The notes below the pieces were generated by a model. The model did not search any database, was not told the DNA's origin, and saw nothing but the letters and a program-made list of their open reading frames with translations. This document shows positions 1 through 64,000 of a stretch of DNA of 64,000 nucleotides, one piece after another (position 1 is the first letter of the stretch; each line of letters starts with the position of its first letter). This DNA comes from an uncultured bacterium (lineage in GTDB: Bacteria; Hydrothermota; Tepidihabitantia; SM23-42), in the NCBI GenBank assembly GCA_964419565.1, contig CAYQPW010000007.1, positions 31,398 to 95,397 on the forward strand, written 5' to 3'. Both the position numbers and the translations under genes were made by a program.

Positions 1-690
1 AAGGACCGCTTAACCTTTGATATGAATGAATCTGATACATATGCGCTCGAGGAAGCGATATTACTTAAAGAAAAATTCAGCGGAACCCTCACCGCAGTTT
101 CATTGGGGACAGCTGAAGCTGAAGACACCCTGCGCATCGCACTGGCCAAGGGTGCTGATAATGCGATACGTATAAAAGCTGAGGATTTCGATGAACTGGA
201 TGGGTTCAAGACAGCTCAACTCATCAAAGCAGCAATAAAAGATCTGAAATTCGATGTCATCTTCACGGGCTGTATAGCGACTGACGATTATTTTTCCCAA
301 GTTGGCGTTGCCCTTGCTGAAATGCTCGGTATACCCCATGCCACTTTAGTCACCAAAGTCGATATTCAGGAAAATAAGGCACAGGTTTACCGAGAACTTG
401 AAGGTGGATTATTAGAACATCTTGAAATGACGCTGCCATCACTTTTTACGATCCAGACAGGGATAAATGAACCACGGTATGCTTCGCTGATCGCTATAAG
501 ACGTGCGGCAAAAAAGGAAATCAAGGTCATCGGAGCTTCTGACATCGATCAAACAGGGATTCAAGCGGGCACAGTTCTTGAAGAACTATTTCCGCCTCCA
601 GTAGGCAAACATGCAGAAATTCTATCTGGTAGTACAGACGAAATCGCAGTGAAATTGACCGGTATTATTAAGGACAAAGGTCTTATATAA
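1..690 (+). CDS. etfB: electron transfer flavoprotein beta subunit, 5' end outside window
   Basis: Frame is open from nt 1 (KDRLTFD precedes the Met at 22), so the gene is cut by the window edge. EtfB-like sequence (NESDTYALEEA, LRIALAKGAD, FTGCIATDD), directly upstream of etfA. Confidence 0.85.
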   Translation, partial: KDRLTFDMNESDTYALEEAILLKEKFSGTLTAVSLGTAEAEDTLRIALAKGADNAIRIKAEDFDELDGFKTAQLIKAAIKDLKFDVIFTGCIATDDYFSQVGVALAEMLGIPHATLVTKVDIQENKAQVYRELEGGLLEHLEMTLPSLFTIQTGINEPRYASLIAIRRAAKKEIKVIGASDIDQTGIQAGTVLEELFPPPVGKHAEILSGSTDEIAVKLTGIIKDKGLI

Positions 691-702
691 CGGGGGTGAG
701 AA

Positions 703-1686
703 ATGAGTGAGATTTTTGCGTTGGTCGAACATCGACAGGGGACAATTAGGGATATTACATATGAATTGATGAGTTGTGGTAGAAAACTTGCTGAAAACGC
801 AAGCGCAAAATTAACCGCTGTTATCCTCGGACATAATACTGATAGCATCGTTCAGGCTGTAAAAAGCCAGGCACACCGTCTGCTCGTCGTTGATAGCGAG
901 ATGTTCAAGGATTTCAACTCCGAACTCTATCAGATTACACTGAGCGAGATCATCAAACAACAGAATCCCCGGTTGACCCTGATCGGACATTCTGCTTTTG
1001 GTATGGATCTATGCCCGGCGCTCGCAGTTCAGGTCGGTTTGCCGTTTGCTACTGATTGTCTTGGAGTTGAAATTGTCGAACAGAAAATCAAGGTAACCCG
1101 CCAAATGTACGATGGTAAATTGAATGCCAGGGTACTCTTGCGTGAAAATCCTGGTCACATGATAACCTTGCGCAGCGGTTGTTTTCCCGCCGGAGAAAGC
1201 AGTTTAGAGGGGGTCGTGGAAAACCTGGATATCACGGTATCGTCGCAACCTGATTATAGAAAGTTCATCGAGTACATAGAAGCAGCGATCGGTGATGTTG
1301 ATATCACCAAGTCTGATATTCTGGTCAGCATCGGCCGCGGCGTAAAAGAGCAGGCCAATATCTCAGTTATTGAAGATTTTGCAGCGGCGATAGGCGGTGT
1401 TGTTTCTTGTTCAAGACCAGTTGTTGATGCTGGATGGCTCACCAAGGACCGGCAGGTAGGTTCATCGGGCAAAACGGTAAAACCAAAGTTATATATTGCC
1501 CTGGGTATTTCAGGTGCGTTCCAGCACATTGTCGGTATGAAGAGTGCGGATACGATAATCGCGGTCAATAAGGATCCAAATGCACCGATCTTCAATGAAG
1601 CAGACTACGGTATTGTCGACGACCTGTTCAAAGTCGTACCGGTCTTGAAAAATAAGATCTTAGAGATGAAACAGGCGAAAGGATAA
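703..1686 (+). CDS. etfA: electron transfer flavoprotein alpha subunit
   Basis: 327 aa. C-terminal EtfA FAD-binding signature RPVVDAGW..QVGSSGKTVKPKLYIALGISGAFQHIVGM. GGGGGTGAG ribosome-binding site upstream. Confidence 0.9.
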   Translation: MSEIFALVEHRQGTIRDITYELMSCGRKLAENASAKLTAVILGHNTDSIVQAVKSQAHRLLVVDSEMFKDFNSELYQITLSEIIKQQNPRLTLIGHSAFGMDLCPALAVQVGLPFATDCLGVEIVEQKIKVTRQMYDGKLNARVLLRENPGHMITLRSGCFPAGESSLEGVVENLDITVSSQPDYRKFIEYIEAAIGDVDITKSDILVSIGRGVKEQANISVIEDFAAAIGGVVSCSRPVVDAGWLTKDRQVGSSGKTVKPKLYIALGISGAFQHIVGMKSADTIIAVNKDPNAPIFNEADYGIVDDLFKVVPVLKNKILEMKQAKG

Positions 1687-2871
1687 ATGTTGATGAAGAA
1701 TTTTATAACGCTGAATCCGGAAGTGCGTGATGCGATCATCGAGTCGGGCGGCGATGATGTGATAAAGTGCTATCAATGCGGTCGCTGTATGGCGGCATGT
1801 CCATGGAATCTTCTCGATGGCTTGGATTACACTACTTATCGGTTCTGTCAGCGGATCAAGCTCGGTGCGATAATCGACAGTGAAGAAAAAGAAGAGATCG
1901 CTGCTGATACTATCGATGTGTTTAGATGCGTTGGCTGCGATTCGTGCAAAGCTGAATGTCCACGCGGCGTTAGTCTTTCTGATGTATTGCGTGCGGTTCG
2001 GAGAATACTCGTTGATTTTGACTCTTATCCCAGCGAACTTAAGAGTGTTGTTGCTCGCCTCTATAACTCGGGGAATCCGCTCGGTGAGCCAGCTGAGAAA
2101 AGAGCTGATTGGGCAGCTGGTCTGGACACACCACAATACACGGAAAAGCTTGATTATCTCTATTTCCCTTGTTGCCTGCCGGCATATGACGCGCGTGCAA
2201 GAAAAGTTGCTCAGGCTACGGCGAAGATATTAAAGCGTGGTGGGATCTCATTTGGCATTCATGGTAAGGATGAATTCTGCTGCGGCGAGGCAGTCCGGCG
2301 AGTCGGTGCAGAAAAAGTCTTTCAGACTGCGGTCAAGCAAAACACCGAGTTGTTCAAGGCATCTAATGTTAAAAAGGTGATAGTAACATCACCGCACTGC
2401 CTGGTTACTTTTACCAAGGAATATCCAGCATACTACGATAAATTCGAAACCCAGCATGCAGTACAGCTTTTCGACCAGATGATCACAGAGAAGAAAATCT
2501 CTCCAAAGCGACCTTTTGAAAAAACAGTCGTTTACCATGATCCCTGTACACTCGGTCGGCAGATGGGTATTTATGAAGAACCAAGGAGAATCTTGAATAG
2601 CATCCCGGGTTTGAAACTTATTGAGATCCCTGTTTTTAATAGGGATTTCAGTGTCTGCTGTGGCGGCGGTGCAATGGGCTTATGGCGAGATTGGCCTCAA
2701 GATGAAAGGCTTGCTAATTTGAGAGCTGATCAGATCCTGGCTACCAATGCTGATGTCCTTTGTGTCGCTTGTCCATACTGCCTCCAGATGTTCGAAGAGA
2801 CACTGAAATCCATGAATGCCAGCATCGAGGTCATGGATATTTCCGAGATCCTTGAAAGTGCGTTAGAGTAA
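1687..2871 (+). CDS. soluble Fe-S oxidoreductase with two CCG domains (HdrD / GlcF / LutA-like)
   Basis: Two ferredoxin motifs (CYQCGRCMAACP, CVGCDSCKAECP) followed by two cysteine-rich CCG-type segments (FCCGEA..SPHC; VCCGGG..CPYC). No obvious transmembrane stretch. Start abuts the etfA stop. Confidence 0.8.
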   Translation: MLMKNFITLNPEVRDAIIESGGDDVIKCYQCGRCMAACPWNLLDGLDYTTYRFCQRIKLGAIIDSEEKEEIAADTIDVFRCVGCDSCKAECPRGVSLSDVLRAVRRILVDFDSYPSELKSVVARLYNSGNPLGEPAEKRADWAAGLDTPQYTEKLDYLYFPCCLPAYDARARKVAQATAKILKRGGISFGIHGKDEFCCGEAVRRVGAEKVFQTAVKQNTELFKASNVKKVIVTSPHCLVTFTKEYPAYYDKFETQHAVQLFDQMITEKKISPKRPFEKTVVYHDPCTLGRQMGIYEEPRRILNSIPGLKLIEIPVFNRDFSVCCGGGAMGLWRDWPQDERLANLRADQILATNADVLCVACPYCLQMFEETLKSMNASIEVMDISEILESALE

Positions 2872-2882
2872 GGGACCGTGCC

Positions 2883-4373
2883 ATGGAATTAAAAAATATT
2901 ATTGAGCATATCCCTGATGAGAACAAATTAAAGATACGCGCGCGACCATATTTCAACCATTCGGTCGAGATGAAAAAAATATTCTCACCAATGGAGCGCG
3001 CCAAAGTCCTGGAAAGTGTCGGTCTGAATGTATTTTATTTCCCATCGGAGATGATAAGCGGTTGTGATCTATTGAGTGATTCTGGTGTATCGACGATGAC
3101 GAGTGAACAATGGGCGGCTCTTCATACTGGAGATGAAGCGTATGGTTCAAATCGCGGTTTTTACTTGTTAATGGATCAGATAAAAGAGACTTTCGGCAAA
3201 GATTTCTTTAATGATCCCACTACCGGCCGACCAAATGCATTTATTTTTCATCAAGGCAGATCATGTGAAGATGCTTTATTCACGATACTCGGCAAACAGG
3301 GTGATGATCTAATCATCCCGAGCAATGGCCATTTTGATACGACTGGTGCCAATATCAAGGCAAATAAGATCAAAGCATTGAATTTCTTCTGCCCAGAGCT
3401 TAAGGATAAAAACTCAACTTCACATTTTAAAGGGGATATGGATATCCCAAGACTAAATGAGCTGTTCAGCGAATCCCATGATCGTATCCCGGTAGTCTAT
3501 ATTACCATCACCAACAATACTGCGGCTGGTCAACCGGTCTCAATGGAAAATATAAGAGGTGTGGCTGAGCTGTGCCGGAAATATAAGACTCCTCTGTTCT
3601 TTGATGCTTGCCGGTTTGCTGAAAATGCCTGGTTCATTAAGCAGTACGAGTCGGGTTATGATCATAAGTCAATTAAAGAGATCGTGCTCGAGATGTTTTC
3701 TCACGCCGATGGCTTTACGATAAGTTTTAAAAAGGACGGGCTCGTTAATATGGGGGGTGGTTTATTCTTAAGAGATGAGGGGCTGTTTATCAATAAATAT
3801 CCAGAGATCCCAGATGCCTTGCTCAATTATCAACTCATCAAGGAAGGACATCCTACATACGGTGGTCTTTCGGGTCGCGATATCATGGCATTGAATATCG
3901 GTTTAAAGATAATAACCAAAGAGGAGTATCTTACCTATCGGATTGAACAGGTGAGTGAGTTTGGCAAGGCCATGGATAGATTAGGGATTCCAGTACTGTT
4001 GCCTACAGGCGGTCATGCAGTGTATCTTGATGTCAACCGTTTCTTTGCCGGGACATCTATTAAACCAGAGGATTTTGGCGGTGTGGCGTTGACTGCCGTG
4101 CTTTTGGCAGCTTATGGCCACAGGGCTTGTGAACTCGGTCATTTTGCCTTTGGATCATATGATCAAAGTACGCAAAAAGAAATAGCTCCTGAAGTCAACT
4201 TTGTCAGGTTCGCAATCCCTCGTTTAAGGTACGAAAAGACCGACCTTGATGCGGTTGCTCAGGCAGTGCATGCATTACAACAATATCGTGACCATATCCC
4301 GGGTGTCGAGGTCACCTCAGGCAGAGCACTATCTTTGCGCCATTTCAAGGCGAGGTTTAGATTTAAAGGATAG
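2883..4373 (+). CDS. beta-eliminating lyase (tryptophanase / tyrosine phenol-lyase family)
   Basis: 496 aa. PLP-lysine context ISFKKDGLVNMGGG resembles the SAKKD..GG motif of tryptophanase; FDACRFAENA segment also typical. Confidence 0.75.
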   Translation: MELKNIIEHIPDENKLKIRARPYFNHSVEMKKIFSPMERAKVLESVGLNVFYFPSEMISGCDLLSDSGVSTMTSEQWAALHTGDEAYGSNRGFYLLMDQIKETFGKDFFNDPTTGRPNAFIFHQGRSCEDALFTILGKQGDDLIIPSNGHFDTTGANIKANKIKALNFFCPELKDKNSTSHFKGDMDIPRLNELFSESHDRIPVVYITITNNTAAGQPVSMENIRGVAELCRKYKTPLFFDACRFAENAWFIKQYESGYDHKSIKEIVLEMFSHADGFTISFKKDGLVNMGGGLFLRDEGLFINKYPEIPDALLNYQLIKEGHPTYGGLSGRDIMALNIGLKIITKEEYLTYRIEQVSEFGKAMDRLGIPVLLPTGGHAVYLDVNRFFAGTSIKPEDFGGVALTAVLLAAYGHRACELGHFAFGSYDQSTQKEIAPEVNFVRFAIPRLRYEKTDLDAVAQAVHALQQYRDHIPGVEVTSGRALSLRHFKARFRFKG

Positions 4374-4382
4374 CATGTATTT

Positions 4383-6056
4383 ATGAGCAGTAAAGATTTC
4401 ATACGCGCGGTCATTGATGAGGATTTGAAAACAGGTAAGCATAAGTCTGTAAAGACCCGTTTTCCGCCCGAGCCCAATGGATGGATCCACATAGGAAACG
4501 CAAAGGCAGTATCGATAAATTTCGGTATTGCCCGAGATTATAAAGGCCTTTGCAATCTGCGTTTTGATGATTCAAATCCAGTAAAGGAAAAACAGGAATA
4601 CATCGATGCGATCAAGCAAGACATCCGCTGGTTGGGATACGATTGGGGAGACCGTGAGTATTATGCCTCTGATTATTTTGAGCAGCTTTATGATTGGGCT
4701 CTGCAGTTAATCAAAAAAGGCAAAGCCTATGTCGATGACTTGAGTGCTGATAAGATAAGGGAATACCGGGGCACGCTGACTGAACCTGGTAAAAAGAGCC
4801 CTTTTCGAGATCGAAGCATCGAGGAGAACCTCGATCTGTTTTCACGCATGCGCGCAGGTGAATTCCCAGATGGTTCCAGGGTGTTGCGAGCAAAGATCGA
4901 CATGGCCGCGGCCAATATGAATATGCGTGACCCGGTCATGTATCGTATCTTACATAAACCACATCACAGGCAGGGCGATAAGTGGTGCATCTATCCAACT
5001 TATGACTGGACGCATGGGCAATCTGATTCGATCGAAAAGATCACGCATTCATTGTGTTCTTTGGAATTTGAAGATCACCGCCCGCTCTATAACTGGTTTC
5101 TCGAACAACTCGGCATCTATCATCCAGAGCAAATAGAATTTGCACGGCTCAACTTGACTTACACAGTGATGAGTAAGCGCTTGCTTATAAAGCTGGTCGA
5201 GGCAGGTCATGTGGCGGGCTGGGATGACCCGAGGATGCCGACCTTATCAGGATTACGCCGGCGCGGGTACACGCCCGGGTCGGTACGTGACTTTCTGGAT
5301 CGTATCGGCGTAGCCAAGACCGACAGCATTATTGATATCGCGTTGCTCGAGCATTGTGTGCGTGAAGATCTGAACAGGCATGCATTGCGGGTCATGGCGG
5401 TTCTTAAGCCTTTGGAAGTGGTCATTGATAATTATCCTGAGGATAAAACAGAGGAGCTGGAAGCAATAAACAATCCAGAAGATATGAGTATGGGAACCAG
5501 GAAAGTGCCTTTTTCACGTATGCTGTACATTGAACAGGATGATTTTCGTGAGGACCCTCCAAAAAAGTTCTTCCGTCTTGCTCCAGGTCGAGAAGTGCGG
5601 TTGCGTTATGCATATTTTATAAGATGCAATAAGGTTATAAAGGATAAAACAGGCAAGGTAACAAGATTACACTGCACATATGATCCAGAAACACGGGGCG
5701 GGGATGCACCGGATGGCCGGAAAGTAAAGGCGACACTCCATTGGGTTTCAGCCGCGCGCGCTATAAAGGCGGAGGTACGGCTCTATGATCGACTTTTCGG
5801 AAAACCAGATCCCGGTGATGTTGAAAAAGGGCAAGATTTCACAGCGAATATAAATCCCCATTCTCTGGAAACGCGCACCGGTTGTTTTGTTGAACCCACT
5901 TTACAAGATGCGAATCCGGGTGATAGATTTCAATTCGAGCGCCTGGGATATTTTTGCGTCGATGCTGATTCATCAAAAAATTCACTTGTTTTCAACCGGA
6001 CGATTACATTGCGCGATACCTGGGCGAAAATAGAAAGGTCGCTCAAGATAAAATGA
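4383..6056 (+). CDS. glnS: glutaminyl-tRNA synthetase
   Basis: [17 protein letters not shown] (HIGH region as in GlnRS) and VMSKR (KMSKS) motifs. 557 aa with a GlnRS-type C-terminal anticodon-binding region. Confidence 0.9.
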
Positions 6057-7003
6057 CTCTTATGTTCTCGATAAATAGATTGATGGAAGGCGACAAGCGT
6101 ACTATCGCCCAGGTCATTAGCATTATTGAGAATGACACGTCGACGGAAATACTTAAAAAGATCTTTCCCCGTACCGGCAATGCCTATCATGTTGGCATAA
6201 CCGGACCGCCCGGCGCTGGCAAGTCGACACTTGTCAATGCTATTGCAAAGAGGCTGCTTTCTAAAAAGAAAAAGATCGGGATAATTGCGGTTGATCCTAC
6301 ATCACCTTTTTCCGGCGGTGCCTTATTGGGTGATCGTATTCGGATGAACGACCTGTCCTTGAATCAAAATGTTTTTATTAGAAGTATGGCCTCCCGTGGC
6401 AGTCTTGGAGGATTAGCAAGGAAAACAAAGGATGCTGCTTTGGTAATGGATGCGGCTGGTATGGACTATATTCTTATTGAGACAATAGGTGTCGGCCAGG
6501 TCGAGCTGGATATAGCAGAGGTATGTGATACTACGGTCGTGGTTCTCGTTCCCGAATCAGGCGACAGTATTCAGGCGATGAAAGCAGGCTTACTGGAAAT
6601 CGCCGACATCATCGCTGTTAACAAAGGGGATCGCGAGGGGTGTGACCGTCTGCTTATGGAGTTGAAATTTGCGTTTGAATTACGCGAACAAAGAACAGGC
6701 TGGCATTTTCCAATTCTCAAGACGACCGCGATCAAGGAAACAGGAGTCGATGCGCTTGTCAATGCGCTACAAAAACATGAGGTCTATTTGCGTAAGAGCG
6801 GCCGACTTGAACAAGAGAGGAAAGCCAAAATACTGGTGCGTATCAATGAATTGATCAAGGACAGGATAGAATTGCATTTGAAAGAAAGGATCGTGAAAGA
6901 TAAGGAGCTCATAAATACCATAGATAAAATATACCGGCGAAAAACGAATCCGTACAGCATCGCTGATACGATAACCAGGAAAATATTAAAAGCTAAAAAG
7001 TAG
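6053..7003 (+). CDS. meaB: MeaB/ArgK-type G-protein chaperone for B12 mutases
   Basis: P-loop [16 protein letters not shown] and NKGD motifs. ATGA overlap with glnS stop. Directly upstream of a B12 mutase large subunit. Confidence 0.85.
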
Positions 7004-7012
7004 CGAGGGTAT

Positions 7013-8644
7013 ATGATGAAGGATGATTGGGATAAAAAACTAAAAACCTGTAAAGAGCGTGATGCAAAATTCACAACGGTATCTGGACAAGCCATAAAAC
7101 CGCTCTATACGCCGGACGATATTGAGGGTTTTGATTATGATAGAGATCTCGGTTACCCGGGTGAATTCCCTTATGTACGGGGTGTCTATACAAATATGTA
7201 TCGTGGACGGCTCTGGACCATGCGTCAATTTTCAGGTTTTGGTACGCCTAAAGATACGAACAAACGATACAAATATCTTCTAAATCACGGCCAGACCGGT
7301 CTTTCAGTGGCCTTTGATTTTCCCACCCTGTACGGACGCGATTCTGATGATCCTTTTGCTCGCGGCGAAGTCGGTAAGTGCGGTGTTGCGATCGATACGC
7401 TGAGGGATATGGAGATATTATTCAAAGGCATACCGCTCGAACGCATCTCGACATCGATGACGATCAATCCTCCTGCTGCAATGCTTCTGGCGATGTATAT
7501 TGTTGTTGGTGAAAAACAAGGTGTACCTATGAATGTATTGACCGGAACGATCCAAAACGACATGCTGAAAGAATATCAAGCTCAAAAAACATGGATATAT
7601 CCACCCGAGCCATCGATGCGGATAATCACCGACATAATGGCATACTGTGCTGAACACGTTCCCAAATGGAATACTATATCTATATCCGGTTATCACATAA
7701 GAGAAGCTGGCTCCACGGCACTTCAGGAGCTCGCCTTCACTTTGAAAAACGGATTTACTTATGTCGAATACGGTATGAAAGCCGGTTTATCGGTCGATCA
7801 GTTCGCCCCCAGACTTTCGTTTTTCTTTAACTCGCACCTTGATTTCTTTGAAGAAATCGCAAAATACCGTGCCGCCCGAAGGATCTGGGCACGGCTCATG
7901 CAGGATAAATATAATGCCCAGAATCCGCGGTCTTATCTAATGCGGTTTCACACGCAAACAGCGGGTTGCACTTTGACCGCTCAGCAGCCTGATAACAACA
8001 TAATACGCACCGCATTCCAGGCGCTCGCCGCCGTGCTTGGAGGAACCCAGTCACTACATACAAACTCAATGGATGAAACCTATGCCTTGCCTACTGAAAA
8101 CGCAGTGAAGATCGCTTTGCGCACCCAGCAGCTGATCGCCTATGAAACCGGTGTTGTCAATGCGATCGATCCACTGGGAGGTTCCTATTATGTCGAGACA
8201 TTGACTAATGAACTCGAAGAAGGAGCTTATAAATATTTCAAGAAGATCGATAAACTCGGTGGTGTGGTCAATGCGATTGATAAGGGATTTTTCCAGCGCG
8301 AGATATCGAGAAGCGCTTATCAATATCAAAAGAGTCTGGAGCACAGAACAAAATACCATGTCGGAGTAAATATTTTTGAAGAAAAAAGCAAAGCAGACAT
8401 TGAAATACTAAAAATCCCGAAACAAGTTGAACGTGATCAGGTAAGGGCACTCAAAAACATAAAACGGGAGCGTAATAGTAGAAAGGTCAAGGAATACCTC
8501 AAAGCATTACGCAGCGCTGCTTCAAGTGGCGCTAATCTGATGCCGAGGATACTCGATTGCGTGCGCGCTTATGCGACACTCGGTGAGATGTGTAATACCT
8601 TGAAAGAGGAGTTTGGCGAGTACCATGAACCGATTATTTTCTAA
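7013..8644 (+). CDS. icmA: acyl-CoA mutase large (substrate-binding) subunit with isobutyryl-CoA-mutase-type specificity residues
   Basis: Full-length similarity to the methylmalonyl-CoA mutase TIM-barrel domain. TMRQFSGFG has Phe73 where MCM has Tyr89; [14 protein letters not shown] has Gln191 where MCM has Arg207. Confidence 0.75.
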
Positions 8645-8753
8645 AAGATGGAAGAGGGGTTTGGGTTTGGATGCTGGAGTGAAGATAGAGGATAGATCAG
8701 TATATATAAACTGGTTATTTAGTATCCAAACCATAACCAAATAACCATTTTGT
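8645..8753. repeat. intercistronic imperfect hairpin element, family 1, copy A
   Basis: Starts right after the stop codon with AAGATGG..GGGGTTTGGGTTTGGATGCTGGA. 3' arm is TATCCAAACCATAACCAAATAACCATTTTG, just before the ribosome-binding site of the next gene. Confidence 0.7.
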
Positions 8754-8767
8754 TAGCAGGGGGTTTT

Positions 8768-9256
8768 ATGACAAGAAAAATTAGGGTTCTCGTTGGCAAA
8801 CCCGGTCTTGATGGACATGACCGGGGTGCAAAAGTCGTGGCCGCTGCCTTGCGCGATGCCGGTATGGAGGTTATCTATACTGGATTGCACCAGACCTGCG
8901 AGAGCATTGTGGAGGCTGCAATACAGGAGGATGTCCATATTATCGGGCTCTCCATACTGTCGGGTGCACATATGACAATATTCACCAAGGTGCTGGCTTT
9001 ACTGGGTAAGAAACGAGCAAAGGACATTATCGTCATCGGTGGGGGGATTATACCTCAGGAGGATATGAAAAAGCTGGAAAAGAAAGGCGTGAAGAAACTA
9101 TTCGGTCCGGGCACGCCGACAACCGAGATCGTGGATTGGATCAGAACCAGGGTAAAGAGCAGCCAGCCCAGAAAGACAAAGCCGCGTACGTCTAAAAAGA
9201 AGAGCACTGCTAAGAAAAGCAAGAAGCCAAGAACAAAGGCAAAAGGCAGGAAATAG
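8768..9256 (+). CDS. icmB: B12-binding small subunit of acyl-CoA mutase, with lysine-rich C-terminal tail
   Basis: [15 protein letters not shown] contains the DxHxxG cobalamin-binding motif; SILSG and GGGIIP motifs present. ATG at 8768 is preferred over the TTG at 8750 because AGGGGG lies 6 nt upstream. Confidence 0.85.
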
Positions 9257-9314
9257 GAAGTTGGGAAGATCTGATGGTGGAAAAAGAAGAAAGAGACGCT
9301 AATCAGGGTTTTCT

Positions 9315-10172
9315 ATGAATTCAAAACCTGTAAAACTCGGAAAGTTTGAGCTTACAATAGTATCAGACGGTAGATTTTGGCTTGACGGCGGTGCGATGTT
9401 CGGAGTCGTGCCCAAAGTAATATGGAATAGAATGAGTCCTTCTGATGATCTTAACAGGATCGAGCTGGGTTTGAACTGTCTTATGATAAGACGTAAGGAT
9501 AATCTGATCCTTGTCGATACAGGTATCGGTGATAAGCTTAAAGATAGGTTTAGAGATATTTACCGGGTGCAAAGAGAATCTGGCATTATCCAGGTTTTAC
9601 GCGAGCGCGGCATTAAACCTGAGCATATCGATTACGTAATAAATACACACTTGCATTTTGACCACTGCGGTGGCAATACTCACAAACATAATGGCACGGC
9701 AGTACCGATGTTTCCTAATGCCCGATATGTTATTCAAAAACAGGAATGGTATGATGCAACACATCCAAATGAACGGACGAAAGCAAGTTATCTAAAAGAA
9801 AATTTCCTTCCTCTTGAGGAAAAAAATCAGCTTTTACTCGTTGACGGAGACCAGGAGATCATCGAGGGGGTCAAGGTAGTCGTTACCAATGGTCATACCA
9901 GGGGTCACCAGTCAGTTTTGATCGAATCACAAGGTGAAAAAGCGATATATCTCGGTGATTTTATCCCGACCACATCGCACCTAAAAATACCTTATATTAT
10001 GAGTTATGATCTATATCCACTTGAGCTAATCGAGAGAAAAAAGATTATTTTGCAGACCGCAGTCGATGAACATTGGTTGTTGATCTTTGAACACGATCCT
10101 GATACTCCATTTGCTTATATAATCGAAGAAAACGGAAAAGCTGTTTTACAGCCGTTGCACAATGAGATATAA
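9315..10172 (+). CDS. metallo-beta-lactamase-fold hydrolase
   Basis: HLHFDHCGG (HxHxDH) zinc-binding motif plus a later GH..GH segment; 285 aa. Confidence 0.75.
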   Translation: MNSKPVKLGKFELTIVSDGRFWLDGGAMFGVVPKVIWNRMSPSDDLNRIELGLNCLMIRRKDNLILVDTGIGDKLKDRFRDIYRVQRESGIIQVLRERGIKPEHIDYVINTHLHFDHCGGNTHKHNGTAVPMFPNARYVIQKQEWYDATHPNERTKASYLKENFLPLEEKNQLLLVDGDQEIIEGVKVVVTNGHTRGHQSVLIESQGEKAIYLGDFIPTTSHLKIPYIMSYDLYPLELIERKKIILQTAVDEHWLLIFEHDPDTPFAYIIEENGKAVLQPLHNEI

Positions 10173-10295
10173 GAATTTGTCGGATAAATCAGACCACTGC
10201 CATATGATTGATGGTCGTAAATGTGCGATTTATCGCACGCAGGGTTTGTAATAATTGACTATTTTAAATTTGACGTGTAATATGGGGGAAACGCA

Positions 10296-11843
10296 ATGAA
10301 GACTGAAGATAGACTCAAACAGCTTGAAGAGCTGAATCAACAAGCACAACTCGGCGGAGGTGAGAAACGCACAAAAGCTCAGCATGATAGAGGAAGACTG
10401 ACTGCGCGTGAACGTATTGATTTGCTGATGGATAGAGGAACATTTCGAGAGACGGATAAATTTGTTACGCACAGATGCAGTGATTTTAACATGCAGGAAA
10501 GCAAAGTATTAGGAGACGGCGTGGTAACTGGTTATGGCCGGATAAATGGCCGCCCGGTATGCATTTTTGCTGAGGACTTCACTGTCTTCGGCGGGTCATT
10601 ATCCAAGGCATATGCTGAGAAAGTCTGTAAGCTCCAGGACCTTGCTCTTAAAATGGGGTGTCCGGTCATCGGGCTCAAAGATTCAGGAGGAGCAAGAATT
10701 CAGGAAGGAGTTGATTCCTTGGCGGGTTATACCGATGTTTTTTTAAGGAATGTGCTTTCGGCCGGTGTTGTACCGCAGATATCAGCGATCATGGGGCCAT
10801 GCGCGGGCGGCGCTGTCTATTCGCCGGCAATGACCGATTTTGTGATCATGGTGCAGGGTTCTTTTATGTTTCTTACCGGACCTGATGTTGTTAAGGCAGC
10901 GACGCATGAAGAGGTTACGTTTGAAGAACTTGGTGGCGCCATGGTGCATAATGAAAAGTCTGGGGTCGCTCATTTTGCGGTAGACTCAGAGATTGAATGT
11001 ATCGATCTCATTAAGAACCTGCTTTCTTTTATTCCCCAGAATAATCTCGAAGACCCTCCTCAAATAGACGGCAGCGACGATATAAACCGTATGGAAGATG
11101 ATCTTGATACGATCATCCCGGATAGTCCGAAAAAACCTTATGATATGCACGCGATATTGAAAATGGTCATTGATAATGGCGAATTGCTTGAAGTCCACAA
11201 ACATTATGCGAAGAACCTTATCGTTGGTTTCGCAAGATTCAATGGTCGGGCTGCTGGTATCGTCGCAAATCAGCCAGCTGTTCTGGCCGGCGTTCTGGAT
11301 ATTGAATCAGCTATGAAAGGTGCGAGATTTGTAAGATTCTGTGATTGTTTCAATATCCCTATCGTTACCTTTGTCGATGTGCCAGGATTCTTACCCGGGA
11401 CATCCCAGGAGTGGGGCGGCGTCATTAAAAATGGTGCAAAATTGCTTTATGCATTTTGTGAAGCGACTGTCCCGAGAGTTACTGTTATTACACGTAAAGC
11501 CTATGGTGGTGCCTACTGTGTCATGAGTTCAAAACATACCCGGGCCGATATCAATTATGCTTGGCCCAGCGCCGAGATTGCGGTAATGGGGCCAGACGGA
11601 GCAGTAAAGATCCTGTACCGTAAGGAAATAAAGGAAGCGAAGGATCCAAAGATGCTGGAGAAAAAGCTGATCGATGAATATACTGAGAAATTCGCCAATC
11701 CTTTTGTCACGGCGAGTAAAGGATATATCGATGCCGTTATCAAACCTTCCCAGACAAGGCCCAGAATCATTGAAGCCCTGGAAATGATTGAAAATAAAAG
11801 GGATACTAATCCACCGAGAAAACACGGGAATATACCGTTGTAG
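10296..11843 (+). CDS. pccB: propionyl-CoA carboxylase beta subunit / methylmalonyl-CoA carboxyltransferase
   Basis: N-terminus [33 protein letters not shown] is typical of PccB-type carboxyltransferases. 515 aa with two crotonase-like halves. Confidence 0.85.
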
Positions 11844-11891
11844 CATTGAAGATTTAAGATTGAAGATTTGAGATTTTGGATAACTGATTAA

Positions 11892-13403
11892 ATGCCAATG
11901 AAAATATTTAAGAAAATATTAGTCGCCAATCGTGGTGAGATCGCTGTACGGATCTTACGTGCTTGTCGTGAAATGGATATAGCATCAGTCACGATCTATT
12001 CAGATGCTGACCAGAATGCTCTGCACACCAAGTACGCTGATGAAGTCTGCCATATCGGTCGAGCACCAGCAGCGGAAAGTTATTTAAAGATCGACAAGAT
12101 AATCAAAGCAGCCAAAGATACCGGTGCTGAAGCGATTCATCCGGGCTATGGATTCCTTGCTGAGAATACGGATTTTGCCGAAGCTTGTGAATCGGCCGGC
12201 ATTGTATTCATCGGTCCATCATCACAAGCTATCAAGCTGCTGGGTGATAAGATCGCATCCAAAAAGACAATGGGTGCTGCCGGTATCCCGGTAATCCCAG
12301 GAAGCAGCGGTGCGGTAAAGAGAGAATCCGAGGCTCTGAAGACAGCCGAACAAATAGGTTTTCCAGTACTCATTAAGGCAGCCGGTGGAGGTGGTGGTAA
12401 GGGGATGCGCGTTGTGAAAGAACCTGGTGAATTGCCCAGCGCGATGAAGCAAGCTATTAATGAAGCACAGGCTGCTTTCAGTAACCCGGTCGTTTTTATT
12501 GAAAAATTTCTTGAAGCACCACGTCATATCGAATTTCAGATCCTCGCTGACAATCACGGCAATTCCATTCATTTGTTTGAAAGGGAATGCTCAGTCCAGC
12601 GACGGCATCAAAAACTGATCGAAGAGTCACCTTGCTCGATCATGACCCCGGAACTACGTTCGACCATGGGACAGGCAGCCGTGAAAGCAGTAAAGGCATC
12701 TGCATATACAAATGCAGGAACCGTTGAATTCATGGTCGATAAGAACAGGAAGTTCTATTTTCTGGAAATGAATACGAGGCTTCAGGTTGAGCATCCTGTT
12801 ACTGAATTGATAACCGGTATCGATATTGTTAAGGAACAATTGAAGATCGCAGCGGGTCAGACTCTGTCCTTGAAACAAGATGACATAAAGATGAATGGTG
12901 CTTCTATTGAATGTCGGATCTCGGCCGAGGACCCGGAGAACAATTTCGCCCCTTCAACCGGGAGGATAATCGAGATCAGAGAACCAGGTGGTCCAGGTAT
13001 TAGGTTAGATAGCGGGGTCTATGAAGGATTTGAAGTGCCGATATACTACGATCCTTTGATCGCCAAACTCCTTGTCTGGGCTCCTTCCCGAGAAGAGGCC
13101 ATTTCCAGAGCGAGGCGTGCCCTGAAAGAATATACGATTAGAGGGATCAAAACATCAATACCATTTCATATTCTTGTAATGAATAATACCGAGTTTATCA
13201 AAGGTGATTATGACACTACGTTTATCGACAAGGTCTTAGGTAAGGTAGTCTATAAGAAAGAATATCATGAAGTCGCTGCAATAGCTGCAACCATAGGAAA
13301 AATCATGAAAGAAAAACAGACAGTGGCAGGAAAACCAAACAGCCGCAGGGCATTAAATTCATGGAAGTTATCTGCACGCAAATCGATTATGAGGGGTAGT
13401 TAG
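11892..13403 (+). CDS. biotin carboxylase subunit (ATP-grasp), stand-alone
   Basis: ILVANRGEIAVRI, HPGYGFLAEN, GGGGKGMR and ECSVQRRHQKLIEE motifs. 503 aa, no biotinyl domain. Confidence 0.9.
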   Translation: MPMKIFKKILVANRGEIAVRILRACREMDIASVTIYSDADQNALHTKYADEVCHIGRAPAAESYLKIDKIIKAAKDTGAEAIHPGYGFLAENTDFAEACESAGIVFIGPSSQAIKLLGDKIASKKTMGAAGIPVIPGSSGAVKRESEALKTAEQIGFPVLIKAAGGGGGKGMRVVKEPGELPSAMKQAINEAQAAFSNPVVFIEKFLEAPRHIEFQILADNHGNSIHLFERECSVQRRHQKLIEESPCSIMTPELRSTMGQAAVKAVKASAYTNAGTVEFMVDKNRKFYFLEMNTRLQVEHPVTELITGIDIVKEQLKIAAGQTLSLKQDDIKMNGASIECRISAEDPENNFAPSTGRIIEIREPGGPGIRLDSGVYEGFEVPIYYDPLIAKLLVWAPSREEAISRARRALKEYTIRGIKTSIPFHILVMNNTEFIKGDYDTTFIDKVLGKVVYKKEYHEVAAIAATIGKIMKEKQTVAGKPNSRRALNSWKLSARKSIMRGS

Positions 13404-13404
13404 C

Positions 13405-13896
13405 GTGGCTGATATTGTCAAGGTTGACGATCAGACGATCAGGGTAGATGTCAAAAAGCAGGATGAGAAATTCTGTGTTTTTCTCAACGGTGAAGCAAAA
13501 CAGGTAGAGGTGATCGATGAGCGCGGCTCGCACATGACATTGATAATAGATGGCAGACCTTTCGACGTTGTTTTTGCTGATAATAACACGATAATTGTCA
13601 ACAACCAGGAATACACTATCGATATTTTTGATGAACAAGTGGCAAAATTGATGAAAACAAGCGCTGGTAAATCCCAGAAACAGGAACTCGTGGTAAAAGC
13701 AGCGATGCCTGGTTTGATAATTGAGGTGTGTGTTAAAGAAGGTGAAACTGTCAGCGATGGTCAGGGGTTACTCATTATCGAGGCGATGAAGATGCAAAAT
13801 GAAATGTGCAGTTCCAGAGATGGCGTAATAGCAAAAATCAATGTTGAAAAAGGACAGACTGTAAATCGTGGTGACAAATTGATCGTAATAAGATGA
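13405..13896 (+). CDS. biotin carboxyl carrier protein (biotinyl domain)
   Basis: EAMKMQNE biotinylation motif near the C-terminus. GTG start 1 nt after the biotin carboxylase stop. Confidence 0.85.
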   Translation: MADIVKVDDQTIRVDVKKQDEKFCVFLNGEAKQVEVIDERGSHMTLIIDGRPFDVVFADNNTIIVNNQEYTIDIFDEQVAKLMKTSAGKSQKQELVVKAAMPGLIIEVCVKEGETVSDGQGLLIIEAMKMQNEMCSSRDGVIAKINVEKGQTVNRGDKLIVIR

Positions 13897-13952
13897 AATG
13901 CCAAACACGAGATCCGAGATCATAGGCAATATCAAATCACAGAATTCATGCA

Positions 13953-14042
13953 TATCAGGATACCAGAATATCAGTGAGAAGCAGACCAGAAACTCAGAAT
14001 ATCAGGTTAAAAATCTGGTCTTCTGGCATGCTGATACTCTGA
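13953..14042. repeat. TATCAG-type intergenic repeat cluster (copy 1)
   Basis: TATCAGGATACCAGAATATCAG (13953-13974), a second CAGAATATCAG (13995-14005) and the complementary CTGATACTCTGA (14031-14042). Confidence 0.6.
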
Positions 14043-14092
14043 TGTGCACTTTTTAAAGCAAGAGATATGGGAATTTAGCAATTGAGGAAGGC

Positions 14093-15643
14093 ATGTTTTT
14101 CTCTCCTGATGATATAAAAAATCTGAGATACAGAGACGATTTGGGCGATCCTGGAGAGTTCCCCTTTACCAGGGGTGTTTACCCGACTATGTATACCGGA
14201 CGACTATGGACCATGCGACAGTATGCTGGTTATGCAACCGCTGAGGAGTCAAACCGCCGCTATCGATATCTTCTGAAGCACGGGCAGACTGGTTTGTCAG
14301 TTGCTTTTGATCTACCGACTCAGATGGGTTATGATTCTGACCATGCTCTTGCTCATGGTGAGGTCGGCAAGACCGGTGTTGCGATCGATACTCTAGAGGA
14401 TATGGAGATATTATTCAGGGGTATACCTCTTGAACGTGTTAGCACATCAATGACGATCAATGCTACTGCAGCGGTACTTCTGGCCATGTATATTGCGGTT
14501 GCAGAAAAACAAGGTGTTAGCAGAGAAAAGTTGGCCGGTACTGTTCAGAATGATATTCTTAAGGAATATGTTGCGCGTGGTACATATATATATCCACCCA
14601 AAGCATCGATCAGTCTCTCGGTCAATATCATGAAATACTGCAGTAAGCATTTACCTAAATGGAATACCATTTCAGTTTCTGGATATCATATAAGGGAAGC
14701 CGGGGCTACTGCGGTGCAGGAGCTTGCTTTTACGCTCGCTAATGGTATAACATACGTTCAACATGCGATCGAACACGGGGGGCTCGATGTTGATTCTTTT
14801 GCTCCCCGTATATCGTTTTTCTTTAATGCTCACAATAATTTCTTTGAAGAGATAGCGAAATTCAGGGCCGCGCGCAGGATCTGGGCACGTATCATGAAGA
14901 TTCGTTTTAAGGCAAGGGATCCGAAATCCTGGATGCTGCGTTTTCACACGCAAACAGCAGGGTCGACACTGACCGCTCAGGAATCCGACAATAATGCGAT
15001 CCGGGTTGCCTATCAAGCACTGGCTGCAGTCCTGGGCGGGACACAAAGTTTACATACGAACTCGCGCGACGAGGCTTTGTCTTTGCCGAGCGAAGATTCG
15101 GTAAAGCTCGCGCTACGTACTCAACAGCTCATTGCATACGAAAGCAAGATTCCAGAAACGATCGATCCACTGGGGGGATCGTATTATATCGAATCATTGA
15201 CTGGCAATATTGAAAAACAGGTAAATGAATACTTGGAAACGATCGAATCAATGGGTGGTGTTTTACTAGCTATTGAAAAGGGATATTTTCAGGAAGAGAT
15301 ACACCGCAGCGCTTACGAATTCCAAAAAGCTGTTGAAAGTGGCGATATTAGTGTGATTGGGGTAAATCGTTTCGCTGCTGAGGAAACTAGAAAAATTTTC
15401 ACCGCGGTCAAGGTTTCACCCATAGCCGTGAAAAACCAGGTGCAAAGAACAAGGAGAATTAAAACAAAGCGCAATAACGTCGAGACAAGGGCGCTTTTGA
15501 AGAAATTAGAGCGAGCAGCGACCGCGGGTGAGGATCTAGTGGAACCGATACTGTCGTGTGTTAAAGCTTATGCGACTATCGGTGAAATTTCAGATACATT
15601 AAGGGACGTGTATGGCGAATATAAAGAGAAGAGTATATTTTGA
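14093..15643 (+). CDS. methylmalonyl-CoA mutase large (substrate-binding) subunit, no fused or adjacent B12 domain
   Basis: TMRQYAGYA (Tyr44, equivalent to MCM Tyr89) and [14 protein letters not shown] (Arg162, equivalent to MCM Arg207). 516 aa. Confidence 0.85.
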
Positions 15644-15730
15644 ACATACAAATGGAAACTTGGTATGGGTTTGGCGCCCCGCTTTGCAGTACGAGGTCGG
15701 GGAAGCAAGAGTAACTAAAGGAGGTTTCAG

Positions 15731-16819
15731 ATGATTTTTGGTATCCCTCGGGAAGTTCCGCCTTTTAAGAACACACCGGAATATAGAGTTGGATTTTCTC
15801 CCATGGCCGCAAAAGAACTTATGTTATACGGTGCAAAATTTTATGTCGAGACAAAAGCTGGAGAAGGTGCAGGATTCTCAGACGAGGATTATGAAAGGGC
15901 TGGCGCGACTATTGTTTACTCGAAAGAAGAAGCATATCGACGAGCAGATATTGTTATTAAGGTCAGGCGCCCTCAGCAGGAAGAATTTCAATATATGAAT
16001 GAGGGACAGATCCTGATGGGTTTTATCCATATGGTTACTGCTCGTAAAGCTTTTATTAAAACTGTTCAGGATAAAAAAATGACCATCATCGGCTACGAAA
16101 TAATGCAAAATGAGGATGGCCGGCTGCCGGTCGTTATACCGATGAGTGAAATGGCAGGTAAACTTTCAGTACAGATCGCTGGTCGCTTATTAGAATCACC
16201 AGGTGGTGGAAGGGGTATTCTATTGGGTGGTATAGCTGGTATCCCGCCCGCTGAAGTCGTGATCCTGGGTGCTGGTACTCTTGGTTGTAATGCTGCAAAA
16301 TCCTTTGCCTTTTCTGGTGCCAATGTTTATGTTCTCGACGTCGTTCGTGATAAACTCGATAGTCTTGTATGTCAAACCAGCGGCAGTCGGATCACAACTA
16401 TGTTTTCAACAAAACATAATATTGAAAAACTCCTCAAGTTTGCCGACGTTGTGATTTGTGCGGTGTTGGAACCTGGCAAACGTTCCCCGATCCTTATTAC
16501 AAAAGAGATGGTTGGTGCAATGCGTCCTGGCGCGGTGCTGATCGATTTTTCTATTGATCAGGGTGGCTGTTCTGAGACGTCAAAGATATCACCAAGCGGT
16601 CAGTTTATTTATAAGGTTGGCGGGGTTATTCATTTCTGCATGCCTAACGCGACGACGCTCGTTGCCCGGACTGCGACACACACGATTAGTTCAGGGATCT
16701 TTCCATTTCTCAGAATATTAACTGAAAAAGGGATAGAGATAACATTGAAGGAAAATTATGCTTTAAAACACGGTATCTATGTTGAGCGTGGTATTATCAG
16801 GGAGGAGTACAGGGTATGA
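15731..16819 (+). CDS. ald: alanine dehydrogenase / PNT-family NAD dehydrogenase
   Basis: MSEMAGKLSVQIAGRLLE..GGGRGILLGG..VVILGAGTLG matches the AlaDH catalytic and Rossmann signature. AAAGGAGG ribosome-binding site. Confidence 0.7.
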   Translation: MIFGIPREVPPFKNTPEYRVGFSPMAAKELMLYGAKFYVETKAGEGAGFSDEDYERAGATIVYSKEEAYRRADIVIKVRRPQQEEFQYMNEGQILMGFIHMVTARKAFIKTVQDKKMTIIGYEIMQNEDGRLPVVIPMSEMAGKLSVQIAGRLLESPGGGRGILLGGIAGIPPAEVVILGAGTLGCNAAKSFAFSGANVYVLDVVRDKLDSLVCQTSGSRITTMFSTKHNIEKLLKFADVVICAVLEPGKRSPILITKEMVGAMRPGAVLIDFSIDQGGCSETSKISPSGQFIYKVGGVIHFCMPNATTLVARTATHTISSGIFPFLRILTEKGIEITLKENYALKHGIYVERGIIREEYRV

Positions 16820-18111
16820 GTTGGTTCGACAGTTATAAAGAAAAAAAATGTTCTATTGAGGATGCTGTTTCGGTCGTTAAGGACAATGACCGGATCTATG
16901 TCAGCGGTAATGCGGCGACTCCTTTTGGGTTGATGGATGCGCTTGAGCAGCGAAAGGATGAACTGCATAATGTTGAACTTGCGCATGTGCTTTTATTTGG
17001 TGATGAACCTTTGTCAAAGCCCGGAATGGAAGGTCATTTTCGACACAACTCGCTTTTCGTGGGTCCAGCTGACCGTGCAGCCGTGAATGCGGGTAAAGCG
17101 GATTATATCCCGGTTTTTCTTTACGAGATACCGAGTCTTTTCTATACGGGTTTGTTACCAGTTGATGTAGCTTTTATGCATCTATCACCTCCTGATGAAC
17201 ATGGTTTCATGAGCTATGGGGTCGAATGTTTGGCTTCAAAAGCTGCTGCAGAGTCAGCCAAGATCGTAGTCGCCCAGGTAAATGAGAAGATGCCGCGCGC
17301 TCTTGGTGATTCGTTCATACATGCATCAAGAGTGTCCAAGATCGTTGAGATCTCAGAAGATTTACCTGAGTTACAGCCCATCCCGTTCACTGATGTTGAG
17401 AAGAAAATCGGCGCAAATGTTGCCAGTCTGGTCGAAGATGGTTCTACTGTTCAGTTGGGTATCGGCGGGATCCCTAACGCCGCGCTTAAAGCTATGTTCG
17501 ACAGGAGGGATCTCGGTGTTCATACAGAAATGGTTTCAGATAGCATAATTGAAGCTATTGAAGCAGGCGTTATTACCGGTTCGAAAAAAACGCTGCATAA
17601 CAGTAAGATCATCGCGACATTTTATTTGGGAACAAAAAAGATCTATGAATTTATCGATAATAATCCAGTATTTGAGACCCACCCATGCAACTATACAAAC
17701 CATCCTTATATTATAGGACAAAACGAAAAGATGGTTGCGATAAATTCCGCGATTGAAGTCGACCTTACCGGGCAGGTATGCTCAGATTCCATCGGTACGA
17801 GGATCTATTCGGGTTTTGGTGGCCAACTTGATTTTATAAGGGGTGCTGCTCAATCCAAAGGCGGTAAACCCATTATCGCTTTGTCATCGACTGCCAAAGG
17901 GGGTAAGCTAAGCAAGATCGTACCTACTATGCAGGTAGGCGCTGGTGTGGTAACAACACGCGCTGATGTCCATTATGTTGTTACTGAGCACGGTGTTGCA
18001 AATTTACACGGCAAGAATCTGCGCCAGCGTGCCGAAGCCCTTATCTCTATAGCTCATCCGGATTTTCATAATATCCTCGAAGAAGAAGCAAAGAAAAGGA
18101 AATTGCTCTAG
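16816..18111 (+). CDS. acetyl-CoA hydrolase/transferase family CoA-transferase (4-hydroxybutyrate/butyryl-CoA:acetate type)
   Basis: 431 aa, the size of Cat2/AbfT-type enzymes. VQLGIGGIPNA, HTEMVSD and GFGGQLDFIRGA segments. Confidence 0.75.
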   Translation: MSWFDSYKEKKCSIEDAVSVVKDNDRIYVSGNAATPFGLMDALEQRKDELHNVELAHVLLFGDEPLSKPGMEGHFRHNSLFVGPADRAAVNAGKADYIPVFLYEIPSLFYTGLLPVDVAFMHLSPPDEHGFMSYGVECLASKAAAESAKIVVAQVNEKMPRALGDSFIHASRVSKIVEISEDLPELQPIPFTDVEKKIGANVASLVEDGSTVQLGIGGIPNAALKAMFDRRDLGVHTEMVSDSIIEAIEAGVITGSKKTLHNSKIIATFYLGTKKIYEFIDNNPVFETHPCNYTNHPYIIGQNEKMVAINSAIEVDLTGQVCSDSIGTRIYSGFGGQLDFIRGAAQSKGGKPIIALSSTAKGGKLSKIVPTMQVGAGVVTTRADVHYVVTEHGVANLHGKNLRQRAEALISIAHPDFHNILEEEAKKRKLL

Positions 18112-18143
18112 GAGTGTAGTCTAACATTTAACAATTCTTTATC

Positions 18144-18542
18144 ATGACTTTGGATCATATAGGTATCGCCGTCAAATCAATAGAAAAGAGATTAGCTATC
18201 TGGAAAAATGCATTGGGTTTGACCTTTGTCAAAATAGAAGAGATCCAGGATCAGAAGGTCAAGGTGGCAAGGTTGGATGTCGGTGGTACAGAGATCGAAT
18301 TATTAGAACCGACAGATAATGACAGTCCTATTTCTAATTTCATAGAAAAAAGAGGGGAGGGTATTCATCATCTGTGTTTTCAGGTGGATGATATTGAAAG
18401 GGCCCTGACCGAGATAAAAGGTCAAGGCATAAAATTGATCGATGAGATCCCGAGAACTGGCGCAGGAGGGAACAAGATAGCTTTTATCCATCCAAAGGAT
18501 ATGGGTGGTGTATTGATCGAATTAACCCAAAAAAAGATTTAA
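18144..18542 (+). CDS. mce: methylmalonyl-CoA epimerase (VOC/glyoxalase fold)
   Basis: 132 aa. LDHIGIAV...EGIHHLCF...[14 protein letters not shown] is the typical epimerase pattern. Confidence 0.8.
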
Positions 18543-18570
18543 CGATTAATAATGATTTTTCTAAGGAGGA

Positions 18571-19740
18571 ATGATGCATATCGAGTCAAAAATAGTGCAT
18601 GGTGGTCAGCATCCTGATAAGGAGACTGGTGCCCTCGCACCACCGATCTATCAGACATCGACTTTTGCATTCCGTGATGCTGATCATGGCGCACGGCTTT
18701 TTAAGCAGGAAGAAACAGGTTATATCTATACAAGGCTTAGTAATCCGACCATCGATCTGCTTGCCAAAAAGGTCGCTTTACTGGAATCTACTGAGGCCGG
18801 GGTCGTATTTGCATCGGGCCTTGCGGCGATTTTCAATTTAGTAGTGACGCTCTCAAAAGCAGGTGAACATATCGTTTCTGACGATACTATCTATGGCGGA
18901 ACTTACGCACTGTGCAAGAATATTCTTCCCAACTTAGGTATTGAAGTAACGTTCTGCGATACTGCGGATGCTGATCAGCTGAGATCTGCGATACGCGATA
19001 ACACAAGATTAGTATTCACAGAAACACCAGCAAACCCGACACTGAAAATCATTGATATCGCCAAATGCGCAGAAGTGACACACGCTAAGAAAATTCCTCT
19101 GTGTGTTGACAATACTTTTGCAACACCCTATCTTCAGAGACCAGTAGAACTCGGCGCTGATATTGTTGTTCACTCAGCGACAAAGTACTTTGGTGGTCAT
19201 GGTGATATTATCGGCGGCATTGTCGTTGGAAAAAAGGATTTTATCCATGGACTCTGGGAGAATGCCAAAGAGATAGGAGCATGCAATTCGCCATTCAATG
19301 CGTGGCTCGTATTACGCGGTCTTAAAACTCTGGCAGTAAGGATGGACCGCCACTGCATGAATGCGATGAAAATCGCAGAATATCTTAATAAACATGACAG
19401 AGTTGAGAAAGTATATTATCCAGGGCTTTTATCGCACCCGGGGCATGAACTCGCCAAGAAACAGATGAGTGGCTTTGGCGGCATGGTCGGATTTGATGTG
19501 AAAGGTGGCAAAGAAGCAGGTAAGGTAATAATGAATTCTGTTAGATTATGTATCCTTGCGGTAAGTCTTGGTGATGCTGATACCCTCATCGAGCACCCTG
19601 CCTCAATGACGCATTCGACTTATTCTGACGGAGAATTACGTGATTGCGGGATCAATCCTGGCTATGTAAGATTATCAGTGGGTCTTGAACACGCTGATGA
19701 TATAATCGCTGATCTTGACCAGGCTCTTAGTAAGTTATAG
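18571..19740 (+). CDS. methionine gamma-lyase / Cys-Met-metabolism PLP enzyme
   Basis: HSATKYFGGHGD PLP-lysine motif; YTRLSNPT and DNTFATPYLQRP segments; 389 aa. Confidence 0.75.
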   Translation: MMHIESKIVHGGQHPDKETGALAPPIYQTSTFAFRDADHGARLFKQEETGYIYTRLSNPTIDLLAKKVALLESTEAGVVFASGLAAIFNLVVTLSKAGEHIVSDDTIYGGTYALCKNILPNLGIEVTFCDTADADQLRSAIRDNTRLVFTETPANPTLKIIDIAKCAEVTHAKKIPLCVDNTFATPYLQRPVELGADIVVHSATKYFGGHGDIIGGIVVGKKDFIHGLWENAKEIGACNSPFNAWLVLRGLKTLAVRMDRHCMNAMKIAEYLNKHDRVEKVYYPGLLSHPGHELAKKQMSGFGGMVGFDVKGGKEAGKVIMNSVRLCILAVSLGDADTLIEHPASMTHSTYSDGELRDCGINPGYVRLSVGLEHADDIIADLDQALSKL

Positions 19741-19804
19741 AAGATGGGTTGGGGTTTGGAAACTAGAAATCCCGCATCCTAACCCTGACCAAATAACGAT
19801 TTTG
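19741..19804. repeat. intercistronic imperfect hairpin element, family 1, copy B
   Basis: AAGATGGGTTGGGGTTTGGA ... TCCTAACCCTGACCAAATAACGATTTTG. Same position relative to the upstream stop and downstream AAGGAGG. Confidence 0.7.
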
Positions 19805-19817
19805 TCAAGGAGGTTTG

Positions 19818-20864
19818 ATGATTGGAATTGTTGGCTACGGTTCATATTTACCGAGATATAGGATCAAGGTAGAAGAGATCGCTCATCAATGGGGTCGAGA
19901 CCCTGAAACAGTGAAACGTGGTTTAATGCTTAAGGAAAAGACTGTACCTGGACTCGATGAAGATACAATCACGATTTCGGTCGAAGCTGCACGTAATGCA
20001 TTGAAAAGAGCTGGTATTGACCCGACTGATATTGGTGCTCTTTATATCGGTTCTGAGTCGCATCCATATGCTGTAAAACCATCTGGTACAGTCGTTGCTG
20101 AAGCTCTGGGTGCTGTACCGAATGTGCACATAGCAGATTATGAGTTTGCCTGTAAAGCGGGAACTGAGGCGATGTTCGTAGGTTACGGTCTAGTAAAAGC
20201 CGGTCTTGTAAAATATGCACTTGCTATTGGTGCTGATACATCACAGGGTGCACCTGGTGACGCATTGGAGTTCTCTGCATCGGCTGGCGGTTCGGCATTC
20301 ATATTTGGCAAAGAGCGGGTAGTCGCTGAGGTTTTGGACACATTTTCCTATACGACCGACACGCCTGACTTCTGGCGTCGAGAAGGTGCTTTTTATCCAT
20401 TGCATGGCGGTCGTTTTACAGGTGAACCCGCATATTTCAAACATGTTCTAGGTGCTGGACATGCGATCCTGGAAAAGAGCGGGTATAAACCTGAGGACTT
20501 CGCCTATGCGATATTTCACATGCCAAATGGGAAATTTCCTCTGACTGCAGGTAAAAAGTTGGGTTTTACAAAAGAGCAAATGGAGCCCGGTTGGATAGTG
20601 CCTTTGATGGGTAATACATATTCAGGTTCGTCACCCACGGGTTTTTCTGCGACCCTGGACATTGCTAAACCCGGTGATCTGATATTGCTCGTGTCATTCG
20701 GGTCTGGAGCTGGAAGTGATGCCTTCGTATTCAAAACCACTGACCTGATCGATGAGGTACGTGATAAGGCCGAGAAACTTAGAGAGATGCTTGATAATAA
20801 CCGTATTTACCTTGATTATGGTCAATATGCAAAATATCGGGGTAAGATCATAATGAACGAATAA
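19818..20864 (+). CDS. HMG-CoA synthase, short archaeal type
   Basis: About 348 aa. GSESHPY (Glu), [11 protein letters not shown] (Cys), FHMPNGKF (His) and GNTYSGSS motifs. ATG 19818 preferred over TTG 19815 on spacing from AGGAGG. Confidence 0.8.
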
Positions 20865-20874
20865 GGAGGCTGGT

Positions 20875-22020
20875 GTGAGAGAAGTAGTTGCTATTGGTTG
20901 TGGAATGACAAAATTCGGTGAACTCTGGACCATGTCATTGAGGGATATTTTTGTCGATGCGGCACTGAAGGCTATCAAGGATGCGGGTGTTGATCATATA
21001 GATTCAATGTATGTCGGTGCGATGACCCCAGGACTTTTTGTCGGCCAAGAACATATCGGTGCCTTAATGGCTGATTATCTCGGCGTCGCGCCGGTTCCCG
21101 CAGTGCGTGTCGAGTCAGCCTGTTGCTCAGGTGGTATGGCACTGAGACTTGGATTTTTTGAAATCTCTTCAGGATATAGTGATATTGTTTTGGTCGGCGG
21201 GGTTGAGAAAATGAACGATGGTGCTGACGCCACTTATGCACTTGCTACGGCAGCAGATCAGGAGTATGAGGTTTATCAGGGCGTAACCTTTCCCGGACTG
21301 TATGCACTGATCGCACGGGCTCATATGCATCGCTACGGGACAACACGAAAACAGCTGGCTGCGGTTTCAGTTAAGAATCATCGAAACGGTGCCATGAATC
21401 CTAATGCACAATTTCCACAGGAGGTGACCATTGAACAGGTGATCAATGCAACGCTCGTCGCTGATCCGCTTACTGTGCTTGATAGTTCACCAGTATCTGA
21501 TGGTGCAGCTTGTGTTATACTCGCATCGGCTGACCTTGCCAAGAAAATGGGAGTAAGACCGGTCAAGATAATCGGTTCAGGGGCAGCTACAGATACTTTC
21601 GCTCTGCACGACCGTGAAGATATCACGACCCTCAAAGCGGTTGAATTATCTGGTGAAGCAGCTTATAAAATGGCTGGCGTAAAACCATCAGATATTGATT
21701 TAGCCGAGGTTCATGATTGTTTTTCGATCGCAGAAATATGTATTATTGAAGAATTAGGATTCACGGAAAAAGGCAAAGGCGGACCATTTACTGAACAGGG
21801 AAATACAGCATTGAATGGAAAGATTCCGGTCAATACATCGGGTGGTCTGAAATCCAAAGGACATCCGGTTGGAGCAACGGGTATCGCGCAGGTCGTTGAA
21901 GTCGTTGAACAGCTGCAGGGAAAAGCTGGTAAACGTCAGGTGAAGAATCCTCAAATCGGCTTAACTCAGAATATGGGTGGTTCAGGTGCTTCATCAGTCG
22001 TTCATATTTTTAAAATATAA
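20875..22020 (+). CDS. acetyl-CoA acetyltransferase, archaeal/SCP-x-type thiolase
   Basis: [10 protein letters not shown] (active Cys), EVHDCFS and [17 protein letters not shown] motifs. GTG start after GGAGG. Confidence 0.8.
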
Positions 22021-22117
22021 AAGAAGGGTTTGATTTGGATGCTGGAAAAAGCAAAATCGAGGTTTTAATATAGATGTTTGAAGTCCAGCTTCCTAACCAT
22101 GACCCAATAACCATTTG
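22021..22117. repeat. intercistronic imperfect hairpin element, family 1, copy C
   Basis: AAGAAGGGTTTGATTTGGATGCTGGA ... TCCAGCTTCCTAACCATGACCCAATAACCATTTG. GCTGGA and TCCAGC are perfectly complementary. Confidence 0.7.
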
Positions 22118-22130
22118 ATAAGGAGGTCAC

Positions 22131-22520
22131 ATGCCATCACCAAGATATCGCCGTGAGATGCCGCAGCGCTACCGTCTTGAGGCAGCAAAATGCAGGAGCT
22201 GCGGTAAGCTGTCATTTCCTCCACGCTTGATCTGTTCAGGTTGCGGCGCTCGTGAATTCGACAGTTCAAAGATGTCAGATACCGGGACAATTCTTTCATA
22301 TACAACGATCCGAGTTGCGCCTGCAAATTTCTCTAGGCAGGTACCTTATTCGATTGCTATTGTGGAATCGGATAATGGTATTAGAGTGACGACTCAGGTC
22401 GTTGATTGCCGACCCGAGGATCTGAAAATCGGCAAGAAAGTAAAGTTTGTGTTCAGAAAAATGTACGAAGAAGGACATACCGGGATTATTTGCTACGGCT
22501 ATAAGACTGTGCTTGTTTGA
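22131..22520 (+). CDS. DUF35 OB-fold / zinc-ribbon protein (thiolase-HMGCS scaffold type)
   Basis: 129 aa. [20 protein letters not shown] rubredoxin-like zinc ribbon followed by an OB-fold-like half. Adjacent to the thiolase and HMGCS. Confidence 0.8.
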
Positions 22521-22524
22521 GGTA

Positions 22525-24135
22525 ATGATGTATAGAATTGAATCGAAAATAAGTGTAAACGATCCAGAGTATAAGGCTAATGAATTAGCTATGAAGAAGG
22601 CTGTTGGTGTCTTGAAGGAGCGTCTTGCCGAGGTCAAAAAAGGCGGTCCTGATTATATGCATAAAAAACATGTTGAGCGAGGTAAGCTCTTTGTTCGTGA
22701 TCGCCTTAAATTACTGCTCGATCCAGATACGCCGTTTCTCGAATTGAGTCCTCTTGCGGCCTGGGATATGTATGATAACGGCCACCCGTCGGCTGCGATC
22801 ATAACGGGTATCGGTTTAATACATGAACGAGAAGTTATGGTCATTGCCCATGATGCAACGGTAAAGGGTGGTACCTATGTCCCTGAAACGATAAAAAAAC
22901 ATATCCGTGCGCAAGAAATTGCGATGGAGAATCGATTACCTTGTATATATCTGGTTGATTCAGGTGGGATTTTTCTGCCTTTGCAGGTCGGGACATTCCC
23001 TGATCGATTCCATTTTGGTCGCATATTTTTCAACCAGGCAAGAATGTCTGCTGCGAACATCCCTCAGATATCCGTCGTCCTCGGATTCTGTACGGCAGGC
23101 GGCGCATATCAACCAGCGATGAGTGACGAGGTTGTTATTGTCAAAGGTGTGGGCACTATCTACATCGGGGGGCCTCCGTTAGTCAAAGCGGCGACTGGTG
23201 AAGTTGTCAGTGAAGAGGACTTAGGAGGTGCTGATGTCCATTGCCGGATTTCAGGTGTTGCTGATCATTATGCCAGCGATGATGAACACGCTCTTGAAAT
23301 TACCCGCAGTATCGTCGAAAATCTTGGTCAACAACCGGGATACCCGCTGTTGAGAAGTCAACCAGAAGAACCAGCATATGATCCAAAAGAACTTTACGGT
23401 ATCATCCCTGCCGATCCTAAGAAGACCTTTGATATGAGGGAGATAATTGCACGTATCGTGGACCGTAGTGATTTTCAAGAATTCAAAGAGCTTTATGGTC
23501 CTACTATTGTCTGCGGTTTTGCGCGCATTATGGGTTACCCGGTTGGTATTCTGGCAAATAACGGCGTCTTGTTTTCTGAATCTTCGCAAAAAGGTGCGCA
23601 TTTTGTCACGATGTGCTCGGTGAGGAAGATCCCTTTACTTTTTCTACAGAATATTACTGGTTTTATCGTTGGCAAAAGGTATGAACATCAGGGTATAGCC
23701 AAAGACGGTGCTAAATTGGTGCATGCTGTGGCTAATGCACAGGTTCCGAAATTTACGGTTATGATAGGTGGTTCGTACGGTGCAGGGAATTACGGCATGT
23801 GCGGACGAGCTTATGACCCACGACTACTCTGGATGTGGCCTACTGCCCGGATTTGTGTCATGGGTGGTGAACAGGCTGCTGGTGTTCTGACCGATATCAA
23901 GGTAAGAGCTTTAATAAAACAGGGGAAGAAACCGACCCAGCAGGAAATTGATGAGATAAAAAAGCCTATTTTAGCTAAATACGAACAAGAATCGAGTGCT
24001 TACTATTCGACCGGTCGGCTTTGGGATGACGGGATTATCGATCCTCTTGATACACGGCAGCTTCTCGGTTTAGGTATCGGTATGTCACTAAATGCACCGA
24101 TTCCTGATCACAGATTTGGTGTTTTTAGAATGTAA
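22525..24135 (+). CDS. methylcrotonyl-CoA carboxylase beta subunit (carboxyltransferase)
   Basis: N-terminal [35 protein letters not shown] is MCC-beta/GcdA-like. In-frame ATG at 22525 used because the track start at 22447 overlaps the DUF35 gene. Confidence 0.8.
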
Positions 24136-24149
24136 TTTACAGAGGGAAC

Positions 24150-24500
24150 ATGGGATTGAAAGGTGGTGCAATGAAAAAAATCAAGTTCAAGGATATCGTT
24201 GCTGGGGTTAAAAAACCATGGCAGCCCAAGGATGTTGCTTTTATTAATGATACAGCTTTACGCGTTGCCAAGATCGAAGGTGTATACAACTGGCACACAC
24301 ACCGTGATGAAGATGAGTTTTTTTTCGTTCTCAAAGGTAAAATTTCCATTGATACTGAAGAGGGCGAAGTAGAAATCAAGGAAAATCAGGGATTTTTGGT
24401 AAAACGCGGCAAGCGACATCGTTCGAGGGCAAAAAAAGCTGCCTGGATATTGCTTGTCGAACCGGTGAAAACAAAGACTCTTGGAGAAGATAATCAATGA
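24150..24500 (+). CDS. cupin-domain protein
   Basis: About 110 aa. NWHTHRDEDEFFFVLKG...G..V.RG..H is a cupin-2-like metal motif. An alternative start at 24171 is equally plausible. Confidence 0.6.
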   Translation: MGLKGGAMKKIKFKDIVAGVKKPWQPKDVAFINDTALRVAKIEGVYNWHTHRDEDEFFFVLKGKISIDTEEGEVEIKENQGFLVKRGKRHRSRAKKAAWILLVEPVKTKTLGEDNQ

Positions 24501-24628
24501 CAAATACCAAAAACCAAAGATCAAAGGAATGTAAAAATCTCAATAGGTATATTTGACATTGGAGATTTGGTTATCATTTGGCATTTCTGATTTGAAATTT
24601 GTAATTATGAATTAAAAGGATATATCGT

Positions 24629-25420
24629 ATGCAAAGAGAAAATCTGCAGACGCTTTTATATGATATTGAAAAAGGTGTGGCGAAGGTGACGTTCAACCGA
24701 CCGGATGTTCACAACGCGTTCAATGATAGCATGATACGCGAGCTCGGCGATGTTTTCGATGATATCGGGCAGCGGCAGGATGCCCGTGTTGTGGTTATGA
24801 CTGGTAAGGGTAAGTCCTTTTGTGCTGGTGCCGATCTGAACTGGATGCGTCGTGTTAAGGACTATGATTATGAAGACAATCTAAAAGAATCTTTGGAACT
24901 TGCGGACATGCTGTATAAGATATATTCATCACCTAAGCCAACAATCGCTCAGGTCAATGGAGCGGCAATAGGTGGTGGCACCGGTCTGGTTGCAGTTTGC
25001 GATATCGCAATTGCAGCAGACAGGGCAAAGTTCAGTTTCAGCGAAGTGAAGCTTGGTCTTATCCCTGCGTGTATTTCACCGTATGTGATAAAAAAATGCG
25101 GTGAAGGCAAATGCCGCGAGTTCTTTTTAACCGGTGAACGGTTGACTGCACAGAGAGCTTGTGCTGCGGGTTTGATCAACATAGTCACGTCACCTGATGA
25201 ACTTGGTAATACTGTCGGTGAATTGGTGCAGAAGTTGTTGTCGAGTGGTCCCGAGGCGATCGCAAAGTGCAAAGAATTATTGCGTAATGTTGCTGAAATG
25301 CCCTTTGAAAAGGGCAAGGCATATACAGCTGAGGTGATTGCACGATTGCGCATCTCTGATGAAGGACAGGAGGGGATGGCAGCGTTTTTTGATAAAAGAA
25401 AGCCGAAGTGGAACAAATAG
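24629..25420 (+). CDS. enoyl-CoA hydratase family, probably methylglutaconyl-CoA hydratase
   Basis: Crotonase fold (FNRPDVHNAF, GKSFCAGADL, VNGAAIGGG, EGMAAFFDKRKPKW). Position between MCC beta and alpha genes. Confidence 0.75.
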   Translation: MQRENLQTLLYDIEKGVAKVTFNRPDVHNAFNDSMIRELGDVFDDIGQRQDARVVVMTGKGKSFCAGADLNWMRRVKDYDYEDNLKESLELADMLYKIYSSPKPTIAQVNGAAIGGGTGLVAVCDIAIAADRAKFSFSEVKLGLIPACISPYVIKKCGEGKCREFFLTGERLTAQRACAAGLINIVTSPDELGNTVGELVQKLLSSGPEAIAKCKELLRNVAEMPFEKGKAYTAEVIARLRISDEGQEGMAAFFDKRKPKWNK

Positions 25421-25685
25421 TGAATTTCAAATTACAAATACCAAATGACAAACGAATTCTCCAACTATGCGGGAACCACGATTTACATGTACTATATAAT
25501 CAAAAATGATAAATCCCGCAATCCTATTTGTAGAATTATAATACGAAGCGGGATAAATCGGGACAAGATCCAGATATCAAACCGAAGTGGTTCAAGGATT
25601 CAGATAAATGATGGCAATACAGAGGGATATTTTATCTGTATAAATCTGCACCAGTCTGTTTGCATCGATTTGTGCGGAGCAAAAA

Positions 25686-27191
25686 ATGTTTAAAAAAATA
25701 TTGATTGCCAACCGCGGTGAGATTGCTATTCGCATCGCCCGAGCTTGTCACGAGCTGGGGATATCAACGGTCGGGGTTTATTCAAAAGCTGATGCTGCTT
25801 CACGCCATCTTTGGCATATGGATGACGCTGTTTTTATAGGTGATCCTGCGCCTCAGTCGAGTTATCTAAATATCCTCAAAATAATCGAAGTAGCTCAGCA
25901 GTATGGCGTCCAGGCAATACATCCAGGATATGGTTTTCTAGCCGAGAATGCCCGGTTTGTTAAAGCATGCGAAGAAGCAGGTATCGTATTTATTGGTCCG
26001 AATTCCAGAGCTATGGCTTTGGTTGGCGACAAGGTTGCATCGCGCAATACAGTTAAACATGCCGATGTACCTATTATCCCGGGTATGGAAGCAAGTAGCA
26101 CTGATCTGATCGCCTTCCGAAATATGGCCTCCCAGGTTGGCTATCCGGTGATCGTCAAAGCGTCTATGGGCGGGGGTGGCAAGGGGATGAGGATAGTGCG
26201 TAGCGACCGGGAACTTGAATCAAACATCGCTGCTGGACAAAGAGAAGCTCAAAGTGCATTTGGTGATGCTACAGTGTATCTTGAAAAGTATATTGAGAAA
26301 CCAAGGCATATTGAATTCCAGGTTATTCGTGACACGCATGGTAATGTCGTTCATTTGTACGAACGTGAGTGCTCTATCCAGCGACGGCACCAGAAGATCA
26401 TCGAAGAGACTCCCTCACCAGCTCTTGATAATTCTCTGCGAGAGGAAATGGGTGAAGCTGCAAAGAGGGTTATTGAAGCAGCAGATTACACAAACGCTGG
26501 GACAGTTGAATTCCTCGTTGATGAAAATGGGAAATTTTATTTTCTCGAAGTGAATGCACGTGTCCAGGTGGAACACCCGATTACGGAAATGGTTACCGGT
26601 GTTGACTTAGTACGTGAACAGATACTGGTTGCGACCGGTGAAAAACTTAACTTCACCCAGACAGATATATGCCAGCGCGGTCACGCAGTGGAATCCCGTA
26701 TTTATGCTGAAGATCCAGATAATAACTTTATGCCTTCACCCGGCAGAATACTCTATTTGCTTGAACCAAGTGGTCCAGGTGTCCGAGTCGATTCAGGTAT
26801 ATACCAGGGTTGGGATGTACCGCCCCATTATGACCCGATACTTTCAAAACTTATAACCTGGGCTGAGACAAGAGAAGCATCCCTGAGACGTATGTCCCGT
26901 GTTCTGGAGGAATATATTATTCTTGGGATAAAAACTAATATAAGATTTCTGAAGTGTATCATGGACTCCGAAAAATTCATAACCGGCAAGTATCATACAC
27001 ATTTTATTGATGATAATGAAAGAGACTTGATACCTGAATATGATAGAATAGACCAGGTCTTGATCGCCGCTTCGCTGATAAAAAAGACACGGCGGACAGG
27101 GGTCAGGGTCCCGGCTATTTCCAGCTCATCAGAACAGGCAAAAACAACGACTCCCTGGCAAGAATTAGGTCATTGGGAGATATGCAGATAG
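25686..27191 (+). CDS. biotin carboxylase subunit (MCC alpha, BC part), stand-alone
   Basis: ILIANRGEIAIRI, HPGYGFLAEN, GGGGKGMR and ECSIQRRHQKIIEE motifs. 501 aa, no biotinyl domain. Confidence 0.88.
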   Translation: MFKKILIANRGEIAIRIARACHELGISTVGVYSKADAASRHLWHMDDAVFIGDPAPQSSYLNILKIIEVAQQYGVQAIHPGYGFLAENARFVKACEEAGIVFIGPNSRAMALVGDKVASRNTVKHADVPIIPGMEASSTDLIAFRNMASQVGYPVIVKASMGGGGKGMRIVRSDRELESNIAAGQREAQSAFGDATVYLEKYIEKPRHIEFQVIRDTHGNVVHLYERECSIQRRHQKIIEETPSPALDNSLREEMGEAAKRVIEAADYTNAGTVEFLVDENGKFYFLEVNARVQVEHPITEMVTGVDLVREQILVATGEKLNFTQTDICQRGHAVESRIYAEDPDNNFMPSPGRILYLLEPSGPGVRVDSGIYQGWDVPPHYDPILSKLITWAETREASLRRMSRVLEEYIILGIKTNIRFLKCIMDSEKFITGKYHTHFIDDNERDLIPEYDRIDQVLIAASLIKKTRRTGVRVPAISSSSEQAKTTTPWQELGHWEICR

Positions 27192-27215
27192 TGAAGGGAT
27201 ATATGATTGATCGGG

Positions 27216-27283
27216 TTATCAGAGGATCACGATGGTCATATCCCCTGATATCCTGTCGGCCTGATACCCGTGTATTCTGATAA
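27216..27283. repeat. TATCAG-type intergenic repeat (copy 2, inverted orientation)
   Basis: TTATCAGA (27216-27223) and TCTGATAA (27276-27283) are a perfect inverted pair enclosing CCTGATATCCTG and CCTGATACCC. Confidence 0.6.
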
Positions 27284-27296
27284 TCTTACATAAGCC

Positions 27297-27785
27297 ATGG
27301 AATATAAATTCATACACCGAAACGAGATCCATACAGTGAAGATCAAGAAATCTGATAAGGGCTATCAGTTCACTGTTGATGGGAAGGACTATGACATCGT
27401 CAACTATTCGAAACATGAAAATATAATATCTTTTACATTTAACAAAGAGTCTTACAATATATACTATGCACAGGATAAGGATATGATATATCTGGCAACA
27501 GGCGGTGAGTACTACGCGTTTGTTTCTGACCGGGGTGGTTCAATGAAAGGCAGAAGAACACACGGTCAGATGGGTAATAGTGTAAGCTCACCTATGCCTG
27601 GTTTATTGGTAAAGATTATGGTCGCAGTCGGCGATAATGTTAAACAAGGGACGACTCTTGCCATAGTGGAAGCAATGAAGATGCAAAATGAATTGCGCGC
27701 GCCGCGTGACGGGATTATACGGCAGATAAATAACCGCGAAGGTGATCAGGTTGATGCTTTGAAACCGATCGTTGAGCTGACATAA
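27297..27785 (+). CDS. biotin carboxyl carrier protein (MCC alpha, BCCP part)
   Basis: EAMKMQNE biotinylation motif. 162 aa, paralogous to 13405-13896. Confidence 0.85.
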   Translation: MEYKFIHRNEIHTVKIKKSDKGYQFTVDGKDYDIVNYSKHENIISFTFNKESYNIYYAQDKDMIYLATGGEYYAFVSDRGGSMKGRRTHGQMGNSVSSPMPGLLVKIMVAVGDNVKQGTTLAIVEAMKMQNELRAPRDGIIRQINNREGDQVDALKPIVELT

Positions 27786-27934
27786 GGAGAAACTCGTCGT
27801 TAAGTTTGCACATCGACTTTTCGCATGAACCAAGGCCCCGGATAAATTCAAGAAAAAGAGGCGGAAGACAATTTCTGAGATCGACACGAGTGGCGATGCA
27901 GCATAACCTTTAACTATAACAGAAGGTGTGATAT

Positions 27935-28318
27935 ATGTATAGTAAGAAAGTGATGGACCATTTTATGAACCCGCGTAATGTAGGTGAAATCAAAGATGCC
28001 GATGGTGTCGGAGAAGTCGGTAACCCTGTATGTGGTGATGTTATGACCTTTTATATAAAAGTAAAGAATGGTATTATTAAGGATGTTAAATTCAAGACAT
28101 TTGGTTGTGGTGCGGCGATCGCTGTGTCGAGTATGGTCAGCGAAATGGCCAAGGGAAAAACGATTAAGGAAGCAATGGAGATCACGAACAGGTCGGTGGT
28201 TGATGAACTCGGCGGTTTACCCAATCAGAAACTGCATTGCTCTAACCTTGGTGCTGATGCTTTGCATAAGGCGATTGAAAATTATGTGAGAAAGACAAAG
28301 AAAGATATCGATGAATAG
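27935..28318 (+). CDS. iscU: Fe-S cluster assembly scaffold IscU/NifU N-terminal type
   Basis: GNPVCGDVM, FKTFGCGAAIA and LHCSNLGADAL carry the three conserved Cys. Confidence 0.9.
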   Translation: MYSKKVMDHFMNPRNVGEIKDADGVGEVGNPVCGDVMTFYIKVKNGIIKDVKFKTFGCGAAIAVSSMVSEMAKGKTIKEAMEITNRSVVDELGGLPNQKLHCSNLGADALHKAIENYVRKTKKDIDE

Positions 28319-28354
28319 GCTGCAGAACATTGAACTGCAGAGAAGGGGTGTGTA

Positions 28355-28822
28355 ATGCTGAGTGATAGAGACGAAATAATACAAATAGTAAATGAGGTTA
28401 AGAAAATTATCGATAGTAAATATGACCGGGACGAAAAACTTGCCGCGGTGTCCCATCTTTTAAAAGACAAGATCCCATATTATGACTGGGTGGGATTTTA
28501 TATTGCTGACCAGGCAAAGAAGGAACTTATTCTTGGACCTTTTGTCGGAGAACCGACTGAACATACCCGCATCGCCTTTGGTGAAGGGATTTGTGGACAA
28601 GCCGCGGCAATAAAAAAGCCATTTGTAGTTCAGGACATAAGGAAAGAAACGAATTATCTCTCCTGTAGTGTTAAGGTGATGTCCGAAATAGTATATCCCA
28701 TAATGAAGCAAGGTGAGGTTGTTGGAGAACTCGATATTGATTCGCATACCCTCTCTCCTTTCACTGACAAGGATAATGCCCTGCTGGGTAAGATCTGTAC
28801 ATTGATCGCTGTTTTATTATAA
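28355..28822 (+). CDS. GAF-domain protein (free methionine-R-sulfoxide reductase-like)
   Basis: 155 aa. YDWVGFY...GPFVGEP...GEGICGQAA...SEIVYPI...GELDIDS is the pattern of single-domain GAF/fRMsr proteins. Confidence 0.7.
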   Translation: MLSDRDEIIQIVNEVKKIIDSKYDRDEKLAAVSHLLKDKIPYYDWVGFYIADQAKKELILGPFVGEPTEHTRIAFGEGICGQAAAIKKPFVVQDIRKETNYLSCSVKVMSEIVYPIMKQGEVVGELDIDSHTLSPFTDKDNALLGKICTLIAVLL

Positions 28823-29000
28823 GTCCGTGGATTTGGCGGCCGATATCATAATGATGCGCCGGTAGAGGAGGGTTTGTTCGTGGAGAAAAATACTGCTATA
28901 TATTATGTTCGCACTTGCGATGAAGCCTGTATCGAGGTGGTTCAGAGAGACCAGCATTTGGTGCAGTGATTTTTTAGTTATGGTCTGCAAAGGAGGTAAA

Positions 29001-29777
29001 ATGGCGTTTAAAAATATTATTGTCGAGACTGATGGTAATTTAGGGATTTTAAAAATCAATCGACCTGACGTTTTAAATGCGGTGAACCTTGAGACGATAG
29101 TCGAAATTGAACGAGCGATGGTTGAATTCCAGGAAGATGATACTGTCGCTGTCGTGATAATAACGGGTCAAGGCAAGTCTTTTGTTTCCGGTTCAGATAT
29201 CGCTCGTTTGGCTGAAATGGATTCCTTGGAGGCTAGAGAATACAGCAGGATCGGCCAGCGCGTGCTGTCATACATCGAAAATATGGAAAAACCAGTGATC
29301 GCTGCAGTAAATGGATATGCCCTAGGTTCAGGGTGTGAGCTTGCTATGGCTTGTGATATGAGGATTGCATCGGATAAGGCAAAGTTTGGTCAACCCGAGG
29401 TAAAACTTGGTCTGATCCCTGGTCATGCTGGGACGCAGCGTCTTGCCAGATTGGTCGGGGTCGGTAAAGCAAAAGAACTAATCTATACGGGCGACATTAT
29501 TGACGGACAGGAAGCGCTGAGAATTGGTTTAGTTAATCAGGTTGTTGCCTCTGATGCTCTTTTGGAAGTGGTGAAAAACATCGCTAATAAAATAGCCAGC
29601 GCGGGTAAAATTGCAGTTCACATTGCCAAAACAGTCATCAACCGCGGTATTAATACGAATCTCGAAACAGCAAATTCATATGAAATGGAAGCCTTCAGCA
29701 TATTATTTTCGACTGATGAGGCCAAAGAAGGCATGAAGGCTTTTTTGGAGAAAAGAAAACCTAAATGGAACAAATAG
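29001..29777 (+). CDS. crt: enoyl-CoA hydratase (crotonase)
   Basis: INRPDVLNA, GKSFVSGSDI, VNGYALGSGCELAMACD and EGMKAFLEKRKPKW motifs. ATG 29001 follows AGGAGG (28991-28996); the track start at 28905 is an unsupported extension. Confidence 0.85.
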   Translation: MAFKNIIVETDGNLGILKINRPDVLNAVNLETIVEIERAMVEFQEDDTVAVVIITGQGKSFVSGSDIARLAEMDSLEAREYSRIGQRVLSYIENMEKPVIAAVNGYALGSGCELAMACDMRIASDKAKFGQPEVKLGLIPGHAGTQRLARLVGVGKAKELIYTGDIIDGQEALRIGLVNQVVASDALLEVVKNIANKIASAGKIAVHIAKTVINRGINTNLETANSYEMEAFSILFSTDEAKEGMKAFLEKRKPKWNK

Positions 29778-29952
29778 ACAAAATACTAAGTACTAAATGC
29801 GAAACTCTGGACAATAATGAGGGACCAAAATTCAAATTCTCTAAACTCAGTCTTGAATTTCGTATTTGTTCAGGTATGAATTTTCCGCCCGAGGCGGGTC
29901 AGCCTTAGGCTGTAGATATTGTAATTTAGAGTTTTCTGCGATAGGAGGATAG

Positions 29953-31290
29953 ATGATTTTGGATGATAGACTTCAAAATGTCGCGATTATCGGCGCTGCA
30001 GGGAAGATGGGGAGTGGTATCGGTGTCATGGTCGCTCAGGAAATAGCAAAATTAAAGTTAAAGCCAGAAAATAATGATAAGGTGTTCAGTGTTAATCTTA
30101 TCGACATAAGTGAACGAGCGCTCGATGGACTACGTGGATACATGAAAACTCAACTGACCAAGGTCGCTGAAAAATCGACAGTACATTTAAGAAAATTATA
30201 CGAGGGGCGTAAGGATCTTGTTGAGAACGCTGATATCATCAGGGCCTTCGTAGATAACGCGTCAGCTGTATTGAACTATACGACAGATCTCAATACGGCG
30301 AAGGATGCATATCTGGTCTTCGAGGCGATCGTTGAAAATGAAAGGGTCAAGACGAAGATCTATAAGAAATTGAAAAGAATATGTTCCCCGGATACGATGT
30401 TCTTGACGAATACTTCGAGTATTCCTATATCCTACCTTGATAGACAGGCGGGTCTGGGTGGTCGTTTGATCGGCTACCACTTTTATAACCCGCCTGTTGT
30501 GCAACGTCTCGTTGAAGTCATCTCGGCCGAAACCACGATCGATGAACTCAAGAAAATCGCCGATGAACTGGGCAAGAGGCTGCGCAAAAAATTAGTACCA
30601 GCATTTGATATATCCGGATTTATTGGAAATGGTCATTTCATACGTGATGGTTTATTTGCGCTCAATGAAGTGGACCAGTTGAAAGGTACTCTTCGCTATC
30701 CGGGAGCGATCTATGTTGTCAATAAAGTGACTCAGGATTTTCTTTTAAGACCGATGGGTATTTTCCAACTTATCGATTATGTCGGGATCGATGTTTTTCA
30801 ATGTATATTAAAGGTCATGCGGACACATCTCGGGGATAAGACCCTCAAAAACAAACTGATTGATAAAATGGTCAAACAAGGTGTTCTGGGTGGACAGTAT
30901 GCAGATGGTTCGCAAAAAGATGGTTTTCTGAAGTACGACAAAAATCGACCGGTCGGTGTCTATAATTTCAGTAAAAAAGACTATTTTGTGTTCAGTGATA
31001 ATTGGAAAAAGAAAACAGATGCGCGGATCGGCTCATTGCCTGATGGTTTCGTGCCCTGGAAAGCGCTTCTTATGAACCCTAAAAAGGAAGGTGTTTTAAA
31101 AAATCATTTCGATGCGCTGAAAAAAATGGACACGTTAGGAGCCAGACTTGCATTGGCTTTCCTCAAGGAAACTAAATCGATTGGTGAACAGCTGATTAGC
31201 AGCGGAGTTGCAGCCTCAGCTGAAAATGTAAACGCGGTTTTAACTAATGGATTTTATTGGCTTTACGGTCCGATAAATAATTATGTATAG
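29953..31290 (+). CDS. 3-hydroxyacyl-CoA dehydrogenase, long form (445 aa)
   Basis: N-terminal Rossmann IIGAAGKMGSGI, LTNTSSIPIS and GYHFYNPP motifs. Has a C-terminal extension relative to my recollection of about 280-aa Hbd enzymes. Confidence 0.75.
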   Translation: MILDDRLQNVAIIGAAGKMGSGIGVMVAQEIAKLKLKPENNDKVFSVNLIDISERALDGLRGYMKTQLTKVAEKSTVHLRKLYEGRKDLVENADIIRAFVDNASAVLNYTTDLNTAKDAYLVFEAIVENERVKTKIYKKLKRICSPDTMFLTNTSSIPISYLDRQAGLGGRLIGYHFYNPPVVQRLVEVISAETTIDELKKIADELGKRLRKKLVPAFDISGFIGNGHFIRDGLFALNEVDQLKGTLRYPGAIYVVNKVTQDFLLRPMGIFQLIDYVGIDVFQCILKVMRTHLGDKTLKNKLIDKMVKQGVLGGQYADGSQKDGFLKYDKNRPVGVYNFSKKDYFVFSDNWKKKTDARIGSLPDGFVPWKALLMNPKKEGVLKNHFDALKKMDTLGARLALAFLKETKSIGEQLISSGVAASAENVNAVLTNGFYWLYGPINNYV

Positions 31291-31316
31291 GAAAAGATAA
31301 TAAGGATATGGATGAT

Positions 31317-31378
31317 AGGATTGGGTTTGGACGTTGGATTTTTTCCCGTTTCTTTACTAAAACCCAATAATAATCTTG
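31317..31378. repeat. intercistronic hairpin element, family 1, divergent copy D
   Basis: GGATTGGGTTTGGACGTTGGA ... CTAAAACCCAATAATAATCTTG, ending just before AAAGGAG and the ATG at 31392. Confidence 0.5.
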
Positions 31379-31391
31379 CAAAGGAGTTTTT

Positions 31392-32639
31392 ATGCCGTTT
31401 CTGAGAAAAAAAATATATGCTTGTGCGGGTTTCAATACCGTTGCTTTAGGTACCGGTAGAAAGGAATTCCACCCCAAAAAGCCGCGACCGGGTATTGAAT
31501 ACTACATTAAAGAAGCAGGTCTTGGATCGCTAAATCAAATACAGCATCCCGATGCAATAGATGAAGGCGTTATTGGAAACTTTATTGCTGAAAGGTTTTG
31601 TAAACAAGGTAACCTTGGCGGCTTTTTGCCCATGGTTCATCCAACCTTTCAATATAAACCATGCACCCGGGTCGAGGGTGCTTGTGACTCAGGCGGACTC
31701 GCTCTCGTTGTTGCAGTAAAGACGATACTCGCTGACCTGGCTGAGGCTGTTTTATGTATCGGTGTTGAGGTTCAAAATTCGGTTAAGGCGGTTTATGGTG
31801 CTGATTATCTCGCCGCAGCCGGCTGGTACTCTGGAGAAAGAAAACAGGGGCACGCATATTTCTTCCCCGATCAATTTTCACAGCGTGCTGGTGCTTGTTT
31901 TGAAAAGTTCGGCAAGGAAAGAACGCGTGCTGGAATGGCGCAGTGGTATGTTAATGCGATTGAAAATGCTCGCAAATACCCAAAAGCTCAAGAGTTTCAT
32001 AATAGGAATCCTGAATTATACGCTACTGGCATGATGTCACCTAACCCCAAAGCATTTTGTGAACACATAAATGTTTTTGATTGTTCAAAAGTATCGGATG
32101 GTGGTTCCTCGATAATTTTTGCTTCTGAACAAGGCTTAGAAAAATTGGGTGTCAACAAGAAAGATGCGGCCGAGGTCGTTGCCTATGCACAGGTTCAAGA
32201 TAACTTAACGACCCCGCCAAAAGATTTGACAAAATTATCGACATGTGCAGTAGCAGCCGAACGGGCTTTCGAGCGAGCGGCGATCAAATCGACTGATCTC
32301 AGCGTGCTTGAGGTACATGATTGTTTCACTATCGCTGGTCTTTTAGCGATAGAGGCCGTTGGTTTTGCCGGATACGGCGAAGGTGCTGATTTTGTCAAGG
32401 ATGGTCAGACAGCTAAAAGCGGAGTTATACCGACAAATACCACTGGCGGTCTTATCGGGTATGGTCATCCTACTGGGGCGACTGGTGTTCGGCAAGCCGT
32501 TGACGTGGTTGATCAATTGCTCGGAAAGTCAGGAGACTGTCAGGTAAATATCGGCGCTGATCGTCCATACGGTATGCTGTCGAGTATGGGCGGAAATGAT
32601 AAGACTGTAGTCGCAATGATTTTCAGGAAAACTGACTGA
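31392..32639 (+). CDS. thiolase-like protein (SCP-x / archaeal type)
   Basis: RVEGACDSGG, EVHDCFTIAG and NTTGGLIGYGHPTGATG motifs; 415 aa. Confidence 0.75.
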   Translation: MPFLRKKIYACAGFNTVALGTGRKEFHPKKPRPGIEYYIKEAGLGSLNQIQHPDAIDEGVIGNFIAERFCKQGNLGGFLPMVHPTFQYKPCTRVEGACDSGGLALVVAVKTILADLAEAVLCIGVEVQNSVKAVYGADYLAAAGWYSGERKQGHAYFFPDQFSQRAGACFEKFGKERTRAGMAQWYVNAIENARKYPKAQEFHNRNPELYATGMMSPNPKAFCEHINVFDCSKVSDGGSSIIFASEQGLEKLGVNKKDAAEVVAYAQVQDNLTTPPKDLTKLSTCAVAAERAFERAAIKSTDLSVLEVHDCFTIAGLLAIEAVGFAGYGEGADFVKDGQTAKSGVIPTNTTGGLIGYGHPTGATGVRQAVDVVDQLLGKSGDCQVNIGADRPYGMLSSMGGNDKTVVAMIFRKTD

Positions 32640-32649
32640 AATATAAAAT

Positions 32650-33357
32650 ATGCTAATTGGAAACAAACTCTATTATTTTGATGAGATAGACTCGACCAAC
32701 GAGTATGCAAAGACATTTTTAAAAGATGCTCCTGAAGGAGCGGTAATACTTGTCGATCAGCAGACTGCCGGTCGTGCACGATTTGGAAAGAAGTGGTTTT
32801 CACCTGAAGGTGGCCTCTGGATGTCGGTAATCCTTCATCCACCTGACCATTCACTTATCGCGATTATTGCGGGGATTGCAGTATGCAAGACACTGCACAT
32901 GAACGGCATTCTCACAGGTATTAAATGGCCTAACGATATAATGCTCAATGGTAAAAAGATCGGTGGTATACTGACAGAAGTGAGCGACGATGCTGTGGTT
33001 TTGGGTATCGGGATCAATCTTAACATACGAAAATTCCCTGATGAACTAAAAGATACAGCGAGTTCTGTATTTCTTGAAACAAAGAAACATCTTGAGAAGA
33101 AGATGGTGTTTGACATGCTCTGCAGGCGACTGGATGATTGCTACAAATTATTAAAGGATAAGCAGATCAGAGATTTGCTGACTGAATGGCGTCACTATAC
33201 GATCCTCCTTGGACAAGAAGTAGTAATCGAAATGCCGGACAAAAAATTAGACGGGAAGGTTCTCGATATTAGCAATGATGGTTCGTTGGTGATAATGAAT
33301 CAAGATGGTAAAATCCAGAGGGTAGTCGCCGGGATATGTCACCTAAAGAAAAGATAA
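32650..33357 (+). CDS. birA: biotin-protein ligase, catalytic-only (no N-terminal HTH)
   Basis: QTAGRARFGKKWFSPEGG (GRGRxGR-like biotin-binding loop), KWPNDI and KIGGILTE motifs. 235 aa. Confidence 0.85.
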   Translation: MLIGNKLYYFDEIDSTNEYAKTFLKDAPEGAVILVDQQTAGRARFGKKWFSPEGGLWMSVILHPPDHSLIAIIAGIAVCKTLHMNGILTGIKWPNDIMLNGKKIGGILTEVSDDAVVLGIGINLNIRKFPDELKDTASSVFLETKKHLEKKMVFDMLCRRLDDCYKLLKDKQIRDLLTEWRHYTILLGQEVVIEMPDKKLDGKVLDISNDGSLVIMNQDGKIQRVVAGICHLKKR

Positions 33358-33460
33358 TGATTGCATGGAGCAAAGAGCATAGGGTAAAGCGGATGGAAAC
33401 GATGATAAAGCCAGTAATTCTCCGCACCGTGCACTTAGCACTTTGCGCTTGGCATTTTTC

Positions 33461-33970
33461 ATGATACAAATATATACTGGTAATGGCAAGGGGAAGACAA
33501 CCGCTGCTTTGGGTTTAGCTTTGAGAGCGGTGGGTCATGGTTTGAAAGTAATCATGATCCAGTTCATGAAAGGGAAGATCGACTATGGCGAACTGGAAGC
33601 GGCAAAACACCTGCCTGGTCTGGTCATTGAACAATACGGACGACCAGAGTTCGTTAATCCAGAAAATCCTTCTGAGGAAGACATACAGTTTGCCCGGGAT
33701 GCTCTGGCGCGTGCCCAGGAGGTTATTAAGAAAAGAAAGTTTGACATAATCATTCTGGATGAAATAAATGTCGCGGTCGCCTATGGGCTTATCGCCGTAC
33801 AAAAAGTGATCGAACTTTTAAAGAGAACACCCCGACAAAAAGAGCTTGTTCTCACTGGACGATATATGCCTGAAGAGTTTATCGAGTATGCCGATCTAAT
33901 AAGTGAAGTAAAGGAGATCAAACATCATTTCCAAAAAGGCACATCTGCCCGGAAAGGTATTGAATACTGA
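33461..33970 (+). CDS. cobO: ATP:cob(I)alamin adenosyltransferase, CobO/BtuR type
   Basis: IQIYTGNGKGKTTAALG P-loop and ILDEINVA segments. ATG 33461 preferred over the TTG at 33443. Confidence 0.85.
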   Translation: MIQIYTGNGKGKTTAALGLALRAVGHGLKVIMIQFMKGKIDYGELEAAKHLPGLVIEQYGRPEFVNPENPSEEDIQFARDALARAQEVIKKRKFDIIILDEINVAVAYGLIAVQKVIELLKRTPRQKELVLTGRYMPEEFIEYADLISEVKEIKHHFQKGTSARKGIEY

Positions 33971-34020
33971 GAAGCAGTTGACTTTTTCACTAAATTACAT
34001 AGAATGGAATAGGAGGTTAG

Positions 34021-34206
34021 ATGATCATACCAACTGAAAAAATATATGAGAGATTTGAGAACAAATACAAGGCGGTCAACGTAACAGCTTTGCAAGCGAG
34101 AAAATTCAAGGACGATCAGGTAAAAGGTCTCTTAGAAGAACACGTCAATCCGATCTTTGAAGCTATCAAGAAAATGCTTGCCGGGAAAATAAGGTATCAA
34201 GATTGA
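34021..34206 (+). CDS. rpoZ: DNA-directed RNA polymerase omega subunit
   Basis: 61 aa. NKYKAVNVTALQARKF resembles the omega signature. AGGAGG ribosome-binding site. Confidence 0.75.
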   Translation: MIIPTEKIYERFENKYKAVNVTALQARKFKDDQVKGLLEEHVNPIFEAIKKMLAGKIRYQD

Positions 34207-35381
34207 ATATTGTTCTTGGCATAACAGGTTCTATTGCTGCATATAAGTCATTGGAATTGATACGTTTACTTAAAAAGGACGGTGCTGATGTAAAAGTCGT
34301 TCTCACTGAATCAGGCCGTAACTTTGTTACACCACTTAGCTGTCAAACACTCTCCGGAAATGAAGTATATTTGGATCAGTTCGTGTTGAGCAAGACCATA
34401 AAACACCTTTCATTGTCCGAGTGGGCGGACATATTGGTAATAGCTCCAGCAACTGCAAACATTATTGGTAAAGCTGCGAACGGTATTGCTGATGATCTGC
34501 TTTCAACTACCTTTCTTTCTTTCGGTAAATCAGTCTTATTTGTACCGGCAATGGACACGGGCATGTGGGATAATAAAATTTTACAGGAAAATGTGAAGAC
34601 ACTGCGCCGTATCGGCTACCATGTAATGGATCCGAGTTCTGGTTCACTGGCATCAGGTAAGGTAGGTCGGGGACGTTTTCCTGCAGTTACGATCATATAT
34701 AGGAAGATACTCTCCCTTACTCATGGTTATAAGGATCTTAGGGGGATGAAATTTCTTGTATCAGGCGGTCGCACCGAGGAAGATATCGATCTGGTGCGAG
34801 TGATAACGAACCGTTCATCAGGCCGAATGGCAAGAGAGCTGCTGTACGCTATTATCTGCCGTGGTGGAATTGCAAAAGCTGTAATAGGTGAGGTGACCGT
34901 CGATTTTCCAGATGATATGGACACCGTAAATACAAGGACTTCTTCTGAGATGTTGAAAGAACTGGAAGATCATATGGCATGGTGTGATTGTCTTATTATG
35001 GCTGCTGCTGTCGGTGATTACCGTCCTTGTAAAAGGATTTCGGAGAAGTTACATGATCGATCACTCACTCTTCAGTTCGAAAGAAATCAAGATATACTCA
35101 AGGAGCTGACCAGAAAAAAGCCTTTGCCATTAGTCGTCGGGTTCTCACTTGAAGATAGTGACGATCAAACAAGAGGAAAAGCTAAAATGACCTCGAAAAA
35201 CTGTGATATGATCGTGCTTAATAATTCATCAGCGATTGCGAGCGACCACAGCAAGGCGGTTATACTGAAAAAAGACGGCTCGATCATGAAATTAGGCGAA
35301 GTCACTAAGTGGCAACTTGCCAACAGCATTCTTGATGCGTGTCTCGGGGAGTATAATATAAGCCATAACGGGCAAAATTAA
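34203..35381 (+). CDS. coaBC: bifunctional phosphopantothenoylcysteine decarboxylase / synthetase
   Basis: N-terminal flavoprotein motif LGITGSIAAYK and PAMDTGMW; C-terminal CoaB half (SGGRTEEDIDLVR.ITNRSSG, AAAVGDY). Confidence 0.9.
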   Translation: MNIVLGITGSIAAYKSLELIRLLKKDGADVKVVLTESGRNFVTPLSCQTLSGNEVYLDQFVLSKTIKHLSLSEWADILVIAPATANIIGKAANGIADDLLSTTFLSFGKSVLFVPAMDTGMWDNKILQENVKTLRRIGYHVMDPSSGSLASGKVGRGRFPAVTIIYRKILSLTHGYKDLRGMKFLVSGGRTEEDIDLVRVITNRSSGRMARELLYAIICRGGIAKAVIGEVTVDFPDDMDTVNTRTSSEMLKELEDHMAWCDCLIMAAAVGDYRPCKRISEKLHDRSLTLQFERNQDILKELTRKKPLPLVVGFSLEDSDDQTRGKAKMTSKNCDMIVLNNSSAIASDHSKAVILKKDGSIMKLGEVTKWQLANSILDACLGEYNISHNGQN

Positions 35382-35396
35382 TTAGCAGTAAAATTC

Positions 35397-36761
35397 ATGG
35401 AAGAAAAACGCATTCCACCACACTCACTGGAGGCTGAAGAAGCAGTCATCGGTGCTATGCTGCTTGATGCGCAAGCACTGCCAAAGGTAATGGAGATCCT
35501 TAACGAGAGCAATTTTTACTCTCCTGCTAATCAGAAGATATACCGCGCGATCCTTTACCTTTTTGGTGAGAACGTTGCTTCGGATCTCGTTACCGTGACA
35601 AACTGGCTTAAACAGAACAAAATGCTCGATGATATCGGCGGGCCTGAATACCTTTCAAACCTCGTGGCAAATGTCCTGACCACGGCAAATGTTGAACATC
35701 ATGCACGGGTCGTTCTGGATAAAGCGATCAAGCGGAATATCATTCACACCTCGATGGAAATGCTAAAGAGCAGCTTTGAGGATAATCAAGCTGCAGCCGA
35801 GCTCGTTGACTTCGCGCAGAATTCTGTGTTTCAGATAAAAGAAAGCGGTTTGAGAAAAGAACCAGTCCATATTCGTACCTATATCACCGGGATTCTCGAA
35901 GCGGCTGAAGCGATGCGCGGTGAACGTATGATAACCGGTGTTGAAACCGGTTATTATAAACTCGATGAAATGACCTCGGGTTTTCAAAAAGGCGATTTTA
36001 TCGTCATCGCAGGCCGACCTTCAATGGGTAAAACAGCTTTCGCTTTGAATGTTGCCGGTTATGCATCGATCGAACATAGTGTACCGGTCGGCATATTTTC
36101 GCTTGAGATGTCTGGTGAAGCACTTGTCCAGAGGCTTCTTTGTAGCGAAGCCAGGGTCAGTCTCAGAAATTTAAGGCGCGGTATGTTGCGTAATGAAGAC
36201 TGGGTCAATCTTGCTACTGCAGCCGGGAATCTTGATAAGGCTCCTGTCTATATCGATGATTCTGCGACCTTATCGATATATGAGCTTAAAGCAAAAGCAC
36301 GCAGGTTGAAAGCTGAAAATGATATCGGCGTTCTGATAATCGATTACCTGCAGCTCTTAGAGGGTCCTAAGACATTCCGTTCGTCTTCAAGGACACAAGA
36401 GATATCAGAGATTTCCCGAGCCCTTAAAGGGTTGGCAAAAGAATTGAATATCCCATTGCTTGTTGTGTCTCAGTTATCGCGCATGCCAGAACATCGCAAT
36501 GACAAGAGGCCTTTATTAGCAGATCTCAGAGAAAGCGGAGCTATCGAACAGGATGCTGATGTGGTTATCTTCATTTACCGTGAGGAGGTTTACAATAAGG
36601 AGACTGACAAGAAAGATATCGCTGAAATACTTCTTGCCAAACAACGCAATGGCCCGACCGGTATGCTGGAGCTCGGGTTCAAGGGTGAGTATACATTATT
36701 CGATAATGTAACTTTTCGTGAAGAGATGGCGATGGAAGAAGAGGAAGATGAACCTTTTTAG
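35397..36761 (+). CDS. dnaB: replicative DNA helicase
   Basis: PPHSLEAEEAVIGAML N-terminus, Walker A AGRPSMGKT, IIDYLQL, SQLSR and ESGAIEQDADVV motifs. Confidence 0.95.
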   Translation: MEEKRIPPHSLEAEEAVIGAMLLDAQALPKVMEILNESNFYSPANQKIYRAILYLFGENVASDLVTVTNWLKQNKMLDDIGGPEYLSNLVANVLTTANVEHHARVVLDKAIKRNIIHTSMEMLKSSFEDNQAAAELVDFAQNSVFQIKESGLRKEPVHIRTYITGILEAAEAMRGERMITGVETGYYKLDEMTSGFQKGDFIVIAGRPSMGKTAFALNVAGYASIEHSVPVGIFSLEMSGEALVQRLLCSEARVSLRNLRRGMLRNEDWVNLATAAGNLDKAPVYIDDSATLSIYELKAKARRLKAENDIGVLIIDYLQLLEGPKTFRSSSRTQEISEISRALKGLAKELNIPLLVVSQLSRMPEHRNDKRPLLADLRESGAIEQDADVVIFIYREEVYNKETDKKDIAEILLAKQRNGPTGMLELGFKGEYTLFDNVTFREEMAMEEEEDEPF

Positions 36762-37485
36762 CCTTATCGGTGATTTTTCGTCATTTTTCTTTCGGAGTTT
36801 GTTCATTCCCTGGAAAATAAGGACGACTCGGGGCAGGATATTAGAACAAGTTTTTAATATCGGAATTGGTTCTTTGCCGATCATTATGATCATTGCCGCA
36901 TTCACTGGTTTAGTCTCTACAGTTCAGACAACCTACCAACTGATCGGAACTGTACCTCGTTATATTGTCGGGACGACGGTCGGTAGAATGGTATTGATCG
37001 AGCTCGGTCCGATCTTGACCGCGCTTATGATTAGCGGTCGTTGTGCTTCATCGATGGCTGCAGAGATCGGTTCTATGAGGGTTACTGAGCAGATCGATGC
37101 GCTGGAGATTATGGCTATCGACCCATACCGTTTTCTCAATCTGCCGCGCATAGTTGGAACTTTCATTGCTTTGCCAGTTCTCACTGTTATATCCGAGTTT
37201 ATTGCATTGGGTTGTGGTGCCTTGTATGCGAATTATTTTCTGAATATTCCGTTCAGTGTTTTTAACTATGGCATGATCCATTTTTTCTCTATGCGTGATT
37301 TCCTCGGCGGGCTTGTCAAGTCGCTTTTTTTCTCACTCGTGATCGGCGCTTCGGGCTGTTATTTCGGTTTTATCGTTAAGGGTGGAGCAAAAGAGGTTGG
37401 TCGGGCAGCAACTTATGCTGTTGTGACAGCATCGATCCTCATCCTTATACTTGATTTTTTGGTTGCTCTGGTTATTTTTGGATGA
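36748..37485 (+). CDS. mlaE: MlaE-type ABC transporter permease
   Basis: Multi-pass hydrophobic protein with MRVTEQIDALE, the MlaE/Ttg2B signature. Start chosen at the in-frame ATG 36748; the exact start is uncertain. Confidence 0.8.
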   Translation: MNLFSLIGDFSSFFFRSLFIPWKIRTTRGRILEQVFNIGIGSLPIIMIIAAFTGLVSTVQTTYQLIGTVPRYIVGTTVGRMVLIELGPILTALMISGRCASSMAAEIGSMRVTEQIDALEIMAIDPYRFLNLPRIVGTFIALPVLTVISEFIALGCGALYANYFLNIPFSVFNYGMIHFFSMRDFLGGLVKSLFFSLVIGASGCYFGFIVKGGAKEVGRAATYAVVTASILILILDFLVALVIFG

Positions 37486-38171
37486 TAGAAGTAAAGAAAT
37501 TATCAAAGCGTTTTGATGACCTCATTGTCCTGGATGATGTCAGTTTTACAGTAGGTGAAGCACAACTCGTGGTCATCCTGGGGCCTTCAGGCACTGGTAA
37601 AACCGTGCTTCTTAAGGCCATTCTTGGTATTGTCCCGGTTGATAGCGGCGAGGTGCTCTTTGATAATACGGTAGTCCAGTCTGCAAAAGAGAACGAAATA
37701 TATAATATCAGGAAAAGAATAGGTTTTGTATTTCAGGGTACTGCGCTGTTCGATTCGATGAACGTCTGCGATAATATCGCCTTGCCGATCAAAGAACACA
37801 CAAGGCTATCAAATAAACAGATCAGGGATAAGGTCGAGGAAATATTGAAGATAATCGGCATGACCGGTAAAGAGAGGTTGTATCCGGGTTCGCTTTCTGG
37901 AGGGATGAAACGGCTCATTGCGGTCGGTCGTGCGCTTGCTTTGGACCCGCAATATTTGTTCTATGATGAACCGACCACGGGTCTCGATCCAATAATGAGA
38001 GACCGTGTAATAGAACTCATCATAGATCTGAAAAAAAATTATCGTAAGAGCGGTATCGTTGTCACCCATGACCTTGATATCGCAGAAAAAGTAGGCGATG
38101 ATATTTATTTATTAAAGAAAGGCAAGATCAGCAAACTGAAGAAGATCAGAAAGGAAATGTATAATGGGTAA
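37482..38171 (+). CDS. mlaF: MlaF-type ABC transporter ATPase
   Basis: Walker A GPSGTGKT, signature LSGGMKR, Walker B LFYDEPT. ATGA overlap with mlaE. Confidence 0.88.
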   Translation: MIEVKKLSKRFDDLIVLDDVSFTVGEAQLVVILGPSGTGKTVLLKAILGIVPVDSGEVLFDNTVVQSAKENEIYNIRKRIGFVFQGTALFDSMNVCDNIALPIKEHTRLSNKQIRDKVEEILKIIGMTGKERLYPGSLSGGMKRLIAVGRALALDPQYLFYDEPTTGLDPIMRDRVIELIIDLKKNYRKSGIVVTHDLDIAEKVGDDIYLLKKGKISKLKKIRKEMYNG

Positions 38172-38898
38172 ACAATTGAGAGCGACTTTTGTAGGTATCT
38201 TCATCATCATAGGCCTAATCCTATTTATTTTCTTGTACATTTGGTTTTCCGGTAGAATAGGCTTACGCAATACCTATGATGTTGTCGTTTTCTTCGATGA
38301 TGTAATAGGTCTAAGGGTTGGTGATCCAGTAATGGTTTACGGACTGGAAAAAGGTAAGGTCAAGGACCTGCAAATCGACCACGGCAAAATAAGGACACTG
38401 CTTGCGGTAGATCGTGAAATCATCATACCGGAGGATTCAAAGATTTCTATTAAGTCGATCAGCTATCTCGGTGATGACAGATACGTAAAAATCGTACCGG
38501 GTTCATCTGATAAGATCGACAGTGTTTATTACGGGAAAAGCGGTGGTTTTGATCTGGATGGTCTGGCATCGCAAATCGACAGTGTGATGACGGCGATAAA
38601 GAATTTTAATTTTGGAGATTTTGATCTCAACAAGATCGCTACAAGATTAACACGCGATATGAATCGAAGCCTTGAAGAACTTACAAAAAGCGTAAAAGGT
38701 CCTTCTGAAAAGATCGAAAATTTGGCCGAACGTCTGGATTCCCTAACTGTCTTGTTGACCGGTGACGGGACGATGGGCAAGCTGATAAAATCAGACGAGC
38801 TGTATGAAGAAATCAGGCAGACAAACCAAGCCCTGAGAAGCCTTATCGAGGATATCGAACAAAATCCACAGAAATACATAAACATAAAGGTATTTTAA
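38164..38898 (+). CDS. mlaD: MlaD / MCE-domain protein
   Basis: Single N-terminal TM helix followed by an MCE-like domain (GLRVGDPVMVYGLEKGKV). Overlaps the mlaF stop. Confidence 0.75.
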   Translation: MGKQLRATFVGIFIIIGLILFIFLYIWFSGRIGLRNTYDVVVFFDDVIGLRVGDPVMVYGLEKGKVKDLQIDHGKIRTLLAVDREIIIPEDSKISIKSISYLGDDRYVKIVPGSSDKIDSVYYGKSGGFDLDGLASQIDSVMTAIKNFNFGDFDLNKIATRLTRDMNRSLEELTKSVKGPSEKIENLAERLDSLTVLLTGDGTMGKLIKSDELYEEIRQTNQALRSLIEDIEQNPQKYINIKVF

Positions 38899-38921
38899 TA
38901 ATAACACCGCAGTAATCATCA

Positions 38922-40262
38922 ATGAAAACGAAATTCGTATGTCAGAATTGTGGTGCATCTGCGCCAAAGTGGCTCGGGCGTTGCCCAGGCTGTAATGAAT
39001 ACAATACAATGGTTGAGGAAGCCGTTGAAATAGTAAGCAAACATGTATCGAAAAGGATTGAAAAAGCCAGACCGCTTGACTTGTCGAGAATACCATATAA
39101 CAAAGAAATAAGAAGCGGACTTGGAATTGGTGAATTGGATCGTGTATTGGGCGGCGGTTTTGTTAAAGGTTCGCTTGTTCTCCTGGGCGGTGATCCAGGG
39201 ATCGGTAAGTCAACATTGATGCTTCAGATCTCGGATATGATGGCCCGCTCAGGGAAAAAAATACTCTATGTTGATGGCGAAGAGTCTCCATACCAAGTTC
39301 GCATGAGATCTGAACGATTGGGTATAAAAGGTAATGGTATTAGTGTTGTGACCGCTACCCAGCTCGAGTCGATAATCGAATGCGCTGATACTTATCGGCC
39401 GGATCTGATGGTTATCGATTCAATCCAGACGATTTACGGACTTCGTTTATCTTCAGCTCCGGGTAGTGTGGCACAAGTTAGAGAATGCGGCAGTGAATTG
39501 ATGAGATATGCAAAAGCTAAAGGCGTAACGACCGTTCTCATCGGTCATGTAACAAAATTCGGCGCTATTGCTGGGCCAAAAACTCTTGAGCATATGGTCG
39601 ATGCTGTTTTGTATTTTGAGGGAGATAGCAACCAGCAATACCGCATTGTCCGTGCTATCAAGAACCGTTTTGGTTCAACGAATGAAATAGGTGTTTTTGA
39701 AATGACCGCATCCGGCTTAAAAGAAGTGACCAACCCATCCTGTCTCTTCATATCAGACGCGACCTATTCAGGATCGGTTACAGTTGCGGTTATCGAAGGA
39801 TCAAGACCATTGCTCGTTGAGGTACAAGCTCTGACGAGTCCCACCTTTTATAATTTCCCACAGCGCGTAGCCACGGGGATCGATTACAAGAGACTCTCAA
39901 TGTTACTTGCAGTACTGGAAAGGCGTGCTGGGATAGGAGTCTATAATTACGATTGTTTTGTCAATGCAGTCGGGGGTATTAAGGTCCTTGAGACCTCTAA
40001 TGACCTGGGGATCATCCTCGCTATCGCATCTTCGGTAAAGGACGTGGCGATCGACAAACATACAGTCGTCATAGGCGAAGTCGGTCTGGGCGGAGAAATA
40101 AGGTCTGTATTTGGCATATTGCCAAGATTAAAAGAAGCTGAGAAGATGGGTTTTAAACAGGCGATCGTGCCAAAAAATAATGCCCAGCAAGATGGCATTA
40201 AAATGAAGATTTTCGGTGTTACCGATGTTAAAGAAGCGGTAAAATTGACGTTGAATAAGTAG
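38922..40262 (+). CDS. radA: DNA repair protein RadA/Sms
   Basis: Zinc ribbon CQNCGASAPKWLGRCPGCNEYNT, Walker A GGDPGIGKST, KNRFG motif, Lon-like C-terminal domain. Confidence 0.95.
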   Translation: MKTKFVCQNCGASAPKWLGRCPGCNEYNTMVEEAVEIVSKHVSKRIEKARPLDLSRIPYNKEIRSGLGIGELDRVLGGGFVKGSLVLLGGDPGIGKSTLMLQISDMMARSGKKILYVDGEESPYQVRMRSERLGIKGNGISVVTATQLESIIECADTYRPDLMVIDSIQTIYGLRLSSAPGSVAQVRECGSELMRYAKAKGVTTVLIGHVTKFGAIAGPKTLEHMVDAVLYFEGDSNQQYRIVRAIKNRFGSTNEIGVFEMTASGLKEVTNPSCLFISDATYSGSVTVAVIEGSRPLLVEVQALTSPTFYNFPQRVATGIDYKRLSMLLAVLERRAGIGVYNYDCFVNAVGGIKVLETSNDLGIILAIASSVKDVAIDKHTVVIGEVGLGGEIRSVFGILPRLKEAEKMGFKQAIVPKNNAQQDGIKMKIFGVTDVKEAVKLTLNK

Positions 40263-40304
40263 TCTATACGGAAGTCGATCGGCTATTTGTTCACAGGAGG
40301 AAGC

Positions 40305-40952
40305 ATGAAATGGTTTAGACGCGAAAATAAGTTTATTCTGGATTCATCAAGCATCATTGATGGACGAGTTATCCATCTTTTCGATAAAAAAATATTAGAA
40401 GGCAGGATCATAATACCCGATCTGGTGCTGTTTATTGTTAAGAGATTTATTGGACCGCGTGGCGAAACAGCGGTAAATGTTCTCAAGCGAAATGCAACTG
40501 TCGAGTTCGTCGATGTGAAGGGTAATGGCTTAGTTGAAGAGGAGTGTGTGCTTAAGGTTGCCCGCAGTAAACGCGCAAAAGTGATTACGACATCAGATGA
40601 AGTTCGACGGCACGCACAACTTTTTCCACAGGTAAAGATCCTCGACATCAGGGACCTTTACCGCTTGCTTACGCCGATTTTTGTGCCTAATAAGCTCATA
40701 TCAGTGAGGATCCTGAAGCGAGGATTGAATCACACCGAGGGCGTCGGTTATATTGAAGGTGTGAAGATAGTCGTTGAGAATGGTGCCAAGTATGTGAATC
40801 AAACGGTTAGTGCCCGGGTGACAACCATGCTCGCATTCGAAACGGGTAACCTTGTATTTTGCGTTCTTGCTGGGGAAGAGGGGGAGAATTCTACGCCGGT
40901 AAACAAAGTAAGAAACAGAGGAGGTCGGGTCGATGGATCATCACATCGATGA
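40305..40952 (+). CDS. PIN + TRAM domain protein (YacL-like)
   Basis: ILDSSSIIDGR (PIN acidic start), T.D motif in VITTSDE, C-terminal TRAM-like beta domain. Follows radA as yacL does in Firmicutes. AGGAGGAAGC precedes ATG 40305. Confidence 0.65.
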   Translation: MKWFRRENKFILDSSSIIDGRVIHLFDKKILEGRIIIPDLVLFIVKRFIGPRGETAVNVLKRNATVEFVDVKGNGLVEEECVLKVARSKRAKVITTSDEVRRHAQLFPQVKILDIRDLYRLLTPIFVPNKLISVRILKRGLNHTEGVGYIEGVKIVVENGAKYVNQTVSARVTTMLAFETGNLVFCVLAGEEGENSTPVNKVRNRGGRVDGSSHR

Positions 40953-41997
40953 AATCCTCAAGAAACTTACTCTGGCGACCGGGGTCGGATATTCGGGCGA
41001 TATTAAAAATATAGTACAGGATCAGCTGAAGAATCTCAATATCGATGCAAAGATCGAGAAAGATGGCAGTGTCTGTGGTTATCTCAAAGGCACGACGGAT
41101 TGTGGTGTTATGATCGCATGTCATATTGATGAAGTAGGTTTCTTAATAAATTCTATTGATGATGCTGGCCGACTTGGATTGAGTGAAGTCGGCGGCAGTG
41201 ATGTGAGTATATTGCCCGGTCAAGAGGTTATGGTCCATGGGTCGAGATCGGTTCGGGGATATATCGGCGCTAAACCGCCACATTTGGTACCCAAGGAGGA
41301 TCGCGAGACGATATTAGCTATTGATAAACTCTTTGTGGATACCGGCTTGCCGATAAATGAGGTAAAAAAAGTATTTAAGATCGGTGATAGTGTTTCGTTT
41401 CTTGGTAAATATCGGAGCCTGCAAAGTGATTTGCGCACTGTTAAATCCCTTGATAACCGTGCGAGTGTTGCTTGCGGGATAATGGCGATGCATGAATTGT
41501 CTCAGCGCAAGCGAAACTTGAACATCTATTTTGTCGCTACCAGTCAAGAGGAGTTCAGTGGTCTCGGAGCACGTACACACGCCTATCGACTTCCGGTTGA
41601 TTATGCAATTGTTGTAGATGTATCGTTCGGCGAGCACCCGGATCTTAAGGAGCATGAATATACGACACTTGGCAGCGGGCCAGTGATCGGGCGGGGTGCG
41701 ACCATACCTGAAAAATTGAGCGATCTGCTTATCGAAACAGCGAAAGAATTCGATATACCGTATCAAATTGAGCCTCTGCCTACCCGTACTGGTACTGATG
41801 CTGACGGCATTGCCTTTTCACGTGAAGGGATAGCTACCTGTGTCATCGGGATACCTCTGCGCTATATGCATACACCAGTGGAAGTTGTCTGTCTTAAGGA
41901 TATAGCATATACCAAGGATTTGATAGTAAAATATATTGAAAAACTTATGAAAAATGAAAAAAATCGCGTTTGTGGCGTTCGGCCAGAGGATGGTTGA
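40933..41997 (+). CDS. M42-family aminopeptidase (FrvX/CelM type)
   Basis: 354 aa. CHIDEVGF, KSLDNRAS and TSQEEFSGLGA motifs match the M42 metal-binding pattern. Confidence 0.8.
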   Translation: MDHHIDEILKKLTLATGVGYSGDIKNIVQDQLKNLNIDAKIEKDGSVCGYLKGTTDCGVMIACHIDEVGFLINSIDDAGRLGLSEVGGSDVSILPGQEVMVHGSRSVRGYIGAKPPHLVPKEDRETILAIDKLFVDTGLPINEVKKVFKIGDSVSFLGKYRSLQSDLRTVKSLDNRASVACGIMAMHELSQRKRNLNIYFVATSQEEFSGLGARTHAYRLPVDYAIVVDVSFGEHPDLKEHEYTTLGSGPVIGRGATIPEKLSDLLIETAKEFDIPYQIEPLPTRTGTDADGIAFSREGIATCVIGIPLRYMHTPVEVVCLKDIAYTKDLIVKYIEKLMKNEKNRVCGVRPEDG

Positions 41998-42021
41998 CAT
42001 CGATAATAATATGACTATAAT
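41994..42021 (+). promoter_or_regulatory. sigma-70-type promoter upstream of the sdhB-like gene
   Basis: TTGACA (41994-41999), 16-nt spacer, TATAAT (42016-42021). AT-rich region about 97 nt upstream of ATG 42119. Confidence 0.6.
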
Positions 42022-42118
42022 AGACAGATTTTTTTTAGTTCAATTAAAATATAATAAAGGTCGTTTTGCTTTTATTCAATATTCAAAAGTCATTGGAATA
42101 AGAGGAGGTTTTTAGAAA

Positions 42119-42874
42119 ATGCCTGAAAAAGATAATATAATGGATACAATTGCTGAATCCAATAAATCGGTCGTTACTGGGATCGATGAAAAGGACATCG
42201 AACATTGGATCACCATATCCATCCTGGGAAGAGAATACAAGGTTCCTGCAGGCCTTACGATCATGCAAGCGATGGAATTTGCAGGCTATCGATTTATTAG
42301 ATCGTGCGGTTGTCGAGCAGGATTCTGTGGTGCTTGTACGACCGTTTACAGGATCGAGGGCGATTACCGGTTGAAAACTGCGATGGCTTGTCAAACAAGA
42401 GTTGAACAGGGTATGTACCTGACTCAGATTCCTTTTACACCAGCCGAAAAAGCGAACTACGATATCAATAAACTATCCCCAGGTATTGAGGCTTTCTTGG
42501 CTAATTATCCCGAGATTCTAAGGTGTTTAGGTTGTAATGCGTGCACTAAGGCATGTCCTCAGGATATTGATGTGATGGAATATATCGCCGCTGGTAAAAG
42601 AGGCGATGTCGGATTGATGGCAGAAATATCTTTTGATTGCATAATGTGTGGATTGTGTGCAATACGCTGTCCTGCAGAACTCGCGCAGTATAATTATGCT
42701 CAGCTCGCGAGGAGGCTCCATGGGAAATATGAAACACCAGCTCCAGAACATTTAAACGCAAGGGTAAAAGAGATCGGCGATGGCAAATACAATTCAGAAC
42801 TCGATAAACTTGTGCAGACTAATACAGAGGAATTAAGAAAACTGTATACCGCACGGGATATAGAAAAGGCTTGA
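42119..42874 (+). CDS. succinate dehydrogenase / fumarate reductase Fe-S subunit-like protein
   Basis: N-terminal 2Fe-2S pattern SCGCRAGFCGAC...C, then CLGCNACTKACP and CIMCGLCAIRCP ferredoxin motifs. 251 aa. Confidence 0.75.
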   Translation: MPEKDNIMDTIAESNKSVVTGIDEKDIEHWITISILGREYKVPAGLTIMQAMEFAGYRFIRSCGCRAGFCGACTTVYRIEGDYRLKTAMACQTRVEQGMYLTQIPFTPAEKANYDINKLSPGIEAFLANYPEILRCLGCNACTKACPQDIDVMEYIAAGKRGDVGLMAEISFDCIMCGLCAIRCPAELAQYNYAQLARRLHGKYETPAPEHLNARVKEIGDGKYNSELDKLVQTNTEELRKLYTARDIEKA

Positions 42875-42884
42875 GGGGGTAAAA

Positions 42885-44540
42885 ATGGCAGAACTGAAAT
42901 TCATCGGTGGTTATCCAGAATACATGAGAAAGCATATCGAAGTGGTCAACAGCACCAGGGCTCAGCGCAAGGATTTCACCCCTAAAGCGATGACCATGGA
43001 AGAGCGTGATGAAGTGCTAAAAGTCCACCCTGATTATGCCCCTGGCGGGAAACGTGCGATCGGCTTAGGACCCAATAAAGGGGATATGGCACCGAATGAA
43101 GTGGCTGATCTACTTGAAGCATATCCTTTGATCAAGGGCGATGAAATAGATGTGAACAAACCGGATTACACTGTCGACCTTTTGATCGTGGGCGGCGGTC
43201 TGGCTGGAACTTCAGCGGCGGTCTGGGCAAATGATAAGGGTGTTGATACAGAGAAGATACTTCTTGTGAATAAATTACGGCACGGCGATGCTAATTCAAT
43301 AATGGCTGAGGGTGGTACTCAGGCGGCAGATCGAGATAATGATTCGCCAGCGCGTCATTTCCTTGATGCGATCGGTGGTGGTCATTTTACAAATAAACCC
43401 GATGTATTAAGAGCTCTTGTTGAAGATGCACCGCTCATTATGAAGTGGCTTTGCGATCTGGGTGCGATAATCGACCGTGAAAACGACAGCAGTTTTGTTG
43501 AAAAAGCCGGCGGTGGAACATCGAGAAGAAGGATGCATGCATGCAAAGACTACACAGGATTGGAAGAGTTGAGAGTTATCAGGGATGAATTCAGGAGCCG
43601 GCAGATACCGTGCATTGAATATTATCCGGTCATAGAAATCCTGACCGACGGCAATCGGGTAACGGGTGCAGTGCTCTACAATCTGGAGACCGGTGATTAC
43701 AAGATCGTACAGGCCAAAGCCACGATTTTGGCAACCGGCGGTTTTGGAAGACTCCATGTTCGTGGTTTTCCAACGACAAATCATTATGGTGCGACTTGTG
43801 ACGGTGTTGTCCTTGCCTACCGCGCCGGTGCCAGACTGAGAGATACGGATACGGTCCAGTATCATCCGACCGGTGCTGCATACCCTCAGCAGATAATCGG
43901 TCTTTTGCTAACCGAGAAACTAAGAGGCATGGGTGCGCAGCCGGTCAACAAAGATGGCGAAGCATTCGTTTTTCCTCTGGAACCACGTGATGTCGAAGCA
44001 GCGAGTTTTATTCGAGAGTGTTATGTGAAAGACAAGGGTGTTGTAACACCTACTGGTATGCGTGGTGTCTGGCTTGATACACCGATGATCGAGTTGAAAA
44101 ATGGCAGCGGCGCGATTGAAAAATCATTTCCGGGTATGTTTCGTATGTTCCAACGGTTCGATCTTGATATGCGTAAAGATCCGGTTCTTGTATTCCCTAC
44201 ATTGCACTATCAGAATGGCGGCGTTGAAACCGACCCGTGGGGAAAGACGAATGTCGATGGCTTGTGGGTTGCCGGTGAAGTTTCTGGCGGCGTGCATGGC
44301 AAGAACCGTCTCATGGGTAACTCAACCCTTGATTGCTTGGTTTTCGGTCGCAGGTCAGGGATCTCTACTGCCGAATATCTTAAATCTAATCCCGGGTATG
44401 GGAAATTAACGACCGATCATTTGAATAATTATGTGAAATTGCTCAAAGAGGCTGGTATCGAGACGACCCGTAAGGCACCTATTTTACTCCCTGAATACCG
44501 CGGTAAGGCAGTACTGGCTCGTATGATCGATATTTTTTAG
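42885..44540 (+). CDS. SdhA/FrdA-family FAD flavoprotein with N-terminal extension
   Basis: LLIVGGGLAGTSAA dinucleotide fold begins near residue 98. VQYHPTG, TLHYQNGG and GEVSGGVHGKNRLMGNS motifs. GDANSIMAEGG has Asn where SdhA has the FAD-linking His. Confidence 0.8.
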   Translation: MAELKFIGGYPEYMRKHIEVVNSTRAQRKDFTPKAMTMEERDEVLKVHPDYAPGGKRAIGLGPNKGDMAPNEVADLLEAYPLIKGDEIDVNKPDYTVDLLIVGGGLAGTSAAVWANDKGVDTEKILLVNKLRHGDANSIMAEGGTQAADRDNDSPARHFLDAIGGGHFTNKPDVLRALVEDAPLIMKWLCDLGAIIDRENDSSFVEKAGGGTSRRRMHACKDYTGLEELRVIRDEFRSRQIPCIEYYPVIEILTDGNRVTGAVLYNLETGDYKIVQAKATILATGGFGRLHVRGFPTTNHYGATCDGVVLAYRAGARLRDTDTVQYHPTGAAYPQQIIGLLLTEKLRGMGAQPVNKDGEAFVFPLEPRDVEAASFIRECYVKDKGVVTPTGMRGVWLDTPMIELKNGSGAIEKSFPGMFRMFQRFDLDMRKDPVLVFPTLHYQNGGVETDPWGKTNVDGLWVAGEVSGGVHGKNRLMGNSTLDCLVFGRRSGISTAEYLKSNPGYGKLTTDHLNNYVKLLKEAGIETTRKAPILLPEYRGKAVLARMIDIF

Positions 44541-44570
44541 CACAGATCATTGATATCGGCTTGATATATG

Positions 44571-44600
44571 AAGGGGCAGCGTGAAGCTGCCCCTTTTTTA
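44571..44600. terminator. rho-independent terminator between convergent genes
   Basis: AAGGGGCAGC-GTGAA-GCTGCCCCTT stem-loop (8 GC-rich bp plus AA/TT) followed by TTTTTT. Lies between the SdhA-like stop (44540) and the minus-strand stop (44625). Confidence 0.85.
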
Positions 44601-44624
44601 TTATTAACCGTAATCCGTTATCGG

Positions 44625-46208
44625 TTAACTGTCCAATATCTTGTTTACTTCTTCCTTGTCAACATCCATGACATAGGGGATACCCGAAATCTTGGCCGCT
44701 TCCTTGGTGATCGATGCGATGTCATCACGGGTGATGTGTTCGAGCGCGAATTTTCGGTTTCCAGTCATTAATTGCTTGAGCCCCTGGGCAAGCCGTTCAA
44801 TATATGTATATACACCCAAGGCGCCGGTTGGTACCTGGTCAAAATCTTTACCCAGTTCTTTGCGTAATTTCGGTGCAGTCACGAATATCTCTTCTTTTCT
44901 ATTCCCAAAACGCTCGACAAATACGGGTACTTCTGCTTCGTTTATCTTACGACCAATGGTTTTCCCGACCATCGCGGCACATAACGGAGCCCGGGCCATA
45001 CCCACGAGCTTTGTATAAGGTGCACCGAGCGCCAGGGCTTTAAATATCTGGTCTTCGAATGCGATACCGCCGGCAAATGCCAGGTCTGCTACATACTTGC
45101 CTTTCTTTGCCAAGCGGTGTGTATACTCATAGGTAAGCGAATGGATCTCGACCGGCGGTATACCCCATTCATTCATCATGCGCCATGGACTCATGCCCGT
45201 ACCGCCGCCGGCACCGTCAACAGTCAATAGATCGATCTTAGCTTCCGAAGCGAATTTTACAGCTCGTGCCAGATCAGCCGGACGGTAAGCACCAGTTTTT
45301 AGGAAGACATATTTTGCACCTGCTTGACGGAGTTCCTCGACTCTCTTGCAGAAAGATTCCAGCTCGACCATACCGATCCTAGAATGTCTTTCAAATTCAG
45401 AAAAGGCTCTTCTATTGAAGGCTTCGATAACATCCGGGTCTAATGGATCGGGTAAAACCACATAACCGCGTTTTCTCAGGGTCTGGGCTTTTTTAAGGTC
45501 CTTTATTTTTACTTCTCCGCCGATATCTTTTGCGCCTTGTCCCCATTTTAATTCAGCGGTTTCGACACCTAATTTCTGTATGGCAAATTCCTGTACACCA
45601 AGCCTCGTATCTTCTACGTTAGCCTGGATAATGATCATACCATAACCATCTTTCTGCCATTTCTTATAGGTTTTTACACGGTATTCCAGGTCTGGTGCTT
45701 TAAGGATCTTCCCGTTCTTAATCTCACTTGTCATATCCATGGCTACGACATTCTCGCCAATTGTAAGCATGCACCCGGCCAGGGCTGTGCCGATCGCGAG
45801 TCCGTCCCAGTTGTTCTTGGCTACATTTGTCGATCCCAGGCCCGGGACAACCATGGGGAACTTCAACTTGATGGATTTATTAGCACCCACTTTCTGGTTC
45901 AAGTTGACATTAGGGAAGATCGCTTTATCCGGATCAGCTTCGATACCGATCGCGCCTACGGCCGTTCCCATGATATTGAAGTGGGAATAATCGACTGGAT
46001 AGTTCTTTTCTGATGCAGCAGTTATGATTCCAAATGGCTGCGGATAGATAACTTCGTGACCGCGGTAAGCAGATTTACCGACTTCGCACATACCGATACA
46101 GCCATCCACACAGGTGACGCACATCCCACTTAAGGGTACTATAGAATCTTCAGTTCTATTTTTTGTTAAGGTTGCAGCTGACGCATTTATTTTTGATAAA
46201 GACGGCAT
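44625..46208 (-). CDS. glutamate synthase domain-2-like FMN/Fe-S oxidoreductase (GltB-related)
   Basis: VDGAGGGTGMSP FMN-domain signature and N-terminal CVTCVDGCIGMC cysteine cluster. ATG at 46208 follows AAAGGAG; the GTG at 46223 in the track overlaps that ribosome-binding site. Confidence 0.8.
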   Translation of the reverse strand: MPSLSKINASAATLTKNRTEDSIVPLSGMCVTCVDGCIGMCEVGKSAYRGHEVIYPQPFGIITAASEKNYPVDYSHFNIMGTAVGAIGIEADPDKAIFPNVNLNQKVGANKSIKLKFPMVVPGLGSTNVAKNNWDGLAIGTALAGCMLTIGENVVAMDMTSEIKNGKILKAPDLEYRVKTYKKWQKDGYGMIIIQANVEDTRLGVQEFAIQKLGVETAELKWGQGAKDIGGEVKIKDLKKAQTLRKRGYVVLPDPLDPDVIEAFNRRAFSEFERHSRIGMVELESFCKRVEELRQAGAKYVFLKTGAYRPADLARAVKFASEAKIDLLTVDGAGGGTGMSPWRMMNEWGIPPVEIHSLTYEYTHRLAKKGKYVADLAFAGGIAFEDQIFKALALGAPYTKLVGMARAPLCAAMVGKTIGRKINEAEVPVFVERFGNRKEEIFVTAPKLRKELGKDFDQVPTGALGVYTYIERLAQGLKQLMTGNRKFALEHITRDDIASITKEAAKISGIPYVMDVDKEEVNKILDS

Positions 46209-46251
46209 TTTTTCTCCTTTCACTGTAAAAGTTTTTTGGCGAATGGTAATA

Positions 46252-46273
46252 GGTTACGATGCCCGTTGTACGT
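46252..46273. repeat. left arm of inverted repeat flanking the four-helix-bundle ORF
   Basis: GGTTACGATGCCCGTTGTACGT. Its core ACGATGCCCGTT is complementary in 11 of 12 nt to AACGGGCTTCGT at 46720-46731. Confidence 0.65.
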
Positions 46274-46286
46274 ACAGTCCTGACGA

Positions 46287-46697
46287 TCACGAACCATTTT
46301 TATCATCCTGCCTAAACTGGCGCCATGCCGATAATAGATTATAAAGCTGGCGTCCAGATTTATCATAGACATCTATTAAATTTTCACAAAGCGAGGTATC
46401 TACAAGATGACCATAGATATCTCTTGTTTGACATATGCTTACAACTGTTTCATTACATTCAGCCATTGCATCGTCCAAATACTTGCGAAATCCAGACTTC
46501 TGATGCCTTTTAGCATAACCTTCAGCAATAAGGCGGGGGATAGCTTTTGAAGATCGGCTCAGTTGACTTACCAGATCATATTTCTCGTTCTTTAGCAATT
46601 GGGGGATCAGTTTTTTCATTACTTCTATACAGGCAGTGTATGTGTTTCGATACACCTCAAGGTCTTGAAAACTGGTTATTCGTTTTCTATTCTTCAT
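46287..46697 (-). CDS. four-helix-bundle protein (23S rRNA intervening-sequence protein / Avd family)
   Basis: 136 aa. FQDLEVY...QLSRSSKAIPRLIAEGYAKR is the hallmark of this family. Confidence 0.8.
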   Translation of the reverse strand: MKNRKRITSFQDLEVYRNTYTACIEVMKKLIPQLLKNEKYDLVSQLSRSSKAIPRLIAEGYAKRHQKSGFRKYLDDAMAECNETVVSICQTRDIYGHLVDTSLCENLIDVYDKSGRQLYNLLSAWRQFRQDDKNGS

Positions 46698-46710
46698 ACG
46701 TATCCCTTTG

Positions 46711-46748
46711 ACGACGAACGAAACGGGCTTCGTTGCCCTTGCCGATAC
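46711..46748. repeat. right arm of inverted repeat flanking the four-helix-bundle ORF
   Basis: ACGACGAACGAAACGGGCTTCGTTGCCCTTGCCGATAC. Contains a local AACGAA/TTCGTT hairpin and shares the CGTTGCCCTTGCCG motif with 49342-49356. Confidence 0.65.
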
Positions 46749-46751
46749 ACA

Positions 46752-47450
46752 TCATTTTTTACTTTTCCGTTGATCTGGCCTGCCTTCGCAAGTGCCGCAG
46801 TCACCGGTCGTTCCCATCCAGCATTGATAGTCATCGTGTGTTTCAATGCAGGTTGGTTCGAGTGAAAGACAGCCACTGCACAGGTCAGTCGTTGCATCTG
46901 GACCCTGACATCGTAACTGACAAGCCGGGCAGATATAGATGCAACCACCACACAGGCGACATGTTTCTGATCTTATGTCAAAAGGGGTGGTGATTTTCTT
47001 TTTATAACCCCGTTCAACGAAACCGATCGCACCTGCTTGCATCTGCTCTTTGCACATCCTGACACATTTTCCACACAGAATACAATCTTCATGTCGTACA
47101 GGTAGTCTTACCTTGGTGACGCTAAATTTTGATGCCAGGTCCTGGATCGTCTTTGATGAAGGGCAGATCGCAACGAGCATTTCGATCATCATCTTGCGCG
47201 CCTTTATTACTCTTTTCGTATTTGTGCGTACGACAAGTCCATCCTCGACAGGATAGGTACAAGAACTAACAAGTTTGGCACTGTCGCCTTCACCGATCTC
47301 TACAAGGCATAGCCGACAGCCACCATAAGGTTCTAACCCATCGTCATAACACAGTGTTGGGATTTCAAGACCATAGAACTTGCAAACCTCCAAAACCGTT
47401 GTATAACTATCAGGAACCCGGACATTGAGACCATTTAGTTTTATTGTCAT
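46752..47450 (-). CDS. NuoG/HydA N-terminal-like Fe-S protein (2Fe-2S plus 4Fe-4S), no catalytic domain
   Basis: CYDDGLEPYGGCRLCLVEI..SC 2Fe-2S pattern; CILCGKCVRMC and CRLCGGCIYICP ferredoxin motifs; Cys-rich tail. Ends at 232 aa with no H-cluster motifs. Confidence 0.75.
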   Translation of the reverse strand: MTIKLNGLNVRVPDSYTTVLEVCKFYGLEIPTLCYDDGLEPYGGCRLCLVEIGEGDSAKLVSSCTYPVEDGLVVRTNTKRVIKARKMMIEMLVAICPSSKTIQDLASKFSVTKVRLPVRHEDCILCGKCVRMCKEQMQAGAIGFVERGYKKKITTPFDIRSETCRLCGGCIYICPACQLRCQGPDATTDLCSGCLSLEPTCIETHDDYQCWMGTTGDCGTCEGRPDQRKSKK

Positions 47451-47462
47451 TTTTGCTCCTAT

Positions 47463-49256
47463 TTACTCGACCAGTATGGCTTCGAATCTGCATACTTCTG
47501 CACACGAACCACATTTTGTACATTTCTTTTGATCGATAGTGTGTACTTCTTTTTTCTTGCCTGAAATAGCATTTACGGGGCATACTTTCAAACAGGCCAT
47601 ACAGCCTGTGCAGCGTTCGTCAAGGATAGTATATTTTATTAGTGGTTTGCATACACGAGCCGGGCATTTCTTATCTTTAATATGCGCAATGTATTCGTCT
47701 TTGAAATATCTCATTGTCGACAAGACCGGGTTGGCTGCAGTTTGCCCAAGACCGCACATTGAGGCGTCCTTTGTCGCGATGGCTAGATCTTCAAGCAGCT
47801 CAAGATCAGAAAGCTCGCCTTTGCCCTTAGTTATTCTGTCAAGTATCTGCCACATCATCTGGGTACCCTCACGGCATGAAAGACACTTACCGCACGATTC
47901 GTCTCTTAAGAAATTCATAAAGTATTTGGCAACATCGATCATGCACGTCTCTTCATCCATGACGATCATCCCGCCTGAACCCATCATTGAACCGACTTTT
48001 GTTAGACTTTCATAGTCGATCGGTAGATCAAGGAGATTTTCGGGGATGCAGCCACCAGAGGGACCGCCTGTTTGAACTGCCTTGAAACGCTTGTTATTGG
48101 GGATACCCCCGCCAACATCATAAATGATTTCTTTTACTGTGAGTCCCATTGGTACTTCAACGAGTCCAGTGTTGTTTATTTTACCTACTAGTGAGAATAT
48201 TTTAGTACCCTTGCTACCTTTGGTGCCCATGCCAGCAAACCATTTCGCACCTCTGAGGATTATCTGGGGGACGTTCGCCCAGGTTTCAACATTATTTATG
48301 TTCGTAGGTTTATTGAATAAACCTCTCTTCACTGGATAAGGTGGTCTTTGTTTGGGCACACCGATGCGACCAGAGATCGCAGCTAACAGTGAAGTCTCCT
48401 CACCGGACACAAAAGCACCCGCACCGCGAACAACCTCGATCGTGAAGTTGAAGCCGGTTCCAAGAATATCTTTTCCAAGTAAACCATATTCATTAGCTTG
48501 TTTTATCGCGATATTGAGGCGCTTTAAGGCCAAAGGATATTCAGTACGAACATATATGAATCCTTTTTGTGCACCGATGGCTTTTGCACCGATCGTCATA
48601 CCTTCAAGTACAGCATGGGGGTCTGCTTCAAGGATACTCCGGTCCATAAAAGCACCTGGATCGCCTTCATCTGCATTGCAAACCAGATATTTCACTGGTT
48701 CCTTTTCTTCTCTGCAAAGCTCCCATTTCCGTCCTGTCGGAAACCCGGCTCCGCCACGACCACGAAGTCCCGAGGTTTTTATCTCATCGATTATTACTTT
48801 TGGTTCCATTCCAGAGAGTGCTTTTTCCAGAGCTTTATAACCGTCAAAGGCGATATATTCTTCAATATCCTCTGGGTCGATGCGACCGCGATTTCTCAAT
48901 ACGATCAATCGTTGGTGTTTGAAAAAACCAATATCACTCATTTTAGGTATCGGTTTTTCTTCCTTCGGCGGGACATACATTAATTTTTTTACGGGTCGCC
49001 CTTTTAAAAAATGTTCTTCAACAAGATGGGGGATATCGCGAACAGAAAGATTTTGATAGAAAATACCTTCGGGTTGTACAACGACTATCGGTCCACGTTC
49101 ACAGAACCCATTACATCCTGTTGATATGACCGCTATTTCTTTTTGCAGCCCTCTTTTTGCGATCTCGGTTTCTAGTGCTTTCTTGATCTCGAAAGACCCT
49201 GCCGCGACACATCCAGTTCCAGCACAGACAAGCAAATGTGTTCGATATTGTTTCAA
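47463..49256 (-). CDS. NuoF/HydB/HndC-like NADH-binding FMN Fe-S subunit
   Basis: N-terminal thioredoxin-like 2Fe-2S (LLVCAGTGC..GCNGFCERGP), GLRGRGGAGFPTG FMN/NADH motif, ESCGKCLSCREG N3 cluster, two C-terminal CxxCxxCxxxCP motifs. TTG start 5 nt after AGGAGG. Confidence 0.9.
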   Translation of the reverse strand: MKQYRTHLLVCAGTGCVAAGSFEIKKALETEIAKRGLQKEIAVISTGCNGFCERGPIVVVQPEGIFYQNLSVRDIPHLVEEHFLKGRPVKKLMYVPPKEEKPIPKMSDIGFFKHQRLIVLRNRGRIDPEDIEEYIAFDGYKALEKALSGMEPKVIIDEIKTSGLRGRGGAGFPTGRKWELCREEKEPVKYLVCNADEGDPGAFMDRSILEADPHAVLEGMTIGAKAIGAQKGFIYVRTEYPLALKRLNIAIKQANEYGLLGKDILGTGFNFTIEVVRGAGAFVSGEETSLLAAISGRIGVPKQRPPYPVKRGLFNKPTNINNVETWANVPQIILRGAKWFAGMGTKGSKGTKIFSLVGKINNTGLVEVPMGLTVKEIIYDVGGGIPNNKRFKAVQTGGPSGGCIPENLLDLPIDYESLTKVGSMMGSGGMIVMDEETCMIDVAKYFMNFLRDESCGKCLSCREGTQMMWQILDRITKGKGELSDLELLEDLAIATKDASMCGLGQTAANPVLSTMRYFKDEYIAHIKDKKCPARVCKPLIKYTILDERCTGCMACLKVCPVNAISGKKKEVHTIDQKKCTKCGSCAEVCRFEAILVE

Positions 49257-49291
49257 CTCAACCTCCTATGAAAAAAACAGGTAAGGGTATT

Positions 49292-49380
49292 GGGCTACGA
49301 TGCCCGTTTCGTAAGATAAGGTGACGTTTATATTGTCTCTACGTTGCCCTTTGCCGTTGAACGATACGGGTTGCGTTACT
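49292..49380. repeat. ORF-less copy of the repeat that flanks the four-helix-bundle gene
   Basis: GGGCTACGATGCCCGTTTCGT ... CTACGTTGCCCTTTGCCGTTGAACGATACGGGTTGCGTTAC. The arms can pair (about 13 bp including G-U). Lies in the 142-nt gap between the hndB-like and nuoF-like genes. Confidence 0.65.
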
Positions 49381-49398
49381 GTTACCTTTACCATTCTG

Positions 49399-49782
49399 TT
49401 AATAGGTTCTCTCACTGCCTACAGCTAAGGCATATTCTTTCACAACATTCCCTTTGAGGACGTGGTCTTCCAGTATCTTCTTCATCTTGGTTGTAGTTAG
49501 ATCGACATATTTCACTGGTGGTTTGCCGCTTATTTCGACGGTAGCCATTGGTTCACGGCTGCACAAACCGGCACATCCCGAGGTGGTGACGATTACGTCC
49601 CTTATTTTTTTCTTGTCGATTTCACTCATCAAGTTGGTGAGAATTTCACGAGCACCGGCAGCAATACCACAAGTCCCCATGTGTACTGTTATCTTGGCTT
49701 TCGCTTTACCTTGTCTTAGATTAGCTGTTCTTCTTACTTTATCCCTTATTTTTTCTAAATCGCCGATTTTCAATTTCTTCAT
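49399..49782 (-). CDS. thioredoxin-like [2Fe-2S] ferredoxin (HndB-like)
   Basis: 127 aa. VHMGTCGIAAGA and TSGCAGLCSREP cysteine pairs. Confidence 0.8.
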   Translation of the reverse strand: MKKLKIGDLEKIRDKVRRTANLRQGKAKAKITVHMGTCGIAAGAREILTNLMSEIDKKKIRDVIVTTSGCAGLCSREPMATVEISGKPPVKYVDLTTTKMKKILEDHVLKGNVVKEYALAVGSERTY

Positions 49783-50336
49783 TTATTACTCCTTTCATCA
49801 AGTTTTTTAAACTCTTTTTTTAAATTATTTCTCAAATATTTGATAACTTCAGAATTATTTAATGGTATATCTTTTAGGTCTTTCTTAATTGTTTTTGTAT
49901 CAAAGATAAAAGTATAATTGTTTTTATGGTGTTTATATAAAAAATCTACGTCCAGACCCTGGGTAGCGACTAAGGTCATCAATGTTTTGGTCATATCGCC
50001 GATAGGTTTACGGTCGATATGATCGTGCATAAAAGTTGCAGTTATTGTCGTACCTTTTCCTTTTTTCGATTTTATGTGGAAGCTGCCGTTTGCTTCTTTT
50101 GTTGCTTGAGCTAACATCGATAAACCAAGACCGATCCTTCTGGTTTTTTTGGTACTGAAAAATGGATCAAGAGCTCTAGTCAATGTTTTTTTATCCATGC
50201 CCATACCATTATCCTGGATCGTCAAAATCAACTTATTTCTTGCGGTATCTTCATTGATAGATATTTTAATCTTTTCTGCGCCAGCCGCAATGCTATTTTC
50301 CACGATATCAAGTACATGAAGTGAGAGGTCTTGCAT
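49779..50336 (-). CDS. HATPase_c-only protein (histidine-kinase-like ATPase without HisKA domain)
   Basis: N box VENSIAAGA, DNGMGMD (G1), GLGLSM (G2). 185 aa, no phospho-acceptor His domain. ATGA overlap with the next gene. Confidence 0.75.
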   Translation of the reverse strand: MQDLSLHVLDIVENSIAAGAEKIKISINEDTARNKLILTIQDNGMGMDKKTLTRALDPFFSTKKTRRIGLGLSMLAQATKEANGSFHIKSKKGKGTTITATFMHDHIDRKPIGDMTKTLMTLVATQGLDVDFLYKHHKNNYTFIFDTKTIKKDLKDIPLNNSEVIKYLRNNLKKEFKKLDERSNK

Positions 50337-50338
50337 CG

Positions 50339-51085
50339 CTATGCTTCCATAATGATATTTCGCCCGTCGCGTTTAGAAAAAGCCATTTTTATTTCACTCA
50401 AAGTTGGTTGTGCGAGTAGAAAAGACGTCGTGACTTTACCGATATCCTCGAGGAAGTGCGCATCCGAAGATGTTACTAATGGATATCGAGCGGTCGCGGG
50501 AAATTTAATGTTTACCTGAGCCCGTGTCGTGTTTGGAGAAATTTCAAGTGCATCGATATTAAGACCGTCGGGTATGAACCCGAGCTGCCCAAAAATGCTG
50601 TAGGTTTCACGATCAATATGAGAGGCTATAACCAGACCGCTATTGAGATGGATCTGCTTGACTATTTCAGCTAAAGGCAGTGTCGTAGCACTGATAAGGA
50701 GTCTGTTATTATACGCTTCAACTTCATCAAATTCATTTACAACAATCTGCTGTCCGAAAAGTTCTTCATTATTCTCACCCGGCATTAATGCTTTATAGAC
50801 CAATTTTTGCATTGTCAATACTGCATCTACAGTATCGAACAGTGCGATCATGTGGACTTCTTCGGAACTGGCTACTTCCATACCTGCTAATACAGCGAGG
50901 TCTTTTCCTTTTGCGGCATTAAATGTTGCTCTTACGTTCTCGGCAGAATTGTGATCACAAACTGCTATGATATCAAGCTTCATTTCCTCAGCTTTTGCCA
51001 CGATCCTTTTGGGTGACATCGTTAGGTCGGCACACGGCGACAAACACGTATGAATGTGGAGATCTGCTCGATAACATTGGAGCAT
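50339..51085 (-). CDS. PHP-domain phosphoesterase
   Basis: ADLHIHTCLSPCA and AVCDHNS motifs of the PHP fold; 248 aa. Confidence 0.8.
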   Translation of the reverse strand: MLQCYRADLHIHTCLSPCADLTMSPKRIVAKAEEMKLDIIAVCDHNSAENVRATFNAAKGKDLAVLAGMEVASSEEVHMIALFDTVDAVLTMQKLVYKALMPGENNEELFGQQIVVNEFDEVEAYNNRLLISATTLPLAEIVKQIHLNSGLVIASHIDRETYSIFGQLGFIPDGLNIDALEISPNTTRAQVNIKFPATARYPLVTSSDAHFLEDIGKVTTSFLLAQPTLSEIKMAFSKRDGRNIIMEA

Positions 51086-51444
51086 TACCGTATTCCAGAT
51101 ATGCCTACTTTATATAATCTACCGATCAATTCAAAAGCCGGTAGATCACTTGTGAGAATAATGATGTTTTCTGTTTTTGCTTTGTTTAGAGTCTCTGCAT
51201 CAGGTATACGGTCGTTAACTATAATTATGCCAGCCAATTCTTTTAGTTTAGCGACCGCAACGATATTCGGGTGCCCCTGCAACGTTACCCAAATGTCACC
51301 CGCTTTGGTATTGGCCATGACATCGCTGAGCAGATCACTTGCGTAGCCACCTTTGATTTCCCGCTCAATAAGCTCTGGGCAGGTGACTGCCTTCGTGTTA
51401 CATGTATCAATAACATCTGATATCTTTATTTTTTTATCGTTCAT
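51085..51444 (-). CDS. DRTGG-domain protein
   Basis: 119 aa. SDLLSDVM...VTLQGHPNIVAVA...GIIIVN...IIILTSDL..F pattern of the DRTGG domain. Confidence 0.7.
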   Translation of the reverse strand: MNDKKIKISDVIDTCNTKAVTCPELIEREIKGGYASDLLSDVMANTKAGDIWVTLQGHPNIVAVAKLKELAGIIIVNDRIPDAETLNKAKTENIIILTSDLPAFELIGRLYKVGISGIR

Positions 51445-52724
51445 TTCTTTCCCTTGTTTTTTCTGATAAATAAACAGCCACTTAATTGCGCTTCATCACG
51501 TGCCACATCTTCAGCAAATGTTCGACAATCAGGCGCACCGCATACACCGCAATCTGTGCCGGGTAGTCTTTTCAATGTTTTTTCTATTAGTTCGGTTTTC
51601 CTGATCGCCTTTTCTCTGTTTTTATCAAGAGGTGCGAACGGTTTGGGCTTTACAGCTGCCTCAAACGAGAAATATTTTTCTTTATACAGCTTTTTAACAA
51701 AATGAGCGTCGACTCTTTTTTTACCGCCAAAGGTTTTGATCAACCGAAGAACATTACTTTTTGCGACAAATCTGTTTTCAACGGTCAACGGGCCACCAAT
51801 ACAGCCGTCAGGACATATCAAACATTCAAGGTATTCGATATTCCTGAGTTTCCCGGCCTCAACATCTTCGAGGATCTTTATTGTATCATAGACACCTGAT
51901 ACTGAAGCAGAATGAAAGTATTTTAAGCCACGGATCTCACCGCCTTCTATGGTCCAGCCGATCCCGATCCCGCTTATTTGACTGTGGGCGTCGAGGATGC
52001 GCGGGGTCTTAGTTCTTTTTAATTTCAACATCACATCGTTATAGATCTCCTGTATCGATAAGGCACCATCGAGGTTCGATTTTTTCATAGTTTCCGGGTA
52101 ATTTATTGAGACCATTTTTGCTGCACAAGGTGTGATATGTATGATACCGATATCTTGTTCTGCTACATTACGTTCACTGGCAATGTCAGATCGCAGATTT
52201 TTTGCAGCTATTTCGCGTGGTGGTTCGATAGGGATGATAAGATCGCAGAGGCTGGGGAATAAACGCTGAATAAGCCGAACGACTACCGGGCATGTCGACG
52301 AGATAACTGGTTTTGGTCCTTTGTTCTCGTCCAAGTATTCCTCGATCGCCCGGCTTGTCATCTCGCACATCCAGGCTTCATCATAGACCAGGTCAAACCC
52401 AAGGTCTTTAACTACTGCAAGAATTTCATTTGGCATGACATGTTGACCAAACTGAGAATATAATACTGGAGATGGAAGCGCAACCTTAAATTTAAATTTG
52501 TCAAGATCTGCTGAGGATGTAGTGATCGGTATGACGGCATTATATGGGCAGACCCGTAAGCACTCGCCGCAGTCAATACAACGTTCCTCATTAATAACCG
52601 CTTTATGGTTTTTCACCCTTATTGCTCGGGTTGGACAATGTTGCATGCACCGGACACAGCCGATGCACTTTTTTTTGTCTATTTTTACCGAGTGAAAACG
52701 TCGAGTTTTAATCGTATGTCCCAT
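51441..52724 (-). CDS. [FeFe]-hydrogenase-like protein, probably sensory rather than catalytic
   Basis: Two N-terminal ferredoxin motifs (CIGCVRCMQHCP, CIDCGECLRVCP). H-cluster-domain-like motifs SSTCPVV, ITPCAAK and ECLICPDGCIGGP. C-terminal CGVCGAPDCRTFAE (RnfB-type Fe-S domain). Confidence 0.75.
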   Translation of the reverse strand: MGHTIKTRRFHSVKIDKKKCIGCVRCMQHCPTRAIRVKNHKAVINEERCIDCGECLRVCPYNAVIPITTSSADLDKFKFKVALPSPVLYSQFGQHVMPNEILAVVKDLGFDLVYDEAWMCEMTSRAIEEYLDENKGPKPVISSTCPVVVRLIQRLFPSLCDLIIPIEPPREIAAKNLRSDIASERNVAEQDIGIIHITPCAAKMVSINYPETMKKSNLDGALSIQEIYNDVMLKLKRTKTPRILDAHSQISGIGIGWTIEGGEIRGLKYFHSASVSGVYDTIKILEDVEAGKLRNIEYLECLICPDGCIGGPLTVENRFVAKSNVLRLIKTFGGKKRVDAHFVKKLYKEKYFSFEAAVKPKPFAPLDKNREKAIRKTELIEKTLKRLPGTDCGVCGAPDCRTFAEDVARDEAQLSGCLFIRKNKGKK

Positions 52725-53151
52725 TTAAATTAAATATCATCTCTAATCTGGTGCTCTTACCCAGAGTTGAACGTATATCGAAGTGATCTGAATTCTTTTT
52801 GATGTTAGGTAGACCCATGCCTGCGCCAAAGCCCATTTCTCTTACTTCTTCTGTTGCTGTTGAATAGCCTGGCTTCATAGCTAGTTCGATATCAGCTATA
52901 CCTGGTCCTTTATCTTCGACCTTAAGAGTTATATTCTTCGCGTTTATGATAACCTTCATTAGACCACGCTCCGCATACATGACAACATTCATTTCTGCTT
53001 CATACGCAGCAATGGCGACCCTTCGTATGATGTCGGGGTCAGCACCGATATCTTTCAATATATTACGTATTTTTATGGAAGATTCACCGGCGTTTATGAA
53101 ATCTCCACCCTTTATCCTAAAAACTCGTTCAAAAGCAGCTTTGCCACGCAT
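52708..53151 (-). CDS. RsbW/SpoIIAB-like anti-sigma-type serine kinase (HATPase_c)
   Basis: 147 aa. AAYEAEMNVV (N box), EDKGPGI, GFGAGMGL. Confidence 0.7.
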   Translation of the reverse strand: MRGKAAFERVFRIKGGDFINAGESSIKIRNILKDIGADPDIIRRVAIAAYEAEMNVVMYAERGLMKVIINAKNITLKVEDKGPGIADIELAMKPGYSTATEEVREMGFGAGMGLPNIKKNSDHFDIRSTLGKSTRLEMIFNLNGTYD

Positions 53152-53157
53152 TATTTA

Positions 53158-53517
53158 TTAATTTTTCGAGTCTATAATAACACCTTTTATACCGTTAGCG
53201 TGCAGTATCCCGCATGAATCGAACATAGAGAGATTTGTTGTGAGAAGAGCGATATCGCAGTCCTTGCTTAATTTAACTGTTTCGGCTGAAGGTTCTTTCC
53301 CCCGGACAAAGACCACTGCACAAATGCCTGCAATATCACATGTCCGGATGACCTGGACATTGACCAATCCGGTCAAGAGAAGTTTGCCAGGTCCTGAAAA
53401 TCTGAGGACATCGCTCATCAGATCCGAGGCTTTTGCTGATTTTACATCTATTAGCAATTTATCAGAGCCGCACAAGAGTCTGCAGTTGAGCAATTCTTTT
53501 ATTTTTTTCAGAGTCAC
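53158..53517 (-). CDS. DRTGG-domain protein (second copy)
   Basis: 119 aa, paralogous to 51085-51444 (ASDLMSDVL..LLLTGLVN..AVVFVRG..IALLTTNL..F). GTGA overlap with the nuoE-like stop. Confidence 0.7.
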   Translation of the reverse strand: MTLKKIKELLNCRLLCGSDKLLIDVKSAKASDLMSDVLRFSGPGKLLLTGLVNVQVIRTCDIAGICAVVFVRGKEPSAETVKLSKDCDIALLTTNLSMFDSCGILHANGIKGVIIDSKN

Positions 53518-54281
53518 TTTCTTTTTTTGGTAGTTCTTTTCTTTTTTGAACTTCTTGTTATTCTTTTTTTAGCTTTTTTCTTTATTTTTTTCTTCGCAGG
53601 TTTTTTAGTAATTATTTTTCTCTTTTTTCTCTTGATGCTGGTTGTTTTTTTACTCCTCTTTACGCGTTTTGCTGGAATCTGTTTTTTCGTGAGTCTTTGC
53701 CTTTTTGGTTTTTTTGTAATTTTTTTCTTAGCTTTTATCTTAGTTATTTTTTTTGTAGTTTTCTTTTTAGCTTTTTGTTTGATTTTCTTTTTTCCCTGTG
53801 CCTTCATTGCTTTTGGTTTTTCTTTATTCTGATTTTCGATGATTAAATCAGCTTTTTTAGCGGTCGCTTTCCCATAATATTTTCCATCAACAACGACGAT
53901 AGGAGCTAATGCACAAGCCCCGAGACATGCAACTGTCTCTAATGTATAATTACCATCTTTGCTTGTACAACCCGGCTCGAGCTTGAGTCGATCCCGCAAA
54001 CGATCGAGAACTGCTGGAGCACCACGCACATGGCATGCCGTACCCAGACAGACTGTTACCAGATGTTTACCACGCGGTGTCAAGCTAAAAGCACGATAAA
54101 ATGAAGCTACGCTATAAACATCGATCAGAGGTATGGACAGTTCTTCTGATACCATGCTCAAAATCTCAGGAGGTAGCCAGTTGTACGCATCCTGGATGTC
54201 CTGAAGCACAGCGAGAAGACCGGATTTTTTCTTTCTATATCGTTTAATAATAGTTGAAGCTTTGCTAGTATTTAGTTTCAT
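53514..54281 (-). CDS. NuoE/HydC-like [2Fe-2S] subunit with about 100-aa lysine-rich C-terminal tail
   Basis: CLGTACHVRG and CLGACALAPIVVVDG cysteine motifs of NuoE. The last 106 residues contain 58 K/R by my count. GGGAG ribosome-binding site. Confidence 0.85.
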   Translation of the reverse strand: MKLNTSKASTIIKRYRKKKSGLLAVLQDIQDAYNWLPPEILSMVSEELSIPLIDVYSVASFYRAFSLTPRGKHLVTVCLGTACHVRGAPAVLDRLRDRLKLEPGCTSKDGNYTLETVACLGACALAPIVVVDGKYYGKATAKKADLIIENQNKEKPKAMKAQGKKKIKQKAKKKTTKKITKIKAKKKITKKPKRQRLTKKQIPAKRVKRSKKTTSIKRKKRKIITKKPAKKKIKKKAKKRITRSSKKKRTTKKRK

Positions 54282-54314
54282 ATAACTCCCTTCAGGATAT
54301 CATATTAGCTGATT

Positions 54315-54342
54315 ATTATATTGAATTTCTCACTCAAGTCAA
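54315..54342 (-). promoter_or_regulatory. sigma-70-type promoter of the nuoE-like operon
   Basis: On the minus strand TTGACT (54342-54337), 16-nt spacer, TATAAT (54320-54315), about 34 nt upstream of ATG 54281. Confidence 0.6.
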
Positions 54343-54421
54343 TAACATAGAAAGCATGAAATCATATAGCTAGCAGGTCGCGCCAGGGCTTTTTTAGTCT
54401 AAATTGTGGTAGTTTTAATGG

Positions 54422-55378
54422 TTATTTTTCTTCTTCTAATAATTTGACTTTTTCGCGTGCATTTACGATATAGCGTTTGACATCCTTATAATCAGGACAC
54501 ACTTCTATGACCAGATTCCATTCGCTTATCGCTTGTTCAAGCCGATCGTTGACATAGTGTTCGATCCCTTTAAGATAGTGTTTTTCACAGTATTGCCTGT
54601 CTTTTTCTGATAACGGTTGATCAGGGGCTGGTTTGGGTTCTTTTTTTATTACTGTTTTTTCAATGACTACCGGTTTATCGATTAGCAGGGTATCGACGAC
54701 CGTTATTTTTTTTGTTACGACAGGAGGACGGAAGTTAAAACCGATCAGCAGTTTTAAGGTGTCTTCGTAGAGCACTAAAGCATGGATGAAACTTCGAAAA
54801 TCCAAGGATACTGCACCGCTGAGCAGACCCGGTCGGAAACCACCATATAAGCCTATACTAAAATCACCGATCGGTTGTTTAAGAGCGATAATCCCATGAG
54901 GGGTAATCTCTCGATTACGTAAGGAATCTTGTATTTCAACGGCTGCGGTCAACTGTCGCCAGGTATAGGAGATTCCGCCCCTGAGTATCTTGTCATCATT
55001 GAGAATATTGGAAAAGCTGGTACCTAATGATACCTTGCCGTGATACCATGCGCCAAGGTCAAAAAGCGGGTCGGTTTGGTCGTATATTTTCAGGATGCCA
55101 GCATTGAAACCAATCGAGAAAGGGATCTTTTTGACATGGTATGAGATACTGCCCCAATTTCTTCGTTCGCGGCCTTCATGCATGTTCGAGAAACCAAGAC
55201 CGAAGTCTAAAAATCGTGCAGAAGCGCTAAAGACGGTGATTTCGCCGATGTCTTTTGGTTCAATAACGACCTGATAATTACCTTGATAAGCAGTATATGC
55301 CGCATTCGAAAAAGTCTGGTAACTGATCGGTGTTGAGACACTATTGAGACTGAACGCTAAAATAATGAGGGTAAGCAA
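54422..55378 (-). CDS. hypothetical exported protein: beta-rich N-domain plus C-terminal TPR-like helix pair
   Basis: Hydrophobic N-terminus, alternating beta-strand-like pattern for about 210 aa, Lys/Pro linker, then KHYLKGIEHYVNDRLEQAISEWNLVIEVCPDY. TTG start 3 nt after the pepA stop. Confidence 0.4.
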   Translation of the reverse strand: MLTLIILAFSLNSVSTPISYQTFSNAAYTAYQGNYQVVIEPKDIGEITVFSASARFLDFGLGFSNMHEGRERRNWGSISYHVKKIPFSIGFNAGILKIYDQTDPLFDLGAWYHGKVSLGTSFSNILNDDKILRGGISYTWRQLTAAVEIQDSLRNREITPHGIIALKQPIGDFSIGLYGGFRPGLLSGAVSLDFRSFIHALVLYEDTLKLLIGFNFRPPVVTKKITVVDTLLIDKPVVIEKTVIKKEPKPAPDQPLSEKDRQYCEKHYLKGIEHYVNDRLEQAISEWNLVIEVCPDYKDVKRYIVNAREKVKLLEEEK

Positions 55379-55380
55379 GG

Positions 55381-56877
55381 TTATGTGATCTCCCGGATAA
55401 ATTCAACGAGCGTTCTTGTGCCGTATCCGGTTCCTCCTTTCGGAGTGAAGAACTTAGCTTTATCGCTCATTTCTTTGCCAGCCATATCGATGTGTATCCA
55501 TCGTGCTTTGCTGACGAATGTTTCCAGGAATAAACCGGCAGTAATAGACGAGGCCTTCCGACCACCCGAGTTCTTTACATCGGCAACATCACTTTTTATC
55601 TGATCACTATATTCACTGAACAGAGGCAATTGCCACATTTTTTCACCGGTTTTTGCAGTAGTACTGAGGAGTAGATCGATGAGACGCTGGTCATTGCCCA
55701 TTACTGCAGCGGCGATATCACCGAGTGCCACTACACATCCCCCAGTAAGAGTTGCAATATCGATTATCGTCTCAGCTCCCTTGCTTTCAGCGTAGCATAA
55801 TGCATCAGCAAGGGTCATCCTGCCTTCTGCATCGGTCGAGATAATTTCGATGCTTTTTCCATTTCTGGCGCGAACAATATCACCCGGTCTCGAGGCCGCA
55901 CCAGACGGCATATTCTCAACGGCAGGGATTATCGCCATGATATTCACCTTTGCTCGGGTTCTAACCAGAGAAAGAAATGCGCCGATAACAGCTGCACCGC
56001 CTGACATATCGCCTTTCATGCGTGACATACCTGATGCTGGTTTCAGCGAGATCCCGCCGGAATCAAAGGTGACGGTCTTGCCGATCAAACATATCAATGG
56101 TCGGTTTGCGTTTTTATATTTTAGAACGATAAACGCCGGTTTATTGTCACTGCCTTTGGCGACTGATAATAGAGCGTTCATTTTTAATTTTTCAAGGTTT
56201 TTTTCTTTTAATATACGTAATTGAACGAGTTTACTTATGCCCAGGTTCTTTACTGTTTTCTTCAACCTGCTTGCAAGCTTCAGGGGAGTTAAGTTATTAG
56301 CCGGTTCGTTTATAAAATCCCGTGCGATATTTTGTCCTTGTGCAAGGATCCGGCCATATGCGATACCTTGTTTAAGACGGGCGATTTTGTTACGGTCTAT
56401 TTCTGCAACAGAGAAATGAGTGATGTGTTTCTCGACCGATTCCTTATAATAGCAGAATTCGTATAGAGCGAGCAAAGTGCCTTCTATTAGTGCCTGCGCT
56501 GCTTGTTCTGGTGCAATACCACCGATCCCTGCACCATGAACGATCGTGGCGATCTTTTTTACATGTACCTTGTCAGCACGTTTTATCGCAACTCCAGCGG
56601 CTTTTCTGATTTTTTCAATATCGAAATAATCCTTTTTACCCAACCCCACGATCATTACTCTATCTGCCTTAATTTTGTTGAATGTATGGATTATCAATGT
56701 TTCGCCGAGTTTACCTGAGAATTCGCCTTTTCTTATAAGTTCAGTTATCTTTCCGTTAAGAGCTTTGTCAACAGAGCCAGTGGAACCGCCCGGGCGGCGT
56801 ACTCCTTCAAATAAATTTACAATGATCATATCGCCTTTAAAATGCGTTATTTTTGTGTTTATAATGTCTATTTTCAT
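55381..56877 (-). CDS. pepA: leucyl aminopeptidase (M17)
   Basis: GKTVTFDSGGISLKP and STDAEGRMTLADAL (NTDAEGRL-type) metal-site motifs; 498 aa. Confidence 0.92.
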   Translation of the reverse strand: MKIDIINTKITHFKGDMIIVNLFEGVRRPGGSTGSVDKALNGKITELIRKGEFSGKLGETLIIHTFNKIKADRVMIVGLGKKDYFDIEKIRKAAGVAIKRADKVHVKKIATIVHGAGIGGIAPEQAAQALIEGTLLALYEFCYYKESVEKHITHFSVAEIDRNKIARLKQGIAYGRILAQGQNIARDFINEPANNLTPLKLASRLKKTVKNLGISKLVQLRILKEKNLEKLKMNALLSVAKGSDNKPAFIVLKYKNANRPLICLIGKTVTFDSGGISLKPASGMSRMKGDMSGGAAVIGAFLSLVRTRAKVNIMAIIPAVENMPSGAASRPGDIVRARNGKSIEIISTDAEGRMTLADALCYAESKGAETIIDIATLTGGCVVALGDIAAAVMGNDQRLIDLLLSTTAKTGEKMWQLPLFSEYSDQIKSDVADVKNSGGRKASSITAGLFLETFVSKARWIHIDMAGKEMSDKAKFFTPKGGTGYGTRTLVEFIREIT

Positions 56878-56884
56878 AATCTCA

Positions 56885-56912
56885 AGTATATTCTTGAATC
56901 TTTAAAAGTCAA
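56885..56912 (-). promoter_or_regulatory. sigma-70-type promoter placed for a leaderless pepA mRNA
   Basis: Minus strand: TTGACT (56912-56907), 16 nt, TATACT (56890-56885), then 7 nt to the ATG at 56877. No Shine-Dalgarno sequence. Confidence 0.5.
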
Positions 56913-56947
56913 GCATACATGGTATGCTTCGATGAATTTTCCTTATA

Positions 56948-56975
56948 TTGACTTTTAAAATGCTATATATATAAT
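56948..56975 (+). promoter_or_regulatory. sigma-70-type promoter placed for a leaderless aminotransferase mRNA
   Basis: TTGACT (56948-56953), 16 nt, TATAAT (56970-56975), then 5 nt (TTCAC) to ATG 56981. No Shine-Dalgarno sequence. Confidence 0.55.
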
Positions 56976-56980
56976 TTCAC

Positions 56981-58177
56981 ATGACAGTAATTAAACTATC
57001 GAACAGGGCAGAGCAAATGCCATACTCGGCAATTCGTAAGCTGGTGCCATTTGCAGATGAAGCCAAGAAAAAAGGTAAACATGTATTCCATTTGAATATT
57101 GGACAACCTGATATCAAAACACCATCTGAGATATTTGAATCAATCGCTGGTTACCGTGAAGAAGTCCTCAGTTACGGCCCGTCGGGCGGTCTGCTTGATC
57201 TTAGAGTAGCGGTTGTTGATTACCACCGCAGTCTTGGGTTTGATATTGATATCGATAATGTCTGGATCACTACTGGCGGTAGCGAGGCGATCATCTTTGC
57301 GATGATGACGGTGGCTGATCCAGGTGATGAGATAATTGTATTTGAACCTTTCTATACTAATTATAACGGTTTTGCAGTGATGTCGCAGTTGAAGCTTGTT
57401 CCTATTACGACGAAAGTTGAGGACGGTTTTCATTTACCTGATAAACAGACCATCGAGTCGAAGATTACCAGTAAGACAAAGGCAATACTTATTAACACAC
57501 CTAATAATCCAACCGGAACAGTCCTGAATGAAGAAGAGATGTTCCTTATTAACAGTCTATGCAAGAAATACAACCTCTATCTTCTTTCAGACGAGGTATA
57601 CCGGGAGTTCGTGTACGACGGCAAAGTACAGATAAGTGCGCTTTCTTTGCCCGAAATTAAAGACCGGGTCATTGTTATGGATTCAATATCCAAGCGTTTC
57701 TCGGCGTGCGGGGCCCGGGTAGGCTCGATCATAAGCCATAACAAACTGATCATGGATCGGTTACTTAAATTCGGCCAGGCACGATTGTGTCCGCCGACTC
57801 TGGAACAGGTTGGCGCGATCGCTGCCTATAAGAATATTAATAAGTATATTCGACCGATGATCGAAGAATATGAAATGCGGAGGAATAGACTGTTCGAACG
57901 ATTGGGCAAGATACCCGGGGTTTTAGCTCATAAACCTGAAGGTGCTTTTTATAGTGTTTTGAAATTGCCGGTAAAAAATACTGATACGTTTTGCAAGTGG
58001 CTTCTAACCGATTTTGTATATCAGAACAATACCGTAATGCTTGCTCCAGCTAATGGTTTTTATTCTTCGCCAGATAAGGGCCTCAGTGAAGTTCGTGTTG
58101 CTTATGTCCTAAAGATCGAAGATCTGAACAAAGCCGTGGATGTCCTGAATGCTGCTCTTCAGTCATACAAGGATTAG
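56981..58177 (+). CDS. class I/II PLP aminotransferase (aspartate/aromatic type)
   Basis: NIGQPD, NTPNNPTG and SISKRFSACGARVG (PLP Lys) motifs; 398 aa. Confidence 0.85.
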   Translation: MTVIKLSNRAEQMPYSAIRKLVPFADEAKKKGKHVFHLNIGQPDIKTPSEIFESIAGYREEVLSYGPSGGLLDLRVAVVDYHRSLGFDIDIDNVWITTGGSEAIIFAMMTVADPGDEIIVFEPFYTNYNGFAVMSQLKLVPITTKVEDGFHLPDKQTIESKITSKTKAILINTPNNPTGTVLNEEEMFLINSLCKKYNLYLLSDEVYREFVYDGKVQISALSLPEIKDRVIVMDSISKRFSACGARVGSIISHNKLIMDRLLKFGQARLCPPTLEQVGAIAAYKNINKYIRPMIEEYEMRRNRLFERLGKIPGVLAHKPEGAFYSVLKLPVKNTDTFCKWLLTDFVYQNNTVMLAPANGFYSSPDKGLSEVRVAYVLKIEDLNKAVDVLNAALQSYKD

Positions 58178-58187
58178 AACCTGGTAA

Positions 58188-59057
58188 ATGAACCCAGTTG
58201 TTCAACTTCAGAAAAGCGGTGTTGGGCTTACCCGTTTGATCCCTCCCAAATTGGCCGACAAGATAGCGATCTTGGCAGGATTTCTATACTGCTATTTTTC
58301 AAAAAAGAAAAGAGACTATATCACAAGCAATTTAAAACATATCTTCGCTAATGATAACATCAGTCAGGAGCAAATGAATTGTCTTATGAAAAGAACATTT
58401 GCGAATTTTGCCCTTACCATGACAGATTTTTTTAGATTATCTTTTATGTCAAAACAGCGTATTATCGACAGCACTGAATGCATCGGTTATGGACATGTCA
58501 AAAAAGCTCTCGCTTTAGGAAGCGGCTGTATATTGATTACTCTGCATTTGGGGAATTGGGATTATGCCGGAGCCTATCTTGCTGCCCGGGGTGTGCCTAT
58601 GACCGCGTTGGTCGAGGAAACTAATTCTGAAATGCTCGCGCTATACACCAGACACCGCGAGAGTACGGGTATGAGGACTTACTCGGTTAATCGAGCAGGA
58701 TATGCATTCCTCGATATAATTAAGAATAATCGGGTTCTGGCGGTGCTTGCTGACCGCGATGTAGCGAAGAATGGCATACCGGTAAATTTCTTTTCCGGAA
58801 AAAGGATGATCCCGAAAGGTTTGGCCGAGATCATAATTAAGAAAAAAATACCGGTTGTTTTTGCCTATATGGTTCTAGATACTTCAATCAGACGCGCTCG
58901 TTATCTGGGTGTTATTGAGGAACCTTTTGTTTATGAAGGTGAAGCTGATTCGTTCAACCGGCTTATGGTCGAGAAATTTGAGGGTTTCATCAAAAAATAT
59001 CCAGAGCAGTGGTTTGTGTTTCATCACGAGTGGCTTGATGAGGATCGGAAAATTTAA
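58188..59057 (+). CDS. lysophospholipid / lipid A-type acyltransferase (HtrB/LpxL/PatA family)
   Basis: HLGNWD (HX4D/E) catalytic motif and LADRD segment; 289 aa. Confidence 0.75.
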   Translation: MNPVVQLQKSGVGLTRLIPPKLADKIAILAGFLYCYFSKKKRDYITSNLKHIFANDNISQEQMNCLMKRTFANFALTMTDFFRLSFMSKQRIIDSTECIGYGHVKKALALGSGCILITLHLGNWDYAGAYLAARGVPMTALVEETNSEMLALYTRHRESTGMRTYSVNRAGYAFLDIIKNNRVLAVLADRDVAKNGIPVNFFSGKRMIPKGLAEIIIKKKIPVVFAYMVLDTSIRRARYLGVIEEPFVYEGEADSFNRLMVEKFEGFIKKYPEQWFVFHHEWLDEDRKI

Positions 59058-59498
59058 ATGTCAGAGATCACTAAGATACAGATCAAGATTATCGGGAGAT
59101 TTATACCCAAATATCAAAGTGAGCAGGCATCCGGTTGTGATCTGTATGCTGACATTGCAGAGGACATTATTCTGAGGGCTGGAACATACTGTACAGTACC
59201 GACTGGAGTAAGTATTGAAATACCTGATGGTTATGAGGCACAAGTCAGGCCACGCAGTGGGCTGGCTATGAAATATGGCATCGGCGTTTTGAATACGCCA
59301 GGTACGATTGATGCAGATTATCGCGGTGAAATAAAGGTTATTCTTTTTAATCTTGGGTGTGAACCTTTTAATATCAGATCGGGTGACCGGATAGCACAGT
59401 TGGTATTCAGCCGGGTAGTCCAGGGAGAATTCATCCAGGTCGAACGATTGGAAGATACAAAACGCGGCAGCGGTGGCTTTGGGCATACAGGGAAATGA
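59058..59498 (+). CDS. dut: dUTP diphosphatase
   Basis: ASGCDLYA, RPRSGLA, GTIDADYRGE and RGSGGFGHTG motifs. Start abuts the upstream stop. Confidence 0.95.
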   Translation: MSEITKIQIKIIGRFIPKYQSEQASGCDLYADIAEDIILRAGTYCTVPTGVSIEIPDGYEAQVRPRSGLAMKYGIGVLNTPGTIDADYRGEIKVILFNLGCEPFNIRSGDRIAQLVFSRVVQGEFIQVERLEDTKRGSGGFGHTGK

Positions 59499-59532
59499 TC
59501 GTGCCAGAAAATCATTTGATCATGGGGATCTC

Positions 59533-59554
59533 TATCAGGATATCAGAAGATATC
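59533..59554. repeat. TATCAG-type intergenic repeat (copy 3)
   Basis: TATCAGGATATCAGAAGATATC, compared with TATCAGGATACCAGAATATCAG at 13953-13974. Confidence 0.55.
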
Positions 59555-59594
59555 GGGAGGGATTTGTTTTGTCTTTGAAAATGCGAGGGGCTGG

Positions 59595-60716
59595 ATGAAG
59601 ATTTTGATAGTTGCTGATGATTTTTATCCACATACCGGTGGTGTTCCAGAACATATGCTTTATCTTTGGCAGTGTTTGAGGAAGATGGGACATGATGCAA
59701 AGATCCTTGCGCCATCTTTCGGGAATAATCATCCATATGTCGATCAGAGTATAGTACGAATGGGCAGGGGTATGCTCATTCCAAAGAACAAGTCCTTCTC
59801 AGTTTTAAACCTCGGTTTTATTAGCATCCCCTGGAAATTAAGACGTTTTCTAAACAAGGAGAATTTTGACATCATCCATATCCATGGACCTCTGGCACCT
59901 GTTTTGCCATATTATATTTTGAAGTACTCTCACGCAAAGAACTTCGTTACATTTCACGCAGCACACGAAGATAGTCTTGGCTATTTATTATGGGAACCAG
60001 TTTTGGAACAGTATTTCAGAAAGATAAATGGTTTGATCGCCGTGTCAGAAGTATCCCGGGATTCTGTTTCTAAATATTTCCCGGGTAATTATCGTTTGAT
60101 ACCGAATGGTATCGATACTAGTCGATTCAGACCAGATGTTGAGTCGATACCATATTTAGACAAATTTGCACCAAAGATTTTGTTTGTCGGCAGATTTGAA
60201 CCGCGGAAAGGGTTAAAGTATTTACTGCAAGCTTATCCGATGATTCTCAAGGAGTTCCCGGGCGCTAAGCTTGTTGTCGTTGGTTCTGGGGTCCTGGAAC
60301 ATTACTATCGCAGCTATATGGATGGTTATCTGGAGGAACATGTGATTTTTGCGGGTCATGTGAGTCCGGACGAATTGCCCAAGTATTATGCCTCCTGTGA
60401 TATCTTTTGTTCACCGGCTACCGGCGGTGAGAGTTTTGGCATTGTTTTGCTTGAAGCGATGGCTTCGGGAAAACCAATAATCGCAGCTGATATCCCTGGT
60501 TATAGGACTGTCATGCACGATGGCGAAGAGGGTTTGTTTTTTAAAATATGTGATCCATCTTCACTCGCTGAGAAAGCAATAGAGATGTTAAAGAATAAGA
60601 AAAGAATGAAAACGATGGGTATCAAGGGTAGGGACAAAGCGTTGACGTATGACTGGGAGATTGTCACGAGGAAGGTCGTTGATTTTTATTCTGAGATACT
60701 GAAGGCTGGAGACTGA
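59595..60716 (+). CDS. GT4-family glycosyltransferase (PimA-like)
   Basis: MKILIVADDFYPHTGGV N-terminus and GESFGIVLLEAMASGKPII (EX7E) motif. Confidence 0.85.
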   Translation: MKILIVADDFYPHTGGVPEHMLYLWQCLRKMGHDAKILAPSFGNNHPYVDQSIVRMGRGMLIPKNKSFSVLNLGFISIPWKLRRFLNKENFDIIHIHGPLAPVLPYYILKYSHAKNFVTFHAAHEDSLGYLLWEPVLEQYFRKINGLIAVSEVSRDSVSKYFPGNYRLIPNGIDTSRFRPDVESIPYLDKFAPKILFVGRFEPRKGLKYLLQAYPMILKEFPGAKLVVVGSGVLEHYYRSYMDGYLEEHVIFAGHVSPDELPKYYASCDIFCSPATGGESFGIVLLEAMASGKPIIAADIPGYRTVMHDGEEGLFFKICDPSSLAEKAIEMLKNKKRMKTMGIKGRDKALTYDWEIVTRKVVDFYSEILKAGD

Positions 60717-60718
60717 TC

Positions 60719-62002
60719 GTGTGGAGAACACTCAAGAATAGGAATTTTTCGATATTCGTACTGTCACAGACGGTGAGTCAGTTTGGCGACAAACTCGACT
60801 ATATAGCGCTCATCGGCATTATCGGACTCTTCCCAAAAAAGGCTTCCTTTTTGCTTTCCCAGTTGATCATAGCAATTACCTTGCCGGTCATCATTTTCGG
60901 TCCTATCACCGGTGTCCTTATTGATCGCTGGCACAGGAAAAAGGTCATGGTCGTCTGTGATTCCTTGAGGATGCTTTGTGCTTTTCTAATCCCTCTTGTA
61001 TTGATCCTGACGAATAATATATATCCAGTTTTTATAGTTGTTTTTTTCATGTTTTTACTGACTTTATTTTTTAATACTGCAAGAAGTTCGATAATACCGA
61101 ATCTTGTTCCAAAGGGACATATTCTTAAGGCAAATTCACTGGTGAACTTTGTCGGCAGAGCAGCTACTTTTCTCGGTATGCTGATTGGCGGTTTGGTGGT
61201 TGATTGGTATATGTGGCCCAGACTCATAGGCTTAGCTGGTTGGACTGTCGCTTTTATTATTGATGGTATCACTTTCGGCATTTCTGCTTTCATGCTGTAT
61301 ATTATGAAGGTAGAATTAACCGAACCGCCAGAGCGCGAGAAACATCTTGAAGCAAGGGGATTTCTTATCCTGGTGCGAAACGGTTTGTTAAAGGTCTGGC
61401 ACGAATTAAAGCATGCCTTACAGATGATACCGAAAAATAAAGACCTTGGTTTTGCAATGTCTTCTATTGTCCTCATGATCATCGGGACTTGCGTAATCTA
61501 CGTTCTTGTTATACCTACTATCCAGCAGGACTTAGGGTGGGGTACGAGCGGTGTCGGTATCCTTGCTGCTGCCGGTGCGATAGGATTACTTGTCGGTGCT
61601 CTTCTTATTGGGATTATCGGTCATCATTTTGACCTTAAGAACTTAATGCTATTCTGTTTTATCCTGATCGGCGGCGGTTTGATTCTTTTTCCGTTCCTTA
61701 CACACCAGCTTTTATTCGCCGGCGTTATTTTTATCGCTGGTCTGGCAATTTCCCCGATTTTCATCGGTCAGGATACTCTTATCCATCAAAGTGCGGATGA
61801 ACTCGTTCGCGGCAGGATGTTCTCGATACGGGATTGGATCTATCATTGTTTGATCGCGATCGGTTCTTTGTTCATAGGTTTTCTAACTACCTTCGTAAAC
61901 AAGGATGCCATATTTTGGGTGTCCGGGGCAATGCTGGCTTTCCTGGCCGTGCTTGGATGGTTGGTCTTGGCTCGCGGTAAAACCCGTCAGGAATACGAGT
62001 AG
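60719..62002 (+). CDS. MFS transporter
   Basis: About 12 hydrophobic segments. GVLIDRWHRKK loop motif between TM2 and TM3. GTG start. Confidence 0.8.
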   Translation: MWRTLKNRNFSIFVLSQTVSQFGDKLDYIALIGIIGLFPKKASFLLSQLIIAITLPVIIFGPITGVLIDRWHRKKVMVVCDSLRMLCAFLIPLVLILTNNIYPVFIVVFFMFLLTLFFNTARSSIIPNLVPKGHILKANSLVNFVGRAATFLGMLIGGLVVDWYMWPRLIGLAGWTVAFIIDGITFGISAFMLYIMKVELTEPPEREKHLEARGFLILVRNGLLKVWHELKHALQMIPKNKDLGFAMSSIVLMIIGTCVIYVLVIPTIQQDLGWGTSGVGILAAAGAIGLLVGALLIGIIGHHFDLKNLMLFCFILIGGGLILFPFLTHQLLFAGVIFIAGLAISPIFIGQDTLIHQSADELVRGRMFSIRDWIYHCLIAIGSLFIGFLTTFVNKDAIFWVSGAMLAFLAVLGWLVLARGKTRQEYE

Positions 62003-62026
62003 ATTATCAAGACCCACCCTCGACAT

Positions 62027-62800
62027 ATGATGAAGGCGCTGCAATTTCACAGGATCACGCCTAAATTCCAGCTTTGCGGCACATGGAATACACCGGAACA
62101 GTTTAGGCTTTTTTTAGATCAACTCATTGATATGGGCGCCAGGGTAGAGCTTCCAAAAAAGAACGATAAAGGGATTATAATAACTTTTGATGATGGGGAA
62201 GATACGGTATATGAATATGCATTTCCCATTCTTAAAAAATATGGTATTAGGGCACTGGTCTTTCTAGTTGTTGGTTATATCGGTCAGGATAATCTATGGG
62301 ATATATCCATGACCGGTAAGCGAGTTCGTCATCTATCCTGGAACCAGATCCTTGAAATGAAAAAATGGGGTATTGAATTCGGTTCGCATACGATGAGCCA
62401 CCGGAATTTGACGTTGCTTAGCAAACAAGAGGTTGAATATGAAATATTCGAATCTAAAAGGATTCTGGATCGGGAAATAGGTGGCTGCCGAAGCATATCT
62501 TATCCTTTTAACAGAGTGAATCGCGAAATAGTCGAAACAACGAGTAAAGCAGGTTATGAATTTGGTTTTGGAGGTGATGGTCAAGATCTTCTTTTATTAA
62601 AAAAAGAGGGGATATATATTATCGATACAAAAAAGAGTCTAAAAACAAAGGTTCTCGAAAAGCCGGTAATTTTCTATCGCTATGACCGGATCAAACAGAA
62701 AGTCATAAATTACTTCACGATAGCAACTATGCTTAGCCGGCAAAGAAGAAGAGGTAATGATCCAGCTCCTCTCGATGGGAGGTCATACGGTAAAACATGA
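62027..62800 (+). CDS. polysaccharide deacetylase (NodB-fold)
   Basis: IIITFDDGEDT (TFDDG) and GSHTMSH motifs. Confidence 0.8.
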   Translation: MMKALQFHRITPKFQLCGTWNTPEQFRLFLDQLIDMGARVELPKKNDKGIIITFDDGEDTVYEYAFPILKKYGIRALVFLVVGYIGQDNLWDISMTGKRVRHLSWNQILEMKKWGIEFGSHTMSHRNLTLLSKQEVEYEIFESKRILDREIGGCRSISYPFNRVNREIVETTSKAGYEFGFGGDGQDLLLLKKEGIYIIDTKKSLKTKVLEKPVIFYRYDRIKQKVINYFTIATMLSRQRRRGNDPAPLDGRSYGKT

Positions 62801-62888
62801 ATCATGCTGTCAAAGAGAACAGTAAAAGGAGCTAGGTTTGTGTTTGAATCAACGCAAAGCTCGGTTAGTTTTTTAAAAAGGAGGTTTT

Positions 62889-63623
62889 ATGTTTAGAAAT
62901 TCTGCAATCATGTTGGTTCTTGCAGGAGTATTGGTTTTTGCACAGTCAAGTGATTCGCTGGTAGATGTAGCTATAGATCTATATGAGACACGGCACTTAA
63001 ATAGCTCAAACCTGATTGAAAGTGCCGAGATATTAGGAAACCTGGCTGATCAGGAGCCAGATAACGTGAGAGTCCTGTACGAATATGCAAAAGTCCATTA
63101 TCTCTTAGGTGATGAGGCAAAAACCAAGGGTGAGAAGCTCGTACTCTATGAAAAAGGCAAAGATCTGGCAGAGATTGCGATCAAACTCGATGAGCAAGCG
63201 GTATGGGCGCACTTTTGGTATGTCGTTAATCTCGGCAGGATAGGACAGACAAAGGGTGTTCTGAACTCACTGGCGTCAGTACCCGAGATAAAGAAGGAAT
63301 TAGATAAGATATTGAAAATTGACCCGCACCATACCGGAGCTCTCGACGTTAAGGCAATGTTATATTATGAATTGCCGGGATTATTGGGCGGGAATTTAAA
63401 CAAGTCTTTTGAAGCACTCAATCAAGGGATTGCAATTGATTCCAATTATGCTCTGCTTTATGTTGATATGGGGAAAGTGTTGATTAAGAAAAAAGAATAC
63501 GAGCAGGCACGATGGTACTTAAAAAAAACTCTGGAACTACAAAAACCGACCTATGTTGCTGATTATGTATTAGATGACAGGTCAGATGCTCTGAAACTAC
63601 TCGAGGAGATAAAGGACAAGTAG
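62889..63623 (+). CDS. exported all-helical TPR-like protein (possibly TatT-like)
   Basis: Signal peptide MFRNSAIMLVLAGVLVFAQS, then repeated helix-pair pattern (AHFWYVVNLGR, ALLYVDMGKVLIKKKEYEQARWYLKK). Confidence 0.5.
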   Translation: MFRNSAIMLVLAGVLVFAQSSDSLVDVAIDLYETRHLNSSNLIESAEILGNLADQEPDNVRVLYEYAKVHYLLGDEAKTKGEKLVLYEKGKDLAEIAIKLDEQAVWAHFWYVVNLGRIGQTKGVLNSLASVPEIKKELDKILKIDPHHTGALDVKAMLYYELPGLLGGNLNKSFEALNQGIAIDSNYALLYVDMGKVLIKKKEYEQARWYLKKTLELQKPTYVADYVLDDRSDALKLLEEIKDK

Positions 63624-63748
63624 TTCATTCGAGATTTCAAATTGTAGATTTTATCCGGTAATTACTGATTCAAGACGTATACAAGCATTCTGGAGTATTG
63701 TCAGTGGTTGACATTGTATACATTTAGAATATGATATAGAATCAGAAT

Positions 63749-64000
63749 ATGAAAAAGGAAGAACTTAAGAAAAGAACCAAACAATTTGCACTGGATATTA
63801 TAAAATTCGTTGGTACTTTGCCTAATAACCGCATTGTAAGTTTGATTGAACAACAATTAGTAAGATCTGCGACATCGGTTGGTGCTAATTATCGTTCAGC
63901 ATCTGGAGCACAATCCCATGCTCACTTTATCCATAAAATGAATATCGTATTGGAAGAAGCTGATGAATCGCATTACTGGCTTGAGGTTATATTAGCTCTT
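63749..64000 (+). CDS. four-helix-bundle protein (23S rRNA IVS protein / Avd family), 3' end outside window
   Basis: ATG at 63749, open to the window end. FALDIIKF..LP...QLVRSATSVGANYRSA...F..K...EEADESHYWLE is the family hallmark. Confidence 0.8.
   Translation, partial: MKKEELKKRTKQFALDIIKFVGTLPNNRIVSLIEQQLVRSATSVGANYRSASGAQSHAHFIHKMNIVLEEADESHYWLEVILAL

Follow-up and report, generated by a model that had tools for sequence, protein, structure and literature searches.

What are six genes for signalling-type proteins doing between the nuoE-like and hndB/nuoF-like genes of a bacterial operon? An earlier note had read them as a redox- or H2-sensing module that acts post-translationally on the NuoEF complex. 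The explanation that we favour, and to which we give an even chance of being right, is close to this: the six genes would encode a module that senses H2 or redox state and, by phosphorylation or partner binding, acts on the NuoEF core. The window, by which we mean the whole 64,000-nt stretch of DNA that was analysed, carries the six minus-strand ORFs at 49779-53517, exactly where they had been placed, within the following operon:

53514..54281, (-): NuoE/HoxE-like thioredoxin-like [2Fe-2S] subunit (BfuC type); 2Fe-2S_thioredx 1.3e-49, residues 9-150
53158-53517, (-): A, DRTGG-family protein 1; 119 aa
52708-53151, (-): B, SpoIIAB/RsbW-like GHKL ATP-binding protein; 147 aa
51441-52724, (-): C, HydS, assigned by sequence to group D (M2e, TamHydS-type) [FeFe]-hydrogenases; 427 aa
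51085-51444, (-): D, DRTGG-family protein 2; 119 aa
50339-51085, (-): E, PHP-family phosphoesterase; 248 aa
49779-50336, (-): F, stand-alone histidine-kinase-type ATP-binding domain with an alpha/beta second domain; 185 aa
49399..49782, (-): HndB/HydD-like small thioredoxin-like [2Fe-2S] protein; 127 aa
47463..49256, (-): NuoF/HydB-like flavoprotein (BfuB type); 597 aa
46752..47450, (-): HoxU-like / N-terminal HydA-like Fe-S protein, no H-domain; 232 aa
46287..46697, (-): 23S rRNA intervening-sequence protein family gene, within the operon; 136 aa, PF05635 1.6e-15
44625..46223, (-): glutamate-synthase-type FMN domain protein, last gene of the operon; 527-532 aa

A conserved unit in a NuoEF operon

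Read directly from the sequence, the junctions bear out the overlaps claimed for the six genes. The nuoE stop overlaps the start of A in GTGA at 53514-53517, A and B are 6 nt apart, B and C overlap by 17 nt (52708-52724), C and D share ATGA at 51441-51444, D and E overlap by one base at 51085 (TAATG), E and F are separated by 2 nt, and F meets hndB in ATGA at 49779-49782; hndB is translationally coupled to F. Upstream of nuoE lies a candidate sigma-70-like promoter (TTGACT, 16 nt, TATAAT; 54315..54342 (-)), a consensus match only, which with 11/12 matches was the top site of a 10-kb scan; the number of sigma-70-like sites in that region was not above that in shuffles.

As had been claimed, the operon has no catalytic HydA: the window holds just the HoxU-like protein and the glutamate-synthase-type FMN protein. 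The former matches Fer2_4 (9.4e-13) and Fer4_7 in Pfam; in NCBIfam its hits to the HydA A6 and HoxU models are limited to the first ~95 and ~120 residues, respectively. The latter (Glu_synthase 1.7e-15; 527 aa in public contigs), whose position at the operon end is conserved in WOR-3-type loci, is likely the catalytic module of the operon, and the intervening-sequence protein gene has the same location in relatives. NuoF comprises an N-terminal [2Fe-2S] domain, an FMN/NADH site and a C-terminal 2x[4Fe-4S] domain (Complex1_51K 3.4e-47, NADH_4Fe-4S 6.6e-32, Fer4) and lacks the GltD-like extension present in a 92%-identical relative. The HndB-like protein matches 2Fe-2S_thioredx just under the cut-off (5.8e-5) and a clostridial 2Fe-2S ferredoxin model at 4e-10. 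NuoE ends in a Lys/Arg-rich tail of 104 aa (residues 152-255, window 53517-53828), 56% K+R with one acidic residue.

We gathered ~90 loci with two HydS peptide patterns, a sample biased towards this HydS clade. The same gene order was found in WOR-3/Stahlbacteria, TA06, KSB1, Zhuqueibacterota, Gemmatimonadota, Acidobacteriota, Desulfarculus and Negativicutes/Bacillota, with median gaps of -4 nt for nuoE-A, A-B, B-C and C-D, -1 for D-E, +3 for E-F and +2 for F-hndB (n = 37 to 69; 49 loci for F-hndB). Shared by dozens of loci across several phyla, with tight junctions that recur as well, the arrangement is beyond chance. Among the 44 loci with enough flank, A+B+D were present in 43, A-F in 36 and nuoE+nuoF in 39, and a true HydA, with its H-domain, in only 11. 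Linkage to nuoE/nuoF is strong, not absolute, both genes being missing within 8-10 kb in L015, L032 and L073. The cassette accompanies nuoE/nuoF whatever the catalytic partner, be it a GltD/GltS-like, Stn-like, Fdh/NuoG-like or Hdr-like module or HydA; in Negativicutes/Bacillota it adjoins a complete HydABC, HydA included. As the earlier note had stated, comparable sets stand next to bifurcating [FeFe]-hydrogenases in Firmicutes (loci L058-L078; Carere 2012, PMC3561251). The six genes are one conserved unit, independent of HydA.

In many lineages NuoE itself carries an N-terminal receiver (REC-NuoE; Response_reg 2e-32, 2Fe-2S_thioredx 4e-51), a fusion present in 119 of the top 120 clusters. 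REC-NuoE lies immediately downstream of A-F in L039, L046, L047 and L089; in L045 the two are separated by a gap of ~3.3 kb that contains a duplicated receiver fragment. The window NuoE has no receiver domain, which counts against the reading that we favour.

HydS, the central protein of the cassette

Calling gene C a hydrogenase-like Fe-S protein was right as to family (Fer4 x2, Fe_hyd_lg_C 2.5e-29, FeS PF04060 3e-12) but understated, as C retains every H-cluster ligand. HydS has two N-terminal [4Fe-4S] motifs, the H-domain and a C-terminal Cx2Cx4Cx16C motif (C392-C417, window 51474-51551); the ligands of the two N-terminal clusters and of the C-terminal [4Fe-4S] cluster are also kept, and the H-cluster ligands C145, C200, C304 and C308 are invariant in 80/80 homologues, with HydA nearby or not. 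The positions of CpI C299, M353 and M497 hold Thr, Thr and Leu, the proton-relay cysteine is absent from all 80 copies, and a Pfam search found no PAS domain. These substitutions, the C-terminal motif and the lack of PAS are shared with the published description of M2e (PMC8163306).

In the literature the group D/TamHydS type is a putative H2 sensor, and TamHydS catalyses H+/H2 interconversion near the thermodynamic potential, at low rates (PMC8163306). Because HydS keeps all ligands and misses the proton-relay cysteine, we would expect it, like TamHydS, to turn over H2 slowly and with high affinity, and it may report H2 or a low-potential redox state. Two observations count against our preferred reading: the C-terminal cluster of TamHydS does not change its redox state under H2 (PMC13104023), and the H-cluster maturases HydE/F/G are absent from the window and the flanks examined.

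HydS could instead be a working subunit, docked via D on the NuoE/NuoF/HoxU-like core and giving the operon its missing H-cluster. In that case it would form part of a split, slow hydrogenase or of an H2-dependent reductase that feeds the glutamate-synthase-like module, and B, E and F would regulate or assemble the complex. The ligand set and the N-terminal 2x[4Fe-4S] relay, kept by HydS in every context, would fit this, as would the near-equilibrium catalysis of TamHydS, and the HoxU-like protein corresponds to the N-terminal part of HydA, whose missing H-domain HydS would supply. D occurs both as a fusion to HydS and together with the core, and 'group A' [FeFe]-hydrogenases have been annotated earlier in Ca. 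Stahlbacteria (PMC12542636). We nevertheless hold this to be quite improbable: HydS is not needed catalytically beside the HydABC of Negativicutes/Bacillota, its proton-relay cysteine is missing throughout, and its characterised relative is slow. Moreover, D-type DRTGG proteins and HndB accompany REC-NuoE/NuoF also in loci without HydS, where a Cys-rich protein occupies the HydS position; this looks like sensor exchange.

DRTGG proteins, ATP-binding proteins and the phosphoesterase

The two DRTGG calls stood only by way of orthologues. The window copies fall under the gathering score of PF07085 (E = 0.074 for A, 0.024 for D), whereas 21/24 orthologues of each match it (best 3.8e-8 and 3.5e-9, respectively); D32, M34, S35, T49, K74, P76 and C102 are invariant in A. 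A and B are fused in L010, L016 and L017 (confirmed by Pfam in L010, with DRTGG 4.6e-7 plus HATPase_c_2), which places A with B. D is fused directly after the C-terminal cluster domain of HydS in L050, L053, L059, L062 and L077 and in further library proteins of 516-563 aa, which places D with the sensor. The paralogous A and D may thus serve as adaptors, A for the putative kinase B and D linking HydS to the NuoEF core. Together with the widespread receiver-NuoE, the DRTGG-kinase and HydS-DRTGG fusions tie the cassette to that core.

The ATP-binding motifs of B and F and the metal ligands of E are intact in orthologue alignments. B was confirmed as an HATPase (HATPase_c_2 1.2e-8; 35.4 bits, cut-off 27.4), with N box EAEMN, G1 DxGxG and G2 GFGAGMGLPN conserved in 64 orthologues. 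E is a PHP protein, as called (PHP 4.4e-10, PHP_C 3.4e-6), and 58 orthologues conserve its metal-ligand positions HxH (H10, H12), DH (44-45), E70, H78, H156 and DxH (208-210), as well as a CxxxC (C14, C18) right behind HxH. Its nearest solved structures are RNase AM 7ug9 and 3e0f; it resembles nucleotide/RNA phosphoesterases (RNase AM and pAp phosphatase models) more than PHP protein-tyrosine phosphatases, which argues against our preferred reading.

F is an HATPase_c protein without HisKA, as noted before (HATPase_c 1.7e-16, HATPase_c_3 6.5e-11). Its AF2 model (pLDDT 87.6, pTM 0.84) has a Bergerat fold at residues 1-103 followed by helix, hairpin and helix, and H106, D108, R109, K110, P111, G113 and H136 are invariant. 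A simple truncated histidine kinase was considered and rejected, as the modelled second domain appears alpha/beta, not DHp. Because F lacks a DHp or phospho-acceptor helix, the cassette offers no obvious phospho-donor for a NuoE-fused receiver, a further point against our preferred reading. Relatives of F are named 'anti-sigma regulatory factor (Ser/Thr protein kinase)' in the sources.

The accessory genes might have no signalling role and instead serve to assemble or mature the Fe-S/flavin complex, with the GHKL ATPases as chaperone-like clamps and the PHP protein as a nucleotide-processing enzyme. In Foldseek the F model aligns full length to the two-domain GHL ATPases MutL, MLH1 and TopoVI-B, and only ~100 residues are covered by kinase CA domains; E resembles nucleotide phosphoesterases; and an F-like 'hisK' and an HndB-like 'hydD' are encoded in a Bfu operon yet absent from the purified enzyme (PMC9304861). 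The alignments to GHL ATPases are modest, however (TMq 0.53-0.60, rmsd 5-8 A), HydABC and other Bfu enzymes are assembled by organisms and hosts that lack the cassette (established knowledge; PMC9304861), and a sensor-type H-cluster protein, a SpoIIAB-like protein and a NuoE-borne receiver are typical of signalling rather than of assembly. An assembly role therefore seems to us very improbable.

Output of the cassette

That the cassette has no DNA-binding component holds for the six proteins, in which no helix-turn-helix or receiver family was found at E <= 0.01, but not for the wider locus: two genes upstream, the closest (WOR-3) relatives encode a dCache kinase and a sigma54 NtrC-type regulator. 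In Lucifera, rex directly follows hydA and is a separate transcriptional layer.

The output could be transcriptional through a factor encoded elsewhere, the cassette controlling gene expression and not the enzyme itself. B would be a SpoIIAB/RsbW-type anti-sigma factor or control another unlinked regulator, a DRTGG protein would be its antagonist, and HydS would set the switch. The likeness of B to RsbW/SpoIIAB is upheld by its top NCBIfam match, the anti-sigma F factor model (spIIAB, 3e-13), and among solved structures SpoIIAB 1tid/1th8 come closest to it (E = 0.006); the name given to relatives of F points the same way, as does the upstream sigma54 regulator of WOR-3 relatives. Deletion of the group C sensor hfsB in Thermoanaerobacterium alters adhE transcript levels (PMC5707799), and an AraC-family regulator adjoins TamHydS (Land et al.). 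However, the match of B to SpoIIAB is weak (49.8 bits, cut-off 135), no sigma factor or HTH protein belongs to the conserved set across ~90 loci, and no neighbours other than NuoE, NuoF and HndB are constant. The fusion partner of the receiver is NuoE rather than a DNA-binding domain, and the cassette is intact in the window although the upstream two-component pair has been lost there. We consider a transcriptional output unlikely.

Our preferred reading remains control of the NuoEF core, so that the earlier proposal is partly supported: the unit and its HydA-free NuoE/NuoF setting were borne out, and support for NuoEF as the target is real but indirect, coming from nuoE/nuoF linkage, REC-NuoE and the D/HndB pair of HydS-free loci. 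Around the domain identities, ligand conservation, synteny, tight junctions, three fusions and independence from HydA established here, we infer H2 as the signal, who modifies whom, the sign of regulation, and activity rather than assembly as the target. B would act as a Ser/Thr kinase or ATP-dependent binding switch, opposed by the PHP phosphoesterase E, and the two would jointly set the state of a DRTGG adaptor. F, in which a kinase-type ATP-binding domain is joined to a second, transducer-like domain and which is encoded with NuoE/HndB, may link the cassette to the enzyme. The output would be the NuoE-NuoF (Bfu-type) flavin and iron-sulfur core, whose NADH/ferredoxin flow into the attached catalytic module, here probably the HoxU-like and glutamate-synthase-like FMN proteins and not a hydrogenase, would be tuned post-translationally to ambient H2 or redox state. 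As the earlier note had supposed, no mechanism has been published, and a recent study (PMC13104023, April 2026) still asks for interaction partners. The STAS domain and PP2C phosphatase that define known partner-switching modules are absent here by Pfam, which weighs against this scheme. By analogy, the proposed switch would resemble SpoIIAB/SpoIIAA/SpoIIE, DRTGG standing in for STAS and PHP for PP2C.

Layout of the cassette operon

The six cassette genes, A to F, lie within a run of 13 consecutive minus-strand ORFs that reads from 54281 down to 44625, and the same genes are called publicly on identical metagenome contigs.

Genes of the operon in transcription order
53514-54281, minus strand: NuoE-like protein, first in transcription order, 255 aa; 2Fe-2S_thioredx (Pfam)
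53158-53517, minus strand: A, probable DRTGG family
52708-53151, minus strand: B, HATPase_c_2 above cut-off; best curated match SpoIIAB (NCBIfam)
51441-52724, minus strand: C, two Fer4 motifs, Fe_hyd_lg_C (2.5e-29) and FeS PF04060 (Pfam)
51085-51444, minus strand: D, probable DRTGG family
50339-51085, minus strand: E, PHP and PHP_C (Pfam)
49779-50336, minus strand: F, HATPase_c (1.7e-16) and HATPase_c_3, HisKA absent (Pfam)
49399-49782, minus strand: HndB-like protein, after F in transcription order
47463-49256, minus strand: NuoF-like protein, 597 aa; Complex1_51K, NADH_4Fe-4S and Fer4 (Pfam)
46752-47450, minus strand: HoxU-like Fe-S protein, 232 aa; Fer2_4 and Fer4
46287-46697, minus strand: 23S-rRNA-IVS-family protein, between the HoxU-like and Glu_synthase-type genes
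44625-46223, minus strand: glutamate-synthase-type FMN protein, last in transcription order

The earlier note had listed overlapping or nearly abutting junctions, and reading the window sequence confirmed every one of them. The nuoE and A genes share GTGA (53514-53517), B and C overlap by 17 nt (52708-52724), C and D share ATGA (51441-51444), D and E meet in TAATG with a one-base overlap at 51085, and F and hndB share ATGA (49779-49782); gaps of 6 nt and 2 nt separate A from B and E from F. Upstream of nuoE is a near-consensus sigma70-type candidate site (TTGACT, 16 nt, TATAAT) at 54342-54315. A sigma54 promoter was also considered there on account of a TGGC...TGCT string, but by eye its GG-GC offset is 10, not 12, and the best consensus match is the sigma70-type site instead. 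The single long gap of the operon is the 142-nt spacer between hndB and nuoF (49257-49398), which in relatives ranges from 13 to about 500 nt (medians 29 and 105). A riboswitch or attenuator in this spacer was rejected, as Rfam gave no match at E <= 1 across 44000-55000.

Several further features of the locus were recorded. The 23S-rRNA-IVS-family gene within this redox operon encodes a four-helix-bundle protein and occupies the same place in relatives, with two copies in one of them (L085). A convergent plus-strand pair, 42119-44540, abuts the operon end and encodes two proteins, one with Fer2/Fer4 (251 aa) and one with FAD_binding_2 (551 aa); between this pair and the Glu_synthase-type end of the operon lies a GC-rich hairpin (44570-44596). 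The C-terminal tail of the NuoE-like protein (53517-53828, minus strand) has 104 residues, 56% Lys+Arg and one acidic residue, and resembles histone-H1-like nucleic-acid-binding tails. Such longer NuoE proteins (231-261 aa) are restricted to Stahlbacteria-like relatives, and most others have about 165 aa. Positions 1-33400 hold methylmalonyl-CoA mutase/MeaB, carboxyltransferase and biotin carboxylase sets, together with enoyl-CoA hydratases, thiolases and a 3-hydroxyacyl-CoA dehydrogenase; taken as a whole, the window outside the operon contains methylmalonyl-CoA, beta-oxidation-like, DnaB, Mla and RadA-type genes. The setting of the redox operon is propionate and fatty/amino-acid fermentation.

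Proteins of the cassette

Judged by its domain layout and active-site residues, protein C is a group D (M2e) [FeFe]-hydrogenase of the type of TamHydS, the characterised member, and we refer to it as HydS. It matches exactly the M2e architecture given by Land et al. (PMC8163306): two N-terminal [4Fe-4S] motifs (eight cysteines, C20 to C59), an H-domain and a C-terminal Cx2Cx4Cx16C of exact spacing (C392, C395, C400 and C417), 10 residues past which the protein ends. No PAS domain was among its 15 Pfam hits at E <= 0.01. The H-cluster ligands are C145, C200, C304 and C308 (CpI C300, C355, C499 and C503). In an alignment of 80 homologues taken from the fetched loci, these four cysteines are invariant (80/80) and the other cluster cysteines, eight at the N-terminus and four at the C-terminus, almost invariant, whatever the genomic context. 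In the M2e subclass Cys299 is not conserved and M353 is replaced by Ser or Thr (PMC8163306); the proton-relay Cys299 position is Thr144 in C and Cys in none of the 80 homologues, the Met353 position is Thr198 (Thr/Ser in 72/80), and the Met497 position is Leu. The nearest solved structure is the group A enzyme DdHydAB (2e-21), and none from group C or D has been solved. TamHydS itself has low rates and high H2 affinity (PMC8163306), and its C-terminal cluster is unresponsive to H2 (PMC13104023). We also weighed a reading in which HydS is a working H-cluster subunit docked on the NuoEF core, that is, the NuoE-like and NuoF-like (Bfu-type) subunits, and consider it quite unlikely. Carere et al. 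(2012) had already classed M2e enzymes as sensory because they lie upstream of bifurcating hydrogenases, often with an intervening kinase gene (PMC3561251); group D was still termed functionally undefined in 2024 (PMC11216029). One relative (L037) carries a HydS-like protein fused to HisKA and HATPase_c (2957-5044, 695 aa) and a receiver-kinase hybrid (5417-6928) just upstream of a complete A-F cassette, and therefore has two kinds of hydrogenase-based sensor in one locus.

The domain calls of the earlier note were upheld by Pfam for B, C, E and F, while those for A and D held in orthologues but not in the window proteins, which fall below threshold for DRTGG (PF07085; E = 0.074 and 0.024, 13.3 and 14.9 bits, gathering 25.2). 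At E <= 0.01 the family matched 21/24 orthologues of A (best 3.8e-8) and 21/24 of D (best 3.5e-9), and on these profile matches the DRTGG assignment of both proteins holds at family level. Orthologues also matched the N-domains of HPr kinase and PucR, though less strongly, and solved structures matched A and D only weakly (DRTGG region of CBS-pyrophosphatase 3l2b, HPr kinase N-domain). Searching the library exhaustively with D gave 1304 representative clusters, most of them free-standing proteins 110-120 aa long; several HydS-D fusions (516-563 aa) were also among them, as were FeS(PF04060)-DRTGG proteins, which are perhaps fragments. D is fused to the HydS C-terminus in Desulfarculus-type loci, and A is fused to B in three loci (L010, L016 and L017), with DRTGG at 4.6e-7 and HATPase_c_2 found by Pfam in L010. 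These three loci also hold a second, reduced set upstream of nuoE, consisting of D, the fused A-B and a second HydS (419-424 aa), which precedes a full nuoE-A-B-C-D-E-F in the same locus. In another locus (L042, 8685-9545) a HycI-type NiFe-hydrogenase maturation protease domain lies directly upstream of, or is fused to, an A-type DRTGG protein; the fusion may be an ORF-calling extension.

Neither B nor F matched HisKA (Pfam). B scored 35.4 bits against HATPase_c_2 (cut-off 27.4) and 49.8 bits against the SpoIIAB equivalog (NCBIfam cut-off 135), and its nearest solved structure is SpoIIAB, weakly. Its N box (EAEMN), G1 (DxGxG) and G2 (GFGAGMGLPN) motifs are kept in 64 orthologues. The family of F comprises about 980 free-standing proteins 180-200 aa long, and the CA domains that most resemble the ATP-binding domain of F in sequence are those of KinB, VicK and WalK. 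An AF2 model (44 sequences; pLDDT 87.6, pTM 0.84) places a Bergerat fold ahead of a helix / beta-hairpin / helix domain that is alpha/beta and has no DHp helical hairpin. With Foldseek the whole model aligned to the ATPase-plus-transducer units of MutL, MLH1 and TopoVI-B (TMq 0.53-0.60), and kinase CA domains covered just about 100 residues. After the ATP-binding fold comes an invariant H106-x-D-R-K-P-x-G113 loop. Since HIDRKPLG follows the ATP-binding domain and is similar to the H-box HE(L)R(T)PL, a reversed histidine kinase was considered; the model puts this motif in a short helix and loop leading into the alpha/beta domain, not in a DHp, and ruled the idea out. On the model and motif evidence F is therefore best described as an ATP-binding protein whose chemistry is uncertain. 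In E the positions of the PHP metal ligands are conserved (58 orthologues), and the protein is nearest to RNase AM and nucleotide phosphatases. Directly after its HxH is a conserved CxxxC (HTCLSPCAD; residues 14 and 18 of the product of 50339-51085, minus strand), of which C18 occupies the position of a third His ligand in some PHP enzymes; the pair could be a metal ligand or redox-sensitive.

Conservation and enzyme partners among related loci

Scanning species-representative genomes with the HydS alignment yielded 79 loci, in which ORFs were called and mapped by phmmer to the window proteins and a few added domains. The closest relative of the window is 92% identical (L084), with Candidatus Stahlbacteria next at about 80%. 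Other carriers belong to WOR-3, TA06, Desulfarculus, Zhuqueibacterota and Negativicutes/Bacillota or are MAGs labelled Aminicenantes, Gemmatimonadota and Acidobacteriota; isolates among them are Lucifera butyrica and Anaerospora hongkongensis. The gene order A-B-C-D-E(-F) is conserved among loci. In 44 loci HydS is flanked by 2.5 kb or more of upstream and 6.5 kb or more of downstream sequence; of these, 43 contain A, B and D together and 39 contain nuoE plus nuoF. The earlier note had proposed profiling the six genes against HydA, the catalytic subunit; the complete A-F set is present in 36/44 loci, and HydA with a real H-domain in just 11/44. After start refinement the genes proved closely packed in all loci, and the median junction gaps were -4 nt for each of nuoE-A, A-B, B-C and C-D, -1 for D-E, +3 for E-F and +2 for F-hndB. 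Genuine exceptions to the nuoE/nuoF linkage are L015, L032 and L073; in L036 and L011 masked N runs lie directly after E/F.

As the note had stated, comparable sets do lie beside bifurcating [FeFe]-hydrogenases: in Negativicutes/Bacillota the order is A-B-C-D-E / nuoE-F-hndB-nuoF-hydA. In Negativicutes the break between E and nuoE is about 100 nt and F sits between nuoE and hndB; A-E therefore form one block, and F travels with nuoE/hndB. The HydA beside the cassette in Negativicutes/Bacillota carries TSCSPGW in 12/12 cases (L058, L060, L061, L063-L066, L069, L070, L072, L074 and L078), with Ser at the CpI [4Fe-4S]H ligand Cys300 and the other two H-cluster motifs canonical.

The enzyme beside the cassette varies among lineages. 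Negativicutes/Bacillota have HydABC. In WOR-3, NuoF is fused to GltD and accompanied by HoxU-like and Glu_synthase-like proteins; KSB1 has an Hdr/MvhD-like set; and Acidobacteriota have Stn-like proteins of 1250-1277 aa, with the order D-A-B-C and with E and F absent. A further type has NuoG/Fdh-like proteins with a separate GltD. Because the adjoining enzyme varies and HydA is scarce, the remark of the earlier note that this operon lacks a catalytic hydrogenase was correct, and such an operon is the common case in this HydS clade. The window has the Bfu features of a NuoF-like BfuB (FMN/NADH site, C-terminal 2x[4Fe-4S]) and a NuoE-like BfuC; as a candidate BfuA there is only the 232-aa HoxU-like protein, with no H-domain or molybdopterin domain, followed by the Glu_synthase FMN protein. 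NuoF has 597 aa in the window (47463-49256) and likewise in L026, and about 1025 aa in most WOR-3 relatives because of a fused GltD-like module of Fer4_20 and Pyr_redox_2 (L084 13426-16506).

In four loci (L039, L045, L046 and L047) NuoE begins with a fused receiver domain that shows the DD, Asp, Thr, Lys signature (REC-NuoE; Response_reg 2e-32 and 2Fe-2S_thioredx 4e-51 in Pfam), and this protein occupies the place of HndB downstream of A-F. KSB1 has a full cassette upstream of REC-NuoE, and both domains are present in 119 of the best 120 clusters, down to 42% identity; in the window operon Pfam found no receiver domain. Distant REC-NuoE loci lack HydS, B, E and F. Directly upstream of REC-NuoE these HydS-free loci have a D-type DRTGG protein (4e-23 to window D) and HndB (7e-36), and ahead of the D-type protein, in the HydS position, is a Cys-rich protein of 177-181 aa that may be an alternative sensor.

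Cys-rich proteins in the HydS position, no Pfam match
L086, 6610-7149
L087, 6637-7170
L088, 6578-7117
L090, 485-1030

Taken together, the fusions and reduced versions tie A to B, tie D to the sensor and the NuoEF core, and connect phospho-signalling to NuoE.

The earlier note had seen no DNA-binding or receiver component in the six genes, and Pfam agreed, finding no HTH or receiver family match. The operon proteins gave no STAS match, its sole phosphoesterase is of the PHP family with no PP2C-type phosphatase present, and neither the window operon nor the neighbourhoods annotated in relatives contained a sigma factor. Regulators do occur nearby in other genomes. The 92%-identical relative and most WOR-3 loci have three extra genes between an M17 peptidase / 318-aa gene and nuoE: one for a dCache histidine kinase, one for a sigma54 regulator of NtrC type that carries HTH_8, and one for glutamate dehydrogenase. 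The window is collinear with that relative minus these genes and the GltD extension of NuoF; the regions compared are window 54282-54421, which has the sigma70-like site, and L084 3357-8359. In Lucifera butyrica a Rex-type redox-sensing repressor (Put_DNA-bind_N and CoA_binding; L064 17702-18346) directly follows hydA. Transcriptional regulators therefore surround some versions of the locus and are variable, and the cassette is retained in the window without them. A transcriptional output, routed through an unlinked factor, is in our judgement unlikely.

Proposed signalling and comparison with known systems

The best-supported reading, to which we give about an even chance of being right, is that HydS would sense H2 or a low-potential redox state, the DRTGG paralogues A and D would serve as adaptors, the state of an adaptor would be set by the opposing activities of B and E, and the NuoEF core would be the target. 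Against it weigh the absence of an assignable phospho-acceptor and of an evident donor for the receiver domain, the apparent closeness of E to nucleotide phosphoesterases, and the maturases of the H-cluster: HydE, HydF and HydG were not found within the window or the examined flanks, and a motif scan of all flanks gave no HydF-like ORF.

A broader proposal, which we hold only tentatively and think rather doubtful, is that the cassette acts generally, controlling diverse NuoEF-type bifurcating enzymes post-translationally in response to H2 (hydrogenase, Stn/Nfn-like, Fdh-like, Hdr-like and glutamate-synthase-like). DRTGG would play the STAS role and PHP would stand in place of PP2C, a switch previously undescribed; control would be exerted at NuoE, in many lineages via the fused receiver domain; and the sensor would be exchangeable, the Cys-rich protein replacing HydS in some lineages.

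That M2e hydrogenases adjoin kinase genes and bifurcating hydrogenases, as possible sensors, is already published (PMC8163306, PMC3561251). In the searchable literature we did not find the defined six-gene composition and its cross-phylum conservation, the attachment to non-hydrogenase NuoEF enzymes, or the A-B, C-D and REC-NuoE fusions and the HydS-free reduced version, and DRTGG, PHP and hydrogenase were not brought together in any paper. Group D [FeFe]-hydrogenases occur widely and have been labelled sensory since about 2010-2012, and according to the latest biochemical paper, of April 2026, it is not known what they interact with or by which route they signal (PMC13104023). This locus and its relatives give a short, testable list of candidate partners: D with the HydS C-terminal domain, A with the SpoIIAB-like protein, the PHP phosphoesterase, the kinase-type ATPase encoded with NuoE/HndB and, in many lineages, the receiver domain on NuoE. 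If the NuoEF core is directly controlled, electron bifurcation in fermenters and syntrophs would be gated by the surrounding H2, and in far more enzymes than hydrogenases. Annotators should note that H2 production does not necessarily follow when a WOR-3-like genome shows an [FeFe]-hydrogenase match beside nuoE/nuoF. Earlier genome surveys reported 'group A' [FeFe]-hydrogenases in Ca. Stahlbacteria (PMC12542636); if those calls rest on HydS beside nuoE/nuoF, H2 production by Stahlbacteria may be over-interpreted.

Among known systems, the NiFe-HydABCSL operon of Acetomicrobium mobile has a 'hisK' ATPase and an HndB/HydD-like 'hydD' among nuoE/nuoF-type genes. Both products are missing from the purified enzyme (PMC9304861), which by analogy fits an accessory role of F and HndB. 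F and HndB here, unlike the Acetomicrobium genes, lie within a larger conserved set (HydS, two DRTGG, SpoIIAB-like and PHP). That the accessory genes encode assembly factors is very improbable in our view. For the chance that neither the preferred reading nor any of its three rivals (transcriptional output, working subunit, assembly factors) is right we allow very little. The preferred sensor-to-NuoEF reading has a parallel in HoxBC/HoxJ/HoxA of Ralstonia eutropha, where a low-activity hydrogenase is the H2 sensor and has a kinase-type partner (PMC5707799). However, the hydrogenase class is unrelated, HoxJ is a histidine kinase with a PAS domain whose target is a response regulator that binds DNA, whereas the cassette has neither HisKA nor such a regulator, and the only receiver domain found in relatives is fused to NuoE.

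As in the partner-switching modules SpoIIAB-SpoIIAA-SpoIIE and RsbW-RsbV-RsbU, B is a small stand-alone GHKL protein with intact ATP-binding boxes, which has a small alpha/beta protein as its pair, in some loci as a fusion, and a phosphoesterase gene as a neighbour; but the locus has no STAS, PP2C or sigma factor, a DRTGG protein is the putative antagonist and the phosphoesterase belongs to the PHP family. Group C (M2f) sensors, namely HydS of Ruminococcus albus and Thermotoga maritima and HfsB of Thermoanaerobacterium, share the lost proton relay and the C-terminal [4Fe-4S] motif in the H-cluster protein. Their genes accompany those for a Ser/Thr kinase and a phosphatase, close to a bifurcating hydrogenase, and a regulatory role has genetic support (PMC5707799). 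The group C sensor has a fused PAS with Ser/Thr protein kinase and phosphatase partners, whereas the window has no PAS and carries two DRTGG proteins, a PHP phosphoesterase and a second ATP-binding protein instead.

With TamHydS of Thermoanaerobacter mathranii, a putative sensor, C shares the 2x[4Fe-4S], the H-domain, the C-terminal Cx2Cx4Cx16C, the lack of PAS, the loss of C299 and the substitutions M353 to Ser/Thr and M497 to Leu. With the Firmicutes loci Csac_1857, Athe_1292 and Teth39_1463 the window shares kinase-like genes and a NuoE/NuoF-type operon. Unlike those Firmicutes, the host is of a Stahlbacteria/WOR-3-like lineage, the window has no HydA, with a HoxU-like protein and a Glu_synthase-type FMN protein as the catalytic partner, and nuoE precedes the cassette, so that all six genes lie inside the enzyme operon.
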